Part shown: positions 1 through 64,000 of the stretch, in pieces
Layout of the letters: each line of letters opens with the position of its first letter
How positions within the stretch are numbered: the first letter of the stretch is position 1
From: Candidatus Cloacimonadales bacterium
Lineage (GTDB): Bacteria; Cloacimonadota; Cloacimonadia; Cloacimonadales; JAIOQZ01
Assembly (NCBI GenBank): GCA_963665815.1
Contig: OY762463.1
Span: 1,728,001 to 1,792,000 of the forward strand
Direction: 5' to 3'
DNA: 64,000 nt
Translations under genes and position numbers: made by a program
The notes under the pieces: generated by a model
What the model was told of the DNA's origin: nothing
Databases searched by the model: none
Seen by the model: the letters and a program-made list of their open reading frames with translations, nothing else

Positions 1-1
1 G

Positions 2-691
2 CTTCTTGAGAAACACATAAATTTTGACGAAGCAGAACACCATGTTCAACCTAAAATGATTACTATTTCACAACCTACGGAAGTTGGCACATTATATACA
101 ATAGAAGAGCTCAAGGCTTTGACTGATTTCGCCCACAAGCATGAAATGTATGTACACATGGACGGAGCCCGTCTTTCCAATGCAGCCGCAGCTTTGAAAT
201 CAGATTTCAAGGCTTTCACAAAAGATGTCGGGATTGATATTCTTTCCTTTGGTGGGACTAAAAACGGAATGCTTCTCGGTGAATCCATTGTTGTGTTTGA
301 TCACCCTGATCCTGAATCTATAAAGTACTACCGAAAGCAGAATATGCAGCTTGGTTCCAAGATGCGTTATTTCTCAGCTCAGTTCATTGAGTTTCTTTCG
401 AATGACTTATGGAAATCGAACGCTGAACATGCAAACAACATGGCATCTTATCTTGCAGATAGCATAAAGCACCTGAAAAAGATTGAACCTGTTCATCCTG
501 TAGAAACTAACGGAATCTTCGCTTATGTACATCCTGAAATCGTAAAAAAACTGCAGGAAGATTTCTTCTTCTATATCTGGGATGAAGAGAAATCTGTTGT
601 GAGATGGATGACATCCTTTGACACAACAAAAGAGGATATTGAGAAATTCGCGACAAGAATAGAGGAAATATATCAAGAGTTTTATGAGTAG
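2..691 (+). CDS. ltaE: Low-specificity L-threonine aldolase (PLP), 5'-truncated by the window edge
   Basis: Frame is open from position 2. Motifs SQPTEVGTLY, HMDGARLSNA, SFGGTKNG (PLP lysine), VRWMTSFDT. Confidence 0.85.
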   Translation, partial: LLEKHINFDEAEHHVQPKMITISQPTEVGTLYTIEELKALTDFAHKHEMYVHMDGARLSNAAAALKSDFKAFTKDVGIDILSFGGTKNGMLLGESIVVFDHPDPESIKYYRKQNMQLGSKMRYFSAQFIEFLSNDLWKSNAEHANNMASYLADSIKHLKKIEPVHPVETNGIFAYVHPEIVKKLQEDFFFYIWDEEKSVVRWMTSFDTTKEDIEKFATRIEEIYQEFYE

Positions 692-1080
692 AATACGATC
701 CCCCTACGCATTGGACCTGTCCTTTCGAATGGTTCTCTTACCGATACAAATCTATGTACTACAAATTACTTTCCAGCTTACAGAATAACTCCAGAATTTC
801 TTCATACCCCGTTCACCTTTGTCAACTTCGGTGCCCCTCTTAATATAAGAGATTTACTTGTATTGCGAACTTCAAGAGAAAAGACATATTTTTCTATCCG
901 CAAGCAATTTCCAGAGCATATTGACTTTGTCAACATCACTCCAAAAAGCACTGAGTGCAGTATGCTAAGACAGTCATAACTCCCTTATATTGAAAATATT
1001 GTGCATTATATGGACTAAATCCTTGACATTGACAGAACTTCTTAACTTATTTCATCTATCAGAAGAAGCAGGAGGATGAG

Positions 1081-2412
1081 ATGTTACAAGATTTAAGAAT
1101 GTTCTTGAAATCGTTGTGCGATCAATACAAAGACTTAAAACTTCAATTTGAACTGGAATACTGGGAAACAGACTTTCTGCGTTTCTTTAAAAGTGAAGTT
1201 AATTACAATATCACAAAAGAATCCGTTAACCTGAATGTAGATGTATACAAAGGTAAAAAATCTTATGGATTCAATGTGTCTGCACCTACTCGTGAGAAAA
1301 TCACGCAAAAGCTGCAGGAAACCCTGGAGGTTATAGACCTCTTACCGGAAGATCCGGACTTTGTTGATATTGAAGATAACACAGAAATTGTGGAAAATCC
1401 TTTTAAAGAAAACCCGATCGAAAAATACCCCTTAAACTACAAAATCGATATACTTAAACACATAGATAAGATTGTATCACCCCATGAATTCAAGCTGTAC
1501 GGTACATTTGTATGTAATTACATTACTTATTGTACAATCAACAGCAACGGTCTTGATAAACTTACATACAGTGCTCCGGTTATGCTGGAACTTAAAGCTG
1601 TCAGCGAGAGAAATCAGGTTACAGTTCTGGAAACATTCGGCAGTGAATCCATGGATAATTTCAATCGCGATGATTTCACAGCTGCTCTTAGCATGAAGAT
1701 TCAGGCTGCAAAGAATGAAATCGTCGATGTTGAAAAAGATGAATACGAAGTTATCTTATCCCCGAGATGTATAGGTGACTTGTGGTCTTACTTGGGTTAT
1801 ATGCTTTCTGCCAGAGCTCTCGATCGTAAGATGTCTTTTGCAGAGGGCAAAATTGATCAGCAGATTTTCCCTGAGAACATCACTCTGATCGATGATCCGC
1901 ATTTCCCTGGAATGATCAACTATGACTACAACCGAGACGGACACATCTACAGAAAAAATGACATCGTCAGGAATGGTGTACTGAAAAACTTTGTTATAAG
2001 CAACTATTATTCACATAAACTCGGACTGGAGAAAAACGGTTCCGGTGGTTTCTGTAAAGTAATGGAAAAAGGTGATAAACCTCTGGAAAAAATGATTGGT
2101 TCAATAAAAAAAGGACTGTATATTTCCAGCCTTCACTATATGAACTTCATTAATCCCAAGGAGACCTCGGTCACAGGGCTCACCCGTGATGGAACTTTCC
2201 TCATAGAGAACGGAAAGATGACCAAAGTAGTAAACAATCTGAGATTTACCCAGAAAATCACTGAAATCATAGAAAGAATAACCATGATCGAAGATACTTT
2301 GCAGAATGTACCTTCATCCGGAAATTACGGAACCTTCAATATTGTTACCAGCGCAATGCCGCACGTTCTTGTGAATGGTTTCAAAATCAGCTCTTCGACA
2401 AAAACAATATAG
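1081..2412 (+). CDS. PmbA/TldE-family subunit (non-catalytic partner of TldD), copy 1
   Basis: YEVILSP, ITLIDDP and TGLTRDGTFLIENG...VNNLRF motifs. No HExxxH. RBS GGAGG upstream; directly precedes tldD. Confidence 0.85.
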   Translation: MLQDLRMFLKSLCDQYKDLKLQFELEYWETDFLRFFKSEVNYNITKESVNLNVDVYKGKKSYGFNVSAPTREKITQKLQETLEVIDLLPEDPDFVDIEDNTEIVENPFKENPIEKYPLNYKIDILKHIDKIVSPHEFKLYGTFVCNYITYCTINSNGLDKLTYSAPVMLELKAVSERNQVTVLETFGSESMDNFNRDDFTAALSMKIQAAKNEIVDVEKDEYEVILSPRCIGDLWSYLGYMLSARALDRKMSFAEGKIDQQIFPENITLIDDPHFPGMINYDYNRDGHIYRKNDIVRNGVLKNFVISNYYSHKLGLEKNGSGGFCKVMEKGDKPLEKMIGSIKKGLYISSLHYMNFINPKETSVTGLTRDGTFLIENGKMTKVVNNLRFTQKITEIIERITMIEDTLQNVPSSGNYGTFNIVTSAMPHVLVNGFKISSSTKTI

Positions 2413-2420
2413 GAGATATA

Positions 2421-3854
2421 ATGAAAAAATTAGTTTATGATATCATCAGAAAACTTGAACATCTTGATTATGCAGATGTCAGACTTACAGTCTCCGATAC
2501 CCAGAATATATTCTTTGAAAAAGGTGAATTAAAACATATATCTTCAGACCTTAATTCAGCTGCAGTCGGAATCAGAGTTCTTGTTGACGGCTGCTGGGGG
2601 TTTGCCGGCACAAAAAATCTGGATACACTTTCACTTGATAAAGCTGCCAGAAGAGCAATATCCAATGCTCAGCACGGTGCGAAATTCAAGACAAATAAAA
2701 TAAAACTGGCTCCGGTTAAACCAACAGTGAAAAGCTATTTCTTCCGTCCGGAAATCGATCCGTTTCTGATGAGTGACGAAGAAAAAATCAACTACTTCAG
2801 CAACATTGCCGGAATGATGACGAACCAGGATAAAATTGTTCAGTCAAATGTCTCTGCTAACTTCTTCCGTCAGTACAAAATCTTTGCTAATACCGAGGGC
2901 ACTTTCACTGATTCTCTGGTTTATGATACTAAAGGAGAAATATTTGTTCTGGCCTCCGGTGGAGGTAAAATATACTCCAGAACCTATCCGGGACATATGG
3001 CTGCGCGTAGAGGTGGTTTCGAAGTAATAAAGAATTTCAAATTCGAAGAGAATGTTGATAAAACTCTGGAAGAAGCAATCGCATTGATTAACGCACCTGT
3101 TATAGAAGATGAAAAAGCTGACATCATAATTGGTAGTGGACATCTGGCGTTACAACTCCACGAATCTGTTGGACATGCTACCGAAGCTGACAGAATTTTC
3201 GGAATGGAGATATCCTACGCCGGGAAAACCTTTGTTAAACCGGAAATGCTCGGAAACTTCCAGTATGGTTCAGATATTGTGACAATATTCAGTGATAGTA
3301 CAGATCCGAAAGGACTTGGCTATCATGTAGTAGATGATGAAGGTGTTCCCGGAAGAAAAGTAGAGATTATCAAAAACGGTATACTTAACGATCAGCAGAC
3401 TGCAAGAGAATTTGCAGGTAAACTCGGATTAGAGCCAAGCTCAAATATGAAAGCATCCTTTGCAGATGACTTCCCTCTCGTGAGAATGACTAACTTCTGT
3501 CTGGCACCTGTTTCCGGTTCTCTCGAAGATTTGATTAAATCCACAGAATACGGATACTACATTGATTATACCAAAACATGGTCGATCGATGATAACCGAA
3601 ATAACTTCCAGTTCACAACAGAAATTGGCTGGTTGATTAAAGACGGAGAGATCAAACATATTGTAAAAGAGCCGACATACTGGGGGATAACTCCTGAGTT
3701 CTGGAATGCCTGCGATGCAATCTGCGGACCGGAAGAATGGGAATACCACGGTACATTTAACTGCGGCAAAGGCGAACCGGGACAGGCTATGCACCTTTCA
3801 CACGGTGTAGCTCCGGCAAGGTTCAGAAAAATAAACGTTAACGTAAAGGCATAA
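2421..3854 (+). CDS. tldD: TldD metalloprotease, copy 1
   Basis: GIRVLVDGCWGFA, HESVGH metal motif, DDEG, RMTN, C-terminal CGKGEPGQ...SHG. Confidence 0.9.
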   Translation: MKKLVYDIIRKLEHLDYADVRLTVSDTQNIFFEKGELKHISSDLNSAAVGIRVLVDGCWGFAGTKNLDTLSLDKAARRAISNAQHGAKFKTNKIKLAPVKPTVKSYFFRPEIDPFLMSDEEKINYFSNIAGMMTNQDKIVQSNVSANFFRQYKIFANTEGTFTDSLVYDTKGEIFVLASGGGKIYSRTYPGHMAARRGGFEVIKNFKFEENVDKTLEEAIALINAPVIEDEKADIIIGSGHLALQLHESVGHATEADRIFGMEISYAGKTFVKPEMLGNFQYGSDIVTIFSDSTDPKGLGYHVVDDEGVPGRKVEIIKNGILNDQQTAREFAGKLGLEPSSNMKASFADDFPLVRMTNFCLAPVSGSLEDLIKSTEYGYYIDYTKTWSIDDNRNNFQFTTEIGWLIKDGEIKHIVKEPTYWGITPEFWNACDAICGPEEWEYHGTFNCGKGEPGQAMHLSHGVAPARFRKINVNVKA

Positions 3855-3857
3855 ACA

Positions 3858-4610
3858 ATGAAAAGTATGAATGAATACAGAGAGTTTCTCAAAGATACTA
3901 TAAGAAAACAGACAGACTTTACAAAAACTGATCAGGTTATGAAAAAGCCTGCTCCACCGATAGAAAAACCACATGCTGACGATGCATTCACAATTGAACT
4001 GCCCGGACCTGATGAATGGACAGAAATTGAGGACAAAGGATTTCTTGCCTGCACAAAGAACAGACGCAGCCACAGGAAATACTGTGACGAACCACTTACA
4101 ATACAGGAGTTAGCATTCCTTTGCTGGACAACACAGGGAATACAGATGCAGCTCAGTGAAGCTACAGCATTCCGTACAGTCCCTTCTGCCGGATGCCGTC
4201 ATGCTTTTGAAACATATCTGTGGATAATGAATGTTAAAGGATTCACTCCCGGTTGTTACAGATACCTACCTATGGAGCACAAGCTCGTAAAGGAATTCGA
4301 GACTGACAATATGCGAGATAAAGTAGTAGAAGCCTGTAATGGACAAAAATTCGCAGGAACTGCAAGCGTAGTTTTCCTCTGGTCAACAATCCCTTACAGG
4401 ATGGAGTGGCGCTACTCTTATGCATCCCATAAAGTTATCGCAATGGATTCAGGACACGTTTGCCAGAATCTGTATCTTGCCTGCAATGTGATAAACGCCG
4501 GAACTTGTGCAATTGCTTCTTACAATCAACCTGTTGCGGATTCTCTGCTCAGAATCGACGGTGAAGAAGAATTTGTTATCTATATCTCACCTGTGGGAAA
4601 ATTGCCATAA
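3858..4610 (+). CDS. SagB/ThcOx-family FMN dehydrogenase (nitroreductase fold)
   Basis: RRSHRKY, FRTVPSAGCRHAFETY, WRY, DSGHVCQNLYLA motifs; starts 3 nt after the tldD stop. Confidence 0.85.
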   Translation: MKSMNEYREFLKDTIRKQTDFTKTDQVMKKPAPPIEKPHADDAFTIELPGPDEWTEIEDKGFLACTKNRRSHRKYCDEPLTIQELAFLCWTTQGIQMQLSEATAFRTVPSAGCRHAFETYLWIMNVKGFTPGCYRYLPMEHKLVKEFETDNMRDKVVEACNGQKFAGTASVVFLWSTIPYRMEWRYSYASHKVIAMDSGHVCQNLYLACNVINAGTCAIASYNQPVADSLLRIDGEEEFVIYISPVGKLP

Positions 4611-4631
4611 AAAATTGATAGAAATATTTTG

Positions 4632-4661
4632 AAGGACTTCCGATTTATGGGAGTCCTTTTT
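4632..4661 (+). terminator. Rho-independent terminator of the pmbA-tldD-sagB operon
   Basis: AAGGACTTCC-loop-GGGAGTCCTT followed by a T run. Confidence 0.75.
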
Positions 4662-4750
4662 CAAACACAATCTGCTTGACTTAAGCTATTGAAACTGCTT
4701 CATGAAAAAAGTTGAAAGACTTGTATTTAGTAATAAACCCGGAGGAAATT

Positions 4751-5101
4751 ATGGAACGTAAAATAGTAATTTTTGCTTTCAATGGAGAAATGATGTGTTT
4801 CTTTCATGGAATGCTGAACGCAATTGATTTACATGATAAAGGAAATGATGTTCGTCTTGTAATTGAAGGACAGGCAACAAAATTAATAACTGAGTTAGAC
4901 AAACCTGAATGCCCGTTTCACAAAGCTTACCTGAAGCTTAAAGAAATGAACATCATAGATTGCATTTGCAAAGCTTGTGCCGGTAAAATGGGAACTCTGG
5001 AAGAAGCGAAGAAACAGGGATTAACAATCTCAGGTAATCTTTCAGGACATCCATCCATGTCGCAGTACTTAGAAAAAGGTTTTGAGCTGATTACACTTTG
5101 A
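4751..5101 (+). CDS. DsrE/DsrF-like protein
   Basis: GGAGG RBS at 4741 favours ATG 4751. Motifs CFFHGMLNA, LVIEGQAT, CICKACA, GHPSM, GFELITL. Confidence 0.7.
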   Translation: MERKIVIFAFNGEMMCFFHGMLNAIDLHDKGNDVRLVIEGQATKLITELDKPECPFHKAYLKLKEMNIIDCICKACAGKMGTLEEAKKQGLTISGNLSGHPSMSQYLEKGFELITL

Positions 5102-5317
5102 GGATAGCTTTGTATATTAGAATGATGATCGGTTCTGATGATCTGGTTTCAATGATACTAGCATACTAATCTTTCTAATTTAATCTAACTCTATATAATT
5201 GATTAAGATAACAATTATTAACTTATGAATGAAGATTACGTAACATACTATATACTAATGATATAACCAAATCTAAAACTTTTATTAATCTGTGAAATAG
5301 TCTATTAGGTTAGATTA

Positions 5318-5474
5318 CCTTCATTTTCTTTGGTGTCAAAGAAAACGAAGCAAAAGAAAGCACTTCTATTTAAAGATGTATTTTCAGCAAACTGAAACCA
5401 TAAATCTTTCCTAAAATCCTTCCAAGGCTTCAGGATTTTTTAACGGAAAAATTTATTATACGGATGAAAAAGAA
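5318..5474 (-). repeat. Structured intergenic repeat family A, copy 1
   Basis: Reverse complement aligns with 28459-28652; multiple hairpins with compensatory substitutions. Confidence 0.85.
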
Positions 5475-5656
5475 GTAAATGCCCAACGATGCAAAGCATT
5501 TAAAGGTAGATAAAGAATGTAGATAATCGTGATTTCCTCAAAATCACCTTACTTCTTGATGAAAATTAATTTAGATACGCACAATAGAACCTTCTTACTC
5601 AATTTTCAATAACTTACGTGTCGGAAAGATTAGCAACATATTTTTTATCAAATCTG

Positions 5657-6031
5657 CTACATTAGAATTAAAATCACAATATTATCTATTATAGGATAAA
5701 TTGTTCTTGAGAATATAAACTCAGCAATATAGCTTATCACGAAATAGATCATTGCTTCCCGCCAATCCAGAACAAACACAACTTTCACAATCAATGCTTT
5801 TGGGATTGTCAGCAGACTGAGCGTGATGTAGAATATTATTCCGGAATAGAAGCTGTGGTCAATACCGAATATCTTTAGAATCAGTACATCTACGAGAAAG
5901 AACACTGTTGCCAGAACAAGTGACTTCAAGTACACATGGTATTCTTCGCAGTTCAGAGACATTTTCAAAATTCCGTACATCACCAGCGGACGTACCAATA
6001 TAGCTGATATTATTGTTGCAATGTAGTACAA
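5657..6031 (-). CDS. Small integral membrane protein (3-4 TM), unknown function
   Basis: Hydrophobic 124-aa ORF with TTG start preceded by AGGAG. Confidence 0.65.
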   Translation of the reverse strand: MYYIATIISAILVRPLVMYGILKMSLNCEEYHVYLKSLVLATVFFLVDVLILKIFGIDHSFYSGIIFYITLSLLTIPKALIVKVVFVLDWREAMIYFVISYIAEFIFSRTIYPIIDNIVILILM

Positions 6032-6063
6032 TCAGGTCTCCTGAAGATATGGCAAATCATTAA

Positions 6064-6106
6064 ATCACACCATTCCGAAGGTTTTTAACCATTCGGAAGG
6101 TGTGAT
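6064..6106. repeat. REP-like long palindrome
   Basis: ATCACACC-a-TTCCGAA-GGTT-ttt-AACC-a-TTCGGAA-GGTGTGAT: 19-bp stem with single bulges and no T tail. Confidence 0.6.
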
Positions 6107-6121
6107 AATATATGTTAGAAC

Positions 6122-7408
6122 TTAGAATGTTGTTGTATCCACGAAATTGAAATTATTTATAAGCATTGACGGTACTTTCAAGGACAATCTCACCAGCTCT
6201 TCTTTTCCCATAGCCAGTATTCTGTTCGTCACTTCAGGGATAACCTCGTTCCATCTGAAGTTATGAACAGCATTTTTGATTTTCCCATCTTCGAAATACA
6301 TAACACCATCTCTTGTTAATCCGGTTAATTCACCTTTTTTCATGTCAACAACACGGATATACCATAGAGCGTTGATAATGATACCTCTTGGAACCATCTT
6401 CATCATTTCTTCTTCTGTACAATCCCCTCCCAGTATAATAGCATTTGGAACATTTGCAGGTTCAATGCCTTTCTTCAATGCATATGATTTTTCAGAAGGC
6501 ATGTTTTTCAGGATTCCATTTTCCACCCAGGCAATGTCTTTTCCAACTACACCATCACCACTGAAAGGAGTTCTGAGCAATTCTTTATCCTGCATACTGG
6601 AAATCAGGTTGAACTTATCTCCAAAAGCTTTCTTTCCAAGCATTCCTGTAAAAGGAGTTAAACCCTCATCAGCTTCTCTCATGTTAAGAAAATAAAGCAG
6701 AAATCCGAATAAATCACTTACAGCTGCTGGTCGAAGTATAACAGGAATTTTCTGTGCATCCATATGCTTCATATCTTTCAGGCTATATAGTTGATTGTTC
6801 AATTTCTCAATCTCTTTGTCAAGATCGAACGATTTATAGTCCATCACACTGGATGAGACCTTCGTTTCCATATCATCTTTTTTAATTGTCATTGAATGAC
6901 CGAACACACTGCTCTCGAAAAATCCCTCAAAACCGTTTTTTGCTATTGTATAGAAATACCCATGGCCTTTTTCTGTCATTCCCGAGAGCTTTGCTCCCTG
7001 CTTTTCTGCGTTTGCAATGGATTTCTCAACAATCTCTACCATCTCATCAACTTTGAGATTATCTGTCGCTTCTGCAAAGTTCTTCACCTTCATATATTCA
7101 GCAGCTTCTGCCGATGGAATATGTTCGGGATCGGGCTGATTCAGCTTTGCAATTTCCTGAGCTTTTTCCACAACCTGCTTGATTGAATCTTCATCATACT
7201 GGTTTGTTAAAGCCATACCTTTTTTATTTCCATAAGAAACATTAATTGCTACTCTATTGTTTTCTCCGGTTATATGCTGAGTAATTGCATTCTGAGCAAA
7301 TCTTGTTTCAATACTGTCCGAACCATTGAAGTAGATTGTGTAATCATCGGCTGTACAATACTTCTTCACTAAATCACCAATTTTGTATATTCTTTCTTTA
7401 GAGATCAT
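6122..7408 (-). CDS. PmbA/TldE-family subunit, copy 2
   Basis: TRFAQNAITQH, PVILRPAAV, WYIR, TGLTRDG, NFRWNE. No HExxxH. ATGA overlap with the upstream tldD. Confidence 0.85.
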   Translation of the reverse strand: MISKERIYKIGDLVKKYCTADDYTIYFNGSDSIETRFAQNAITQHITGENNRVAINVSYGNKKGMALTNQYDEDSIKQVVEKAQEIAKLNQPDPEHIPSAEAAEYMKVKNFAEATDNLKVDEMVEIVEKSIANAEKQGAKLSGMTEKGHGYFYTIAKNGFEGFFESSVFGHSMTIKKDDMETKVSSSVMDYKSFDLDKEIEKLNNQLYSLKDMKHMDAQKIPVILRPAAVSDLFGFLLYFLNMREADEGLTPFTGMLGKKAFGDKFNLISSMQDKELLRTPFSGDGVVGKDIAWVENGILKNMPSEKSYALKKGIEPANVPNAIILGGDCTEEEMMKMVPRGIIINALWYIRVVDMKKGELTGLTRDGVMYFEDGKIKNAVHNFRWNEVIPEVTNRILAMGKEELVRLSLKVPSMLINNFNFVDTTTF

Positions 7409-8847
7409 TGTGAACCTCCTACGCGAATATTACGGAATCGCGCTGTAGCTCCTCCATGCGTCATTCTGCCAGCCTGCATTGGTTGACCCTTACCGCAATT
7501 AACAACACCGAATGTCTTGAAGTATCTTTCATCACAAATAGCATCGCAGGCATTCCAGAATTCAGGGTTGTTTGATTTATAAAGAACCTTCTTCAGCATT
7601 CTTACTTTCTTTCCATTCTTGATTTCCCAGAACATATCTCCACCAAACTGGAAGTTTACTCTATGCTGGTCGATTGAGAAGGAGCCTTGTCCTTCAATAT
7701 ACACACCATCCTCAGTATCAGCTATAAGCTCTTGAGGTGACAGTTTTTCTTTACCCGGCTGCAGGTATAAATTAGGAATTCTGTTGATTGGAATATCATA
7801 ATAATCTGTTGCTCTGTTACAGCCTCTACTCATGGTTTCACCAATAAACGGTGCTGTATCTCTGGTTGTTCCGTATTCATTCAGTATACCGTCTTTCACA
7901 ATATGCCATTTCTGGTTAGGTACACCGTCATCATCATAACCCAGAGTTGCCAGTCCACTCTCCAGTTTATTATCTGCTACAAAATTAACAATTTCGGAGC
8001 CATACCGGAAGTTTTTGAGTTTCTCAGGTGTGGCAAAAGATATTCCTGCAAAATCAGCTTCCCAACCCAGAACTCTGTCCAGTTCAGTAGGGTGACCGAC
8101 AGATTCGTGCATTGTCAGCGACATGTGTGTAGGATCCAGAATCAGTGTTCTTCTCTGGTCTTCCCCAAGAGTTCCGGCATGACATTTTGCAATAGCCTCC
8201 TGAGCTATAATTGGTGCTCTTTCCAGAAGATTGAGTGAGTTAATGAATTCCCAGCCTTTTGCTACTCCACCAGTTTGCAGAGACCTTCTCTGGCTGTCAT
8301 CATTAGCAACTGCAGATGCAGAAAGATGCGGACTGATATAAGTATTATTGATACGTAATCTTGTTCCAATTGTTGATGCAAACAGCTTTTCTTCTTTTAC
8401 AGTGCTTAAAAAGAACATAGCCTGCTGAATCTCTTTGTAGTTCATCATACTCCTGTTAACCTCAAACATAAGATCAACTTTCTCCGGAAGTGTAATTGAG
8501 AACGGATCGATTTCGACAGGAGTCGTGTATGTATCGATATAGCTTCTTTCAGAAGCAAGGGTTAATCCTGCTCCAATCTTGATCTTTGCAGAATTCTCTG
8601 CCAGAATTACAGCTTTTTCAACTGTTTTAACAATTTCATCCTTTGTAAAAACATTATTGTGAGCAAAACCCCACGCACCATTTTTGAAAACCCTAATTCC
8701 ATAACCATGCAGTTCGTTTACAGAAGTATTTTTCAGACTCAAGTTTCTGAGAAATATATTCTCGGTAATTTTTTTCTGGATTCGAATATCTGCATAGTCG
8801 ACATTAAGTCCCTGAGCTTTATTCAGGGCAATTGATAAATAATCCAA
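7405..8847 (-). CDS. tldD: TldD metalloprotease, copy 2
   Basis: YADIR, GIRVFKNGAWGFA, HESVGH, YDDDG, CGKGQPMQ...THG. Start is likely TTG 8847 after GGAGG (alternative ATG 8865). Confidence 0.9.
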   Translation of the reverse strand: MDYLSIALNKAQGLNVDYADIRIQKKITENIFLRNLSLKNTSVNELHGYGIRVFKNGAWGFAHNNVFTKDEIVKTVEKAVILAENSAKIKIGAGLTLASERSYIDTYTTPVEIDPFSITLPEKVDLMFEVNRSMMNYKEIQQAMFFLSTVKEEKLFASTIGTRLRINNTYISPHLSASAVANDDSQRRSLQTGGVAKGWEFINSLNLLERAPIIAQEAIAKCHAGTLGEDQRRTLILDPTHMSLTMHESVGHPTELDRVLGWEADFAGISFATPEKLKNFRYGSEIVNFVADNKLESGLATLGYDDDGVPNQKWHIVKDGILNEYGTTRDTAPFIGETMSRGCNRATDYYDIPINRIPNLYLQPGKEKLSPQELIADTEDGVYIEGQGSFSIDQHRVNFQFGGDMFWEIKNGKKVRMLKKVLYKSNNPEFWNACDAICDERYFKTFGVVNCGKGQPMQAGRMTHGGATARFRNIRVGGSQ

Positions 8848-8979
8848 AGTTACCTCCTCAGGCATTATGGTTGAAAGTCAATTTACACACTATTTTCCAA
8901 TTTACTCCCTCACCTCTTTTTTGTATTATATCCGGTAATTTTGCAAGCTTTTTTTATATTTTGCATTTGCTGATAAGTT

Positions 8980-9234
8980 TCAATTCCTGAATCTGACTGC
9001 TATTCCCGCTGAAAAAGTCCACACATCTTTTACATCAATTTCTCCGTTTGAAACAACAAAAGCCCTGATATAGGATTCTAAAGTACTGATCTCCGTATAA
9101 AAAGTCCAATAACTGATCTTCTCATTTCTTGATTTGTAATCCGTCTTTAAGCCTGATGCAAGAATGCCATGTGATAACGTATCTTGATTATGTCTGTCGT
9201 GATCTCTTAATTGCCTCTTAGATATATGACCCAA
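8980..9234 (-). CDS. Short hypothetical ORF, possibly a remnant of an outer-membrane beta-strand protein
   Basis: 84 aa, no clear RBS; alternating-pattern C-terminus WTFSAGIAVRF. Confidence 0.25.
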   Translation of the reverse strand: MGHISKRQLRDHDRHNQDTLSHGILASGLKTDYKSRNEKISYWTFYTEISTLESYIRAFVVSNGEIDVKDVWTFSAGIAVRFRN

Positions 9235-9362
9235 AAGCTTACATGTATTCTGTAATTTTTTTCCCTGAGAGACGAAAATTTTATTATAATTGCATCAAAA
9301 TCACAAATCAATTGACAAATCACTAATCAGAAATCTGTTTATACTAAAAAAGTTGAGCAACT

Positions 9363-10163
9363 ATGAGTAAAGAGTTTTATCACAAAAAGAAATGGGGTCA
9401 ACACTTTCTGAATGACCCTAATATTATCAGAAAAATTGTCAAGTCAGCAGAAATTCAACCGGGAGAACATGTATGGGAAATTGGTCCGGGCAAAGGTGTT
9501 CTCACCGACGAAATCCTGAATTACAATCCACAACTCACAATCTTCGAGATTGATCCGTTCCTTATCCCCTATCTACAAGAGAGATACCAGGATGTTCTGA
9601 AATCAGGAAAAGCAGAACTTATCCATAAAGATGTAATGAAAACAAACTGGAGTGATTATATAGGATCTGATAAAATCAAAATTGTTGCAAACCTGCCTTA
9701 TCAGATTACTTCACCGCTAATGTTCAAGATAGTAGACTATATCGAGCATTTTGAGTCAGTAACAATTATGATTCAGAAGGAAGTTGCAGATCGTATTGCT
9801 GCCAAGGCGAGAACAAAGGACTATGGTAATTTGACAATAATGTTGAACTATTTCTTCAATATAGAGAAAATCAGCAAAGTCCCCCCACACTTGTTTACCC
9901 CTGCTCCTAAAGTACATTCAACAGTTATTAGACTTACACCAAGAGATGACAGCCCTGAAGTTACAAATATCAACGACTTCAAAAGGGTTGTGAGATGCGC
10001 ATTCAGTAACAGAAGAAAAATGCTGAGAAGGAATTTCAGGGATATTATGACAAGCCAACAGATTGATCACATTTCTAATAATTTTGACCTGTCAAGAAGA
10101 GGAGAAACTCTCAGTGAAGCAGAATTTATCTGGCTTTCTAATACTTTTTCTTCTATTAATTGA
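9363..10163 (+). CDS. rsmA: 16S rRNA m6,6-A dimethyltransferase
   Basis: KKKWGQHFL, EIGPGKG, VANLPYQITSP, QKEVADR, FTPAPKVHS, RRKML. Confidence 0.97.
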   Translation: MSKEFYHKKKWGQHFLNDPNIIRKIVKSAEIQPGEHVWEIGPGKGVLTDEILNYNPQLTIFEIDPFLIPYLQERYQDVLKSGKAELIHKDVMKTNWSDYIGSDKIKIVANLPYQITSPLMFKIVDYIEHFESVTIMIQKEVADRIAAKARTKDYGNLTIMLNYFFNIEKISKVPPHLFTPAPKVHSTVIRLTPRDDSPEVTNINDFKRVVRCAFSNRRKMLRRNFRDIMTSQQIDHISNNFDLSRRGETLSEAEFIWLSNTFSSIN

Positions 10164-11850
10164 TTTTCCCGTACTCCGTGCAGAATGGAGATCCAGCTTT
10201 ACAACCAAAAAGGATGTAATGCAGTTTGAGAACAGTTTGAACATCAATACTGAGATTCTTGAAAACGTGCTGTACAATCAGGCTTTGCAAACTAGCCTGG
10301 AGCGTGATGAAGCTTTCAAAAGAAGCTCTACACAAACTATACAGAATTATTCTGTAGGCTACAAACTTAGAAACCAGGTTCACAGCCTTCTGTTGACCAG
10401 TACACGTTCTCTTGACACTGCCAGTCCCGGAGAGACTGATTACTACTATAAAAGAACTGATAATGAGCTGGGATACAGGTTTTCCCTTAGTGAAGAATCC
10501 AGTTTAAATATTGTTTCAGAAGCTAAATTTTCCAACATGGACAACATTATCAGACAAACTGAAGAAAAAAAATCAGACTCTGAAGGTTATAGTTTATCCA
10601 ATAGACTCATGTACAATTATGAAGATGATATAAATAGAATCGACTTCAGTCTCAATCACCAGTATTCAAGCAGAAAATATGATCCACTTTACGATTTTGT
10701 TTCTTTAAAACTGGACTGGAATTCCAGAGACACTAAATTTAATACATTGACTACTCTAAGCTATGAGAATGCATCAAAAGATATTTATCATTCATTTATC
10801 CATACCGATACTCATGAAAAACGAGAAATTGGCGTTATCAATAATACTGATGTTTACTTATCATCAGATACATTTCTTAACATGAACTGTAATCTTTATT
10901 CACTTAACAATCAATTCAGAGAAAATCAATTAAAGAGCTATGAGGTGGACAGCGGAGATTTCCTTATTGATCTTGAAACATCTTTTTATTTCTTTCATTT
11001 CAATTGGGGCTTTGATTTTGAAAAATACACAAAAACATTTGAACTTGAAGAAAACTCCTATGAGCAGAACATTTACAATCTGTACAATAAAACCGTTTTT
11101 TCTCCATCAAATGGAGATTCAATTGTCTTCACAGGAAAAACCAATTTCAAAAAAACCTCTACCCCATCACCTGAGAACCAGACTGATAATGACCAGATCA
11201 GTAATTCAATAGAATTAACATACATCGGTCAATTTGGTAAAAGATTCAGATTCAGAAACAGGATGTTTTACTACCTGAATGAGCAGGTCTATATTTCATC
11301 TGTCATGTCCGGTAACAACAAAATACGTAACAGTTACAATCTGCTTCCTGATATTAACATACATCTTGGAAGAGGATTTTATTTCTACCAGTATTATCAT
11401 TTAATGGCTGACTATGACGATTTTGTCTGGGATGAGTTTAATCAGGACAGATTATTCCGCAGGCTTACTGCTGCCTACCAGTTAGCTTATGATCCCGGTA
11501 GAAGCTTCTTCACAACTTACACATATACTCCATCCTCACCAATATTCATGTCATTCCTTTATGAATATCTTAAAAAAGATTCGGGAGAAATGAATGGAGA
11601 CATTTACACAAAATTTAATGAGTCAGAAATACATAAGTTTTGCTTTGATCTTAGATTAGAGATAGACAGAATAACATTTACATCTAAAACAACTTACTTT
11701 CAAAGTAATCTAAAAGAACTGGATGAGAAAATGAGTTTGATCTACGAATTTTCAGATAAATCTTTCATCTCAATTAATATAAATCCGAATAAAGCCAGTC
11801 TGGAAAAGTTTTACTGGAAAGTCAGTACAGAAATACTGCTGAATTTCTGA
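10114..11850 (+). CDS. Hypothetical secreted or outer-membrane beta-rich protein
   Basis: GTG 10114 after GAGGAG, signal-peptide-like N-terminus, Y/N/S/F-rich strands, terminal Phe. Overlaps the 3' end of rsmA. Confidence 0.6.
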   Translation: MKQNLSGFLILFLLLIDFPVLRAEWRSSFTTKKDVMQFENSLNINTEILENVLYNQALQTSLERDEAFKRSSTQTIQNYSVGYKLRNQVHSLLLTSTRSLDTASPGETDYYYKRTDNELGYRFSLSEESSLNIVSEAKFSNMDNIIRQTEEKKSDSEGYSLSNRLMYNYEDDINRIDFSLNHQYSSRKYDPLYDFVSLKLDWNSRDTKFNTLTTLSYENASKDIYHSFIHTDTHEKREIGVINNTDVYLSSDTFLNMNCNLYSLNNQFRENQLKSYEVDSGDFLIDLETSFYFFHFNWGFDFEKYTKTFELEENSYEQNIYNLYNKTVFSPSNGDSIVFTGKTNFKKTSTPSPENQTDNDQISNSIELTYIGQFGKRFRFRNRMFYYLNEQVYISSVMSGNNKIRNSYNLLPDINIHLGRGFYFYQYYHLMADYDDFVWDEFNQDRLFRRLTAAYQLAYDPGRSFFTTYTYTPSSPIFMSFLYEYLKKDSGEMNGDIYTKFNESEIHKFCFDLRLEIDRITFTSKTTYFQSNLKELDEKMSLIYEFSDKSFISININPNKASLEKFYWKVSTEILLNF

Positions 11851-11853
11851 CAT

Positions 11854-11883
11854 AAAAACCTGCCGACAACAAAGCCAGCAGGT
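11854..11883 (-). terminator. Rho-independent terminator, minus strand, downstream of mrp
   Basis: Minus strand ACCTGCTGGC-loop-GTCGGCAGGT followed by TTTT. Confidence 0.6.
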
Positions 11884-11971
11884 CAGTTTATAATGTATCC
11901 GGTTCTTTCTAACAATGTGTGATAGATAAAACAAAACTGTTGTAGTTCAGTTTATGATGTTTCGTACTACA

Positions 11972-12119
11972 AGAGACCTTTTCATAATTGGGGTTGTTAA
12001 CTCAATTTTAGAGTTAATCAAATTTTTACTCAAGACAAGCTTTCCTAAGAAGTTTTTCTAATGAATAAAAACTCATTGATACTTTTTTCAAAGCTGCTTA
12101 TCTTACTAATAGGCATAGC
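11972..12119 (-). repeat. Intergenic repeat family B, copy 1
   Basis: Reverse complement aligns with 24347-24498; hand count 67 of 94 identities in the core. Confidence 0.65.
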
Positions 12120-12125
12120 ACTCCA

Positions 12126-12953
12126 CTATTTATGAATATCAAGTTTCTCAGCAACAGCTTCAATTGCTTTCTGGAACTCTTTTGCACCATCTTTTTTACT
12201 GTAATCATAGATGTAAGGTCTTCCGGCATCACCTGTTTCCATAATATTTGTATCCAGAGGGATTTTAGCAATTACATCAAGATCAAAGTCTTTTGCTGCT
12301 TTTTCAGCTCCGGATCCCTTAAACACATCAACCTTTTTATTACAGTGTGGGCAAGTAAGATAACTCATATTTTCGATTATTCCAAGAATAGGAATGTTCA
12401 GCTTCTGAGAGAACGAAATAGTCTTTCTTGCGTCAAGAAATGCTACATCCTGAGGAGTAGACACAATTACAGCTCCATCAATTTTCTTGAGGATCTGCAC
12501 AGCTGAAAGCGGTTCATCACCTGTTCCCGGAGGACAGTCAATTACTAACAGATCAAGTTCAGGCCATTCAATTTCCTGCATAAACTGCTTTATTACTCCC
12601 ATTTTTGCAGGACCTCTCCAGATTACAGGTTCGTCCGGTCCCGGAAGTAAAGAAGCAATACTCAGTGCATGAAGATTATCATGAACTTTAACAGGTGTAG
12701 GCATTTCACCTTCATTATTTCCAATTCCTATTCCTTCAATACCAAGCATTTTAACAATTGAAGGACCATGGAGGTCTACATCCAGAATTCCAACCTTGTA
12801 TCCGGAAATCGCAAAACCGTAAGCCATATTAACCGCAACCGTGCTCTTACCAACACCGCCTTTACCACTTAAAACTATAAGTTTCTTTTTAATTCTTCCA
12901 ATGTTATCTTCTAACATCTTCAATTGATCAGGGGTATTCAAATCTCTTTCCAT
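12126..12953 (-). CDS. mrp: Mrp/ApbC/NBP35 Fe-S cluster carrier ATPase
   Basis: SGKGGVGKST, DVDLHGPS, VIWRGP, DCPPGTGD, ENMS, CPHC. ATG 12953 follows AAGGAG. Confidence 0.93.
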   Translation of the reverse strand: MERDLNTPDQLKMLEDNIGRIKKKLIVLSGKGGVGKSTVAVNMAYGFAISGYKVGILDVDLHGPSIVKMLGIEGIGIGNNEGEMPTPVKVHDNLHALSIASLLPGPDEPVIWRGPAKMGVIKQFMQEIEWPELDLLVIDCPPGTGDEPLSAVQILKKIDGAVIVSTPQDVAFLDARKTISFSQKLNIPILGIIENMSYLTCPHCNKKVDVFKGSGAEKAAKDFDLDVIAKIPLDTNIMETGDAGRPYIYDYSKKDGAKEFQKAIEAVAEKLDIHK

Positions 12954-13347
12954 AATTATCTCCTTTGAGGCAAAAAAGTTGAAACTTGGTTCATCTATCA
13001 AGTATTTTTTTGAAAACGTTCATCTTCGCACAAAATTGTTCAAATCCGAACAAATATGTAATATCTAATTGATTTAAAAAAATGCAAAAATGATATAAAA
13101 AAAACAATAAAAAAATGTAATTATATTTAATACACAGCATTATAAGAAGTGAAAACAATAAGATTGAGTTTTGGCACTTAATTTGCAATTGTTAAAAGTG
13201 GAACCTGAATGGATCAGATTCAGGTCCCGATTGGTTGAAAAGAATCTAATTAAACATCCTTAATGCAAATATTATTAATCAGTTCAGTATTTGCAAGATT
13301 TTTTTCAACAATTCTGAATTTTAACCCTATGAAAGATCGGAGGAACA

Positions 13348-14676
13348 ATGAAAAAGAGTCTTGCTTTATTAGTAGTTTTAGGTTTATTTTGTATCATTTA
13401 CGCTGAAAACCTTACAATAGAATCATTTGCCAACTCATATGTGGATAACTCTAATGCAATTGCACTATATGATGATGCTTACTGGGTTGCAACAGATAAT
13501 GGTCTCGCCAAGGTATTCGGTTCACAGTCATCTATCGGTGGAATCAATTATTATAATGCAGAATCCGGATTGCTTAATGACAAAATTACATCCTTCACTG
13601 AATACAACGGACGTTTATGGATAGGAAGTCATGGAGGAATCAACGTTTTAGAATCAGATATCAATACCATTGGTTCAATAACATGTTCTGACGGACTATG
13701 CTGTGATTCAATCAATGCAATATCAAGTATTGACAATGCTATCTGGATTGGAACTTGCAACGGTGTTACAATAATGAACAGAACCCATGGAATCCCTGTC
13801 AGAAGTTACACAATTGATACTCTTAAAACAAATGATGGCTTATTATGCAATAATATTCAGGCTTTAGAAGTGGGAAGAATGTTTAACAAGAATGTTGGTT
13901 TCATAGGAACAGCATCCGGACTCAACTATTCTTACAAGGATTTAGGTAGTTATGTATGTCAATCTATCAGTACAGCTGAAGGTTTGACATCAAATGATAT
14001 CAGAGATATCGAAGTATCAGGTCAGAATGTCTGGATTGCAACAAGCTCAGGAGTTTCAGTTGTGAGATTCAGTACAGATTTCAGTACATACACAATTTCT
14101 GAATACAATATGAGTGATGGGCTTCCAACAGATAACATAAGAAGCGTTTCCGCAGGAATTGACAATACTTACTGGTTCGGAACAGATGCCGGAGTTGTAA
14201 AACTTAAGTTTCAAACAATACCTGTCAGATCTGATGCTCAGCCTGTCTTCAGAACTTATACAACAGAAGACGGACTTCTGAGCAATGATATCGGGGCTGT
14301 AACTTATGTTGATAGAAAACTACTGGTTGCTTCTGACACAGGATTCAATGTAATGGACTTTAATCCTGCTGCTACCGATGATACATTGATACCTGCACTG
14401 GAAAAAGTAAGTATTACAAACTACCCTAATCCATTTAATCCTGAAACAAAAATCAGCTATAACATTCCAACTTCAGGTTATACTGAAGTAACAATATTCA
14501 ATATAAAAGGACAAATAGTACAAAAACTTGTAAACGAATATAAATCCTCAGGAATTCATACAATTAACTGGAACGGCAAAAATGCCAATAACCAAAATGT
14601 CTCAAGCGGCCTGTACTTCTGTAAAATTGCTCATGCAGAAGGATCAGATATTACAAAAATGTCACTATTAAAGTAA
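13348..14676 (+). CDS. Secreted beta-propeller (Reg_prop-like repeats) with C-terminal T9SS-A/FlgD-Ig-like sorting domain
   Basis: Signal peptide; repeated DGLxxNxI...WxGTxxG units; NYPNPFNPET...IFNIKGQ...SSGLYF. Confidence 0.8.
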   Translation: MKKSLALLVVLGLFCIIYAENLTIESFANSYVDNSNAIALYDDAYWVATDNGLAKVFGSQSSIGGINYYNAESGLLNDKITSFTEYNGRLWIGSHGGINVLESDINTIGSITCSDGLCCDSINAISSIDNAIWIGTCNGVTIMNRTHGIPVRSYTIDTLKTNDGLLCNNIQALEVGRMFNKNVGFIGTASGLNYSYKDLGSYVCQSISTAEGLTSNDIRDIEVSGQNVWIATSSGVSVVRFSTDFSTYTISEYNMSDGLPTDNIRSVSAGIDNTYWFGTDAGVVKLKFQTIPVRSDAQPVFRTYTTEDGLLSNDIGAVTYVDRKLLVASDTGFNVMDFNPAATDDTLIPALEKVSITNYPNPFNPETKISYNIPTSGYTEVTIFNIKGQIVQKLVNEYKSSGIHTINWNGKNANNQNVSSGLYFCKIAHAEGSDITKMSLLK

Positions 14677-14707
14677 TCTTACTCTTTCCCCGCCCAACTT
14701 GAGGCTC

Positions 14708-14738
14708 AGGCTGTTGACTGTGTTAACAGCCTTTTTTT
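14708..14738 (+). terminator. Rho-independent terminator
   Basis: AGGCTGTTGAC-tgt-GTTAACAGCCT followed by a T run. Confidence 0.8.
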
Positions 14739-14812
14739 CATATTTTTATAAACAATCTGCTATTTTCTTTTGACTTTTATATACAAGCTGTTTTTTTTTA
14801 CTTGAGGTTGTT

Positions 14813-15880
14813 ATGAATATATTCAAAAGAAAACAGACGAAAACGATAAAGTTAGGTGATATTCTTATTGGGGGAGGTAATACAGTATCCGTGCAATCCA
14901 TGCTGAAAACAGGAAAACTCAATATCGCTGTTGAACAGTGTATTGAACTGGAAAATGCAGGCTGCGATATTGTACGACTCGCTGTTCCTGATCTGGAAAC
15001 CGCTGAGTGGATACCGGAATTAAAGAAACATACATCAATGCCTTTGATTGCAGATATTCACTTCGATTATAAACTTGCAATTGCATCTCTCGAAAACGGG
15101 ATAGATGGCTTGAGGATAAACCCTGGTAATATTGGCTCAGAAGAAAATGTACGTAAAATCGTTGATCGACTCAAAGATAAGAAAATACCTGTGCGGATAG
15201 GAGTTAACAGCGGATCAATAAACAAGAAATATCTAGATAAATATGGAGTTTGCCCGGAATCTCTTGTAGAAAGTGCATTAGAACATGTAAGAATTCTGGA
15301 GAAACTGAATTATGAAGAGATTAAGATATCAGTAAAAGCTTCTTCTGTTCCTATGATGATAAATTCATACAGAATACTCTCGGAAAAAGTTGATTATCCA
15401 CTTCATCTCGGAGTAACTGAAGCAGGAACCGACTTTGCTGGTACAATAAAATCTTCCGTAGGTATTGGAACTTTACTGGCAGAAGGGATTGGTGATACAA
15501 TACGGGTTTCCCTGACCGAATCCCCGGTAAACGAGATACACGTTGCCCATGAATTACTTAAATCTCTTGAATTAGTTGAAGGCATGGAGTTTGTTTCCTG
15601 TCCAACATGTGGAAGAACTAAAATAGATATAATTTCTCTCGCTAAGAAAGTTGAAAAAGCTCTTGAAAGATTTAAGGAATATCCCTTGAAAATAGCAGTA
15701 ATGGGATGTATTGTAAATGGTCCCGGAGAAGCAAGAGAAGCCGACTTTGGTATTGCAGGAGGAATCGGTGAAGGATTAATCTTCAGTAAGGGTGAAATTC
15801 TGAAGAAAGTCAAAGAACAAGATCTTCTTCCAGAACTTGTAAAAATAATTGAAAATCACCTGTCATCCAACAATGAATAA
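14813..15880 (+). CDS. ispG: HMBPP synthase (MEP pathway)
   Basis: VQSM, IADIHFD, RINPGNIG, RIGVNSGS, HLGVTEAG, GDTIRVSL, SCPTCGR, MGCIVNGPGEA. Confidence 0.97.
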   Translation: MNIFKRKQTKTIKLGDILIGGGNTVSVQSMLKTGKLNIAVEQCIELENAGCDIVRLAVPDLETAEWIPELKKHTSMPLIADIHFDYKLAIASLENGIDGLRINPGNIGSEENVRKIVDRLKDKKIPVRIGVNSGSINKKYLDKYGVCPESLVESALEHVRILEKLNYEEIKISVKASSVPMMINSYRILSEKVDYPLHLGVTEAGTDFAGTIKSSVGIGTLLAEGIGDTIRVSLTESPVNEIHVAHELLKSLELVEGMEFVSCPTCGRTKIDIISLAKKVEKALERFKEYPLKIAVMGCIVNGPGEAREADFGIAGGIGEGLIFSKGEILKKVKEQDLLPELVKIIENHLSSNNE

Positions 15881-17558
15881 AACTCTTTCCCTGATTGTAA
15901 TACTTGTTATCTTATCTGCTAATGCTCATTGTATTCTGAAAGTCTCTGAGATCAGATTTGAGGGGAACACAAAAGTCAGCGATCAGCAGCTTGTTAAAAA
16001 AGCCCTGCTTTCCATAGGTGAAGAATTCTCACAAAAAAAAGCGAATGACACTTCCAAAATACTTATGAACCTCTACAAAGAAAAAAGCATTCTCGATGTT
16101 TATGTATTCTATCCTGAGATTAGCATAGAAAACGAGTCTGTTATTGTCACGTACAAAATTAAAGAAGGTAATACATTAAAGGTGAAAAAACTCACCTTTC
16201 AAGGAAATAAGTACTTCAGCAGTTATAAACTGAAAGAGTTCCTCAACATCAAAGATACTGATATAATGGAACTAAGTGACATCCCCTTTATCCTCAAAGA
16301 AATCACTAATCTATATATCAATAGAGGATACCTGTTCATTGAAACATCACTTAAGGATGTAATTAAACATCAAGAACACCTTGAGATTATTATAGAAATC
16401 AAAGAAGGAAAGGAATTTCGGATATCAAAACTTGTATTTCAGGGAAATAAAACATCCAAGGCAAAAAGTCTGAAGAAAATATCTCAGATAAACGGAATAA
16501 CTAATTTCAATCGTAATACACTAAGGAAGATTGAAAACAATCTCACATCACGAAAATATATTAAATCATGTAATGCTGTACCAGTCAATTCTGAAACATT
16601 ACTGCTTCAGGTCGAAGAAGGGAAAATGACATATTTCTCTGCTTTAATGGGATATGATGAATCTGATAAAAATAAGAAGACAATAACCGGTTATGCAACT
16701 CTGAATCTTTATAATCTTTTTGGGTCAGACAGATCTCTGGAAATAAAATGGGAGAAATATAATAAACATAGTTCATTGATTGAAGCGAATTATTTCGATC
16801 CTCTACCATTTAAGATCCCTTTATCTGCTGAAACAGGACTTTTCAGAGAAATTATTGACTCAACTCTTATTCATACTGAGGTCAACTTCAGACTGATATA
16901 TAGTACTTTATACAACTCTGTCGGACTTCAGTTTGAGCTTGAAGATTATATTCCCGGGACTCGAAGACCTAAAATCTATGAGAAAAAGTCTCTTAAAAGC
17001 TATGGAGCTATATGGAAACATAACAATCTGGACAATAATGTTAACCCATCCACGGGACACGAACTCTCTACAACATATTCTTTCAAGTTTTACAAAGAGA
17101 ATGGAGATTTAAAAAATTATCAGACCAGTGAATTTTCTGTCTGGCAGTTTTTCAAATTGAGAAAAAGACTTGTTCTCGGAGTCTCACTTAATGGGAAAAA
17201 TATAGATAATAAAGAGCTTGAGGATTTTGAATTATTCGAACTTGGAGGTAATAATAACCTCAGAGGATATAGAGAAAAATCCATGCGGGGATACAGAATT
17301 GGCTGGAGTAATATTGAACTGCGTCAATTAATATCCGGAAACTCAAGAATATTTGTGTTTGCTGATTTTGGCTATCTTGAAAACATGATTGAAGATAAAA
17401 AAACAACGCTGTCTGACCTGAAAAGTATTGGTTTCGGAATGAGATTTGATACGGCAGTAGGCTTACTGAAACTTGATTATGCCATAGGATATCTTGACGA
17501 TAAATGGACTGATATTTCTAATGGATTTATTCATTTTGGAATTGAAACCAGTTTCTGA
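15873..17558 (+). CDS. Omp85/BamA-TamA family outer-membrane protein with POTRA domains
   Basis: Signal peptide; three FxGN POTRA starts; NLFG; LGG..LRGY; GFG.RF; terminal F. Confidence 0.85.
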
Positions 17559-17571
17559 CAAAGGAGCGGAG

Positions 17572-18375
17572 ATGAAAAACAAAATACTTAAAATATGGGA
17601 AAAGAATGAGTTTTCTCAGGACGACCTTCTAACATTCAACGAATTTAAAGAAGGACTCAACAAGGGAATTTATCGATCTGCACAGAAAATTAATGGTGAA
17701 TGGATAACAAATGAATGGGTAAAAAAAGGAATATTAATCGGATTCAAAATTGGTGAAAATATTCCGATGCCTAACATTGAAACATTCGATTTTATAGATA
17801 AAAACACATATCCTGTAAGACGATTCACAACCAAAGACAAAATCCGGCTTGTTCCGGGTGGATCATCCGTGAGAGATGGAGCATACATCGCACCTCATGT
17901 TACTATGATGCCGCCCATGTACGTAAATGTTGGAGCTTATGTTGATGAAGGTTCTATGATTGATTCCCACGCTCTTGTGGGGACATGTGCCCAGATTGGG
18001 AAACGGGTTCACCTCAGTGCAGGTGCAATGATTGGCGGAGTTCTGGAACCAATGAATGCGAATCCGGTAATTATTGAAGATAACTGTTTCATAGGTGGGA
18101 ATACCGGTATATATGAAGGTGTTATTGTTAAAGAACAGGCAATTATTGCTGCCGGCGTTATCATTACCGGAGGAACTCCGGTTTACGATGCAGTTAATGA
18201 TAAATATCTGGATTTTTCAGAAAAGAAAATTATCCCTGAAAGAGCAGTTGTTGTAGCAGGCAGCAGACCATTAAAATCAAATCCTGAATTTTCAATCTAC
18301 TGTCCGATAATTATCAAATACAGAGACAGCAAAACTGAAAGCTCTGTTGTGCTGGAAGAACTTCTCAGAAAGTAG
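17572..18375 (+). CDS. dapD: Tetrahydrodipicolinate N-succinyltransferase
   Basis: [50 protein letters not shown] follows AAGGAG. Confidence 0.93.
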
Positions 18376-18380
18376 GTATC

Positions 18381-19466
18381 TTGATTAATCCGACTCATAA
18401 CATAGGAAAATCTGTCATAAGACAGTTTGTTGATAAAGCTCAACCAGGCTCAATAAATCTTGGCCTGGGAGAAATTAACATACCTCTGCATTCGTCAATT
18501 TCCGAGATTGGAAAACGAGTTATCAGAGAGAAACGTATAGGTTATACGCCCAATGCAGGACTTCCTGAGTTAAGAAAAGCAATATCAACCTATTACAATA
18601 ACACTATTTCACTGAATGGAGTATGTGTAATGAATGGAGCACAGGAAGGGCTGTTTGCTCTTTTGTTTACATACCTGAATCCAGGAGATGAAGTAATACT
18701 GGTTGATCCATGCTATCCTGCTTATGATTCCGTTGTGCAGATGTGTAAAGGGCAGATACGCTATTGCAGTTTATCCCCCGAAGACAACTTCAGAATGAAC
18801 TTCGATCTTCTGATTGAGCAAATAAACAAAAACACAAAGTTCATTGTTATCAATCAACCATCGAATCCTCTTGGAACTGCATTAACGGATAGTGAACTGA
18901 AAAAGCTGGCAGTTATTGCTGAAAAGCATAATCTAACTATCATCAGTGATGAGGTTTACAGAGAATTATATACGGTAGAACGCGGTTCAACTATACTGGA
19001 CTTCAGTGATAGAGCAGTTGTTATTTCAAGCTTATCAAAATCACATGGAATGACAGGCTGGCGACTGGGATGGATTGCCGGTTCTGAGGAATTTATAAAG
19101 CCAATAATTGTTACTCATCAATATTTAACAACGTGTGCAAACAGCCTCGCACAACATACAGCCATAGAAATATTCAATAACTGCTTTGAAGAAGCAAATA
19201 TATACATCAAAGATTTCTTAGATACTAATAGAATACTTGCAGAGAAACTACTTCACAGATTTGAAATGATAAAAGGGGAATTTCATCCATTTCTGTTTGT
19301 AAAAGTACCTGACAACAATTTTGCGGAAGAGATGCTTGAGAAAAAAGTAATCGTCATTCCAGGACATGCATTCAGCCAAAGAAACATGAACTGGGTAAGA
19401 ATTTCTTATGGAGTAGCTGAAGAATATCTGATAAAAGGTCTTTCTATTATTTTAGGGAGTACATAA
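18381..19466 (+). CDS. PLP-dependent class I/II aminotransferase (possible DapC role)
   Basis: YTPNAGLPELR, NQPSNPLG, SDEVY, SLSKSHGMTGWRLG; TTG start 5 nt after dapD. Confidence 0.85.
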   Translation: MINPTHNIGKSVIRQFVDKAQPGSINLGLGEINIPLHSSISEIGKRVIREKRIGYTPNAGLPELRKAISTYYNNTISLNGVCVMNGAQEGLFALLFTYLNPGDEVILVDPCYPAYDSVVQMCKGQIRYCSLSPEDNFRMNFDLLIEQINKNTKFIVINQPSNPLGTALTDSELKKLAVIAEKHNLTIISDEVYRELYTVERGSTILDFSDRAVVISSLSKSHGMTGWRLGWIAGSEEFIKPIIVTHQYLTTCANSLAQHTAIEIFNNCFEEANIYIKDFLDTNRILAEKLLHRFEMIKGEFHPFLFVKVPDNNFAEEMLEKKVIVIPGHAFSQRNMNWVRISYGVAEEYLIKGLSIILGST

Positions 19467-19486
19467 ATGATAAATTAGGGGGAAAA

Positions 19487-21436
19487 ATGAAAAATGCTGT
19501 TATATTAATCATTCTTGTAATTTCGATTAACCTTTTTGCGACTGAAAATCAGGCTGACTTTGAGTTCAAGCTCGATTTGATTAACTTTAAGCTATTGCCA
19601 GAAATAGAATTAACTGATGCATCCTATCATAGGCATTATGATTTGGATATGGTTTCCTCAACAAGATCTACAAAAGACGGTGTAACAATTGTTACTGCTG
19701 ATTATGGAAGGGCTGTAGTAGAATTATCTATTGAGAAATATCAACACTTATCTGATGCATATATTGTTAATGCAGTCATTACTGCTAAGGATGACATTAA
19801 TCTCGCAGATTTATATATAGCTCTTGAAATTCAGAATACGGTACATAAATTCGAGGGTCCTGAAGCAATATGTAAAAGAGACAAATCACTTAACTCACAA
19901 CTTGTTCCATTTAAAGACAGAGTAGTTGAGTATTGTACTGAAAACTCATCCTTTACAATTATTGGTTCAAAGTTCCCTGAAGTCAAAGGTGTTGAAGTTA
20001 TTGAAAATAATAAAATTTACATCTACTCCTCAGAATACCATAAGAATTACTGGAGAAAAATCTGGAGATGGAGAGATTGGGAGCCAATGATAAATAATCA
20101 AACTAAAAAAGGATCATTTATCATTGCTTTGGATCACGTAAATTATCCATTATTCAACAACTATCCCTCCGGAAAAAAGGGTGCATTCACCCTTTCGAGT
20201 GATGCAGATGGAGAAAGTTATGATAAAGTAAAAGCTATCTATTACGGTTCAAACTATGAAGATCATCCAGATTATAGGAAAAAAGGGCTTTGGGCAAATA
20301 ATTTGTTAGTCACAAAATCCATATTCGGATATAATAAAAACATTTATGGATTAGCAAAGCAAATGATTGCAGATGGTTTCACTATTGCGTACCATACTTA
20401 TCACCCTCTGGCAGACAGCATGAGCGACTTAAGGAAAAACCTGTTGGAAGAGACTGAAGATTTAAATATCAGATACTGGATTGACCACAGCTTTGGGAAA
20501 AATCCTGAGGATCTTACAGATTGCGGCTGGATACCTGACAGTTCCAGTTATATTTTAGACATTCTTGAAGAAGCAGATTTCAAGTATGCATGGTTATCTG
20601 ATGGGTTCAATTACAGCTTGAATGCATTTGATGATTATTGCCAGTTACCACATATAAACAGAGCTATGACAAAAAATTATGATTTATACTTTTTAGGTCG
20701 TAGAATGGCTAAATGCTGGACATGGAACCCTAATGAAGAGGAAAGTTTTCGAACTGTAACAGATAGAGATAGTTTACTTTCAATTATAGAAGACAGAGGA
20801 CTACTGCATTTATACACCCACATGTGCATGGGAGAACTGGACTATAGGTTACCTTTCATTGAGACAAACGGAGACACTCTCACAGTCCGAGACGATGTGG
20901 AAGAGCGATTCAGAGAAATTGATGAACTTCAAAGAAATCATGGATTATGGGTTGCTCCGGCTGAAGTTATCTATGACAGAATGCTTGCAATTGACTCGGT
21001 TGAGATTGTGAGTATAGCTGAAGATGAAAATTCCTTCCAGCTAGAAGTCAGGAATAATTCTACATATGATATTATTGACTTTGAACTAATTTTTGATGAA
21101 CAATCCATAACTCATGATCTCCTTTCCGGAGAAAACCAGCAATACAGTTTCAGCAAAATTGAAGCAGTAAATCCTGATCCACCATTAATTGACTACAGAT
21201 TGTATTTTAGTAACTCGTTGAATAGTATTATGTTCAGCTTAAAAGACAATATAGAATCAAGAGTAAATTCGATAAAAATTTATAATCTGAAGGGACAGTT
21301 GGTGAAGAATAGAACATTCGGTATCTCAAGCAGTACCTATTCTGTGGGTGTTAACAACCTTGCCTCAGGAGTCTATCTTGTTAAAATTCAAGGTCCGGAT
21401 TTCACAAAAATCCATAAAACCGTAATCATAAGATAA
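19487..21436 (+). CDS. Secreted protein with polysaccharide-deacetylase-like central domain and C-terminal sorting domain
   Basis: Signal peptide; TLSSDADG, AYHTYH, WIDH, YTH, LWVA pattern; C-terminal IYNLKGQLV...ASGVYLV. Confidence 0.6.
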   Translation: MKNAVILIILVISINLFATENQADFEFKLDLINFKLLPEIELTDASYHRHYDLDMVSSTRSTKDGVTIVTADYGRAVVELSIEKYQHLSDAYIVNAVITAKDDINLADLYIALEIQNTVHKFEGPEAICKRDKSLNSQLVPFKDRVVEYCTENSSFTIIGSKFPEVKGVEVIENNKIYIYSSEYHKNYWRKIWRWRDWEPMINNQTKKGSFIIALDHVNYPLFNNYPSGKKGAFTLSSDADGESYDKVKAIYYGSNYEDHPDYRKKGLWANNLLVTKSIFGYNKNIYGLAKQMIADGFTIAYHTYHPLADSMSDLRKNLLEETEDLNIRYWIDHSFGKNPEDLTDCGWIPDSSSYILDILEEADFKYAWLSDGFNYSLNAFDDYCQLPHINRAMTKNYDLYFLGRRMAKCWTWNPNEEESFRTVTDRDSLLSIIEDRGLLHLYTHMCMGELDYRLPFIETNGDTLTVRDDVEERFREIDELQRNHGLWVAPAEVIYDRMLAIDSVEIVSIAEDENSFQLEVRNNSTYDIIDFELIFDEQSITHDLLSGENQQYSFSKIEAVNPDPPLIDYRLYFSNSLNSIMFSLKDNIESRVNSIKIYNLKGQLVKNRTFGISSSTYSVGVNNLASGVYLVKIQGPDFTKIHKTVIIR

Positions 21437-21454
21437 AATCGTGAATATAAAAGG

Positions 21455-21489
21455 AAAAGCCTGTTAGAAATTTTCTAATGGGCTTTTTT
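21455..21489 (+). terminator. Rho-independent terminator
   Basis: AAAAGCCTGTTAGAA...TTCTAATGGGCTTTT followed by T run. Confidence 0.75.
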
Positions 21490-21731
21490 GTTTTGTTCTT
21501 GTATAAACTAACGGACAACTGACTCACAAAAAAAATGCGTGTAACATCTCTACATCAGGTTAAAACTTTTGATAAGGTAAGATCTCAGTATGCTGCCTAA
21601 TTTGCACCTACACGTACAATATACTCCTGAAACAATCTCTGCTTCCAGTAATTATTTTTCTGATGATTAAGGATTACGGGTGGAAAAATTGAATAGAATA
21701 AAAAATTGTAATAACACTGTAAAAAAATAAC

Positions 21732-21759
21732 TTGCATACTTTGTAGGTATATGCATAAT
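21732..21759 (+). promoter_or_regulatory. Sigma70-like promoter of beta-helix paralog 1
   Basis: TTGCAT-N16-CATAAT; region conserved upstream of paralog 2. Confidence 0.5.
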
Positions 21760-21819
21760 GATTGCACCTTGAACGAAGTAAGAAAATATATATAAACAAA
21801 ACAATTACAAGGAGAAAGA

Positions 21820-24207
21820 ATGAAACGAATTTACTTATTAATTTTATTTATTTCTGCTATTCATCTTTTTGGCGCGATAATCAATGTACCTGCAGATCAA
21901 GCTACGATTCAGGGTGCTGTTGATGCAGCTTCATCAGGGGATGAAATAGTTGTTGCTGATGGAACTTACACCGGAGTGGGGAATACAGACATAACCTGGT
22001 GGAACAAACAACTTTGGGTACATTCTGCCAATGGAGCAAGTAATTGTATAATTGATTGTGAAAACTCTGCAAGAGCATTTGTATTTGACTTCTCAGAAAC
22101 TACCGGAAAGTACATTACAAACTCGACTATTATTGAAGGATTCACAATACGTAATGGTTATATTGATGGTCATATTGTAGGTGGTGGAGCAATCTATATG
22201 GATGAAGGGTATCCAACAGATCCCGAGAATAAACTTGCTCCTGTCATTATTAACAACATTTTTGAGAATAACTATTCAGGTGTTTACGGTGGAGCAATTT
22301 ATTATTATTATGGTCTACCTGTTGATGAACCTGGACAACTCTGCACCATACAGAATAACACATTCAGAAACAACAGTGCACAGTATGGTGGAGCAATATC
22401 AATGCAGTACACCGAAATGAAAATACTCAACAATTCTTTTGAGAATAATTCGACTTTATCTGGAGGAACTGGTGGAGCAATCCACATATATAATGGTTCA
22501 GTTTCAGATTACAGAACATTGATTGGATATAATACTTTTAACGGTAATACAGCCTTGGAAAACGAGATCTACGGCACCGGTGGAGCAATTTACATTGCAG
22601 GTATGACAGGTGGAGCTGTATACAATAATGAGTTTTTCAATAACGAAGCTTCTGCTGGCGGTGGAGCAATATTCTGTGCACATTCTGAGTTCACAGTATA
22701 TAATAATCTTATTTATAACAACACATGTACATTCAGAGGAGCAGGAATCTGTATCTACAACTTTAACGGTTGTGATGTTGGCAGCAATACAATAGCAAAT
22801 AATACAGGCCCTGGTATTACGTTCAGTCCCTACAATGGTGATATAGATTCAAATATTGCGAATAACATCATCTGGGGAAATACTACCAGTTTCACTTGGA
22901 CATACAACCAGTCACAGGCTATTCCGACATTCCTTTTCAATGATATTGAAGGTGGAGTACCTGCTTTTGGAACCGATGCCGGTGGAAATATTGACGCAGA
23001 TCCTTTATTCGGTCTTCCAGCAATGGATATTTATAGATTGAGAAATGGCTCTCCATGTATAAGTACTGCTGATGCCGGAACATCACCTGCTAATGATCTT
23101 GTAAACAATGCCAGACCACTTGGCACCGGATTTGACATGGGTTGCTATGAATCAGATGATGATGGTGACTTCGTTGAAGCTCTTGCTTTACCAATAGATG
23201 ATATTGGATTTCACGAACTGCCTGTACTGGATGTTGCAATCCAGTTCGTAGAAGCTCATATTGCTACCGACCTTGATATAAATCAGATTTTCGAAGAACC
23301 TACAATTGTGGGTGAACTGCCGGGAACTGTGCAGAATCTGGGAAGAATAAGCTGGATTATTGAGTCATCTTCCGGTAATGTCGGTGAATACGAGCTTACT
23401 CTTGATCTTTCAGACGTTCCGGGTATACAGAGCTTCAACACTCTCCGCATCCTGAAGAGAGCAGATGACAGTTCTCCATGGCAGGACGTTGTGTCTGATC
23501 TGGGGGGAACTCTCGAGTACAACAATCCTTATATTACAATCAGAGGTTTGAGTTCTTTCTCAGAATTTGTGCCTGGTGGCGGCGAAGACAACTCTTTACC
23601 TGTAACTCTTTCTTCATTCAATGCTGTTGTAACAGATGATAACTTTGCAGAAATCAACTGGAGTACTCAGTCTGAGTCTGAACTGAGCGGATTTAACATT
23701 TACCGCAACACATGCGAAAACCTGAGAGAAGCTGAATGTGTAACAAGTAATATTGTACCTGCAACAAACTCATCAACTGTCAGAGAATACAGCATTACAG
23801 ATATTGATGTTGAAAAAGGGGAAGTATATTCATACTGGTTGGAAACTGTTGAAAATAACGGGAACAGTCATTTTAACGGACCTGTAAAAGTGACTATCGG
23901 AACCGGAAAGAAAAACGATGTCGAGGATATATGCAAAGTTACGGAATTAATGCCGGCTTATCCTAATCCATTCAATCCGGAGACAAAGATACAACTAAGC
24001 ATTAAAGAAGGTGAAAACGGAATATTGGAGATCTTCAACATTAAGGGTCAGACGGTAAAAACTTATGATAATCTGATAGAAGGTGAGCATACACTGACGT
24101 GGAACGGAACAGATAACGCTGGCAGCAGCGTAGCATCCGGTGTCTATTTCTACAGACTTTCAACTCAGACCATTAACGAAACTAAGAAGCTTATGCTGCT
24201 TAAATAA
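21820..24207 (+). CDS. Secreted right-handed beta-helix protein (GGAI/FxxN repeats) with Ig-like and C-terminal sorting domains, paralog 1
   Basis: Signal peptide; TIQGAVDAA..GD; FENN...GGAI repeats; NIDADPLF, SPCI, DMGCYE; LPVTLSSF; YPNPFNPET. Confidence 0.85.
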   Translation: MKRIYLLILFISAIHLFGAIINVPADQATIQGAVDAASSGDEIVVADGTYTGVGNTDITWWNKQLWVHSANGASNCIIDCENSARAFVFDFSETTGKYITNSTIIEGFTIRNGYIDGHIVGGGAIYMDEGYPTDPENKLAPVIINNIFENNYSGVYGGAIYYYYGLPVDEPGQLCTIQNNTFRNNSAQYGGAISMQYTEMKILNNSFENNSTLSGGTGGAIHIYNGSVSDYRTLIGYNTFNGNTALENEIYGTGGAIYIAGMTGGAVYNNEFFNNEASAGGGAIFCAHSEFTVYNNLIYNNTCTFRGAGICIYNFNGCDVGSNTIANNTGPGITFSPYNGDIDSNIANNIIWGNTTSFTWTYNQSQAIPTFLFNDIEGGVPAFGTDAGGNIDADPLFGLPAMDIYRLRNGSPCISTADAGTSPANDLVNNARPLGTGFDMGCYESDDDGDFVEALALPIDDIGFHELPVLDVAIQFVEAHIATDLDINQIFEEPTIVGELPGTVQNLGRISWIIESSSGNVGEYELTLDLSDVPGIQSFNTLRILKRADDSSPWQDVVSDLGGTLEYNNPYITIRGLSSFSEFVPGGGEDNSLPVTLSSFNAVVTDDNFAEINWSTQSESELSGFNIYRNTCENLREAECVTSNIVPATNSSTVREYSITDIDVEKGEVYSYWLETVENNGNSHFNGPVKVTIGTGKKNDVEDICKVTELMPAYPNPFNPETKIQLSIKEGENGILEIFNIKGQTVKTYDNLIEGEHTLTWNGTDNAGSSVASGVYFYRLSTQTINETKKLMLLK

Positions 24208-24242
24208 CAATAAAGTTACTGAATAAACCAGAGACGTACTTC
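23605..24242 (+). repeat. ~638-bp direct repeat, copy 1 (3' part of gene plus terminator arm)
   Basis: Identical by eye to 26327-26964 at offset 2722. Confidence 0.9.
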
Positions 24243-24260
24243 GGTGCGTCTCTTTTTTTT
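24230..24260 (+). terminator. Rho-independent terminator
   Basis: AGAGACGTAC-TTCG-GTGCGTCTCT followed by T run. Confidence 0.85.
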
Positions 24261-24283
24261 GCAATAACACTGTAAAAAATAAC

Positions 24284-24311
24284 TTGCACGTTTTGTGTAT
24301 GTATATATAAT
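24284..24311 (+). promoter_or_regulatory. Sigma70-like promoter of beta-helix paralog 2
   Basis: TTGCAC-N16-TATAAT, preceded by AATAACACTGTAAAAAA as at ~21710. Confidence 0.55.
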
Positions 24312-24346
24312 TATTGTACTTGAAATGATTTCAATAACTGTAAGAA

Positions 24347-24498
24347 CTTTGCATAATAGCAAAATTGAACAGCTTTGGATAAATAGTATCGATTAGATTT
24401 TTGAGTTCATCAAGAAAACTTCTTTAAGAAGCTTTTTTTAGGTCAGAGTTTGAGAGTTCTAAAATCGAGTCAACTACTCCAGATATGCAAAGATCTCT
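24347..24498 (+). repeat. Intergenic repeat family B, copy 2, in the predicted 5' leader of paralog 2
   Basis: About 70% identity by hand to the reverse complement of 11972-12119. Confidence 0.65.
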
Positions 24499-24532
24499 CT
24501 ATGATTAAATTAAGCAATTGCAAGGAGTTTGT

Positions 24533-26929
24533 ATGAAAAAAATCTGTGTAACAATTTTATTCATTTTTCTTTTTTCTCTACAATTATTTGGGGGAATTAT
24601 TCGTGTCCCTGAACATCAACCTTCAATCAAGGCAGCTGTAATGGCAGCCGAGACAGGCGATGTAGTTCTTGTGTCTGATGGTGTTTACACCGGTCCGGAC
24701 AATACTGAAATTACATGGTGGAGTAAACAACTATGGGTTCGCTCGGAAAATGGACCGGAGAATTGCATAATTGACTGTGAAGGAACTGCAAGAGCCTTTG
24801 TTTTTGATTTTGCCGGTCAAACCGCACGATTTGTTTATAGAGCATCAGCTATCGACGGATTCACGATTCGTAATGGTTATAATGATGAACAGAATGGTGG
24901 AGGAGGAGCAATCTTTATGGATGAAGGTTACCCAAACGATCCTGAAAACATACTTCATCCAGTCATTATTAATAATATTTTTGAAAATAACTATTCGGCA
25001 TCTTATGGGGGTGCAATATATTACAATTATGGTTTGGCTGTAGAAGCTCCAAGAGAATATTGTTCAATAGAAAATAATATCTTCAGAAACAACACTGCTA
25101 CATACGGTGGAGCAATTGCTATTCAATATTCAGAATTGAAGATATTGAATAATACTTTTGAGAATAACTCGTCTATTTCCGGAGGATCAGGTGGAGCTAT
25201 ATATATTTATAACGGATCAATCACTGACCTGTATTCAGAAGTATCATACAATACTTTTGATGGCAATACTGCTATAGATACTCAGGTCGATGGTACAGGT
25301 GGTGCACTTTATATTGCCGGAATGGCAGGCGGTGAGGTCTTCAATAATAGATTCTTCAATAACGAAGCTTCTTCCGGTGGTGGAGCAGTTTTCTGTGCTA
25401 ATTCATACTTCGTGTTTTTCAACAATCTTATATATAAAAATACCTGTACTAACAGAGGAGCAGGGCTTTGTATTTATAATTACGACGGCTGTCTTGTAGG
25501 TAGTAATACTATCGCGGATAATATAGGACCGGGGATAACAATCAGCCCATACATTGGAGATGTAGATTCGTACATAATTAATAACATTATCTGGGGAAAT
25601 ACTTCAAGTGTGACGTGGACATACAATCAGTCTCAAGCTTTACCAACATTCCATTACAATGATATTGAAGGTGGAGTACCGGCTTTCGGAAATGATGCTG
25701 GTGGCAATATTGATACTGATCCTATGTTCGGACGTAATGAGATGATAATATACAGACTCAGGGAAGGTTCTCCCTGTTTTAATTCTGCTTATGCCGCTGG
25801 AGCATGCCCTTCAAACGATCTTGTAGATAATCCCAGACCATTGGGGGCAGGCTACGACTTGGGTTGTTATGAAGCGGATGATGATGGTGATTTCGTTGAA
25901 GCTCTTGTTTTACCTGTTGATGATCTCGGGGAACATGCATATCCTGTAATGGATGTGACTATCCAGTTTGTAGAGGCTCATGCTGCGACAGACCTTGATA
26001 TGTTTGAATTATTTGAAGAACCTACAATCGTTGGTAATTTACCGGGGACTGTTCAGAATCTTGGAGATATCAGCTGGATTATAGAGTCATCATCAGGTGA
26101 CGTTGGAGAGTATGAACTTACATTGGATTTATCAGATGTCAGAGGAATAAGTAACTTCAACACTCTCCACATCCTGAAGAGAGCAGATGACAGTTCTCCA
26201 TGGCAGGACGTAGTATCTGATCTCGGTGGTACTCTCGAGTACAACAATCCTTATATTACAATCAGAGGATTAAGCTCTTTCTCAGAATTTGTACCCGGTG
26301 GCGGCGAAGACAACTCTTTACCTGTGACTCTTTCTTCATTCAATGCTGTTGTAACAGATGATAACTTTGCAGAAATCAACTGGAGTACTCAGTCTGAGTC
26401 TGAACTGAGCGGATTTAACATTTACCGCAACACATGCGAAAACCTGAGAGAAGCTGAATGTGTAACAAGTAATATTGTACCTGCAACAAACTCATCAACT
26501 GTCAGAGAATACAGCATTACAGATATTGATGTTGAAAAAGGGGAAGTATATTCATACTGGTTGGAAACTGTTGAAAATAACGGGAACAGTCATTTTAACG
26601 GACCTGTAAAAGTGACTATCGGAACCGGAAAGAAAAACGATGTCGAGGATATATGCAAAGTTACGGAATTAATGCCGGCTTATCCTAATCCATTCAATCC
26701 GGAGACAAAGATACAACTAAGCATTAAAGAAGGTGAAAACGGAATATTGGAGATCTTCAACATTAAGGGTCAGACGGTAAAAACTTATGATAATCTGATA
26801 GAAGGTGAGCATACACTGACGTGGAACGGAACAGATAACGCTGGCAGCAGCGTAGCATCCGGTGTCTATTTCTACAGACTTTCAACTCAGACCATTAACG
26901 AAACTAAGAAGCTTATGCTGCTTAAATAA
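24533..26929 (+). CDS. Secreted right-handed beta-helix protein with C-terminal sorting domain, paralog 2
   Basis: ATG follows AAGGAG; collinear with 21820-24207; C-terminal ~250 aa identical. Confidence 0.85.
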   Translation: MKKICVTILFIFLFSLQLFGGIIRVPEHQPSIKAAVMAAETGDVVLVSDGVYTGPDNTEITWWSKQLWVRSENGPENCIIDCEGTARAFVFDFAGQTARFVYRASAIDGFTIRNGYNDEQNGGGGAIFMDEGYPNDPENILHPVIINNIFENNYSASYGGAIYYNYGLAVEAPREYCSIENNIFRNNTATYGGAIAIQYSELKILNNTFENNSSISGGSGGAIYIYNGSITDLYSEVSYNTFDGNTAIDTQVDGTGGALYIAGMAGGEVFNNRFFNNEASSGGGAVFCANSYFVFFNNLIYKNTCTNRGAGLCIYNYDGCLVGSNTIADNIGPGITISPYIGDVDSYIINNIIWGNTSSVTWTYNQSQALPTFHYNDIEGGVPAFGNDAGGNIDTDPMFGRNEMIIYRLREGSPCFNSAYAAGACPSNDLVDNPRPLGAGYDLGCYEADDDGDFVEALVLPVDDLGEHAYPVMDVTIQFVEAHAATDLDMFELFEEPTIVGNLPGTVQNLGDISWIIESSSGDVGEYELTLDLSDVRGISNFNTLHILKRADDSSPWQDVVSDLGGTLEYNNPYITIRGLSSFSEFVPGGGEDNSLPVTLSSFNAVVTDDNFAEINWSTQSESELSGFNIYRNTCENLREAECVTSNIVPATNSSTVREYSITDIDVEKGEVYSYWLETVENNGNSHFNGPVKVTIGTGKKNDVEDICKVTELMPAYPNPFNPETKIQLSIKEGENGILEIFNIKGQTVKTYDNLIEGEHTLTWNGTDNAGSSVASGVYFYRLSTQTINETKKLMLLK

Positions 26930-26964
26930 CAATAAAGTTACTGAATAAACCAGAGACGTACTTC
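26327..26964 (+). repeat. ~638-bp direct repeat, copy 2
   Basis: Identical by eye to 23605-24242. Confidence 0.9.
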
Positions 26965-26982
26965 TGTACGTCTCTTTTTTTT
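26952..26982 (+). terminator. Rho-independent terminator
   Basis: AGAGACGTAC-TTCT-GTACGTCTCT followed by T run. Confidence 0.85.
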
Positions 26983-27047
26983 ATTCAGAAAGAGATAAAT
27001 ACATTGACACAAACAAACTTTTGATCGAAAATTTTGCCGGAGGTAAA

Positions 27048-28106
27048 ATGAATCACAAATACATATTTTTCTTAATTATTATTCTGTTCTCCTGTTCATT
27101 GTTTTCCGAATTCAAAGAGAATGCAATAGTGGTTGTAATGAAACCCGGTAAAGTTTTTTCTGAGAGTTCTTCTGATAGCAGACCTGTTTTGAATACGGAA
27201 ATCGGAGTTATGCTGACTGCTCTGGAAAAATCCGGTGAATGGATCAAGGTCAAAAAAAGAAAACATACAGGCTGGATAAGAGAATCTGAAATTGTATACC
27301 AAAATGATCCGAAATACAAGGGGCAATTCGTTGTAAAAGCAAATGGAGTTGCACTCGCAGATAAAATGTCAGGTAAAAAAGACAGAAAAGAGCTGAAGAT
27401 CCTTAAACTGGGAGATATTGTCACAATTGCTGAAGGCGAGAAAAAAGGAATGTCCAGTACATTGGTTGTACATAATGGAGTGAAAGGTTGGGTTGACAGC
27501 AAAAAAATTGTCAGAATTGGACCTTTGACTCAGCACGAAAAGGACAACCAGAAGTATCATGAAAAATTTCTCAGCGGAGATACAAAAGCTAATTCGGCAC
27601 TTGAAAAGATTCACAAATGGGGTGAACAAAGCAAAGCCAAAAAGAACATGGTTTTCGTATTCTCAGTAATACTTTTTTTACTTCCATTCCTATTCATGAG
27701 CAAATCCGTGAACTTCTTATGTTCATTCAAATTCATATCAAACTGGCTTGTAAATGTATACCTGATTGTGCTTTGGTTAGCGTATTTCCAATACCTGTTC
27801 CCGATGTACTTCTATTCACCTCTTTACACAAAAGTTATATTTGGAATTTTATTCCAGATTTTGGCAGGAGCCTGGGTATTCAGAGAATGGAAAAAAATCG
27901 ATTATGAGCGCTGCCCGAACTGCAAAGCTATGTTTGCAGCAAGAGACAAAGGAACTCATCTTCTTGGCAGAACTATCTTCAAAACAACAAGAACAAATAA
28001 AGACGGATATAAAAGTACAGAGACAAATGTAAAATCATCTTACAGAGATGACCGTCAATGCAGATACTGCGGATATAAATGGAGTATTAACAGAATAGAG
28101 GGTTAG
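27048..28106 (+). CDS. Membrane protein with two SH3b-like periplasmic domains, 3 TM helices and a C-terminal Zn ribbon
   Basis: GGAGG RBS, signal peptide, GEWIKV...TGWI and KGWV motifs, hydrophobic block, CPNC...CRYC. Confidence 0.65.
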   Translation: MNHKYIFFLIIILFSCSLFSEFKENAIVVVMKPGKVFSESSSDSRPVLNTEIGVMLTALEKSGEWIKVKKRKHTGWIRESEIVYQNDPKYKGQFVVKANGVALADKMSGKKDRKELKILKLGDIVTIAEGEKKGMSSTLVVHNGVKGWVDSKKIVRIGPLTQHEKDNQKYHEKFLSGDTKANSALEKIHKWGEQSKAKKNMVFVFSVILFLLPFLFMSKSVNFLCSFKFISNWLVNVYLIVLWLAYFQYLFPMYFYSPLYTKVIFGILFQILAGAWVFREWKKIDYERCPNCKAMFAARDKGTHLLGRTIFKTTRTNKDGYKSTETNVKSSYRDDRQCRYCGYKWSINRIEG

Positions 28107-28121
28107 GATATTTATTACAGT

Positions 28122-28152
28122 AAGAAGGTGTAGAAATTCTGCACCTTTTTTT
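28122..28152 (+). terminator. Rho-independent terminator
   Basis: AAGGTGTAGA-aat-TCTGCACCTT followed by T run. Confidence 0.8.
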
Positions 28153-28458
28153 ACATTCAATCTGATTCAGTTCCTGACAAGTATGGATATCTTTGCTGCA
28201 AGACTTCTTTTTCCTCAACACTAAGTTCTTTTATTGACAAATTCCTGAAATTCTATCATCAATTGCATTGTTATTTTGTTGTGTGAGTGGAAAATACCAG
28301 ATAATGTAAAATTGGTAACGCTTAACAGCATTTGTGTGTGAATTTCAAAAACAGGATACCGTATAAAAATCCCCTATAAAAAGAGGGGGGAAAATCGAAT
28401 TTATTCGATTTGGGGTGTGTAAATCAATGTCACTAATCAAAAAAATACCTGCACCATG

Positions 28459-28652
28459 TTTCTTTATCATTGTATAGTAAATTTTTCCGTTAAGAAATCC
28501 TGAAGCTTGGAAGGATTTCAGGGAAGATTTACGGTTACAGCTTGCTGTAAATACATTTTGATAAAGAGTGCTCTTCGATGAAATCTTTGATTTCATCAAC
28601 TATCCCAGTTTTCTTTTGAATCGTTTCTTTGGACATTCAAAGAAAATGAAGG
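28459..28652 (+). repeat. Structured intergenic repeat family A, copy 2, with a ~37-nt hairpin insertion
   Basis: Aligns to the reverse complement of 5318-5474; extra GATGAAATC-ttt-GATTTCATC hairpin. Confidence 0.85.
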
Positions 28653-28821
28653 GAGTCTAGTTTCAAAAACAAGAAAGGCAATTTATAACCATTAAACAGT
28701 GAGGAGTACAGTATGAAGCACAGGTATTTTCCTTAAGAAGGCAGATTGAAACAAATAAAATGACGATATTGTATAGCAGTATGTAAAATTTGACAAGTAA
28801 CACGAAATAACTAAAATCAAG

Positions 28822-28847
28822 AAAAAGGCCACCTTCTCAGGCAGCCT
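28822..28847 (-). terminator. glnS terminator
   Basis: Minus strand AGGCTGCCT-gaga-AGGTGGCCT followed by TTTT. Confidence 0.75.
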
Positions 28848-28869
28848 CTATATAACAAAATATCAAATA

Positions 28870-30552
28870 CTATTTCTTCATATTTCTTTTGATTCTTGCC
28901 CAGGTATCACGCATTGTACAGGTTCTGTTGAACACAGGTGCTCCCGGTTTAGAATCTATCGGATCGGTGTAGAAATATCCTGTTCTCAGGAACTGGAAGT
29001 GTGTTCCCGGTTCTGCATCTTTGAGCCCTGCTTCCAGAATACAGTTTTCGGCGTAAGTCAGGGAATCAGGATTAATATCTTCCATAAAATCACCTGCCTC
29101 TTCCGGTACTTCACTATTGAAAAGGTGATCATAAAGTCTAACTTCTGCTTTGAAGTTATGAGAAGCTGAAACCCAGTGTGATGTACCTTTTACCTTTCTG
29201 CCGTCATCTGACCAACCGCCTTTTGTTGTCGGATCGTAAGTACAGTGAACTTCTACAATGTTACCATCATCATCTTTTATAACATCATTACATGTAACAT
29301 AATAAGCATGTTTCAAGCGCACTTCTTTCCCCGGTGACATACGGAAATACTTCTTAGGAGGATTTTCCATAAAGTCTTCACGTTCAATGTAAAGCTCTCG
29401 TGAGAATATAATCTTTCTTCCTTTATCCTCCGGATCTTCCGGATTGTTTTCTGCCTGCAGTTCTTCAATCTGTCCTTCGGGATAGTTTGTAATTACCACT
29501 TTAAGGGGATCAAGCACAGCCATTACACGCATAGCTTTTTTGTTAAGTTCTTCCCTGACGCAGAACTGCAGCAGAGAGAAATCAACCATACTGTTTGCTT
29601 TTGCCAGTCCGATTCTCTCACAGAAATCTTTTATAGCTTCCGGAGTGTATCCTCTTCTTCGCATACCGGATACCGTTGGAAGACGCGGGTCATCCCAACC
29701 GATTACCTTGTTTTCTTCCACCAGACGGAGAAGTTTACGCTTACTCATCACAGTGTGTGTAAGGTTAAGACGTGCAAACTCAATCTGTCTTGGTTTACTA
29801 ACAGAGCTGACATTATCAACAAACCAGTCATAGAGCGGTCTGTGGTCTTCGAATTCCAGAGAACATAACGAGTGAGTAATGTGCTCAATTGCATCTGAAA
29901 GACAATGAGTGAAATCGTACATCGGATAGATGCACCAGTCATCACCTGTTCTGTGATGATGCACTTTTTTGATTCGGTAGATAACCGGATCACGCATATT
30001 AAGATTAGGTGAAGCCATATCGATTTTAGCTCTGAGCACAGCAGCACCTTCTTCAAATTCACCGTTTTTCATTTTCTCGAACAGTTCGAGGTTTTCTTCT
30101 ATTGATCTGTCTCTGTACGGGCTGTTTTTTCCCGGAGACTTTATTGTTCCTCTGTACTCCTTGTTTTCGTCGGGAGTAAGCTGACATACAAATGCTTTGT
30201 TACTTTTTATCAGTTCAATTGCATATTGGTAAAGCTGCTGAAAGTAATCCGAAGCATAGTGCATGTTATCCCACTGGAATCCGAGCCATTTAATATCATT
30301 CTGGATGGCATCAACGTATTCAACGTCTTCCAGGGCGGGATTAGTGTCATCAAATCTGAGGTTACATGTACCTTTGTAGTCAATAGCAATTCCAAAATTC
30401 AGGCAGATAGATTTTGCGTGCCCGATGTGAAGATATCCGTTTGGTTCCGGCGGAAATCTTGTTGCTATCTCTTTGTGCTTTCCTGTTCTGAGATCATCAT
30501 CAATAATATCTCTGATGAAATTCGAATTAGTTTCTTTTTCATGATTTTCCAT
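28870..30552 (-). CDS. glnS: Glutamine--tRNA ligase
   Basis: [51 protein letters not shown]. Confidence 0.97.
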
Positions 30553-30791
30553 GATTTTACTCCTTACCATTTATGCAATTAGTTTAAGAATTAACAATTT
30601 TATCCAGCGGATTCATGTCAAGCAAGTATTAATATGTTGGTGACTCCCCTTTTTTCTCAGCCACATAATACCTGTTCCCTGAAAGTTTGTTTTTACTTTG
30701 AACTTGCGAATTTCTTTTAGATTCCGGTCTCAGATAAACTCTTTTATTGATATTGAAATTCTGTAACACACAAAAGCAATTGCAGAAACCC

Positions 30792-30819
30792 AAAAAGGCT
30801 GTCATTGCTGACAGCCTTT
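30792..30819 (-). terminator. asnS terminator (bidirectional-type)
   Basis: AAAGGCTGTCA-ttgc-TGACAGCCTTT with A/T flanks. Confidence 0.8.
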
Positions 30820-30835
30820 CATACTTTATACAATA

Positions 30836-32125
30836 TTATGGTTGAATTCTATAAATCATTCTCGGGAATGGTATTGTTTCTCTTATGTGAGGAGAACCTG
30901 CCATCCAGGAAACTATTCTCTCAAGTCCAATACCAAAACCACTGTGAGGTACTGAACCATATTTTCTAAGATCAAGATACCATGAATATTCTTCGAGATC
31001 CATATCTTCTTTTTTCATTCTGCCAAGGAGGACTTCGTAGTCGTCTTCCCTTTGAGATCCACCGATTATTTCTCCGAAGCCTTCAGTTGCGATGAGGTCA
31101 GCACCAAGAACAATGTTTTCATCTTCCGGGTCACGTTTCATGTAGAAAGCTTTGATTTCTTTCGGCCATTTTTCAATGAATACCGGAACATCTGAGTTTT
31201 CAGTAATGAGTGCTTCGTCCGCAGCACCAAGATCATCGTTGTAACCTATCTCAGAACCTTTTGCTTTGAGATAGTCAACAGCTTCTCGGTGAGTCATTCT
31301 TTTGAAAGGAGCATCAGCTTTTTCCAGAGCTTCTATATCTCTTTCCATTATTTCGAGTTCTTTTCGGCATTTCTTGAGGACTGTGCGGATAATGTGTCTT
31401 ATCAATCCTTCCTGTATATCCATGTTTTCATCATGTTCAACAAAAGCAGCCTCCGCATCCATCATCCAGAATTCGGTAAGATGCTTACGTGTTTTGGACT
31501 TCTCAGCTCTGAATACAGGTCCGAAATCATATACACGTCCAAGACTCATAATTCCTGCTTCAAGATATAATTGTCCAGACTGTGACAGATAGGCATTACC
31601 AAGATCGAAATAAGGTACTTCGAACAGGGTTGTTGTTCCTTCACATGCGTTAGGAGTAAGGATTGGTGAATCGAATCTGAAGAAATCGTTGTCATTCAGA
31701 TACTCACAAACTGCATAGTAAACAGTATGTCTGATTCTCAATGTAGCCCATTGCTTGCGTGATCTAAGCCATAAATGTCTGTTGGAAAGCAGAAAGTCAG
31801 TTCCATGTTCCTTGTTGGAAATAGGATATTCCGGTGAGTCGGCAAGGAGTTTTACTGCTTTAACTGCTAACTCATACTGACCTTCTCTTTTAGGATGTTT
31901 AGCCGGTGTACCGACAATTTCAACGGATGATTCAAGACTGATTTTCTTAGCAGCTTTGAACTCTTCATCACCCATATCCGGTCTGAATGCAACACATTGT
32001 ATTTCACTTGTTCCGTCTCGCAATAAGATGAACAATAATTTCCCGCTTGATCTTGTGTTTCTGATCCAACCTCTTAATGTTATTTCTTCTCCAACGTGAG
32101 AAGCTATATCTTTTATCTTAATCAT
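30836..32125 (-). CDS. asnS: Asparagine--tRNA ligase
   Basis: OB-fold LRGW...RDGT, YLSQSGQLY, FRAEKSKTRKHLTEFWM, GGSQRE, YGSVPHSGFGIGLER. Confidence 0.93.
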   Translation of the reverse strand: MIKIKDIASHVGEEITLRGWIRNTRSSGKLLFILLRDGTSEIQCVAFRPDMGDEEFKAAKKISLESSVEIVGTPAKHPKREGQYELAVKAVKLLADSPEYPISNKEHGTDFLLSNRHLWLRSRKQWATLRIRHTVYYAVCEYLNDNDFFRFDSPILTPNACEGTTTLFEVPYFDLGNAYLSQSGQLYLEAGIMSLGRVYDFGPVFRAEKSKTRKHLTEFWMMDAEAAFVEHDENMDIQEGLIRHIIRTVLKKCRKELEIMERDIEALEKADAPFKRMTHREAVDYLKAKGSEIGYNDDLGAADEALITENSDVPVFIEKWPKEIKAFYMKRDPEDENIVLGADLIATEGFGEIIGGSQREDDYEVLLGRMKKEDMDLEEYSWYLDLRKYGSVPHSGFGIGLERIVSWMAGSPHIRETIPFPRMIYRIQP

Positions 32126-32139
32126 TTATATTCTCCTGA

Positions 32140-33117
32140 TTATTTTTTCATTTTATCCAGTATCTCAAGTGCTACTTTTAATGCCCTGGTTCCTGCTTCC
32201 CCGTCAACAACCGGATTTATACCAGCTTCAACCGCATTTACAAAAGACTCAAGCTCCGCTGTCAGAGCATCTTTTTTGCGATTGGAAGCATCCACCTCCA
32301 CAATATCAACGAGTTTTTCTTTAGATTCTTCAAAGCTGGTCAGACCTGCCATTACTTTAGGCAGAACTTTATACAATTGCTTTGACTTGGATACAATCTG
32401 CACTTTTTTCTCCTGAAAATCCATGGAGAAATACTTGTTCTTCTGAAAGAACCTGAATTTTCTTTCTCTCTTCATGGAAATACGGCTGGAAACAACATTT
32501 GCCACAGCACCATTGGCAAACTCTATACGTGCATTGGCAATATCAATGCTTTTTGTTGCAACACTGGCACCACTTGCCCGAATATCTACGACTTCACTCT
32601 TAATGAAATCAAGAATAAGGTCGATGTCATGAATCATGAGTTCCAGAACAACAGGAACATCACTTCCTCTTGGAGTGAAAGGAGCTATCCTGTGACACTC
32701 AATGAAAAGCGGATCATCAATCTGATCGGCAATCTCCAGAACTACAGGATTAAATCGTTCAATATGCCCGACCTGTACTCTCAGATTACGTTCATTTGCA
32801 ATTCTTACCAGATCTTCTGCTTCATGCAGTTCTGCTGTTATTGGCTTTTCAATAAATACATGAATTCCTCTTTCAAGGGCTTCTTTGGCAATTTCATAGT
32901 GAGAAATTGTAGTTACTACAATAACCAGAGCCTCCACCTCATTGAGAAGAGAGTTGAGATCAGGAAAAATCTTTGCATTAATTTTGGTGCCGATTTCCTT
33001 TGCTCTTTTTTTTCTTTTGTCGTATATACCAACAAACTCGCAGAAATCTGCCTGACTTAGAATCCTGGCATGATTCTGTCCAAATTGACCGACTCCGACA
33101 ACTCCGACTCTGATCAT
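32140..33117 (-). CDS. Gfo/Idh/MocA NAD-dependent oxidoreductase (GnnA-like subgroup possible)
   Basis: GVVGVG, IEKP, QVGHIERFNP, LMIHDID. Confidence 0.85.
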   Translation of the reverse strand: MIRVGVVGVGQFGQNHARILSQADFCEFVGIYDKRKKRAKEIGTKINAKIFPDLNSLLNEVEALVIVVTTISHYEIAKEALERGIHVFIEKPITAELHEAEDLVRIANERNLRVQVGHIERFNPVVLEIADQIDDPLFIECHRIAPFTPRGSDVPVVLELMIHDIDLILDFIKSEVVDIRASGASVATKSIDIANARIEFANGAVANVVSSRISMKRERKFRFFQKNKYFSMDFQEKKVQIVSKSKQLYKVLPKVMAGLTSFEESKEKLVDIVEVDASNRKKDALTAELESFVNAVEAGINPVVDGEAGTRALKVALEILDKMKK

Positions 33118-33265
33118 TATAACTCCTTAATTTACTGTGATTACAATTCAAAATTCATTTTCATGAATAGAGTTTGATGTCAAGAAATTTGTGCTTTGCG
33201 TAAATGATAAAAATATTGACAATAAAAAATTAATATACAAATTTCAAGAAAGTGAAGGAGGAATT

Positions 33266-33637
33266 ATGATTTTCCCATTTGAGTTGATTTTTAATGCTGT
33301 GCTAATGTATTTTATCCTTAATGCAGTCGTAGGAAGAATTGATGATTTTAAATCATTTCTACTTAAATTCATTCTCATTTCATTTATCGCATTCGTAGCA
33401 TCTTTTTTTCTCATTAGGGCTATTGGTGGAATTGGAGGTTTTAGCATTCTAGTTATCTATGTTCTGGGATTTACTTTTTTCCTGCATATTGATATAAAAC
33501 AAAGCCTGCAGTCTGTGGGAATCTTTTTTGTTGTAATGATAATCATTGCAGGTCTAAGTAAATTTATGCATTCCATAATTGCTTATGGACTTATTATTGC
33601 TGCATATTTCATTATATCTGCATTGAGGAAGAAGTAA
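33266..33637 (+). CDS. Small multi-pass membrane protein, paralog 1
   Basis: ATG follows GGAGG; almost entirely hydrophobic; similar to the next ORF. Confidence 0.7.
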   Translation: MIFPFELIFNAVLMYFILNAVVGRIDDFKSFLLKFILISFIAFVASFFLIRAIGGIGGFSILVIYVLGFTFFLHIDIKQSLQSVGIFFVVMIIIAGLSKFMHSIIAYGLIIAAYFIISALRKK

Positions 33638-33662
33638 TTCTGTTAATAAACAGGAGGTATCT

Positions 33663-34046
33663 ATGTTGTATCCATTACTCTTTCTATATCATCTGATTAT
33701 TGCATATTTTATTCTTGAAACTGTTACTGGGGAAATTATTGATTTGAAAGCTTTCGCAGAACAGTTTCTATTAATCTATATTCCGACTTTCTTTGCAACG
33801 GTTCTCATGTGGAAGTATGGTAAAATATCCGCTTATGCTGTAGGTCTGGCAGTTTTGTTTTACGGATTCAAAAATCAGCTTAGGATGACCCTGAAAGACT
33901 GCTTTCTCAGTATCGGGCTGTATTGTGTTGTTATTATTGTAGTCCATATACTCAATATCTACATTCCTTATATTCTGGCTTATAGTGTGGTTACTACCGT
34001 TTTTGTTCTCTGGAGATATGTGTTGAGAAGGTTTTTTATCAGATAG
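33663..34046 (+). CDS. Small multi-pass membrane protein, paralog 2
   Basis: GGAGG RBS; shares YFILxxVxGxIxDxKxF and SxG motifs with 33266-33637. Confidence 0.7.
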   Translation: MLYPLLFLYHLIIAYFILETVTGEIIDLKAFAEQFLLIYIPTFFATVLMWKYGKISAYAVGLAVLFYGFKNQLRMTLKDCFLSIGLYCVVIIVVHILNIYIPYILAYSVVTTVFVLWRYVLRRFFIR

Positions 34047-34233
34047 GTGTGTTGTTTGGTGTCGTAGTGTTTACTCATGTACATACTAAACTGTGTAAGT
34101 TCACTGGTAAAAACAGGTACTCCCTTTACTATTTATATTGACACAAATTTTTAATTGAGATATACAACAAACTGCCATAAAAGTATTTAGCATAGCAAAT
34201 AATTAAATGTACTGATTAAGAATGTAAAAAATC

Positions 34234-34261
34234 TTGACACATAAATGTACCGGTGTACTAT
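34234..34261 (+). promoter_or_regulatory. Sigma70-like promoter of sppA
   Basis: TTGACA-N16-TACTAT. Confidence 0.5.
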
Positions 34262-34294
34262 TGTACCATAACACCAAAACATAAGGAGAATGTT

Positions 34295-36754
34295 ATGAAA
34301 AAGTTTTCAGTTTTGATACTTGCTTTATTTATTTTCAGCTTTGTATTTGCAGAAGCTGATTATATTCACAGTCCTAATAATATGAAGCTGCCCGTTGCGG
34401 CAACTGATGACGTATTTTCAGGAAAAACAAATCCTGCAGCAGCAGCGTTTGATAATGCTGAAGGGCTTGGATTTATGCGTAACTTTAATGATAGTGATGA
34501 TTTCTTCGGGAAAAACTACTCAATAGTCATGGGTGGAAATCTTGGTTTTGTTTACGATAGATACAATAGTTCAAACTACTATAAACTCTATCTTGGAACA
34601 GAAGTATTTGATAATTTTTATCTTGGAGCCAACTGGGATTGGAAGGACCATACTTTCGATACAGGTAATTTCGGAGCATCAATGCTCTATCGTCCCATAA
34701 ACAGCCTTTCTCTTGGTGCAGTATATAACAAAAGATATGTAAGTACAGAAACTAGTATGATCGAAAAAGAAGTCTATACAGCAGGTATAGCTGTCAGACC
34801 ACTTTACTTTTCGGAAAAATTACATAACAGATTAACGCTTACAGTTGATGCCAATGTTTACAGTGGTGAAATGAAAAGTCCTACAATAGGAATTTCAACA
34901 GAATTCCTTAATGGTTATTTCCTCGGTGGTTATGCTGATCTTGAAGAAGAAACATTCGGTTTTCGTTTCTCTACATCTTTTGGTAATTCTAAAGGAGGAT
35001 GCATAGCTAACTTCAATATGAATGATGATGATGCAACAGGTAAGGAATCCGGTTTCACAGAAGGTATTTATCATACTCAGATTAATGAAAAAGTTTTCAG
35101 AGCATTCATGCCAAAGTTTGGAACAAAAAAATACTACGAGTTGAATCTTGATAAAGTGGTTGTGGATAAAAGATCAGGAATTAAACTTGGTCCTATCACA
35201 TTGTCATTAGATAAACAAATGGAATTACAAGAGCTTGTTTCTATCCTTAAAACAATCGAACTTGATAAAAGCTATGATGGTGTAATTGTAAAACCAACCA
35301 AATTCGGAACTAATCTGGCAAACTACATGGAGTTAAAAGATGCATTTCTCAGTATGAAGAAATCAGGGAAAAAGGTTATCTTCTATTTTGAAAATATTGG
35401 AAACTTCAATTATGCTTTTGCAGCTTCAGTTGCAGATAAAATCTACTTGAATCCTAATGGAACAGCAGATATTAAAGGTTTTGCAGCAACAATGCCTTAT
35501 ATCAAAGGTCTTCTCGATACTCTCGGTATTGATGTTGTAAATCTCAGATCTCACAAATACAAAACAGCTATGAATATGTTCTCAGAAACAGAAATGACTC
35601 CAACTGAGCGTGAAGCACTGGAATACATCTTTAACGGTATTACAGACGAGTACAAAAAGTTGATTACAAGTGGAAGAGGAGATAAACTTACAGAATCTAT
35701 AGATACTATCGTAGAAAACGGACCATATTTTGATGCAAAAGATCTTATTGCTAAAGGACTTGTTGACGGTCTTATATATGAAAATGATCTAAAAGAAGAG
35801 ATTGCAACAATGGAAGGCACTAAAGTTTTCTACATAAATAACATTCGTAGAGTTAACTATCACTATAACTGGAAGAAACCTGAAACAGCTAATGTAGCAG
35901 TTATTTATGCTGAAGGTAACATTCATTCAGGAAAATCACAGGTTGGAAAATCAATAGGATCAAAAACTTATGCAGATGCTATTGAGGCAGCAAGAAAGAA
36001 TAAGAATATTGATGCGATCATTCTCCGCGTTAACAGCGGCGGTGGTGGTGCAATAGCTTCAGATATTATTGCTCATGAAATCAAGAAATGTACAACAGGT
36101 GAAAATGCAAAACCTGTAATTGCATCCATGGGCGGCTATGCAGCATCCGGAGGATATTTCATCAGTTGTCATGCAGACAAGATTTATGCTGACCCAACCA
36201 CAATCACCGGTTCCATTGGTGTCGTCGGAATGATGATGAGCGGTGAAGAGCTTCTTAAGAAAATTAAGGTTAACTTCTCTACCGTTAAAACCAGTAAGTA
36301 TGCAGATCTGGGTTCATTTACCCGTAAAATGACTGATGAAGAAAAGCAAATGATGGAAAAATACATTCATGTTTCTTATGATTCATTTATTGGAAATGTA
36401 GCAGAAGGCAGAGGAATGTCTAAGGAAGAAGTTCATAAAGTTGCCCAGGGAAGAGTTTGGACAGGTGTACAAGCTAAAGAAAGAGGACTTATTGATGAAC
36501 TTGGAACTCTTGAAGATGTTAAGGAAGATCTCAAAAAACAACTTGGTGTTGAAAAACTTTATATCAGAGAATATCCAAAAGCAGAAAACATCCTTACAAT
36601 CAATATGGATGGTTCGCTGGTAACTATGGGAGCAGGAAGTCTTATCCCTGAAGAACTTGCAGAACATCTTGAGCAATTCAAACAGCTTGCAAATGTCAAA
36701 GAAGAAAGAGTACTCTATTTACTACCTTATCTTCTTAATCAAAGCTACGAATAG
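34295..36754 (+). CDS. sppA: Signal peptide peptidase SppA (tandem S49 domains) with extra N-terminal beta-rich domain
   Basis: KSGKKV, ADKIYLNP, KYKTA, LRVNSGGG, SMGGYAASGGY, TITGSIGV, QGRVWTG, GLIDELG. ATG follows AAGGAG. Confidence 0.88.
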   Translation: MKKFSVLILALFIFSFVFAEADYIHSPNNMKLPVAATDDVFSGKTNPAAAAFDNAEGLGFMRNFNDSDDFFGKNYSIVMGGNLGFVYDRYNSSNYYKLYLGTEVFDNFYLGANWDWKDHTFDTGNFGASMLYRPINSLSLGAVYNKRYVSTETSMIEKEVYTAGIAVRPLYFSEKLHNRLTLTVDANVYSGEMKSPTIGISTEFLNGYFLGGYADLEEETFGFRFSTSFGNSKGGCIANFNMNDDDATGKESGFTEGIYHTQINEKVFRAFMPKFGTKKYYELNLDKVVVDKRSGIKLGPITLSLDKQMELQELVSILKTIELDKSYDGVIVKPTKFGTNLANYMELKDAFLSMKKSGKKVIFYFENIGNFNYAFAASVADKIYLNPNGTADIKGFAATMPYIKGLLDTLGIDVVNLRSHKYKTAMNMFSETEMTPTEREALEYIFNGITDEYKKLITSGRGDKLTESIDTIVENGPYFDAKDLIAKGLVDGLIYENDLKEEIATMEGTKVFYINNIRRVNYHYNWKKPETANVAVIYAEGNIHSGKSQVGKSIGSKTYADAIEAARKNKNIDAIILRVNSGGGGAIASDIIAHEIKKCTTGENAKPVIASMGGYAASGGYFISCHADKIYADPTTITGSIGVVGMMMSGEELLKKIKVNFSTVKTSKYADLGSFTRKMTDEEKQMMEKYIHVSYDSFIGNVAEGRGMSKEEVHKVAQGRVWTGVQAKERGLIDELGTLEDVKEDLKKQLGVEKLYIREYPKAENILTINMDGSLVTMGAGSLIPEELAEHLEQFKQLANVKEERVLYLLPYLLNQSYE

Positions 36755-36779
36755 AACAATCTCAATTCATACATACAGA

Positions 36780-36809
36780 AAAGCCTGTTGGGTAAATCCG
36801 ACAGGCTTT
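36780..36809. terminator. Bidirectional terminator between convergent sppA and RND genes
   Basis: AAAGCCTGTTGG-gtaaat-CCGACAGGCTTT. Confidence 0.7.
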
Positions 36810-36842
36810 AACTTTAATGTATGATTTGACTAAGAATAGCTT

Positions 36843-39800
36843 TTATTTATCTGATCTACTCTTAGTTTTTGTAAACACGTAATACAAAGAAGGAATAAGA
36901 AGCAGGGTAAGCAGAGTGGAAGTTATCATACCGCCAATCTGTACCATTGCCATAGGAATTCTCATTTCTTTACCGGCAGATCCGAATCCAAGTGCCATAG
37001 GGAGCATACCGAGAACAATAGCAGAAGTTGTCATGAGAACAGCACGCATCTTTGTCGGGCAGGCAACAATTAACGCTTCTTTAACACTCATACCGTTTTT
37101 ATCCTGCAGCATTTTGGTATAATCAAGAATCAGGATCGCATCGTTAACCACCAGCCCGATCAGCATAATAATCGCCATCATCGAGAACATATTCATAGAT
37201 GTTCCTGTAAGAATCATCAGCAGGAACACTCCGATTGTTGCCATAGGCAGGGTTGATAAGATAAGCAGCGGTTGGAAGAATGATTCCAGAATAGAGGCAA
37301 GCAACATGTAAGTAAGTATAATAGCAATCATAAATGCCATACCCATATCCATTTTAGTCTCTTCCATCATCTCAGCATCACCACCAAGTTTATGGGTTAT
37401 TTCGTTCGGGAAGTTCATCGATTCGAAAATATCCTCTATCTGAGTTGTAATCTTATCTATGGTTATTCCCGCAGCGGCACTACCTTTCACTTCAACAGTA
37501 GGAAGCTTATCCATGTGTTGAATTTCTGTTGTTCCTTCAGTGTATTTCACTTCAGCTAACTGACTGACTTTATATGTACCATTAGCTGTAACAACAGGCA
37601 AAGCGGCAAGCTCTTCCGGGGAATCTACTGCGGAATCCTTGAGACAAACCCTGATATCATATTCCTCTCCCCTGTCTCTGTAAACAGATGGAACGACACC
37701 CTCCAAAGCATTACGTACAGTCATGGAAAGATCATAAGCCGTCAGTCCCAGATCAGAAAGAAGTTTTCTGTCAGGGATAAGAGTAATCTCAGGTTTACCA
37801 ATTCTGAAAGAAGTATCATAATTGATAAGACCTTTTACATTACGCATTTTTGCGTTCAGTTCAGGAATATACGATTCCAGTTGATCCTTGTCAGGACCAA
37901 TAAGAAAGTACTGAATTTGTTCCTGATCATCCCGGTTTGGTTTACAATTTATTTTTGCGTCTGTAACTTCTGATAGCTTCTCTATAAATTCTTGATTTAC
38001 TTCTGCAGCTGTAATATTTCTGTATTTTGCATCTCTCAGTCTAACTGCTATTTTGGCCTTATGAGTTCCCTTATCATCACCCAGAGTAGTTAATACCTGC
38101 TCAACAAGTTCATTCTCGAGAACAATATCTTCTATTCTTTTTATGGTTGAAGCAGTCTTCTCCAGAGTAGCCCCAAGAGGCATTTCAGCCCTGACAACAA
38201 TATCTCCGGAGTCAAATGCCGGCATAAATTCCATTCCGGGAGTTCCAGTTGCTCCCATATACATAAATAATCCGATAAGAGATACAATCATGAGAAACAG
38301 AAAGAATAATGGTCTCTTCTTATTACCCAGAACAAACTTCAAAAGATGAGTATATTTTTCCTCAAACCAGTTAAATCGACTATCCATAAATCGTCCGAAC
38401 CAACCTTTCTTCTCTTCAAGAGGTAAGATAATGGATGCCAGCATTGGAGTTAAGGTAAATGACATAAGCAGTGAAAACACTGTTGAGAACACAACTGTAA
38501 GTGCGAACTCAACAAAGAACTGACCTGCCAGAGATGTCATGGAAGCAATTGGCAGGAACACAACAAGATTTGTAGCGGTGGAAGCTATTACTGCGGTTGT
38601 AACTTCAGCAGTACCTTCCCGAGCGGCATCTTTCTTTTTACGTCCCATTTTCCTGAACCTGAATATATTCTCCAACACCACAATTGAGTTGGATACCAGA
38701 ACCCCGACCGCTGTCGAAAGCCCCATAAGGGAAAGCATGTTAAGAGAGAATCCCATAGCATCTAACACAATGAATGTTGATATAATAGATGTTGGCATAG
38801 ATATAGCAACAATTAATGTAGATCTTAAGTCTGTAAGAAATAAGAACAGAACCAGACCTGTCAGAAGAACTCCCAGTATCAGGTTCTCAATTGTATCCTC
38901 TACTGATGCTTTTATAAATATAGAATTATCGTATAATACGTTCAGTTTCATTCCCGCGGGAAGAGATTTACTGATCTCAGGTATCATTCCGATAACCTCT
39001 TCAGCAAGGGCTACCGTATTAGCATCGGAAGCCTTCAGTAAACTGAATGTCAGAACGTTATCATTCCTGAATTTCTTGATATTGTCAAAGTAAACAGATT
39101 TCAGTCTTACATCCTTATAACTATCTTTCACATCAGCTAAATCTTTTATCTTTTTGGTTGTCATTCCAGCAGGTATTTCCAGATTTTTCAGCTCATCCAG
39201 ATTCTGGAACTCCGCATCGGTTTTAATCGTTGTCTCTCGATTTTCATTTTTAAAATATCCTGCAGAAATTTCGGCGTTGTTCGCTGCAATAAAATCTCCC
39301 ATCATTGAGATAGAAAGATTGTTCTCAAAAAGAGTTCTGGAATCACTTTCCACTCTTATCTCACGCTCTTTACCACCGGATATTTCCACTCTGGCAACAC
39401 CAGCAACCTGAGCAAATTTATCTTTAAGACGATTATCAGCATAATCATATAAGTCCAGTCCACTGACGAGATCTTTATCCCCACTTAGGACAACTTGTAC
39501 AACCGGTTCTGAGCCAATCTCAAATTTTTCAACAGCAGGTTGTTCTGCATCTCCGGGGAGCTCTGCAACAATAGCAGAAACTTTATCTTTTACTTCCTGA
39601 TTAGCTACATCAGGATCTTTATCCAAAGCAAATTTAATCCAGACCATGGAAACATTCTGCATGGAAAATGACTGGATGTTTTCAATTCCGCTAATCGTAG
39701 CAATCTGTTCTTCAATAACATTTGTAATCTGCTTTTCAACTTCTTCCGGACCTGCTCCAATATAGATTGTTTTTATAGATACGAACGGAAAGTTCACATC

Positions 39801-39914
39801 AGGAAACATATCCACAGGCAGTTTAAAGAAGGAAAGAAATCCAAACATAATCAGTGCTGCAATAATCATTGTGATCATTACAGGTTTCTTTATAGCAATG
39901 TTTGATAAAAACAT
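36843..39914 (-). CDS. RND efflux permease (AcrB/AcrD/AcrF family)
   Basis: 1023 aa; LPVDMFP, GAGPEEVE, IVVLENI, SFTLTPML, GLVVNDAIL, RAVLMTT. Confidence 0.93.
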   Translation of the reverse strand: MFLSNIAIKKPVMITMIIAALIMFGFLSFFKLPVDMFPDVNFPFVSIKTIYIGAGPEEVEKQITNVIEEQIATISGIENIQSFSMQNVSMVWIKFALDKDPDVANQEVKDKVSAIVAELPGDAEQPAVEKFEIGSEPVVQVVLSGDKDLVSGLDLYDYADNRLKDKFAQVAGVARVEISGGKEREIRVESDSRTLFENNLSISMMGDFIAANNAEISAGYFKNENRETTIKTDAEFQNLDELKNLEIPAGMTTKKIKDLADVKDSYKDVRLKSVYFDNIKKFRNDNVLTFSLLKASDANTVALAEEVIGMIPEISKSLPAGMKLNVLYDNSIFIKASVEDTIENLILGVLLTGLVLFLFLTDLRSTLIVAISMPTSIISTFIVLDAMGFSLNMLSLMGLSTAVGVLVSNSIVVLENIFRFRKMGRKKKDAAREGTAEVTTAVIASTATNLVVFLPIASMTSLAGQFFVEFALTVVFSTVFSLLMSFTLTPMLASIILPLEEKKGWFGRFMDSRFNWFEEKYTHLLKFVLGNKKRPLFFLFLMIVSLIGLFMYMGATGTPGMEFMPAFDSGDIVVRAEMPLGATLEKTASTIKRIEDIVLENELVEQVLTTLGDDKGTHKAKIAVRLRDAKYRNITAAEVNQEFIEKLSEVTDAKINCKPNRDDQEQIQYFLIGPDKDQLESYIPELNAKMRNVKGLINYDTSFRIGKPEITLIPDRKLLSDLGLTAYDLSMTVRNALEGVVPSVYRDRGEEYDIRVCLKDSAVDSPEELAALPVVTANGTYKVSQLAEVKYTEGTTEIQHMDKLPTVEVKGSAAAGITIDKITTQIEDIFESMNFPNEITHKLGGDAEMMEETKMDMGMAFMIAIILTYMLLASILESFFQPLLILSTLPMATIGVFLLMILTGTSMNMFSMMAIIMLIGLVVNDAILILDYTKMLQDKNGMSVKEALIVACPTKMRAVLMTTSAIVLGMLPMALGFGSAGKEMRIPMAMVQIGGMITSTLLTLLLIPSLYYVFTKTKSRSDK

Positions 39915-39923
39915 TATTTCTCC

Positions 39924-40952
39924 TTAGTCCTGAATATTCAGTTTTGCCTTATCGTAAATCAGTTCCAGACCCTCAACTACCAAGCTTTCACCAGCACTAA
40001 GCCCTGATCCGATCTCCAGATTTGAGCCCGATACGTTAGCAATAGTAACAGGTCTTTTCTGAGCGACACCATTGTTGTTAATCCAGACCATAGGCTTTAC
40101 TGATATATTCTTAACATTTTCACTGGAGACAACCACTGCAGTATCGTTTCTGTATACTTCAAGATTGATCTCGGCAGTAACACCGCCCTTAATCTCTGTT
40201 CCGGGGTTATCAAAAACTGCTACTGCTCTGAATGCTTTGTGTGTTTTATCCATTGCCAGAGCTACTTCAGTAACTTTTCCGCTGATCTCATGAGATTTCC
40301 AAACAGCTTTGACATTCAGTCCTTTCTTGAAGAAATCTATATTGTCTTCTGTAATCCAGATTACAGCTTTAAGTTTTGTCAGATCGGAAATTGTAAACAA
40401 GGGCAGATCAACATCAACAAATTCGGTCTTCTTCATGAAGAATTCAGTTATAACACCATTGTATGGAGCTACTACATCTGTCATGGACTTAAGAGTCTTG
40501 TAGTTTTCCTTTGCCACTATGTACTGGGTTTCTACATCATCAAGATCCTGACGTGCAATGCTTCCGGCTTCAAATAAGCTTTTCATTCGATTGTACATTT
40601 TCTCAAGATTCTCATATTGAGCCTTAGCCTGCACATACTGGCTGCTATGACTATCCTTAGGAAATTCTACAATCACAGCATCTTTTTTGACATAATCACC
40701 AATATTAGCGTTAATCTTCTTAACGTAATCAGCAGCTTTATTATATACTGTAGTCTGCTTGTAACCTTCCATTTCAGCAAAGAAAGTTATGTTTTTGCTG
40801 AATGAACTTGTCTTCACGGTCTCAACTTTCACCGGAATTCCCTGTTCTTTATAAAGGTCTTCCATACTTTTTACTTCTTTTTTATCTTTCTTGCATCCGG
40901 CAAGTACTATCAGTATTATTGACAGGATAATAACGATTCTATGTACTTTCAT
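39924..40952 (-). CDS. RND periplasmic adaptor (membrane fusion lipoprotein)
   Basis: Lipobox LAGC; GDYVKK, APYNGVI, GLSAGESLVVEG. Confidence 0.88.
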   Translation of the reverse strand: MKVHRIVIILSIILIVLAGCKKDKKEVKSMEDLYKEQGIPVKVETVKTSSFSKNITFFAEMEGYKQTTVYNKAADYVKKINANIGDYVKKDAVIVEFPKDSHSSQYVQAKAQYENLEKMYNRMKSLFEAGSIARQDLDDVETQYIVAKENYKTLKSMTDVVAPYNGVITEFFMKKTEFVDVDLPLFTISDLTKLKAVIWITEDNIDFFKKGLNVKAVWKSHEISGKVTEVALAMDKTHKAFRAVAVFDNPGTEIKGGVTAEINLEVYRNDTAVVVSSENVKNISVKPMVWINNNGVAQKRPVTIANVSGSNLEIGSGLSAGESLVVEGLELIYDKAKLNIQD

Positions 40953-40963
40953 CAGATCTCCTT

Positions 40964-42232
40964 TTATAATTTTCTTCCAATTGATTTTTTGAATCCTTCG
41001 AGGGATATCAGTAAGTTATATTCAGAAAGGGATTTATTTAGTTTTGCTTTCTTTAATGATAACTGAGCATCCAGAATTTCCAGAATCGTTCCCAGCTTAT
41101 TATTGTAACGTGATTCAGCTATAGTTAATCCTTTTTCAGCAAGTGCAAGACCTTTAATGCTGGCTTCCAATGATTTCCTGTTTTCTTCTACACTCATCCG
41201 GTAATTCCTGATTTCTATCTCAATGTTCTTTTTCGCAAGATCATCTTCCAGTCTGGCAATCTTGTAGTCATGCATACTTTTTCTGGTCTTGAAAAGATTG
41301 CTCTGCCCTGTGAAAATCGGCATTTCAAAAGCTATCCCTGCAGTAAATCCCTTTGAGGTAAAGTCAGAATCATATTCAAATTTGTCGTTGCTGTGAACAT
41401 GCTTCAATGATGCACTCAGGAAAAATTGAGGTAAAAAACTCATCTTCTCATTGCGATATACAATCTTGTTTATATCTACATTCAGCGCAGACATCTTCAA
41501 TTCTATTCTATCATTCATACCATCATTGATTGCCTGATCAATATCCGGTAGAGTTTCAGATGGAGCGATAATCATACCTTCCAGTTCCGGAGCATCTTCA
41601 AGACCCAGATGAACCATCAGATCTTTGACAGCCAGTTCATGTTCCCTTTCTGCTTTAGCCAGATCAGGCTTCAGGTTCTCCACCTCAAGCTCAGCTCTCA
41701 GCATATCGTACTCGGAAGCCAATCCCTTGATATACATATCATTGATATGATTGTAGTGCTTTGTTGCCACTTCAACCGCATCCTTGTTAATATTGTAAAC
41801 ATCTTCAGCAAGCAGTACAGAATAAAACTTCACATGAGTATCATAGATTGTGTTCTCTACAGACAGATTTACAGATTCATCCTGAGTTGCAGTATAAACT
41901 TTTGCTGCCTGCAATCCATTGAATACACCTGCAGAAAACAGTATCTGACTGACGTCAAGACTTGTACTGAAATTCAGAGCTTTTTTAGATATAGCGAGCT
42001 CAAGTCCTGCTTCGGGAGAGTTCTTTTCAATCCCGTAAGCTCCTTTCAGTTTAAATTGGGGATACAGATTAACCTTATAAGACTTATAATCTGCAATTGC
42101 AGAGTCTCTCTGTTCCACTTTACTTTTATGTGTTATGTTCTTTTCCAATGCCAGTTTAACAGCATCATCCAACGTCAATGACATCAGATTTCCGATAAAG
42201 CACATACACATCAGAATAAACAGTTTTCTCAT
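40964..42232 (-). CDS. TolC-family outer-membrane efflux protein
   Basis: LTLDDAVKLAL, YP, GLASEYD, MPIF, RYNNKLGTILEILDAQ. Confidence 0.88.
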   Translation of the reverse strand: MRKLFILMCMCFIGNLMSLTLDDAVKLALEKNITHKSKVEQRDSAIADYKSYKVNLYPQFKLKGAYGIEKNSPEAGLELAISKKALNFSTSLDVSQILFSAGVFNGLQAAKVYTATQDESVNLSVENTIYDTHVKFYSVLLAEDVYNINKDAVEVATKHYNHINDMYIKGLASEYDMLRAELEVENLKPDLAKAEREHELAVKDLMVHLGLEDAPELEGMIIAPSETLPDIDQAINDGMNDRIELKMSALNVDINKIVYRNEKMSFLPQFFLSASLKHVHSNDKFEYDSDFTSKGFTAGIAFEMPIFTGQSNLFKTRKSMHDYKIARLEDDLAKKNIEIEIRNYRMSVEENRKSLEASIKGLALAEKGLTIAESRYNNKLGTILEILDAQLSLKKAKLNKSLSEYNLLISLEGFKKSIGRKL

Positions 42233-42253
42233 TCTCTCTCCATTTATTTTGTA

Positions 42254-42841
42254 TTATCTAAAAATATGATTAAACAAATCCAATGACCATTCCTTAAGAG
42301 GAAGCTCTTGGTCTTTGAATTTACATTTGGTAATAAATATATCAAATAATCCTTCATAAATAAAGGCATATTGAACGGCAGATAAACTACCGGATATATT
42401 TCCATTATCAATTGCCTGAGTAAAATATTCTGCAATCAGATTCTCATCATACCATTGCCAGATATGCCTTTCCTCTTCACTATTCTCAAGAAAATGCAGA
42501 TCAATGATATAAAGATTCATTAACTCCTTGATTTTTTCATTCTCAGTAACCAGCTCTACAAAACGAGTATAAATCATTTTAAGCTTCGAGAAAGAATCAG
42601 TATGCTGATCAATAATCTTAAAAAACTCAACTTTGAAAGTTTCGATCACTTCTGCCATCATCTCGAAATACAAAACCCGTTTGTTCTCGAAATGCCAGTA
42701 TAAAGCTCCCTTCGTGAGACCAGTAGCCTTGCAGATCTCTGATAGTGATGTACCTTCATATCCTTTCCTCGAAAATAACTTCAATGAAGCTTCCAGAATA
42801 ATCTTTCTGGTAATTTCACCTTCGCTTAATGTTTCATCCAT
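42254..42841 (-). CDS. TetR/AcrR-family regulator heading the efflux operon
   Basis: ILEASLKLFSRKGYEGTSLSEICKATGLTKGALYWHFENK. Confidence 0.92.
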   Translation of the reverse strand: MDETLSEGEITRKIILEASLKLFSRKGYEGTSLSEICKATGLTKGALYWHFENKRVLYFEMMAEVIETFKVEFFKIIDQHTDSFSKLKMIYTRFVELVTENEKIKELMNLYIIDLHFLENSEEERHIWQWYDENLIAEYFTQAIDNGNISGSLSAVQYAFIYEGLFDIFITKCKFKDQELPLKEWSLDLFNHIFR

Positions 42842-43208
42842 CAAACCTCCACAGCATTAAAAAAAATTTCCAAATTAAAACTTTTCAGCTTTAACATACC
42901 AATCGGTACTGCCCTGAGCAGCAGTCAAGAACTTTTTGTATATTTTTAACCCTCAGCATTTACGAACAATTTTGTTCATTGTTCAGCTGCTTAATTTACA
43001 ACAAGATAAAGGTTAACTCTGAGTATTTACTTATATAAAATCAGCAGAAATCGTGATTGCTTTTCCATAAATCTCAAAATTTCTTAAAAATAATATTGAC
43101 GAAGGAAATAAAAAAAATCACACAATGATAATCGGAAGACTATGTATATAACTTATGATTTTTACTTTTATACAGAGCTCTCTATAATTTTAACATAATG
43201 GAGGATAT

Positions 43209-44222
43209 ATGGCTTTTTTTGATGGAATTATCAGACAATTGAGATCTGTAATCGAATGGGAATACCCAAGCAGCAATGATCTCTTCTTTCAGTGGTCAAG
43301 CGACGGAGACGAAATAAAGAATGCATCCAAATTAATTATCGGTCCCGGACAGGGCTGTATTTTTGTGTATCAGGGTAAAGTGATTTCAATGCTGGAAAGT
43401 GAAATGATGGTTGATCTGAAAACAGACAACATTCCTTTCTGGACAACTATCTCAAAAGTTATGCAGGCTTTTGAGTCTGAACATAAAGTCGGACTCTACT
43501 TCTATCGCAAAACCAGAATACTGGATCAGAAATGGGGTACTACCAGCAGTATCAAATACAATGATCCTGTCTATAACTTCCCTGTAGGGCTCAGAGCATA
43601 CGGAAACTTCAGTTTTAAAATAACTGACCCGGAAATGTTCTTCAAAACTGTCGTCGGTTCAGGTTACAACTTCACTGTTAAACACTTCAGAGATGTTGTG
43701 AACAGCAGAATTACAGAACCGCTTTCAGATTACCTTGCAGATATGAAATACTCCTATGCCGACATTGATTCAAAAAGAACTGAAATGTCTACATACTTCA
43801 TGTCAAGTCTCAAAAATGAGTTCAATAAACTTGGATTTGACCTCACTGACTTCCGTATTGAAGGGACATCATTCGATCAGGAAACACAGAAGCGAATCAA
43901 CAGAATTTCCGATCTGACTGCCGAAGCACATGCAGCAAAAGCAGCAGGAATGAACTACGCACAGGTTCAACAGCTTGATGCTCTTAAAGCCGCAGCCAAA
44001 AACGAAGGCGGTGGTGCCGGGATGCTTATGGGTGTAGGAGCAGGAGTTAATCTTGGTGGAAATATGGTAGCTGAAAATCCTTTCGGAGCAGCTCAGAAAG
44101 CTCCAAAAGCTGACTACGATCCATCTGAACGCCTGATGAAGCTGAAGAAACTGCTTAATAACGAGCTTATCTCTCAACAGGAATATGACAATAAAAAGAA
44201 ACAGATTTTAGAGGAGCTTTAA
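43209..44222 (+). CDS. SPFH/band-7 domain protein (YdjI-like) with C-terminal SHOCT domain
   Basis: VIEW, LIIGPGQ, TDNIP, KWGT, LRAYGNFSFKI, Ala/Gly-rich linker, RLMKLKKLLNNELISQQEYDNKKKQIL. RBS GGAGG. Confidence 0.85.
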   Translation: MAFFDGIIRQLRSVIEWEYPSSNDLFFQWSSDGDEIKNASKLIIGPGQGCIFVYQGKVISMLESEMMVDLKTDNIPFWTTISKVMQAFESEHKVGLYFYRKTRILDQKWGTTSSIKYNDPVYNFPVGLRAYGNFSFKITDPEMFFKTVVGSGYNFTVKHFRDVVNSRITEPLSDYLADMKYSYADIDSKRTEMSTYFMSSLKNEFNKLGFDLTDFRIEGTSFDQETQKRINRISDLTAEAHAAKAAGMNYAQVQQLDALKAAAKNEGGGAGMLMGVGAGVNLGGNMVAENPFGAAQKAPKADYDPSERLMKLKKLLNNELISQQEYDNKKKQILEEL

Positions 44223-44884
44223 TGCCAACCAGACTCTGTTCATCCTGTTCTGCTCCTTTGCCGTCTAACTCTAATCTCTGTGAATACTGCGGATGCTATA
44301 CTCCGTTAGATCTTATAAGTCAAAATCTGGAAATCCTTCCGGATCAGGAAGAGACACGGTATTGTCCTCACTGCGAAGTACCTATGGAATCCATATCTGT
44401 TCTGGAAGACGAACCGATTGTAATTGAACGTTGTCCTCAGTGTTACGGTTTCTGGTTTGATAAGTTCGAACTGAATCTGCTATTGAACAGACTTGTTAAA
44501 GATCCGACAATAAACGTAAAAAACATTGATATCGGTAACATGGAAGAAATCGATTTTACCAAAAAAGTTCAATACATCTCGTGCCCGGTCTGCAGTTCTA
44601 AAATGCAGAGACGTAATTACGGATACAAGTCCGGTGTTGTCTTTGATCTGTGTAATGAGCATGGAATCTATCTTGATTGTGGAGAGCTGCACCATTTGCT
44701 TCTATGGAAGAAAAACGGTGGTGAAGAACTACAGAGACTTCATGAACAGAAAATGGAAAAAATCAGAAGAAATCCGATTCCTGTTCCTGTTTCCAGATCA
44801 AGAGCTCATTACCATGGCAGATATAACGGGTATGAAGGTTTGGGATTAATCGGGACCATCCTCAGAATGCTAATTTTCCATTAA
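44222..44884 (+). CDS. Zn-ribbon plus double zf-TFIIB protein, copy 1
   Basis: CSSC..CEYC; CPHC..IERCPQCYGFWFDKFEL; CPVC..DLCNEHGIYLDCGEL. TAATG coupling to the SPFH gene. Confidence 0.85.
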   Translation: MPTRLCSSCSAPLPSNSNLCEYCGCYTPLDLISQNLEILPDQEETRYCPHCEVPMESISVLEDEPIVIERCPQCYGFWFDKFELNLLLNRLVKDPTINVKNIDIGNMEEIDFTKKVQYISCPVCSSKMQRRNYGYKSGVVFDLCNEHGIYLDCGELHHLLLWKKNGGEELQRLHEQKMEKIRRNPIPVPVSRSRAHYHGRYNGYEGLGLIGTILRMLIFH

Positions 44885-44886
44885 TC

Positions 44887-45456
44887 ATGATTGCAAGTAA
44901 AAGACTTTGCCCGGAATGTTCGACAGAAATGCAGACAATAACTGCATTACAGACTGTTACTGTAGGATTAGAAAAGAAAATCGAGATTGAGAAATGTCCG
45001 AATTGCGAAGGACTGTTCTTTGATAATCAGGAGCTACAGGATTTAGTAAGTTGCTTAAAGGAATATCCTGTTGATTCTGCCATAAGGTTCGATACGGAAA
45101 CTGCAAATGGCAGTATTTGGGATCGAGAACAATATAAATGCCCCATCTGCGGAGAAAAGATGCAGAAGGCTTATTATGAAGTGAAAAGCAGTGTTGCTTT
45201 TGACTATTGCCTTGGGCATGGTGTTTACCTTAATAAAGGGGAACTGACAGCAATCATCAGGTGGAAGAAAGAAAATATGGAACCAGATGATCCCGAAATC
45301 CTTGCAACATATCAGAAGAAACTTGATAAAATAAGTAAGAGAGTAAACTCTTCTGAAAAGCGATACGTTTCACCTTACGTGAAGTATTCTAAAGTTGTAG
45401 ACTATGTTTTAAGAAAACTTGCAGGATCTGTTTTTTATGGATTTATCAATTGGTAA
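44887..45456 (+). CDS. Double zf-TFIIB protein, copy 2
   Basis: CPEC..IEKCPNCEGLFFDNQEL; CPIC..DYCLGHGVYLNKGEL. Confidence 0.85.
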   Translation: MIASKRLCPECSTEMQTITALQTVTVGLEKKIEIEKCPNCEGLFFDNQELQDLVSCLKEYPVDSAIRFDTETANGSIWDREQYKCPICGEKMQKAYYEVKSSVAFDYCLGHGVYLNKGELTAIIRWKKENMEPDDPEILATYQKKLDKISKRVNSSEKRYVSPYVKYSKVVDYVLRKLAGSVFYGFINW

Positions 45457-45463
45457 ATAATTT

Positions 45464-46039
45464 ATGAAGCATGACACTAAAAAAGATGCAACCAAGACCT
45501 TGAGACTCTGCCCGGAATGTTCGACAGAAATGCAGACAATAAATGCTTTGCAGACAACTATTTCCGATTTCAAAGAAAAGATAGAAATCGAAAAATGTCC
45601 GAATTGCGAAGGACTGTTCTTTGATAATCAGGAGCTGCAGAACTTAGTAAGAATACTGAAGGAATATCCAGTTGAGACTGTATTGAAAATTGATTCAGCG
45701 AAAGATAATGTGAAGAGCATTACTTCAACAGATTATACATGCCCCATCTGCGGAGAAAAGATGCAGAAGGCAAACTTCGAGTCAACCAGTGGAGTTACAT
45801 TCGATTATTGCCTCGGGCATGGTGTTTATCTTAATAAAGGTGAATTAACTGAAATCCTTAGATGGAAGAAGAATCAGAGGAAAAACAATAGTAATAAAAC
45901 TACAGAAAAATACAATGATCTAATTATGAAATCCAGGGAAAAGCAAGCAAAGACAAGGTATTTTCGGAAGTTTGATTTCGACTCTAATGATAGAATTATT
46001 GATTTTTTTGAGTTCATTTTTGATTGGTTTATATTATAA
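45464..46039 (+). CDS. Double zf-TFIIB protein, copy 3
   Basis: Same motifs as copy 2, with near-identical DNA blocks. Confidence 0.85.
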   Translation: MKHDTKKDATKTLRLCPECSTEMQTINALQTTISDFKEKIEIEKCPNCEGLFFDNQELQNLVRILKEYPVETVLKIDSAKDNVKSITSTDYTCPICGEKMQKANFESTSGVTFDYCLGHGVYLNKGELTEILRWKKNQRKNNSNKTTEKYNDLIMKSREKQAKTRYFRKFDFDSNDRIIDFFEFIFDWFIL

Positions 46040-46755
46040 TGAAAACAGATGAAACAAAACAATGCCCGGTCTGCTCCGCTCCTTACGAATTTGGTATGGA
46101 AGAATGTGAATACTGCGGACATAGCTTTGATATAGAGAATCTGGAAGAAGAATTCTATGTTCTCGATGAACGTCATGAAAAAAGGTTATGTCCACACTGT
46201 AATATAGAAATGCTTTCCATCAAAGTGTTGAAAAACTACGATATAATCATTGAAAAATGCCCGAGATGTTCAGGAATGTTCTTCGATATGCAGGAAATGG
46301 AAAACCTTTTAAGACTGCTTGTAAAAGAAAAAGACGATGTAATTGAGAGAATAGACAGTTCAGATTTTAAACCTGTTGATTTTAACTCTAATGTCAGATA
46401 CATTAACTGCCCGGTCTGCAAACAACCAATGCAGAGAATCAGCTTTGAACAGGACAGCGGAGTAGTTTATGATTTTTGTCTTGGGCATGGAATCTTTCTC
46501 GATGCAGGAGAGTTGAAACAACTTACTGATTGGAAACGCCATGAAGGACAAAAGTATTTCAAGAAAGATCAGGAAGACATTAAGAAATATCTTGAGAAAA
46601 AGAATATTGAATATGATGAGAATTTCAGGATTAAGCCTCAGAGAGTAAACATGATGAAAGATTATCTTACAAGAGGCTCTGACTTTCCCAAATATGCTGC
46701 TGCTATCTATGTTGCAGTGACTATTTTCAGGCTTATTCAGATTGCGACAGGTTAG
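46039..46755 (+). CDS. Zn-ribbon plus double zf-TFIIB protein, copy 4
   Basis: TAATG coupling at 46037-46041; CPVC..CEYC; CPHC..CPRC.GMFFD; CPVC..CLGHGIFLDAGEL; hydrophobic tail. Confidence 0.85.
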   Translation: MKTDETKQCPVCSAPYEFGMEECEYCGHSFDIENLEEEFYVLDERHEKRLCPHCNIEMLSIKVLKNYDIIIEKCPRCSGMFFDMQEMENLLRLLVKEKDDVIERIDSSDFKPVDFNSNVRYINCPVCKQPMQRISFEQDSGVVYDFCLGHGIFLDAGELKQLTDWKRHEGQKYFKKDQEDIKKYLEKKNIEYDENFRIKPQRVNMMKDYLTRGSDFPKYAAAIYVAVTIFRLIQIATG

Positions 46756-46767
46756 AGGAGAACAATA

Positions 46768-47433
46768 ATGAAAAGAAAATGCAGTGTATGCTCGGCACCA
46801 ATGCCCGAGAACTCAAATTATTGTGAATACTGCAACACATTTAATGAATCAGATGCCAAAGACGATATACTCTTTCTGGAAAACGATAATAGCAATACGA
46901 GACTATGTCCTCATTGCGAAGTCCCCATGAGCTCTTTTCAGGCCTTGAAGGATGAAAACGTTATCATAGATATGTGTCCTGAATGCTACGGCATGTTTTT
47001 TGACAGAGGTGAACTGAGATATCTTGTTAATTTGCTTACTGATAATAAAGAGATAAACGTAAATAAAATAGATATTGGTGATTTAAAGGATATTGATCAT
47101 GTAAGATCAACTGATTATGTAAAGTGTCCTGTCTGCGGAGATACAATGCACAGAATCAACTATGAGGATTCAAGCGGTATAATATTTGATTATTGCAAAA
47201 AGCACGGTATCTATCTCGATAGTGGTGAACTTAAACAGATTCTGGCATGGAAGAAAACCAGCAAATTTGATTTCATCAGTGATAATAAGAGAAAAATCGT
47301 ACAATACACAAACGTGACAAAAGAATTTGAATTTGATGAGGATGAAGATGGCTTTAAACTTAAGCCATTTGATCCCAGTATTGTAGGAGGATCAATTGCT
47401 GCAATATTGTTCTTACTCGGATTCTTCCTGTAA
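46768..47433 (+). CDS. Zn-ribbon plus double zf-TFIIB protein, copy 5
   Basis: GAGGAG RBS; CSVC..CEYC; CPHC..CPEC.GMFFDRGEL; CPVC..CKKHGIYLDSGEL; TM-like tail. Confidence 0.85.
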   Translation: MKRKCSVCSAPMPENSNYCEYCNTFNESDAKDDILFLENDNSNTRLCPHCEVPMSSFQALKDENVIIDMCPECYGMFFDRGELRYLVNLLTDNKEINVNKIDIGDLKDIDHVRSTDYVKCPVCGDTMHRINYEDSSGIIFDYCKKHGIYLDSGELKQILAWKKTSKFDFISDNKRKIVQYTNVTKEFEFDEDEDGFKLKPFDPSIVGGSIAAILFLLGFFL

Positions 47434-47444
47434 AAGGTGACTTT

Positions 47445-48041
47445 ATGAAAGTAAAAAGATGTATAACCTGCTCTGCCCCGTTACCGTCGAATTCTTCGGT
47501 ATGCGAATATTGCGGTAACAACAATCCTCTGGATATCACCGATCAGAATATGAGCATTATCGATAATTGCGACAAGATAAGATCCTGCCCACACTGCAAA
47601 ACTGCTATGGAGACTGTCAGGCTGGACGAGTGCAGCGGACTTGAGATAGAACGATGCCCGAAGTGCTTCGGGTTCTTCTTCGATTTAAATGAGCTGGAGG
47701 AACTGCTGGACTATCTCGTTAGAGAAACTGTTGAAGATAAAGAGAGCATTGACAAAATCAACGAGTATACAAGTAATTTTTCCACAGATGTTACATACAA
47801 AAGATGCCCTGTATGCCATGCAAGAATGCGACGTCTGAATTTTGGTTATAAGAGCGGAATAATATATGACTTTTGTGATGATCATGGAATCTTTCTCGAC
47901 AGCGGAGAGCTGGATCACCTTGTAAAATGGTGCAGACATGGTGGTGCAGAACTAAACAGAGTTTATAAGAAAAAACTTAAAGAACGGAAAAGATATGTCT
48001 ATACACGTGGCTTCAGACCGGCAAGATGCTCAGGGATATAA
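47445..48041 (+). CDS. Zn-ribbon plus double zf-TFIIB protein, copy 6
   Basis: CITC..CEYC; CPHC..CPKC.GFFFDLNEL; CPVC..CDDHGIFLDSGEL; basic tail. Confidence 0.85.
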   Translation: MKVKRCITCSAPLPSNSSVCEYCGNNNPLDITDQNMSIIDNCDKIRSCPHCKTAMETVRLDECSGLEIERCPKCFGFFFDLNELEELLDYLVRETVEDKESIDKINEYTSNFSTDVTYKRCPVCHARMRRLNFGYKSGIIYDFCDDHGIFLDSGELDHLVKWCRHGGAELNRVYKKKLKERKRYVYTRGFRPARCSGI

Positions 48042-48044
48042 TTT

Positions 48045-48449
48045 ATGAGATATACCAATAATGTGATAGGGATAAATCCACAACAATTACATGGATTCTT
48101 CGTGGGCTGGCCAAACAAACCTGCTCCGGAAAAACACTTGGAGATATTGAAGAACAGCGCTTATATCTGGCTGGCAATAGATGAGGAAAATGACAAGGTT
48201 GTTGGTTTTGTGAATGCTGTCTCCGACAAAACCATGTCGGCTTATATTCCGTTACTGGAGGTACTGCCGGAATATCAGGGACAAGGCATTGGATCAGAGC
48301 TGATGAAGAGAATGCTCAGTACGCTCAAAGATTTGTATATGATTGATCTTGCCTGTGATATAGATAAAATGGACTTCTACGAGAAACTCGGACTTGTAAA
48401 AGGCAACTTGATGATGAAACGGAACTATGACAGACAGAATTGTGAGTGA
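48045..48449 (+). CDS. GNAT N-acetyltransferase
   Basis: LEVLPEYQGQGIGSELM acetyl-CoA motif; FYEKLG. Confidence 0.9.
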   Translation: MRYTNNVIGINPQQLHGFFVGWPNKPAPEKHLEILKNSAYIWLAIDEENDKVVGFVNAVSDKTMSAYIPLLEVLPEYQGQGIGSELMKRMLSTLKDLYMIDLACDIDKMDFYEKLGLVKGNLMMKRNYDRQNCE

Positions 48450-49611
48450 GATAGAAAAGTTGAGAAGACTTAACTTACTTTATATCTTAATAGCACTTAT
48501 ACTGAATGTATCATGTGCTTTTACCAAACCTGTTTCTCATCATAATGCATCAAAAGCTGTTGGACTTCAAAAGGAAGCTCGAAAGCTGGCAAATATTGTA
48601 AATCCGGATGATACTTATAGATACTCTAAATCTGATAAAGATTCAACAGCAATTGAGATTCTTGAAGGTGCTAATGCACTCGATCCAAATAATCAAAAAA
48701 TAGCTCTTGATCTTGCTTCCATTTACTACAGAAATAAGATGTATAGAGAAACAGCGATATTAGCAGAAAAGTATTTAAAGAAAGATACAACCGGTGATTT
48801 TTATAGTTTGTGTGTAAGAGGACACTATTTGAGAGATGATAATAGAAATTATAAAAAAGCTGACAGAATAATTGAAAAAGGATATAGGAAATTCCCAGAT
48901 AATCCGAGATTGTGTGTAGCATTTACTCGGCATTTGTTAAGTATGCAGGAAAAATGCGATTTCCTTAAATCTATTCTCAAAAAAAATCAATATCATATTG
49001 AAACAATGGATGAGTTATCATTTAAATTGAAGAATACAAGCAATGTCACTGAGTCAATGTACTATGGTGAGTTAGTTAGATTGTTCGATACAAATCAATC
49101 GAATTCAGATAATGAAAGCGATTTTCTATTTATTAAATATAAGGATTGCTTCAAGTTTGAGAACAACAAATTGAAATTTGACTACAACTTTGTGCAATTA
49201 GATTTTAGCAGGATTCTCCGAGAGATGGATAATGCTAAAAAACAGAAACGGGGAGTAATTATTGGAGTGAACTCAAAAACATCTTCAGTTAGAAAATCTA
49301 CATTTTCAAAAACTCTTGAAGATTATTATCTCAAAGCATCATTTAATGTAAGAGAATTTAGTTTTTCAAATCTAATACTAATAAGGAAAAATTTGATAAA
49401 ACTGTATTTCATGTATGAAAAAAACAAGCAAAATCCGGATAGACTTTTCGCATTCCACAAACAACTCATTGACCAGAACTTGTTCGAAGCATACAATTAC
49501 TGGCTTTTCAGATATGGTGTTGGAGAAAAGGAATTCAACAAATGGTATGCAGACCACCAGAATGACTACGAAAAAGTAGAGGCAATCGTACGAAGCAAAT
49601 TCAGATCATAG
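48427..49611 (+). CDS. Putative TPR-like helical lipoprotein
   Basis: Hydrophobic stretch ending LNVSC; ALDPNN and KFPDNP TPR-like turns; FEAYNYWLF. Start uncertain. Confidence 0.55.
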   Translation: MTDRIVSEIEKLRRLNLLYILIALILNVSCAFTKPVSHHNASKAVGLQKEARKLANIVNPDDTYRYSKSDKDSTAIEILEGANALDPNNQKIALDLASIYYRNKMYRETAILAEKYLKKDTTGDFYSLCVRGHYLRDDNRNYKKADRIIEKGYRKFPDNPRLCVAFTRHLLSMQEKCDFLKSILKKNQYHIETMDELSFKLKNTSNVTESMYYGELVRLFDTNQSNSDNESDFLFIKYKDCFKFENNKLKFDYNFVQLDFSRILREMDNAKKQKRGVIIGVNSKTSSVRKSTFSKTLEDYYLKASFNVREFSFSNLILIRKNLIKLYFMYEKNKQNPDRLFAFHKQLIDQNLFEAYNYWLFRYGVGEKEFNKWYADHQNDYEKVEAIVRSKFRS

Positions 49612-49632
49612 AAATTTTATCTACAATTATTT

Positions 49633-49665
49633 AGACTGACAGATTAGAGATAGTCTGTCAGTTTT
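49633..49665 (+). terminator. Terminator closing the SPFH/zf-TFIIB operon
   Basis: ACTGACAGATTA-GAGA-TAGTCTGTCAGT followed by TTT. Confidence 0.7.
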
Positions 49666-49860
49666 AGTATTCATACATTTTCATGTGAATTAAATCATAA
49701 CACGCTATCAACATGATATAAACTGAATAAGCATACTACTTTCACAAGCATTTCTATATCTAAACATCATCCAAAAAACAATTTATATATTTATTAATCA
49801 GCTTGACAATTTTACATATTTTCAATAGAAGTTGTAGTTGTATTTTTTAAGGAGATTGAA

Positions 49861-50142
49861 ATGGGTTCAAGAACAAGCTTAATAGGTATGTTAATTAACG
49901 CTGGAATAAAGGCTGAAAAAGAAAGATTAAGGGAATTAAAAAGACAAGAGCGGGAAAACATCAAAAATGAAAAAGAAAGAATTAAACTTCTTAAACAAAT
50001 TGAAAAACAACGACAAATTGATTTAAAAGAACAATTCAAAAATGCACTTGAAGAGGAAAAAAAATCTTACGAGCAAAGGATTGTCTATAGACGTAATTTA
50101 AGAATTAAATTTTTGAATAGGGTTCAGGAGGTAAATTTATGA
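49861..50142 (+). CDS. Small charged coiled-coil protein
   Basis: AAGGAG RBS; K/E/R-rich; ATGA overlap with the next gene. Confidence 0.7.
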   Translation: MGSRTSLIGMLINAGIKAEKERLRELKRQERENIKNEKERIKLLKQIEKQRQIDLKEQFKNALEEEKKSYEQRIVYRRNLRIKFLNRVQEVNL

Positions 50143-51581
50143 TTACTAAATTTTTACTTTTTTTGTTCATAGTTCTCTCTATTGTATTTTTTGTTGCTGC
50201 TTCGTACTTTTACTATCAAGTATATTCTAAGAGAAAGAAAAAAAAATCATTACATAAAGAACTTAAAGATATATTTGACGAAATTGGAATGAAAAAGCAG
50301 GAAGTTAAAAAACTTGAGAGCAAAATGGCCAGAATGAATGAGGAATTTTCTCATCTGAAAGAGCTTGAGAAGAATGAGATTGCAATCAGAGATAGCTTGA
50401 AAATTTCAGAAAATAGCTTGATGATTATTAAAGAAGAAATTGCGACCTTTAGTAACAAAAAAAATCTCATATCAAAAGAACTGGAATTTATGAAAAGGGA
50501 TATATCACTTTATAAACCAGTACATAATTTGATTGAACTAGGCTTTACTGATGAACCTGAGTATTTACAAAATACAAGTGAGGTGTATAAGGAACAGTTA
50601 AAAGCCATACGTGAACGACAAAAAGAGTTAATTGCAAATCAGTCTGCAATAATTGTCCCGGAATCAATTGCACTAACCAATAATGGTGCTCATGCGAAAA
50701 AAGTACTGAATGGACAATCCAGACTAATGCTCAAAGCTCTAAATACAGAATGTGACCTGCTTTTATCTAAAGTTAAAACCAGTAACTACCCTCGAATTCT
50801 CGAGCGGATTGATAGGTTAGCAGGTACAATTGAAAAAGCTGCTGCATCGTTGAAATGTGGGTTCAGCAAGGAGTATATTGAACTCAAATATAAGGAATGT
50901 GAGCTTCAATATCATTATAAGCTTAAAGAAGCTCGAGAAAAAGAAGAACAGGCATTAATCAAGGAGCAGATGAAAGAAGAGCAAAAAGCAATTAAAGAAT
51001 TTGAAAGAGCTCTGGCAAAAGCCCAAAAAGAAGAGCAGATGTATAGAAAAGCGCTTGAGGATGTCAAAAATGAATTGACGCTAACCAGTGATAAAGATAG
51101 AAATATCCTTCTTGAAAAAATCAGCGTATTGGAAAAACAACTGCAAGAGGCAGAAGAAAATGAAAAAAGAGCTATAAGCATGGCAGAGCAAACCAAAAGA
51201 GGTCACGTGTATGTGATTAGCAATATAGGATCGTTCGGAGAAAATATCTATAAAATCGGATTGACCAGGCGATTGGAACCCCTTGATAGAGTAAAAGAAC
51301 TTGGAGGAGCCAGTGTTCCATTCTCTTTCGATGTTCATGCAATGATTTACAGTGAAGATGCTCCAGCTCTTGAATCGCAATTACATAGAGAGTTTTCAAA
51401 GTTTAGAGTTAATCAGGTGCAATTGAGAAAGGAATTCTTTGATGTTGATTTAGCTAAAATACGAGAAAAGGTCATTGAAATCACTGGAAATGAACTTGAT
51501 TTTAAAGTGACGGCATTAGCAGAAGACTATTATGAATCACTGGAAATACGTAGAAGTTTAGAGGCTAAAGCCGGATCATAA
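50139..51581 (+). CDS. Membrane-anchored DUF4041 plus T5orf172/GIY-YIG-like nuclease protein (PD-Lambda-1/SNIPE-like)
   Basis: N-terminal TM, long coiled coil, LMLKALNTECD, EYIELKYKE, EEQALIKEQMKEE, GHVYVISNIGSFGENIYKIGLTRR, SVPFSFDVHA, RKEFF. Confidence 0.85.
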   Translation: MITKFLLFLFIVLSIVFFVAASYFYYQVYSKRKKKKSLHKELKDIFDEIGMKKQEVKKLESKMARMNEEFSHLKELEKNEIAIRDSLKISENSLMIIKEEIATFSNKKNLISKELEFMKRDISLYKPVHNLIELGFTDEPEYLQNTSEVYKEQLKAIRERQKELIANQSAIIVPESIALTNNGAHAKKVLNGQSRLMLKALNTECDLLLSKVKTSNYPRILERIDRLAGTIEKAAASLKCGFSKEYIELKYKECELQYHYKLKEAREKEEQALIKEQMKEEQKAIKEFERALAKAQKEEQMYRKALEDVKNELTLTSDKDRNILLEKISVLEKQLQEAEENEKRAISMAEQTKRGHVYVISNIGSFGENIYKIGLTRRLEPLDRVKELGGASVPFSFDVHAMIYSEDAPALESQLHREFSKFRVNQVQLRKEFFDVDLAKIREKVIEITGNELDFKVTALAEDYYESLEIRRSLEAKAGS

Positions 51582-51608
51582 CTGTATATACAATGGTAAT
51601 ATTAAAGC

Positions 51609-51651
51609 AAAGACCGATAGAATTGATTAGTATCTCATCTGTCGGTCTTTT
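51609..51651 (+). terminator. Rho-independent terminator
   Basis: AAAGACCGATAGA...TCTGTCGGTCTTT followed by T. Confidence 0.65.
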
Positions 51652-51950
51652 ATATATTTAGTGCAACCTTAGAAATAGTATAACTGTAGTTTCAACTTTG
51701 ACAAAATCTTTTTTCTCAAATCCTTCTTTTTTTATTTACGTACCCACATTGAGTGCTACTAATAACCGATCTATCCAGTTTATTTTTTTTAATATCAGAA
51801 TTTTGCCTTATCCGGCAGATGTTTTTTGTTATTCTCTAAAGAACTACAGAATTTTCTTTACATCAATTGTACTCTTCTTTAGTTTTTTATCAGAACGTAA
51901 ATAAAAAATACAGAGTTGAATGCAGCTCTAAAAATAGAAAGGGGAATTGA

Positions 51951-53735
51951 ATGAAGAAAATACGTTTCATGGATACATCTTTCAGAGATGGGTTTCAATC
52001 GGTATTTGGTGCAAGAGTGAAAACAAAAGACTTCCTCCCGGCCATAGAAGCTTCTGTAGAAGCCGGTATCAATCACTTTGAATTTGGTGGTGGTGCCCGT
52101 TTCCAGAGTCTTTTCTTCTACTGTCAGGAAAGTGCTTTCGACATGATGGACCAGATCAGAATGACTGTAGGCCCCGAAATAGAGCTTCAAACGCTCGCCA
52201 GAGGAATCAATGTTGTTGGGCTGACTCAACAGCCTCGCGATATCATCAATATGCATGCTGAGCTGTTCAAGAAACACGGAACAACAACAATAAGAAACTT
52301 TGACGCACTTAATGATATGCGTAATCTTGATTATTCAGGAAACTGTATCAAAAATGCCGGATTAAACCACCAGATCACCATTGCTCTTATGGGTCTTCCT
52401 CCTGGAATTAAGGATACAACTGTTCACACTGCTGAATTCTACCTGGAAAAGCTTGATGAGATCAATAAACGTCAGATCCCATTCGATTCGATTGTGTTTA
52501 AAGATGCCAGTGGAACATGCCCACCGGAAATCGTCTATGAAACGGTTAAAGCAGCCAGAAAAAAAGTCGGTGACAAGGTAACTCTGTGGTATCATACTCA
52601 TGATACGGCCGGAATGGGAACAATCTGTCTTATGGCTGCCATCAGAGCCGGTATTGACGGAATCGACCTTGCTCAGGCTCCTGTATCCAGCGGAACGGGG
52701 CAACCTGACATACTTACTGTATGGCACACTCTAAAGCATACTGACTTCACTCTTGATATCGACTACGAAAAAGTCATCAGAGCAGAAAGAATCTTTGAAG
52801 AGTGCATGTCTAAATACATGATTCCACCTGAAGCAAAAAGAACTTCTCCAAACATCGTACTCTCCCCTATGCCCGGTGGTGCTCTCACTGCCAACACTAT
52901 GATGATGCGAGACACAAACACCCTGCACCTATACCCTAAAGTGATTAATGAAATGGCAGAGGTTGTAGCAAAAGGCGGTTACGGCACAAGTGTCACACCA
53001 GTATCTCAATTTTACTTCCAGCAATCCTTCATGAATGTTGTACAGGGAAAATGGAAAAAAATCACCAAAGGCTACGGAAACATGGTTCTTGGTTATTATG
53101 GAACAACTCCAAGAGAACCTGATTCTGAAATTGTAAAACTTGCATCTGATCAGCTTAAAAAACCTATATTTAAAGACAATCCGTTAGATATTCTTGAACC
53201 GGGAATACCAAATGCAAAAGATATTCTGGAAGAAAACGACATTACACAAACTGATGAAAATATATTTATAGTTGCAACCTGCCTTAATAAAGGACTTGAT
53301 TACCTCAAAGGCAATGCTCCACTTTCCATATATTACAAAGAAGACAAGAAGGAAGAACCGGCAAAACCTGTTGTACAAAAAGCTGAAGCTGAAGAATCAA
53401 TTGTTATAGAGATTCAGGGGAAAGGTATAAATCTGTCCATCACAGGTGATGAGAAGAGCAAATCAGGAGTTAAGGTTACGAGAAAGACCGTCGGCAAAGA
53501 TGCACCAAAAGGAAAATCCGTCGGTAAAGATGTAATTTCTCCTATGCCGGGAAGGATAAAAAAAGTAAAATTTTCTGAAGGCAATGAAGTAAAGGAAAAT
53601 GATGTAGTAGTAATCATTGAATTCATGAACATGGAAAATGAGATAAAAGCATATTACTCAGGTAAAATTGCGACTCTCTATGTGGAGAAAGGTCAATTTG
53701 TTGATCAGGGAAATAAACTGTTTCGCATAATGTAA
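51951..53735 (+). CDS. Pyruvate carboxylase subunit B / oxaloacetate decarboxylase alpha-like carboxyltransferase with degenerate biotinyl domain
   Basis: FRDGFQS, GGGARF, RNFDALND, FKDASG, HTHDT, MPGG, VTPVSQ; C-terminal SPMPG...EFMNMENEI. Confidence 0.85.
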   Translation: MKKIRFMDTSFRDGFQSVFGARVKTKDFLPAIEASVEAGINHFEFGGGARFQSLFFYCQESAFDMMDQIRMTVGPEIELQTLARGINVVGLTQQPRDIINMHAELFKKHGTTTIRNFDALNDMRNLDYSGNCIKNAGLNHQITIALMGLPPGIKDTTVHTAEFYLEKLDEINKRQIPFDSIVFKDASGTCPPEIVYETVKAARKKVGDKVTLWYHTHDTAGMGTICLMAAIRAGIDGIDLAQAPVSSGTGQPDILTVWHTLKHTDFTLDIDYEKVIRAERIFEECMSKYMIPPEAKRTSPNIVLSPMPGGALTANTMMMRDTNTLHLYPKVINEMAEVVAKGGYGTSVTPVSQFYFQQSFMNVVQGKWKKITKGYGNMVLGYYGTTPREPDSEIVKLASDQLKKPIFKDNPLDILEPGIPNAKDILEENDITQTDENIFIVATCLNKGLDYLKGNAPLSIYYKEDKKEEPAKPVVQKAEAEESIVIEIQGKGINLSITGDEKSKSGVKVTRKTVGKDAPKGKSVGKDVISPMPGRIKKVKFSEGNEVKENDVVVIIEFMNMENEIKAYYSGKIATLYVEKGQFVDQGNKLFRIM

Positions 53736-53784
53736 ACTTGACACAGCGACTTAAATCCCAAGTTTTGTGTTCAAGGAGATGTAT

Positions 53785-54213
53785 ATGAGATATAGAATTG
53801 CACTTATTTATGTTGTGATAATGATCGGATTATTCGGATGCTCTCGTGGAAAAGTCAAGAAAGACTTTACCGGAACATGGATTCCTGTAGACGTTGAAGT
53901 AAGCTTTTTTCAGGAAGGTTTTCAGATAGATGAATTTATTCAACCAACTCTTGTGGAAGCTGAAGAAACGATTTACACATTTCACTCTGACGGAACTGTA
54001 GAGCTCAAGTTAGTTGACTCAATCAAAACCGGAAAATGGAAATCTAAGTATTTCTCAAATACCGAGCGTGAAGTGATTATTCTTTTGTTTAAAGGTGAAA
54101 GAGAAAAGATACTTGAAGTTGTTTCCAAAAGTGAAGAAGAATTAGTTGCCAAAAGTGAATTCGCTACTGGCTATTTCACTATCAAATTCGAAAAAGAATT
54201 TGCTACTCAATAA
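53785..54213 (+). CDS. Lipoprotein with lipocalin-like fold
   Basis: Lipobox LFGC; FTGTW, TFHSDGT, GKW. Confidence 0.6.
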   Translation: MRYRIALIYVVIMIGLFGCSRGKVKKDFTGTWIPVDVEVSFFQEGFQIDEFIQPTLVEAEETIYTFHSDGTVELKLVDSIKTGKWKSKYFSNTEREVIILLFKGEREKILEVVSKSEEELVAKSEFATGYFTIKFEKEFATQ

Positions 54214-54925
54214 ATCTTTTAATAGAATCGACGAACTTCTTATTGTTCAGAATCATTTTTGTTCTGTTCATATCATTAAGATCTTTGTCGATTCTTTTTG
54301 CTTTATTAAGATATTTCTCAGCAGATTCCAGTAGATAGAAATATTCGGCAAATTTCTGCTTTGTTTCCTCTGTATAATCAATTTTATCTCTACCGGCTTT
54401 CATTGTTTCAATTTTGTTTATTCTTACATGGTATGCGGCAAGACGTTTGAATTCAAGAATAGTAAAGTATCCCATATTGTTAAATTGCCATGCTTCAATA
54501 TCAGGTTTTCCAAGCAGATTAGCACATCTTGCGGCAATCTTCAAATCCTCAATCTGAGCAGGGAAATTGTTTTCATTCCTGTGTGTTTCCAGATCAGCCT
54601 TTGCTTCTCTGTACTTTTCCCACAATTCATAATCGGATAATTGAGTAAGTTCTTCAGCAATTACGTCCTCGGATGCCTCCTCTTCAGATTCATCAGCATC
54701 TTCCACTGCAGCAGTATCTTTATCAGAGCTGTCATTAACAGTCTTCTGCAATGAATCCTGTGATTCCGTCAAAGTGTCATCTTCAATAGTTGTAACATGA
54801 TTATACTCGGTATGTTCCTGCTCAATGTGTTTCTTTTCACCACTACAGGATACTATGCCTGCTAAAAGCCCGGCAATAATTATTCCTAAAAGAATCGCTA
54901 AATATTGTCTCTTATACATATCCAT
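54203..54925 (-). CDS. Hypothetical lipoprotein with acidic linker and helical (TPR-like) domain
   Basis: Lipobox IVSC; D/E-rich stretch; TAATG coupling to the HAD gene. Confidence 0.6.
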   Translation of the reverse strand: MDMYKRQYLAILLGIIIAGLLAGIVSCSGEKKHIEQEHTEYNHVTTIEDDTLTESQDSLQKTVNDSSDKDTAAVEDADESEEEASEDVIAEELTQLSDYELWEKYREAKADLETHRNENNFPAQIEDLKIAARCANLLGKPDIEAWQFNNMGYFTILEFKRLAAYHVRINKIETMKAGRDKIDYTEETKQKFAEYFYLLESAEKYLNKAKRIDKDLNDMNRTKMILNNKKFVDSIKRFIE

Positions 54926-55590
54926 TAAAAAATATAATCATTATCCGTTTTAAGCAAAGTATTAAAATCTTTCACAAAATAATCTGCAGTTTCCTTAATA
55001 CTTTCCCATTCGGCAGGGTTATTTTCATCAAGAACAGCTATAACAGTCATTCCTGCAGCCTTAGCTGCCTGTACACCAGCCAGGACATCTTCAAATACAA
55101 GACAATCCTGTGGATCAACCTTCATGTTTTCGGCTGCTTTCAGGAAGATATCAGGAAACGGTTTCCCTTTTATATTCTCGTTTCCATATACTATGGACTC
55201 AAAGAAATTCAAAGCATTATTCGCTTTCAACGCAGTTAATGTCAATTCTTCCGTATTACTTGTACCAATTGAGACAGGTATATTTCTTTCTCTCAGGAAC
55301 TTCAGCATTTCACATGCTCCGGGTTTCATCCTGACACTGTTATCATAATGCTCTTTGACCATCAAAGTCCATTCATTCATTATTTCTTCCGGTGTCTCCT
55401 GAAGATCAAACTTCCTTTTAAAATACAACGCCATCTCAACATAATTGTTACCACCGTCAAGGTCTTCAAACAAATTATCAGGCACGTCGATATTTCTCTT
55501 TGTGAGGAATTCTTTGTCAACAGAATTCCATATTCCCATTGAATCTATCAGTGTTCCGTCCAGATCAAATATTACAGCTTTATACTTCAT
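54925..55590 (-). CDS. HAD-family phosphatase (beta-PGM/CbbY-like)
   Basis: FDLDGTLIDS, GTS, KPFPDIF, FED...GVQAA. Confidence 0.9.
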   Translation of the reverse strand: MKYKAVIFDLDGTLIDSMGIWNSVDKEFLTKRNIDVPDNLFEDLDGGNNYVEMALYFKRKFDLQETPEEIMNEWTLMVKEHYDNSVRMKPGACEMLKFLRERNIPVSIGTSNTEELTLTALKANNALNFFESIVYGNENIKGKPFPDIFLKAAENMKVDPQDCLVFEDVLAGVQAAKAAGMTVIAVLDENNPAEWESIKETADYFVKDFNTLLKTDNDYIF

Positions 55591-55601
55591 ACAGTCTCCA
55601 T

Positions 55602-56573
55602 TTACTTAAGCAGTCTCTGCCTGATTCTTGAACTGAACATGTCCATTATCCAGACAGTTGCAGCAATCATCCACATTATCATTCCCACGTTTCTCCAGGC
55701 AAGTAATCCCTGCTGCTGCTGAAGAAACAGACCTATACCGCCACCACCGACAAAACCGACGATGGTAGCCATTCTCACGTTAATATCCCAGCGATATATT
55801 GTAAATGCCAGGAAAGGTGTCAAAATCTGTGGTGTAACAGCATAAATCCAAACTTGTAGTGTTGTTGCACCTGTAGACTTTATTGCATCTACAGGTCCGT
55901 TATCTATATTTTCAATCTGCTCTGAAAACAGCTTCGTCAAAGCAGCTATTGAATGTATCATTAAAGCCAGCATCCCAGCAAATGGCCCTATACCAACCCA
56001 GACACTAAAGATAATCGCCCAGACTATTGCTTCAATAGACCTGCCTATTGTTGCAAATGTCCTCACAATATAATATATAATCCGTGTCAGCCAGTTATGA
56101 ATCATAAGATTACGGGCAGCAATAAAGCTGAAAACAAAGGCAAACGGGACAGCAAACAATGTTGCAAGCAACGCAAGAAATATTGTTTCTGCAAGTGCTG
56201 CAGCATATACTCTGAATTCTGTAAAATCAGGATTGATCAAACCTTTAACAATATTGCCCGACCTCATGAATCTGGTAAAAAACTTCACCGGGTCAATCTC
56301 AACTATCTTCCAGCCTACAACTAATGTAAGCAGAAGAATAAATGCCACTGACCAGAACCAGAAAGACTTACTCCAGACAGCATTTCCTCCGCTACCGAAC
56401 AATTTGTGAACGGGAGATCTGCCGGAAACAGTAAAGACGAGTGTAAAAAATGCTGTAGCTGCATAAAAAATAAATACCGGATTTATCAGTTCATGTGTTA
56501 TATAGGTAATGCAACCGGAGATATATGCACTCAGAATAAGATTCCAGATAAAGATCTGCATAATGCGTTTCAT
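55602..56573 (-). CDS. phnE: Phosphonate/phosphite ABC transporter permease
   Basis: ET..LA, AARN, GPFAGMLAL, KLFSEQIE, YRWDINVR, VGGGGIG. Confidence 0.9.
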   Translation of the reverse strand: MKRIMQIFIWNLILSAYISGCITYITHELINPVFIFYAATAFFTLVFTVSGRSPVHKLFGSGGNAVWSKSFWFWSVAFILLLTLVVGWKIVEIDPVKFFTRFMRSGNIVKGLINPDFTEFRVYAAALAETIFLALLATLFAVPFAFVFSFIAARNLMIHNWLTRIIYYIVRTFATIGRSIEAIVWAIIFSVWVGIGPFAGMLALMIHSIAALTKLFSEQIENIDNGPVDAIKSTGATTLQVWIYAVTPQILTPFLAFTIYRWDINVRMATIVGFVGGGGIGLFLQQQQGLLAWRNVGMIMWMIAATVWIMDMFSSRIRQRLLK

Positions 56574-57322
56574 CTGATTTCCACCTTAGCTGCGTCTTCC
56601 CCATATATATTCCTGAACACTTCGTCCGTTATCTCATCCGGTTTACCATCAAAACGGACTTTTCCGTCTTTCAAAGCAACAACCCTTGTTCCGTACTTCC
56701 TGGCAAGACTCAGAAAATGCAGAGAACAGATAACTGTTTTGCCTTCGCTGCTGTTAATATCACCAAGATACTTCATTACACTGTCGGCAGTAGCCGGATC
56801 AAGACTTGCTACGGGTTCATCTGCCAGAATCAGTTCTGGATTCTGCATTAGAACTCTGGCAATAGCAACCCTCTGCTGCTGTCCACCGGAGAGTTTTCCT
56901 GCCTTCTGAAATTTCTGTTTTTCCAACCCGACACGTTTCAGGCAATCCTCTGCTTTTTGCCTGTCCGAGTTTGACCAGACAAGTGTTTTTATACCTGATC
57001 TGGAACCAAGTGCACCGGTTAAAACATTTCTGATAGAACTGAGATTGTTAATCAGATTGAATTGCTGGAAAATCATACCAATCTTTATTCTGTATTGCCT
57101 AAGTTCATCTGACTTCAGACTAAGAACATCGATTGAGTTATAATTTATTGATCCACCGGTAGGTTCAATAAGCCTGTTTATTGACCGTAATAATGTAGAT
57201 TTCCCGGAACCTGAAAGTCCAAGCAGAACAATGAATTCACCTTTTTCAACCTTCAGGTCAATTCCTTTCAGACCGTAGTTGCCTTCAGGAAACCTCATTT
57301 CAAGATTTTCTATTGTAAGCAT
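56570..57322 (-). CDS. phnC: Phosphonate/phosphite ABC transporter ATPase
   Basis: GLSGSGKST, FQQFNL, LSGGQQQRVAIAR, LADEPVASLDP, SLH. Confidence 0.92.
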   Translation of the reverse strand: MLTIENLEMRFPEGNYGLKGIDLKVEKGEFIVLLGLSGSGKSTLLRSINRLIEPTGGSINYNSIDVLSLKSDELRQYRIKIGMIFQQFNLINNLSSIRNVLTGALGSRSGIKTLVWSNSDRQKAEDCLKRVGLEKQKFQKAGKLSGGQQQRVAIARVLMQNPELILADEPVASLDPATADSVMKYLGDINSSEGKTVICSLHFLSLARKYGTRVVALKDGKVRFDGKPDEITDEVFRNIYGEDAAKVEIR

Positions 57323-57337
57323 TATATATTGACTTTC

Positions 57338-58255
57338 TTATTTATTAACAAAATCTGAAGCTGATTTTCCAAGTGTTTCCAGAGTTTTTCGGACAACATC
57401 GTAATCTGAGTTTTTAGCTTTAATCAGTCCATCAATATTATAAAGCTTATCCATCACTTTTCTTCCCTGTTCGGTGTCTACCAACTTGAGCATTCCAGTA
57501 ATCAGGTTTTGCTTCATTGTTTCATCGAACTTTTCACGGAAAGTAACTGTATCGTTTGGGATCCACTCTGTGAAACCGATTGGGACCACCACTTCCATAA
57601 CATCAGGCAAAGTTTTAAGGACTGATCTTCTGGCATCCTGAGGAATACCTGTTTTATCAATTGGCGACCAGTATGTACAACCTACATCTACATTTCCGTT
57701 GTATACTGCTAATATAGCCTGAGGATGTCCACCTGCAAAAATCTCTTTACTTGTTTCTATCCCATTCTGATGTAAAATTGCTGACGGATAAATATAACCG
57801 GATGTTGAAGCAACATCGGTATATGCAATTGTTTTTCCTGCAATATCTTCAATTTTCTTAATATCGCTGTCTGCTCTTGCAACAAACTGTCCTCGGTAGC
57901 TATGCAATCCTTTTCTTACTGTCATCAGTTCAACATCAGCATTGTATTTTTCATGTGCCATTATGTAGGCAAATGTAGGCAGCCAGGCAATATCACATTC
58001 TCCTGTTCCCAGTGCTTCAATCACTGCAGCGTAGCTCAAAGGAACAACAACCTTAATGTGAAGCCCAGTAAGCTCGAGGAGTCTGTCTGCAATTACTTTT
58101 CCGGAGGATACCACATTGGCAGCTTCCATTGAAGGAACAAAATACATTTTTATCGGGTTTTTCTCAGAACCCAGTTCAGCTTTATTCTCTGAACAGCTCA
58201 TTATAAACAAACTTGCTATAATTACAAAAACAATGTATAAATAATATTTTTTCAA
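57338..58255 (-). CDS. phnD: Phosphonate/phosphate-ester ABC substrate-binding lipoprotein
   Basis: TTG start, lipobox IMSC; SYAAVIEAL, ASTSGY, GGH, IPND. Confidence 0.88.
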   Translation of the reverse strand: MKKYYLYIVFVIIASLFIMSCSENKAELGSEKNPIKMYFVPSMEAANVVSSGKVIADRLLELTGLHIKVVVPLSYAAVIEALGTGECDIAWLPTFAYIMAHEKYNADVELMTVRKGLHSYRGQFVARADSDIKKIEDIAGKTIAYTDVASTSGYIYPSAILHQNGIETSKEIFAGGHPQAILAVYNGNVDVGCTYWSPIDKTGIPQDARRSVLKTLPDVMEVVVPIGFTEWIPNDTVTFREKFDETMKQNLITGMLKLVDTEQGRKVMDKLYNIDGLIKAKNSDYDVVRKTLETLGKSASDFVNK

Positions 58256-58268
58256 TCTAACCTCTTAT

Positions 58269-58502
58269 CTATTTAAGTCTCTCTCTAACTTCCTTAACCA
58301 TTTTGAAGTAAATTACAGGTCCGATAATCTCAATTAAAGCAACAAAACGCCACAGAAGTTTTGGACCAACTATTTCTTTCCTATCTCTCTTAGTAATATC
58401 TACCTGAGCAATAATCATAAGGATTAATGCTATTGAACCGAAAAAAGCAGCTCCGATTTTTGCCGGAAGCGGTATTTCTTTCCATTTTATATTCAGTCTC
58501 AT
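58269..58502 (-). CDS. Small PLDc_N-like membrane protein
   Basis: ATG 58502 follows GGAGG; A..DI.KR...G.K.LW......IIGP..YF pattern. Confidence 0.65.
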   Translation of the reverse strand: MRLNIKWKEIPLPAKIGAAFFGSIALILMIIAQVDITKRDRKEIVGPKLLWRFVALIEIIGPVIYFKMVKEVRERLK

Positions 58503-58809
58503 ATTTTCCTCCATTATTAAACAATATAAAAGAAAATAAATGTCAAGAAAAAGCAAAAAGAAAAGATGAGTATCAATCAGATGTTATCCTTAAGTGATAT
58601 TTATAGATACGAAATCTATCAACATCAAAGAGATTGAGTTCCCGTTTGAAAACCAGCATCAGCTCTGTAGAACAATATTTGAGAAAGCAAGGCAATCTTT
58701 TGGTTTGTATATGCTAATTTGAAAATAAAACTTGATTTATTTTTATTTGATTTCAAACATGTAATTAATTTTGGTGGGTTGGACCCGTAATATAAGTTTG
58801 GAGATAAGT

Positions 58810-59189
58810 ATGCCATTAAAGTTCACTGCTAATCAAGATAAGGGTTACTTTCAGATAGAATTTTATGGAAAAATTTCTGATGAGGATCTTATTAAAAGCT
58901 ATAATTTTTTTTCTCAGAAAGATGGATTCCCGGATATAATGAGTTTGTCGACCTTAGTGATGCAGACATTGTTAGCTTATCCAGTGAAGCGATAAGAGAT
59001 TTAGTTTCAATGACTGAATCTGCATATACGACCCAAGATGTATCTGGTGTAAGAATAGCAATTTACTCTCCAACCGATCTACCTTATGGTTTATCCAGAA
59101 TGTACAGAGCAATGCAAAATGAATCTTTGCAGACAATTGAAGTTTTCAGATCTAAAGATGATGCAATATCATGGGTTGAAACATCTTAA
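58810..59189 (+). pseudogene. STAS/SpoIIAA-like gene split by a frameshift in a T8 tract
   Basis: GGAG RBS and ATG 58810. Adding one T at 58905-58912 joins MPLKF...SYNFF to SERWIPGYNEFVDLS...RIAIY...YGLSRMY...VFRSKDDAISWVETS*. Confidence 0.8.
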
Positions 59190-59419
59190 ATATAGTACTA
59201 CTATAGCGACTGTGAATTAATAGATTATTTATTACTTATCTGAAGATCGGTATTAACTCACTTCTTGTATCAGAGGGCTAAGTTATAATGGCTTGGTAAA
59301 AAGGCTTGAACTCCCGCTTGAATCCTGAAATCACCTGCCCATACAAATAACGAAAGAGGAAGAAAGTCTATCTCAATCTATCGACTGATACAAACTCACT
59401 TCCTCTTCTCCGAGATTAT

Positions 59420-62400
59420 TTAAATCTCTATTTCTCCTACAAACATTATGTCTTTATTCTTCTTGAGTTTCACTTCAATACGTTTGACTTTCTGATCAGA
59501 CTTACCATAATTTGTATAGATCGAAGCATACACAATCACCGAGCCTGTCAGCTCCTGACGGCTTTCCGAATAATACTTGGCTTTAATCCTGTAGGTGCCT
59601 TTCTCAGCCTTTCTGATAGTGTATTCTTCCGGACCATAGCCCTGGGTAAAGTCTTTGCTGAGTTTACCGCCTGATTTAGTGTTCTTGTTTTGATAATAAC
59701 ACTTTTCTCCACTTGGCTCAATAACCCATAAATCAATGTCGTTGTCGTTGCTGCTCCAATCCAGAACAATCCGTACGTCATACTCAAATGGATGGATCAG
59801 GTCTGTATTGATATCCGAGAGATCCAGTTGATCCCTATGCCCGGATATCAAACTGTTCATTTCGTTTATGATGATCGGTTTAGTATCAGAGAATCTCTCC
59901 CATCTATTATTCATAATGTGATTGAATGTATCCAGAGCCATCTGGAGTTTGCCGGCTGCCTGATATGCAAGTGCAAGATCTCTGTATGATTGCGGTTCTT
60001 CCGGTCTCAGCTTCTTTACTTCCTCAAAAAGAATGATAGCCGGATCATACTTGCCGATTTCTACAAGCTTCTTAGCCAGAATACGCATTAAAACAGGATT
60101 CTCCAGATCAATCTCAACCATATTAGTAAATACCCTGTATGCCTCTTCCAGTCTCTGCTTTTCTACCAGTGCTTTGGCAGAATTGAAGTAGAAGTAAGGA
60201 TTATTAAAATCCTCTTTCTTCTGCCTATAATATAGTTCCCAGAACTCTTCAATGTCAGCTTTTCGCATTCTCTTGATGTACTCAGTATTGCTGCTCCAGC
60301 CGGCAACATTAATACCGGATTTATCGCCACCCTTACTTTTCTTACTCCCGCTTCTTCCTCTTTCGACAATATTCATTACGCCTGATTGAGTGTTTCCATA
60401 ACCTTCGGGTGAGTTGAACGTTTCACTTGAACTGCGAACTGCATCATCATCTACAGAAAGTGATGCACCTCCATCAATCATAATGGTTGTTTCGTTAGCT
60501 CTTCCACCTCTTGCATGAGATACTCCACCAACTGTAACAGTTCCGGGACTGTTCTCCATAAACTGGCTTATTGATGAGCTTTCAATTGTCTCAACCATTT
60601 CAAGGTCATCTTCATTTGCTTCTTCTCCGATATCATCAATAACAATTTCCTGAGCCTTAATTCTTCTGATACCCTGTTGTTCAAATGATCGTGCCGGCTC
60701 TGAACTGGTTTCTCTTCGAGATGATCCGGATTTGGAACTAAGCAATTTAGGCTTACGATCTGTTACTGTAATAGCACTGGTTTTTATTGTAGCGAACCCT
60801 AATTCTGCATTCAATTCTATACTTTCATTGTCTTTAATTTTAACATCATTGATTTCCGCTTCCCTATACCCCATTCTTTTAAATTTGATAGTGTAAATCC
60901 CTTCTTCAAGTCCTGTAACATAATATTTACCAACCTCATTTGTCATAGCATTAGCAACCAATGAATTTCCGAGATAAACCAGAATAATAGCACCATGTAG
61001 AGGCTCTCCCTTTCTATTTGACACCACTCCAGATACTCCACTTTTTCCAGTACCACTTATCTTTACTATCTTCGAAGTCAGCTCTTTATTTAGTTCAACG
61101 TCTTGATTGAGTATAGTTTGTTTCCCCATCTCAATTTTTACGTTCTCAATCTTGACGTTTTCAATTTCTCTCGATGAAAATACAAGAGTATAAACTGAAG
61201 GAATAATTCCATCAATCCGGTACTCTCCATTTTTATCTGTCATTGCAGAGTTCACACATTTTCCATGTTTCTTGACAGTTACTCTTACGTACTGCATTGC
61301 TTCACCATATTGGTTGATAATCACACCTGCCACTGAACCCATTTTGTCTTTAGGATAATACCATCTAAATAGTTTCTGAACGAATCTGAAATTCTCCATA
61401 AATGGCACTTTCTTTTTTATTTCTTTTTTGCTGTTACTTATACGGGCAACCTGTCTTTTAAAGCTTTCTGTCTGCAACTCAGGCGGAGGTTCTATGCCGT
61501 GTCTGATGTAGTCCTGAAGCCTGTCCAGTACAAGCAGAGATGTGTTTTGGGTCACAATTGTGTGCTCCCTTGCCAGATTAAGCAGTTTTTCCTTGTTCTC
61601 TTCATAATCCTGTTCAAGATACTGTATTTTCTTTACAGCCCAGATTCTCTGCACCTTTGCTTGAGCGTCTTTATTGATCATAACGTTTTTAGTTATCTTC
61701 TCACCGTTAATCCTGCCAAAACTGATTTCCAGCTCAGCTTCATCCGACCCGAGCAGTCCGACCATCTCAAATGTTTTACCATAGGAGCTCATACTCTTTG
61801 GATAGACCTCGTATACATTGCCGTCAACTTCCTCAAGAGAAAGAAATCTCTGGCTGACAGTGTTTATTCTCTGCAATGCTTCGTCTACAGACAGCTTTCT
61901 AAGGTTAAGATATTCTCCACCGGATTCACCTGATAGCTTCTTCAGGTAGCCATAGTTACTGCCTGTACTGGATGAAATGGTGTATGCCGGTACATCACCC
62001 AGGGTTATATTCTCTTTCCCCAGTGTATTTATTCCGTCTGAGAAAAGCAGAATCTCATCCGCTTTTACAGTAAAATCCAGATTCATCAGGTTTGTTCCAC
62101 CGTCATATTTAAGCTCTTCCAGATAACTCTTTACATGATTCGATATACTCTTACCGGTAAATACTTTCTTATCGTGAATCTCATTGCTGAAAGTAATAAT
62201 CTCTACTTTTGCACCTTCGGGGAGTGTTTTCAGATAAGCTGAAAGGAATGCTGTTTCCTTTTCAATATCTCGTTTATCACCGGAGTTTGAAACATCCCAG
62301 TAAACTGTCAGCATTTGGGGTATACTCTTCGTCTCTGATTTGAATACAGGTGGTTCCATTGTTATATAGAAATAGGTTTCACCTTCGTATTCACTGGTGT

Positions 62401-63100
62401 AAACTTCGTAATCATTGGTAACGTACTTCGGGATATCGAATGCAAGTTCTTTATTGGTCTTGAAGTTTTTCTTTTTGTAATTGATTGTCTTGTAGCCGTC
62501 ATCCTCACCGCATATTACTTTCTTCAGTCCGGCAAGAAAACCTTTCAACTCAGGGGATTTATCTGCAACCTTAATCTTGAGATCGAAGTCTTTTATTTTT
62601 CCTGCGCGTTCCAGAGGAACAGCATACTTATAGCTTGTATCATCTCCATCAAGTGTTTCGCATATGGCAATTACCACTCTTTTGAATCCTTTGGAGGGTA
62701 CAGGATAAATCTTGGTTTTAAAGAAGTTACCTTTGGTTTTGTTTATAATACCGGGATCTATCTTACGTCTGATGACTTTCTCGAAGGTCTGTCTTGCTTT
62801 AATCTTTTCTACGATTACGCCTTCTCTGAGTTTCCCGTTAACATCCAGAGCATAACGGCAAATTTCCTGTCCCTCCGCCATGGGCATGGATAATTCACCG
62901 GTAAGTATACGGTTGTTTGGGTTGTAAAAGTTCATGTCGTAAGTAGTTGTGGCTATGTTCCCGACAACCTCAACATCAATTGTTAATGATGACAGCTCTA
63001 GAGGTTTTTCATCTTTGCTGCTTACAACAGTTAGTGATGGAACCTGAGCAAAACTTGTACATACAATTGCCAATAATAGTAATATCCAGATAGATTTCAT
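59420..63100 (-). CDS. Secreted VIT/vWA-like protein with two carboxypeptidase-regulatory-like domains, TonB plug-like segment, TPR and DUF2135/YfaP C-terminus
   Basis: VEVVGNIATT..FYNPN..GEL, IDPG, WDVSNS, YDGGT, LFSDG, TSLLVL; TDKNGEY and TNEVGKY; RPEEPQSYRDLA; DIDLWVIEPSGE, DFTQGYGPEEY. Confidence 0.85.
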   Translation of the reverse strand: MKSIWILLLLAIVCTSFAQVPSLTVVSSKDEKPLELSSLTIDVEVVGNIATTTYDMNFYNPNNRILTGELSMPMAEGQEICRYALDVNGKLREGVIVEKIKARQTFEKVIRRKIDPGIINKTKGNFFKTKIYPVPSKGFKRVVIAICETLDGDDTSYKYAVPLERAGKIKDFDLKIKVADKSPELKGFLAGLKKVICGEDDGYKTINYKKKNFKTNKELAFDIPKYVTNDYEVYTSEYEGETYFYITMEPPVFKSETKSIPQMLTVYWDVSNSGDKRDIEKETAFLSAYLKTLPEGAKVEIITFSNEIHDKKVFTGKSISNHVKSYLEELKYDGGTNLMNLDFTVKADEILLFSDGINTLGKENITLGDVPAYTISSSTGSNYGYLKKLSGESGGEYLNLRKLSVDEALQRINTVSQRFLSLEEVDGNVYEVYPKSMSSYGKTFEMVGLLGSDEAELEISFGRINGEKITKNVMINKDAQAKVQRIWAVKKIQYLEQDYEENKEKLLNLAREHTIVTQNTSLLVLDRLQDYIRHGIEPPPELQTESFKRQVARISNSKKEIKKKVPFMENFRFVQKLFRWYYPKDKMGSVAGVIINQYGEAMQYVRVTVKKHGKCVNSAMTDKNGEYRIDGIIPSVYTLVFSSREIENVKIENVKIEMGKQTILNQDVELNKELTSKIVKISGTGKSGVSGVVSNRKGEPLHGAIILVYLGNSLVANAMTNEVGKYYVTGLEEGIYTIKFKRMGYREAEINDVKIKDNESIELNAELGFATIKTSAITVTDRKPKLLSSKSGSSRRETSSEPARSFEQQGIRRIKAQEIVIDDIGEEANEDDLEMVETIESSSISQFMENSPGTVTVGGVSHARGGRANETTIMIDGGASLSVDDDAVRSSSETFNSPEGYGNTQSGVMNIVERGRSGSKKSKGGDKSGINVAGWSSNTEYIKRMRKADIEEFWELYYRQKKEDFNNPYFYFNSAKALVEKQRLEEAYRVFTNMVEIDLENPVLMRILAKKLVEIGKYDPAIILFEEVKKLRPEEPQSYRDLALAYQAAGKLQMALDTFNHIMNNRWERFSDTKPIIINEMNSLISGHRDQLDLSDINTDLIHPFEYDVRIVLDWSSNDNDIDLWVIEPSGEKCYYQNKNTKSGGKLSKDFTQGYGPEEYTIRKAEKGTYRIKAKYYSESRQELTGSVIVYASIYTNYGKSDQKVKRIEVKLKKNKDIMFVGEIEI

Positions 63101-63293
63101 TTCTTCCTCCCTTCAGATCTGAATCTGAGAATATTGTCTGATCCTTTTCAAGTCAAGAAAATGCATTGAGTTAGTTCAAAACCTGGGTGTTTATGATTCG
63201 TTTAACCAATCGGGAAGTCTTCCAAAAATATATTATGCATAAACTATTCCAAAGTTGAAAAAAATTCGATTCAATAGTTAGTATAATAAGCAC

Positions 63294-63323
63294 AAAAAAC
63301 AGGATTTAATAAAAATCCTGTTT
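63294..63323 (-). terminator. Terminator of the last gene
   Basis: Minus strand AAACAGGATTT...AAATCCTGTTT followed by TTT. Confidence 0.7.
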
Positions 63324-63349
63324 CAATATTTATTGTTCTTACTTTAAAA

Positions 63350-64000
63350 TTAAAGTCTTATGCCTGCAGTCGACACGCCATCTGTACTTGTATGGAGTGG
63401 TTCCCACAAAACGTCCGCAGAAAATTGCCAAAACAAAGATCCAACTTCAAGATCATTTTTATCAACTATTCTTTCACTTATATAGTCAACGTCTGATGTA
63501 AAGAAACAGTTTCTTGTAAAATCTAAAGAACCATTATTGGGACGAAAATGAGATCCCTGAGCATACAAAAATATGTATTGAGTAATAAAGTCATTCTTAT
63601 GAAAATCTCCATCTGAAGCACCATCTCCATAATGATATCCTTTAAAACAGACAGAATAACTATTTCCATTAAATATATTGTATTCAGCTTCTATATCTGA
63701 ACCGGATCTGATAAAAATTGCTGTGCCTTTTTCAAAGTCACGTTCTTCAAATGGTATCAGAGTTGCGTATACTTCACAATGTCTGACTTCACCAATCACA
63801 TGGTGCAGTTTCATACCTATATACTGAATTTTATCAATGTAATTATTTTCAAAGAGTACTGCTTCGCTATCTTTTATATCAAAACCAACATTCCAGTTAT
63901 AAATAATATTCTTCTCAATTGTCAAATTTTGATTATTTTGAGCATAAATTGCAGTACTTCTTCTTACGTCAATACTTAGAAAAGTACAATTCCTTACGAT
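63350..64000 (-). CDS. Right-handed parallel beta-helix protein, C-terminal part (runs off the window)
   Basis: Frame is open to 64000 (IVRNCTF...); repeats IEKNII, FENNYI, AEYNIF, FHKNDF, FTRNCF. Confidence 0.6.
   Translation of the reverse strand: MVRNCTFLSIDVRRSTAIYAQNNQNLTIEKNIIYNWNVGFDIKDSEAVLFENNYIDKIQYIGMKLHHVIGEVRHCEVYATLIPFEERDFEKGTAIFIRSGSDIEAEYNIFNGNSYSVCFKGYHYGDGASDGDFHKNDFITQYIFLYAQGSHFRPNNGSLDFTRNCFFTSDVDYISERIVDKNDLEVGSLFWQFSADVLWEPLHTSTDGVSTAGIRL

Follow-up and report, generated by a model that had tools for sequence, protein, structure and literature searches.

An SPFH-SHOCT gene followed by six zinc-ribbon paralogs in a Cloacimonadales bacterium: a possible case of sub-membrane assemblies with alternative adaptors

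Why should a single SPFH gene be followed by six copies of a zinc-ribbon gene? The question is raised by positions 43209-49665 of a 64-kb stretch of DNA from a Candidatus Cloacimonadales bacterium (the window, 64,000 nt), where the open reading frames form one tightly packed row on the + strand. The row comprises genes for an SPFH-SHOCT protein, six paralogs (Z1-Z6) with two Zn_ribbon_TFIIB domains each, a GNAT acetyltransferase and a TPR-like protein, and a hairpin:

43161..43188, + strand: promoter-like site TTTACT-16-TATAAT (10/12 matches in a consensus scan), ~20 nt 5' of the SPFH start
43209..44222, + strand: SPFH (Band_7_1) protein, 337 aa; PF13421 at 1.2e-36
44222..44884, + strand: Z1, 220 aa; PF13453 twice, DZR at 30.4 bits; three ribbons (N-terminal C4, C4, C3H)
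44887..45456, + strand: Z2, 189 aa; two zf-TFIIB ribbons and a tail, without the N-terminal ribbon
45464..46039, + strand: Z3, 191 aa; without the N-terminal ribbon; tail IIDFFEFIFDWFIL
46039..46755, + strand: Z4, 238 aa from ATG; three ribbons; tail with TM-like hydrophobicity
46768..47433, + strand: Z5, 221 aa; three ribbons; tail PSIVGGSIAAILFLLGFFL, the most hydrophobic of the paralogs
47445..48041, + strand: Z6, 198 aa; three ribbons; no hydrophobic tail, end ...RGFRPARCSGI
48045..48449, + strand: GNAT acetyltransferase, 134 aa; PF00583 at 1.8e-13; 3 nt after Z6
48427..49611, + strand: TPR-like protein, 394 aa; TPR_19 at 9e-7; start overlaps GNAT by 23 nt
49633..49665, + strand: terminator-like hairpin from RNA folding; 14-bp stem (49633-49664), 4-nt loop, then a U run

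From the SPFH gene through the TPR-like gene the junctions measure -1, 2, 7, -1, 12, 11, 3 and -23 nt. Stop and start overlap as TAATG at 44220 (SPFH/Z1) and at 46037 (Z3/Z4); the mechanical start of the Z4 frame is a TTG at 46024, and it is the ATG at 46039 that overlaps the Z3 stop. These coordinates bear out an earlier note on this DNA, which had described one apparent operon with gaps of 12 nt or less, TAATG couplings at both places and a terminator at 49633. The last is supported by folding of 49625-49672, in which the hairpin has an energy of -20.3 kcal/mol (z -6.4), a value that none of 200 shuffles equals; a simple terminator scan of the region did not report it. At the other end, GGAGGA is read at 43199-43204, 5' of the SPFH start. 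The promoter-like site is only a candidate, since such sites number 31 in the region and 28.4 in shuffles, which is no excess.

In a Pfam search, the first protein matches PF13421 (Band_7_1) with 126.7 bits against a cut-off of 24, and each paralog has two stretches matching PF13453 with 52-69 bits against a cut-off of 22. The SHOCT domain, which the earlier note had also called, is matched at 2e-5 with 24.6 bits, slightly below the cut-off of 27. The AF2 model of the SPFH protein has a fold like that of prohibitin, HflK/C, stomatin and flotillin; over residues ~13-265 it gives 36 PDB matches at E <= 0.001, the best at 6e-8. A conserved Gly/Ala/Met-rich low-complexity stretch follows (residues ~265-302), and the C-terminus is a two-helix SHOCT-like module (residues 305-336). 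No TM segment was found by hydrophobicity scan (maximum KD19 1.15). The gene is 98% identical to the copy in a congener (dN/dS 0.029), and identity of the protein across phyla is ~60%.

The ribbons are confined to the array: in the whole 3.96-Mb genome PF13453 has 12 matches and all 12 fall within it, so chance does not explain the array. Alignment of the six paralogs shows an invariant C4 ribbon (C48 P49 C51...C71 P72 C74 G76 F79 D80 E83) and an invariant C3H ribbon (C121 P122 C124...D142 C144 H147 G148...G154 E155 L156), with an N-terminal CxxC...CEYC ribbon in four of them (Z1, Z4, Z5, Z6), just as first described. At 33-56% identity among themselves (56% for Z2 and Z3), the paralogs are old and distinct. 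They also vary in their tails. In Z1 a basic linker is followed by a hydrophobic or amphipathic helix, and its AF2 model (pLDDT 85.2, pTM 0.71) has its last helix at 208-219, preceded by a linker of low confidence. The Z4 tail reaches KD19 1.63 (residues 220-238). The Z5 tail, with KD19 2.13, mean hydrophobicity 0.90 and moment 0.11, is a possible tail anchor.

The core of the locus recurs in several phyla. At 68 of 79 SPFH-centred loci in other genomes, exactly one ribbon gene lies directly downstream, and the stop and start of the pair often overlap. The partner is a protein of ~220 aa with a triple ribbon and a C-terminal amphipathic tail. In the reverse test, in which loci were found via the ribbon protein alone, an SPFH gene lies directly upstream in 19 of the 26 assessable. 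The two families, whose being unlinked elsewhere the earlier note would have taken as fatal to its proposal, are thus linked in both directions. Where 700 nt or more of downstream sequence is available, at 59 genome loci and 25 metagenome loci, no second ribbon copy is found. The conserved core is a two-gene module, SPFH-SHOCT followed by one triple-ribbon protein, flanked here and elsewhere by housekeeping genes. The pairing is not obligatory, the ribbon gene being missing at 11 of the 79 SPFH loci and the SPFH gene at 7 of the 26 ribbon loci, and this counts against an adaptor role for the ribbon protein. The last two genes of the row are not conserved partners outside the genus, as no neighbour cluster is common with other module loci. 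The GNAT gene is syntenic in the congener (94% identical). The TPR-like protein starts with a hydrophobic segment ending ...LILNVSC (KD19 2.08 at residues 15-33) and has a weak NCBIfam lipoprotein match; a lipoprotein or signal anchor is plausible. Between the congeners it has diverged strongly (53% identical, dS 2.3), and the congener has two such genes.

The array is a lineage-restricted expansion of this widespread partner gene. When 232 Cloacimonadota genomes were scanned by profile, full-length members of the ribbon family turned up only in this genome (six) and in the congener (eight). Among module loci, with the same 232 genomes surveyed, multiple copies are seen only in this Cloacimonadales genus, and the earlier note was right to regard a six-member array as unusual. 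In a tree of the 14 paralogs and 67 single-copy orthologs, one branch separates the two sets (SH-aLRT 100); six ortholog pairs are found between the two species, and the congener's two extra copies are on long branches. Limits of this tree, which likewise count against the adaptor role, are its quick-mode construction, the lack of a root and its long branches. The pairs are Z1 with cZ1 (81% identical, dN/dS 0.14), Z2 with cZ3 (0.39), Z3 with cZ4 (0.25), Z4 with cZ5 (0.09), Z5 with cZ7 (0.08) and Z6 with cZ8 (88% identical, 0.07), and all six are under purifying selection. Neutral evolution of the paralogs, another outcome that had been named as adverse, is not what these values (0.07-0.39) indicate: the copies are not decaying. 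The ribbon cores have an omega of 0.05-0.16 and the C-terminal parts 0.07-0.50, and no omega above 1 was seen in this comparison of core with C-terminal part in the ortholog pairs. The paralogs change much more rapidly than the SPFH gene, mostly in their C-terminal tails. The Zn ligands are intact in 14 of 14 paralogs of both species, and presence of the N-terminal ribbon and type of tail are discrete differences kept between them. Z1, Z4-Z6 and the TPR-like gene have a higher dS than the flanks.

What might such an array do? We consider it about evenly balanced whether the locus encodes SPFH assemblies beneath the membrane that use alternative zinc-ribbon adaptors. A soluble SPFH protein, with its low-complexity linker and SHOCT tail, would be co-translated with a small triple-ribbon protein, which would serve the SPFH oligomer as an adaptor or regulator close to the membrane. 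The ribbons would bind the SPFH protein, and the basic linker and amphipathic tail would lie on the inner leaflet or dock to the SHOCT helices. The outcome would be a scaffold beneath the membrane, much as SamG/SamH in Bacillus hold SamI at the membrane. In this genus the adaptor gene would have been duplicated repeatedly, to six copies here and eight in the congener, with the ribbon cores left intact and the accessory parts diverging: two copies would have lost the N-terminal ribbon, two gained possible tail-anchor tails, and one lost its tail. Given this divergence, a single scaffold could have several placements or modes of regulation, and the paralogs may divide the labour as the "interchangeable adaptors" proposed earlier.

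Evidence on the tail comes from single-copy orthologs. Over the last 14 residues of 64 of them the median hydrophobic moment is 0.53, versus 0.24 for linker 14-mers. The linker is strongly basic, and the C-terminal motif ...DLLxxVSSLVFKLF is conserved. A TM helix would need a longer and less polar tail, and judging from its sequence this one could target the membrane, SHOCT or something else. SHOCT itself may be a membrane-binding element, in which case an anchor role of the ribbon protein would be unnecessary, a point against the adaptor reading. Complex prediction, which the earlier note had proposed for SPFH and each paralog, gives weak support to an SPFH-ribbon partner complex: the score is 0.37 (runs 0.42, 0.36 and 0.37) with 0.00 for the best control, a weak pass of a mark that 116 of 157 solved complexes and 2 of 215 mismatches attained. 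Of these, just 18 solved complexes, and both mismatches, scored 0.60 or less. Contacts agree at 93% or more between runs and partner pLDDT is at least 62; no interface was returned.

The SPFH/ribbon linkage and the coupling data fit equally well a scheme in which the ribbon proteins are nucleic-acid-binding or signalling regulators, sequestered by a membrane SPFH assembly and released on a membrane signal. The logic would be like that of PspA-PspF or of SamI restraining SamH, with the paralogs as several outputs of one sensor. The basic linker would suit it, as would the names "Zn-finger nucleic acid-binding protein" and "transcription factor zinc-finger" given to the family in sources, and SamI regulates SamGH signalling according to excerpts of PMC13713150. 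However, the names are automatic, Pfam and NCBIfam searches gave neither an HTH nor any other known DNA-binding domain, and the conserved amphipathic helix at the extreme C-terminus looks more like an element for contact with membrane or protein than one for binding DNA. The sole solved relative, ZifS, is a small zinc-finger protein on which we found no publication, so it offers no functional lead. Regulators of this kind are in our view unlikely. A functionally meaningless expansion, in which partly redundant or dosage duplicates undergo birth and death while their non-essential C-terminal parts drift, we judge improbable. It would account for the different copy number of the congeners, the long branches of the two extra copies, the least constrained C-terminal parts (omega up to 0.50) and the single copy or none in every other lineage, but not readily for six old and distinct copies kept as orthologs in both species under constraint, with metal ligands intact and differences in N-terminal ribbon and tail type conserved.

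The earlier note had favoured anti-phage sensing because of an adjacent SNIPE-like gene. This gene (50139-51581) is a full-length PADLOC match to PD-Lambda-1 (2.4e-150) with the Pfam domains DUF4041, T5orf172 and MUG113, which we take to be the SNIPE-like architecture of DUF4041 plus T5orf172/Mug113 nuclease. It lies 0.5 kb downstream of the operon, past the terminator-like hairpin and with its own upstream small ORF; it is a neighbour of the operon and no component of it, and is absent from the ~3.3 kb of locus sequence after the congener's TPR-like gene. A system for phage defence or abortive infection, with an SPFH scaffold and diversified ribbon sensors recognising phage components, would agree with tandem paralogs whose variable parts evolve fast, and with the raised dS. 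Yet PADLOC matches no operon component, the SHOCT tail is the only PHROG match, and the enrichment of homologs in defence islands, suggested earlier as a check, is not seen at the loci surveyed: around 17 diverse loci, 15 of 124 neighbour ORFs have a PADLOC match, all weak, partial and to generic domains. Housekeeping flanks, an SPFH protein conserved across phyla unlike arms-race genes, and the absence of omega above 1 and of an effector domain also make this reading very unlikely. Still less credible is a role of the ribbon proteins as zinc or thiol-redox sensors or buffers that couple metal or oxidative state to the scaffold. Its premise is twelve Cys/His ligands per protein, six proteins being encoded in tandem, and each has three invariant metal sites, the third a C3H site whose histidine is invariant among the paralogs. 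However, zinc ribbons are mostly structural, no metal-homeostasis gene is in the neighbourhood, and nothing in the data points to such a role.

The adaptor reading can be set beside several known systems. HflK/C-FtsH, QmcA-YbbJ/NfeD, prohibitin, stomatin and flotillin are cage-forming, and the likeness lies in the predicted fold and in the "SPFH plus operon partner" logic; they have their own TM or hairpin anchor and protease or NfeD partners, whereas the SPFH protein here lacks a TM segment and is paired with a zinc-ribbon protein. Among solved structures the ribbon module has a single relative, ZifS (TTHA0897 of Thermus thermophilus, PDB 8yoz), which is matched by profile at E 3.9e-7 (positions 45-91) and is the top Foldseek match (39-40% identity over 47-49 columns, E 0.07-0.1), the match to this 82-residue chain spanning the second ribbon only. 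The Band 7 (PF13421) plus SHOCT architecture of the first gene is the one in PMC3581485, where, in the excerpted text, SHOCT is most commonly associated with PF13421, a SHOCT oligomerisation test was negative, and neither a downstream zinc-ribbon partner nor an array is described (Eberhardt et al., 2013).

The pspA-ydjGHI (pspA-samGHI) operon of B. subtilis has PF13421 in common with this locus (matched in the B. subtilis control; 1e-36 here). The SPFH gene comes first here, and there are six partner copies versus one. The whole-genome search found no homologs of PspA and TPM/YdjH (samH), so the locus is not a Psp operon and the mechanism known from Bacillus cannot be carried over in full. The ribbon protein as a YdjG homolog was rejected by architecture, having no NTF2-like domain, and PF13453 is unmatched in the B. 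subtilis control; excerpts of PMC11237479 give YdjG two ZnR, an NTF2-like domain and a TM segment, in contrast to three ribbons and a short tail here. Of the YdjI/Psp analogy drawn in the earlier note, the Psp partners fall away, and the SPFH family and the theme of a soluble SPFH protein with a zinc finger stand (excerpts of PMC8581546, PMC13713150). In the same excerpts, SamI/YdjI is a PF13421-type SPFH protein that lacks an anchor, contains a low-complexity region and ends in a zinc finger; it is recruited to the membrane by SamH and by SamG, which has a cytoplasmic zinc finger. The module here carries SHOCT in place of that zinc finger, and SHOCT-like domains are predicted inner-leaflet anchors of proteins (excerpts of PMC11237479). 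[quoted passage not shown]

Nine plus-strand ORFs lie in series at window positions 43209-49611, in a genome of 3.96 Mb that is a single contig and 98.7% complete. Their junction gaps are -1, 2, 7, -1, 12, 11, 3 and -23 nt, and TAATG stop/start overlaps are found at 44220 and 46037. A promoter-like site and a GGAGGA sequence are present just 5' of the operon, promoter-like sites being no more frequent than in the shuffled background. The hairpin that follows the last gene is missed by a simple terminator scan and was recovered by folding.

Features of the operon and of the gene beyond it
Gene 1, plus strand: SPFH protein; Band_7_1 (PF13421), 1.2e-36; SHOCT, 24.6 bits, cut-off 27 (Pfam)
Genes 2-7, plus strand: zinc-ribbon paralogs Z1-Z6; Zn_ribbon_TFIIB (PF13453), two stretches each, 52-69 bits, cut-off 22 (Pfam)
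Gene 8, plus strand: GNAT protein (Pfam)
Gene 9, 48427-49611, plus strand: TPR-like protein (Pfam), with a hydrophobic N-terminus
49633-49665: terminator-like hairpin, a 14-bp stem followed by U's; -20.3 kcal/mol, z -6.4, 0 of 200 shuffles as good
49861-51581, including the preceding ORF: PD-Lambda-1-type gene; DUF4041 and T5orf172/MUG113; PHROG 1847, 3e-128

The ORFs, Pfam and the genome scans bear out the description in the earlier note of an SPFH/SHOCT gene and six tandem double zf-TFIIB paralogs in one row. The TAATG couplings, the gaps of 12 nt or less and the terminator at 49633 stand on the evidence of junctions and folding, and the ribbon motifs quoted in that note are invariant columns of the six-way paralog alignment. 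Its domain assignments hold for PF13421 and PF13453, which score above their cut-offs, but the SHOCT match stays below its own. In the whole genome the SPFH gene of the array is the single PF13421 match, and all 12 PF13453 matches fall within the array. An N-terminal double-zinc-ribbon-like CxxC...CEYC motif is found in four of the six paralogs and exceeds the DZR cut-off in Z1 only. The GC content of the operon (0.36-0.39) is inside the range of the window, and there is therefore no sign of recent transfer. The flanks are of a housekeeping kind: tRNA synthetases, an RND efflux operon with its TetR, and a carboxylase subunit. An unrelated protein of 1226 aa (VIT, CarboxypepD_reg, DUF2135) is encoded on the minus strand at 59420-63100.

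The conserved unit is a two-gene pair and not the array. The SPFH protein was used to scan a set with one genome for each species; this gave 344 loci, of which the best 80 were looked at. One of these is the locus of the congener (L016); the other 79 come from Methylococcaceae (the majority, hence not independent), Campylobacterota, Fibrobacterota, Nitrospirota, Planctomycetota, Bacteroidota and others. A full-length ribbon gene (~220 aa) is present in one copy directly downstream of the SPFH gene in 67 of the 79; among the remaining 12, one has a ribbon copy cut by the contig end and 11 have no ribbon gene. A second ribbon copy is seen in none of the 79, and at least 700 nt follow the gene in 59 of the 67. 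The reverse test was a metagenome scan seeded with the six paralogs alone, which returned 80 loci, 33 of them with full-length ribbon-family members at E < 1e-39. An SPFH gene is directly upstream in 19 of the 26 loci with enough upstream sequence and missing in seven, and no second ribbon copy is found in the 25 with room, among 34 at E < 1e-30. The linkage of SPFH and zf-TFIIB genes in other genomes, which the earlier note had named as a synteny check, is seen in both directions, the forward count rising to 68 of 79 when the cut-off copy is included. Each of the two genes is also found without the other. At one locus that lacks the ribbon gene (L077), the gene after SPFH-SHOCT (11197-14862) encodes 1221 aa with AAA ATPase regions in tandem, which have weak IetA/TRIP13-like matches in PADLOC.

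Neighbour clustering over 80 loci gave no third gene common across phyla, only lineage-bound synteny. The top cluster, a hexapeptide-repeat protein, is upstream in 38 loci, mostly of methanotrophs, with nothing common with the window; the GNAT and TPR-like genes cluster with no neighbours outside the genus. No fusion of the ribbon family was found among proteins of 420-2000 aa at E <= 1e-8, a search that is itself weak evidence. Desulfamplus proteins considered as paralogs were rejected, being 74-96% identical orthologs in different assemblies. Cultured methanotrophs with the pair include Methylotuvimicrobium buryatense 5G (L040) and Methylomonas methanica, which offers tractable hosts. Neither pair nor array is described anywhere in the literature searched, most subscription journals and bioRxiv supplements lying outside its scope. 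The two-gene module is apparently undescribed; the supplementary tables of PMC11237479 may list such neighbourhoods.

In the array, the second gene of this module has been multiplied, and this is confined to one genus. When 41 close relatives were searched, only the window's genome and its congener (G001) gave a strong PF13421 match, other matches scoring at most 26.1 bits over the C-terminal part of the profile alone. Full-length ribbon-family members were found by a profile over 232 Cloacimonadota genomes only in the window's genome (6) and the congener (8); 31 others (e.g., L098, L099, L004) encode small two-ribbon proteins of ~130 aa, one or two per genome (E 1e-10 to 1e-21). The gene order at the congener's locus is the same: a divergent TetR, SPFH, eight paralogs, GNAT and TPR-like. 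A tree of 81 proteins from a quick maximum-likelihood run, unrooted and with long-branch joins flagged by the program, separates the 14 paralogs from 67 single-copy genes by one branch (SH-aLRT 100) and recovers six window/congener pairs. The two extra congener genes form long branches in it, deeper than the species split. The parsimonious reading would be that the gene was duplicated within the lineage and that the window's genome later lost two copies. The six-member array of the earlier note was seen correctly, but what is conserved is an SPFH gene with one ribbon gene, and the array belongs to one genus only.

Smaller ribbon genes occur elsewhere in the order. In another family, 30 of 62 genomes encode a single ~130-aa protein made up of two zf-TFIIB ribbons and nothing else. 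In a sister genus of the same family (G003), three tandem genes of 376-419 aa (L012, 6045-9518) have one or two N-terminal Zn_ribbon_TFIIB stretches fused to a rhomboid protease domain. That genome has no Band_7_1 gene; its genes show once more, in this family, zf-TFIIB paralogs in tandem at the membrane, and similar ones are found in two other genomes (G005, G006).

The copies have diverged unevenly. Z1-Z6 are 33-56% identical to each other. Between the two species the SPFH gene is 98% identical (dN 0.011, dN/dS 0.029), the flanking genes have dN of 0.026-0.040 and dN/dS of 0.06-0.08, and the six ribbon pairs have dN of 0.066-0.168 and dN/dS of 0.07-0.39. By region, omega is 0.05-0.16 in the ribbon cores and 0.07-0.50 in the C-terminal parts (one C-terminal dS saturated), where identity drops to 33-59% in Z1-Z4. 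None of the 14 genes has lost a metal ligand. In both species the first ribbon is missing from Z2 and Z3, the tails of Z4 and Z5 are of transmembrane-like hydrophobicity (KD19 1.63 and 2.13), and Z6 lacks a hydrophobic tail. Purifying dN/dS, intact ligands and discrete differences kept in both species together indicate that the copies are maintained, distinct genes; neutral evolution, which the earlier note had raised as a concern, does not fit the six ortholog pairs. No positive selection is seen by crude Nei-Gojobori omega, which is below 1 in every region, with that one saturated dS. Arrays of six to eight copies are a natural experiment, setting the variable parts of the partner (N-terminal ribbon, tail) against the fixed ones (ribbon cores).

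Synonymous divergence varies along the locus. The dS of Z1, Z4-Z6 and the TPR-like gene is 0.87-2.3 against ~0.4-0.5 in the flanks; for Z1 and Z4-Z6 (0.87-1.85) it is two to four times that of the SPFH, GNAT and efflux genes (0.37-0.48) of the same syntenic block. Recombination with divergent alleles is one possible source. The TPR-like gene is 53% identical in the congener (dS 2.3), which has two such genes in tandem, of 390 and 380 aa (L011, 10472-12815). The 3' end of the window's gene resembles that of the second copy, with 82% identity along 313 nt, a pattern that points to recombination or loss.

The SPFH protein matches PF13421 at 126.7 bits (cut-off 24) over profile positions 3-208 of 211. 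The core of its AF2 model (pLDDT 71.7) resembles cage-forming SPFH proteins; the model matches prohibitin, HflK/C, stomatin, flotillin, erlin and QmcA, and a structure search with it returned 36 PDB chains at E <= 0.001. By sequence, its profile matches no PDB entry at E <= 0.01. The sub-threshold SHOCT match (PF09851, E 2e-5) covers the full 28-residue profile at residues 307-334, the model has C-terminal helices at 305-317 and 323-336, and many homologs of about 60% identity carry PF09851 as a precomputed annotation. A conserved Gly/Ala/Met-rich segment, disordered in the model, precedes this two-helix end. A hydrophobicity scan shows no transmembrane segment. Of 2105 relatives at E <= 1e-10, the best ones beyond it share 60-66% identity along their whole length with the protein of this genus; identity of about 60% across phyla is strong conservation. 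The SHOCT paper gives Band_7_1/SHOCT proteins as absent from the usual model organisms (PMC3581485).

The single-copy partner consists, from N to C, of three ribbons, a WKKAGG motif, a long basic linker and a C-terminal segment of the DLLxxVSSLVFKLF type. Its ribbon ligands are invariant as C4, C4 and then, in nearly all, C3H; in the six paralogs the second Zn_ribbon_TFIIB site is likewise C3H, with invariant ligands. For the last 14 residues of 64 orthologs the helical hydrophobic moment has a median of 0.53, that of linker 14-mers being 0.24. The AF2 model of Z1 is confident (40 aligned sequences, pLDDT 85.2, pTM 0.71). In it the ribbons form strands, helices follow ribbons 2 and 3, and a linker of low confidence leads to a C-terminal helix (208-219). 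The sole solved relative of the module, ZifS/TTHA0897 (8yoz), covers only the second ribbon, and a search for literature on it found nothing relevant; Foldseek gives no match to the model at E <= 0.001. The fixed pairing of Band_7_1/SHOCT proteins with a single amphipathic-tailed protein of three zinc ribbons offers a concrete two-component hypothesis.

Two functions had been proposed for the array, envelope stress and anti-phage sensing. Ravi et al. place Band-7 and ZnR proteins among the partners of PspA (PMC11237479). PspA (PF04012) has no match in the window's genome; as a control, it is detected in 9 of 14 named genomes. Nor does the genome encode the TPM domain of YdjH/SamH, whose control is positive. 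A Psp operon is ruled out by these two absences, and the envelope-stress reading in its Psp form lacks support. YdjG is described as two ZnR, an NTF2-like (YpeB-related) domain and a transmembrane segment (PMC11237479). Unlike it, Z1-Z6 are proteins of 189-238 aa with no further domain in Pfam or NCBIfam, the Z1 model is ribbons and helices only, and transmembrane-like tails are confined to Z4 and Z5. The ribbon proteins are set apart from YdjG/SamG by architecture as described; PF13453 gives no match in the B. subtilis control.

The anti-phage reading leaned on the SNIPE-like neighbour, a full-length PD-Lambda-1 relative (PADLOC 2.4e-150) 0.5 kb downstream of the operon. This gene lies beyond the hairpin, and there is no trace of it in the available sequence after the congener's operon. 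In PADLOC-DB 2.0 (2023, with later systems outside it), the SPFH, Z1, Z2, Z4, GNAT and TPR-like proteins have no match, Z3, Z5 and Z6 being left out of the search. At 17 diverse module loci, 15 of 124 neighbour ORFs (of 190 listed) have PADLOC matches, all partial, weak and generic (methyltransferase, helicase, GTPase, AAA). PHROGs gave only matches to the SHOCT tail, from two phage families of unknown function. Neither the defence nor the Psp reading is supported. A 93-aa Lys/Glu-rich ORF precedes the PD-Lambda-1-type gene, and its stop overlaps the start of that gene.

How the pair might work is suggested by Bacillus. SamI/YdjI is reported to combine an SPFH domain with a low-complexity region and, at the C-terminus, a small zinc finger, and to reach the membrane only with the zinc-finger membrane protein SamG and SamH (PMC8581546, PMC13713150); SHOCT-like domains are predicted to tether proteins to the inner leaflet (Ravi et al., PMC11237479). 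The build of the SPFH protein (SPFH domain, Gly/Ala/Met-rich segment, small C-terminal module) parallels that of SamI/YdjI. From this likeness and the tether prediction we propose, as the most likely mechanism, an adaptor model, in which the ribbon core would bind the SPFH oligomer, the basic linker and terminal amphipathic helix would contact the membrane or dock onto SHOCT, and the paralogs would provide alternative modes: peripheral, tail-anchored and soluble. Binding, membrane contact and a division of labour among paralogs are what we infer. Prediction of the SPFH-ribbon complex scored 0.37 (runs 0.42, 0.36 and 0.37; best control 0.00), in a range, 0.60 or under, where the mark is reached by 18 of 157 solved complexes and by both of the marked mismatches; overall it is reached by 116 of the 157 and by 2 of 215 mismatches. 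Agreement between the runs extends to at least 93% of contacts, with a partner pLDDT of at least 62. The prediction weakly supports binding, and it raises the odds slightly, since gene linkage already gives a high prior. A bolder proposal, which we consider unlikely, is that one SPFH-SHOCT scaffold is programmed by interchangeable zinc-ribbon adaptors with an amphipathic, an anchored or no tail, the single-adaptor module being an unrecognised PspA-independent membrane-surveillance unit and the genus its multiplexed form. If true, a single, putatively cage-forming SPFH protein could be directed to membrane states or clients of different kinds.

The earlier note was right to draw a link to SPFH proteins of the YdjI type, given the shared build and Pfam family PF13421. 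We rate the array as a variant of a known theme, an SPFH scaffold with a zinc-finger partner, and the pair extends that theme from the SamGHI proteins of Bacillus to organisms without PspA.
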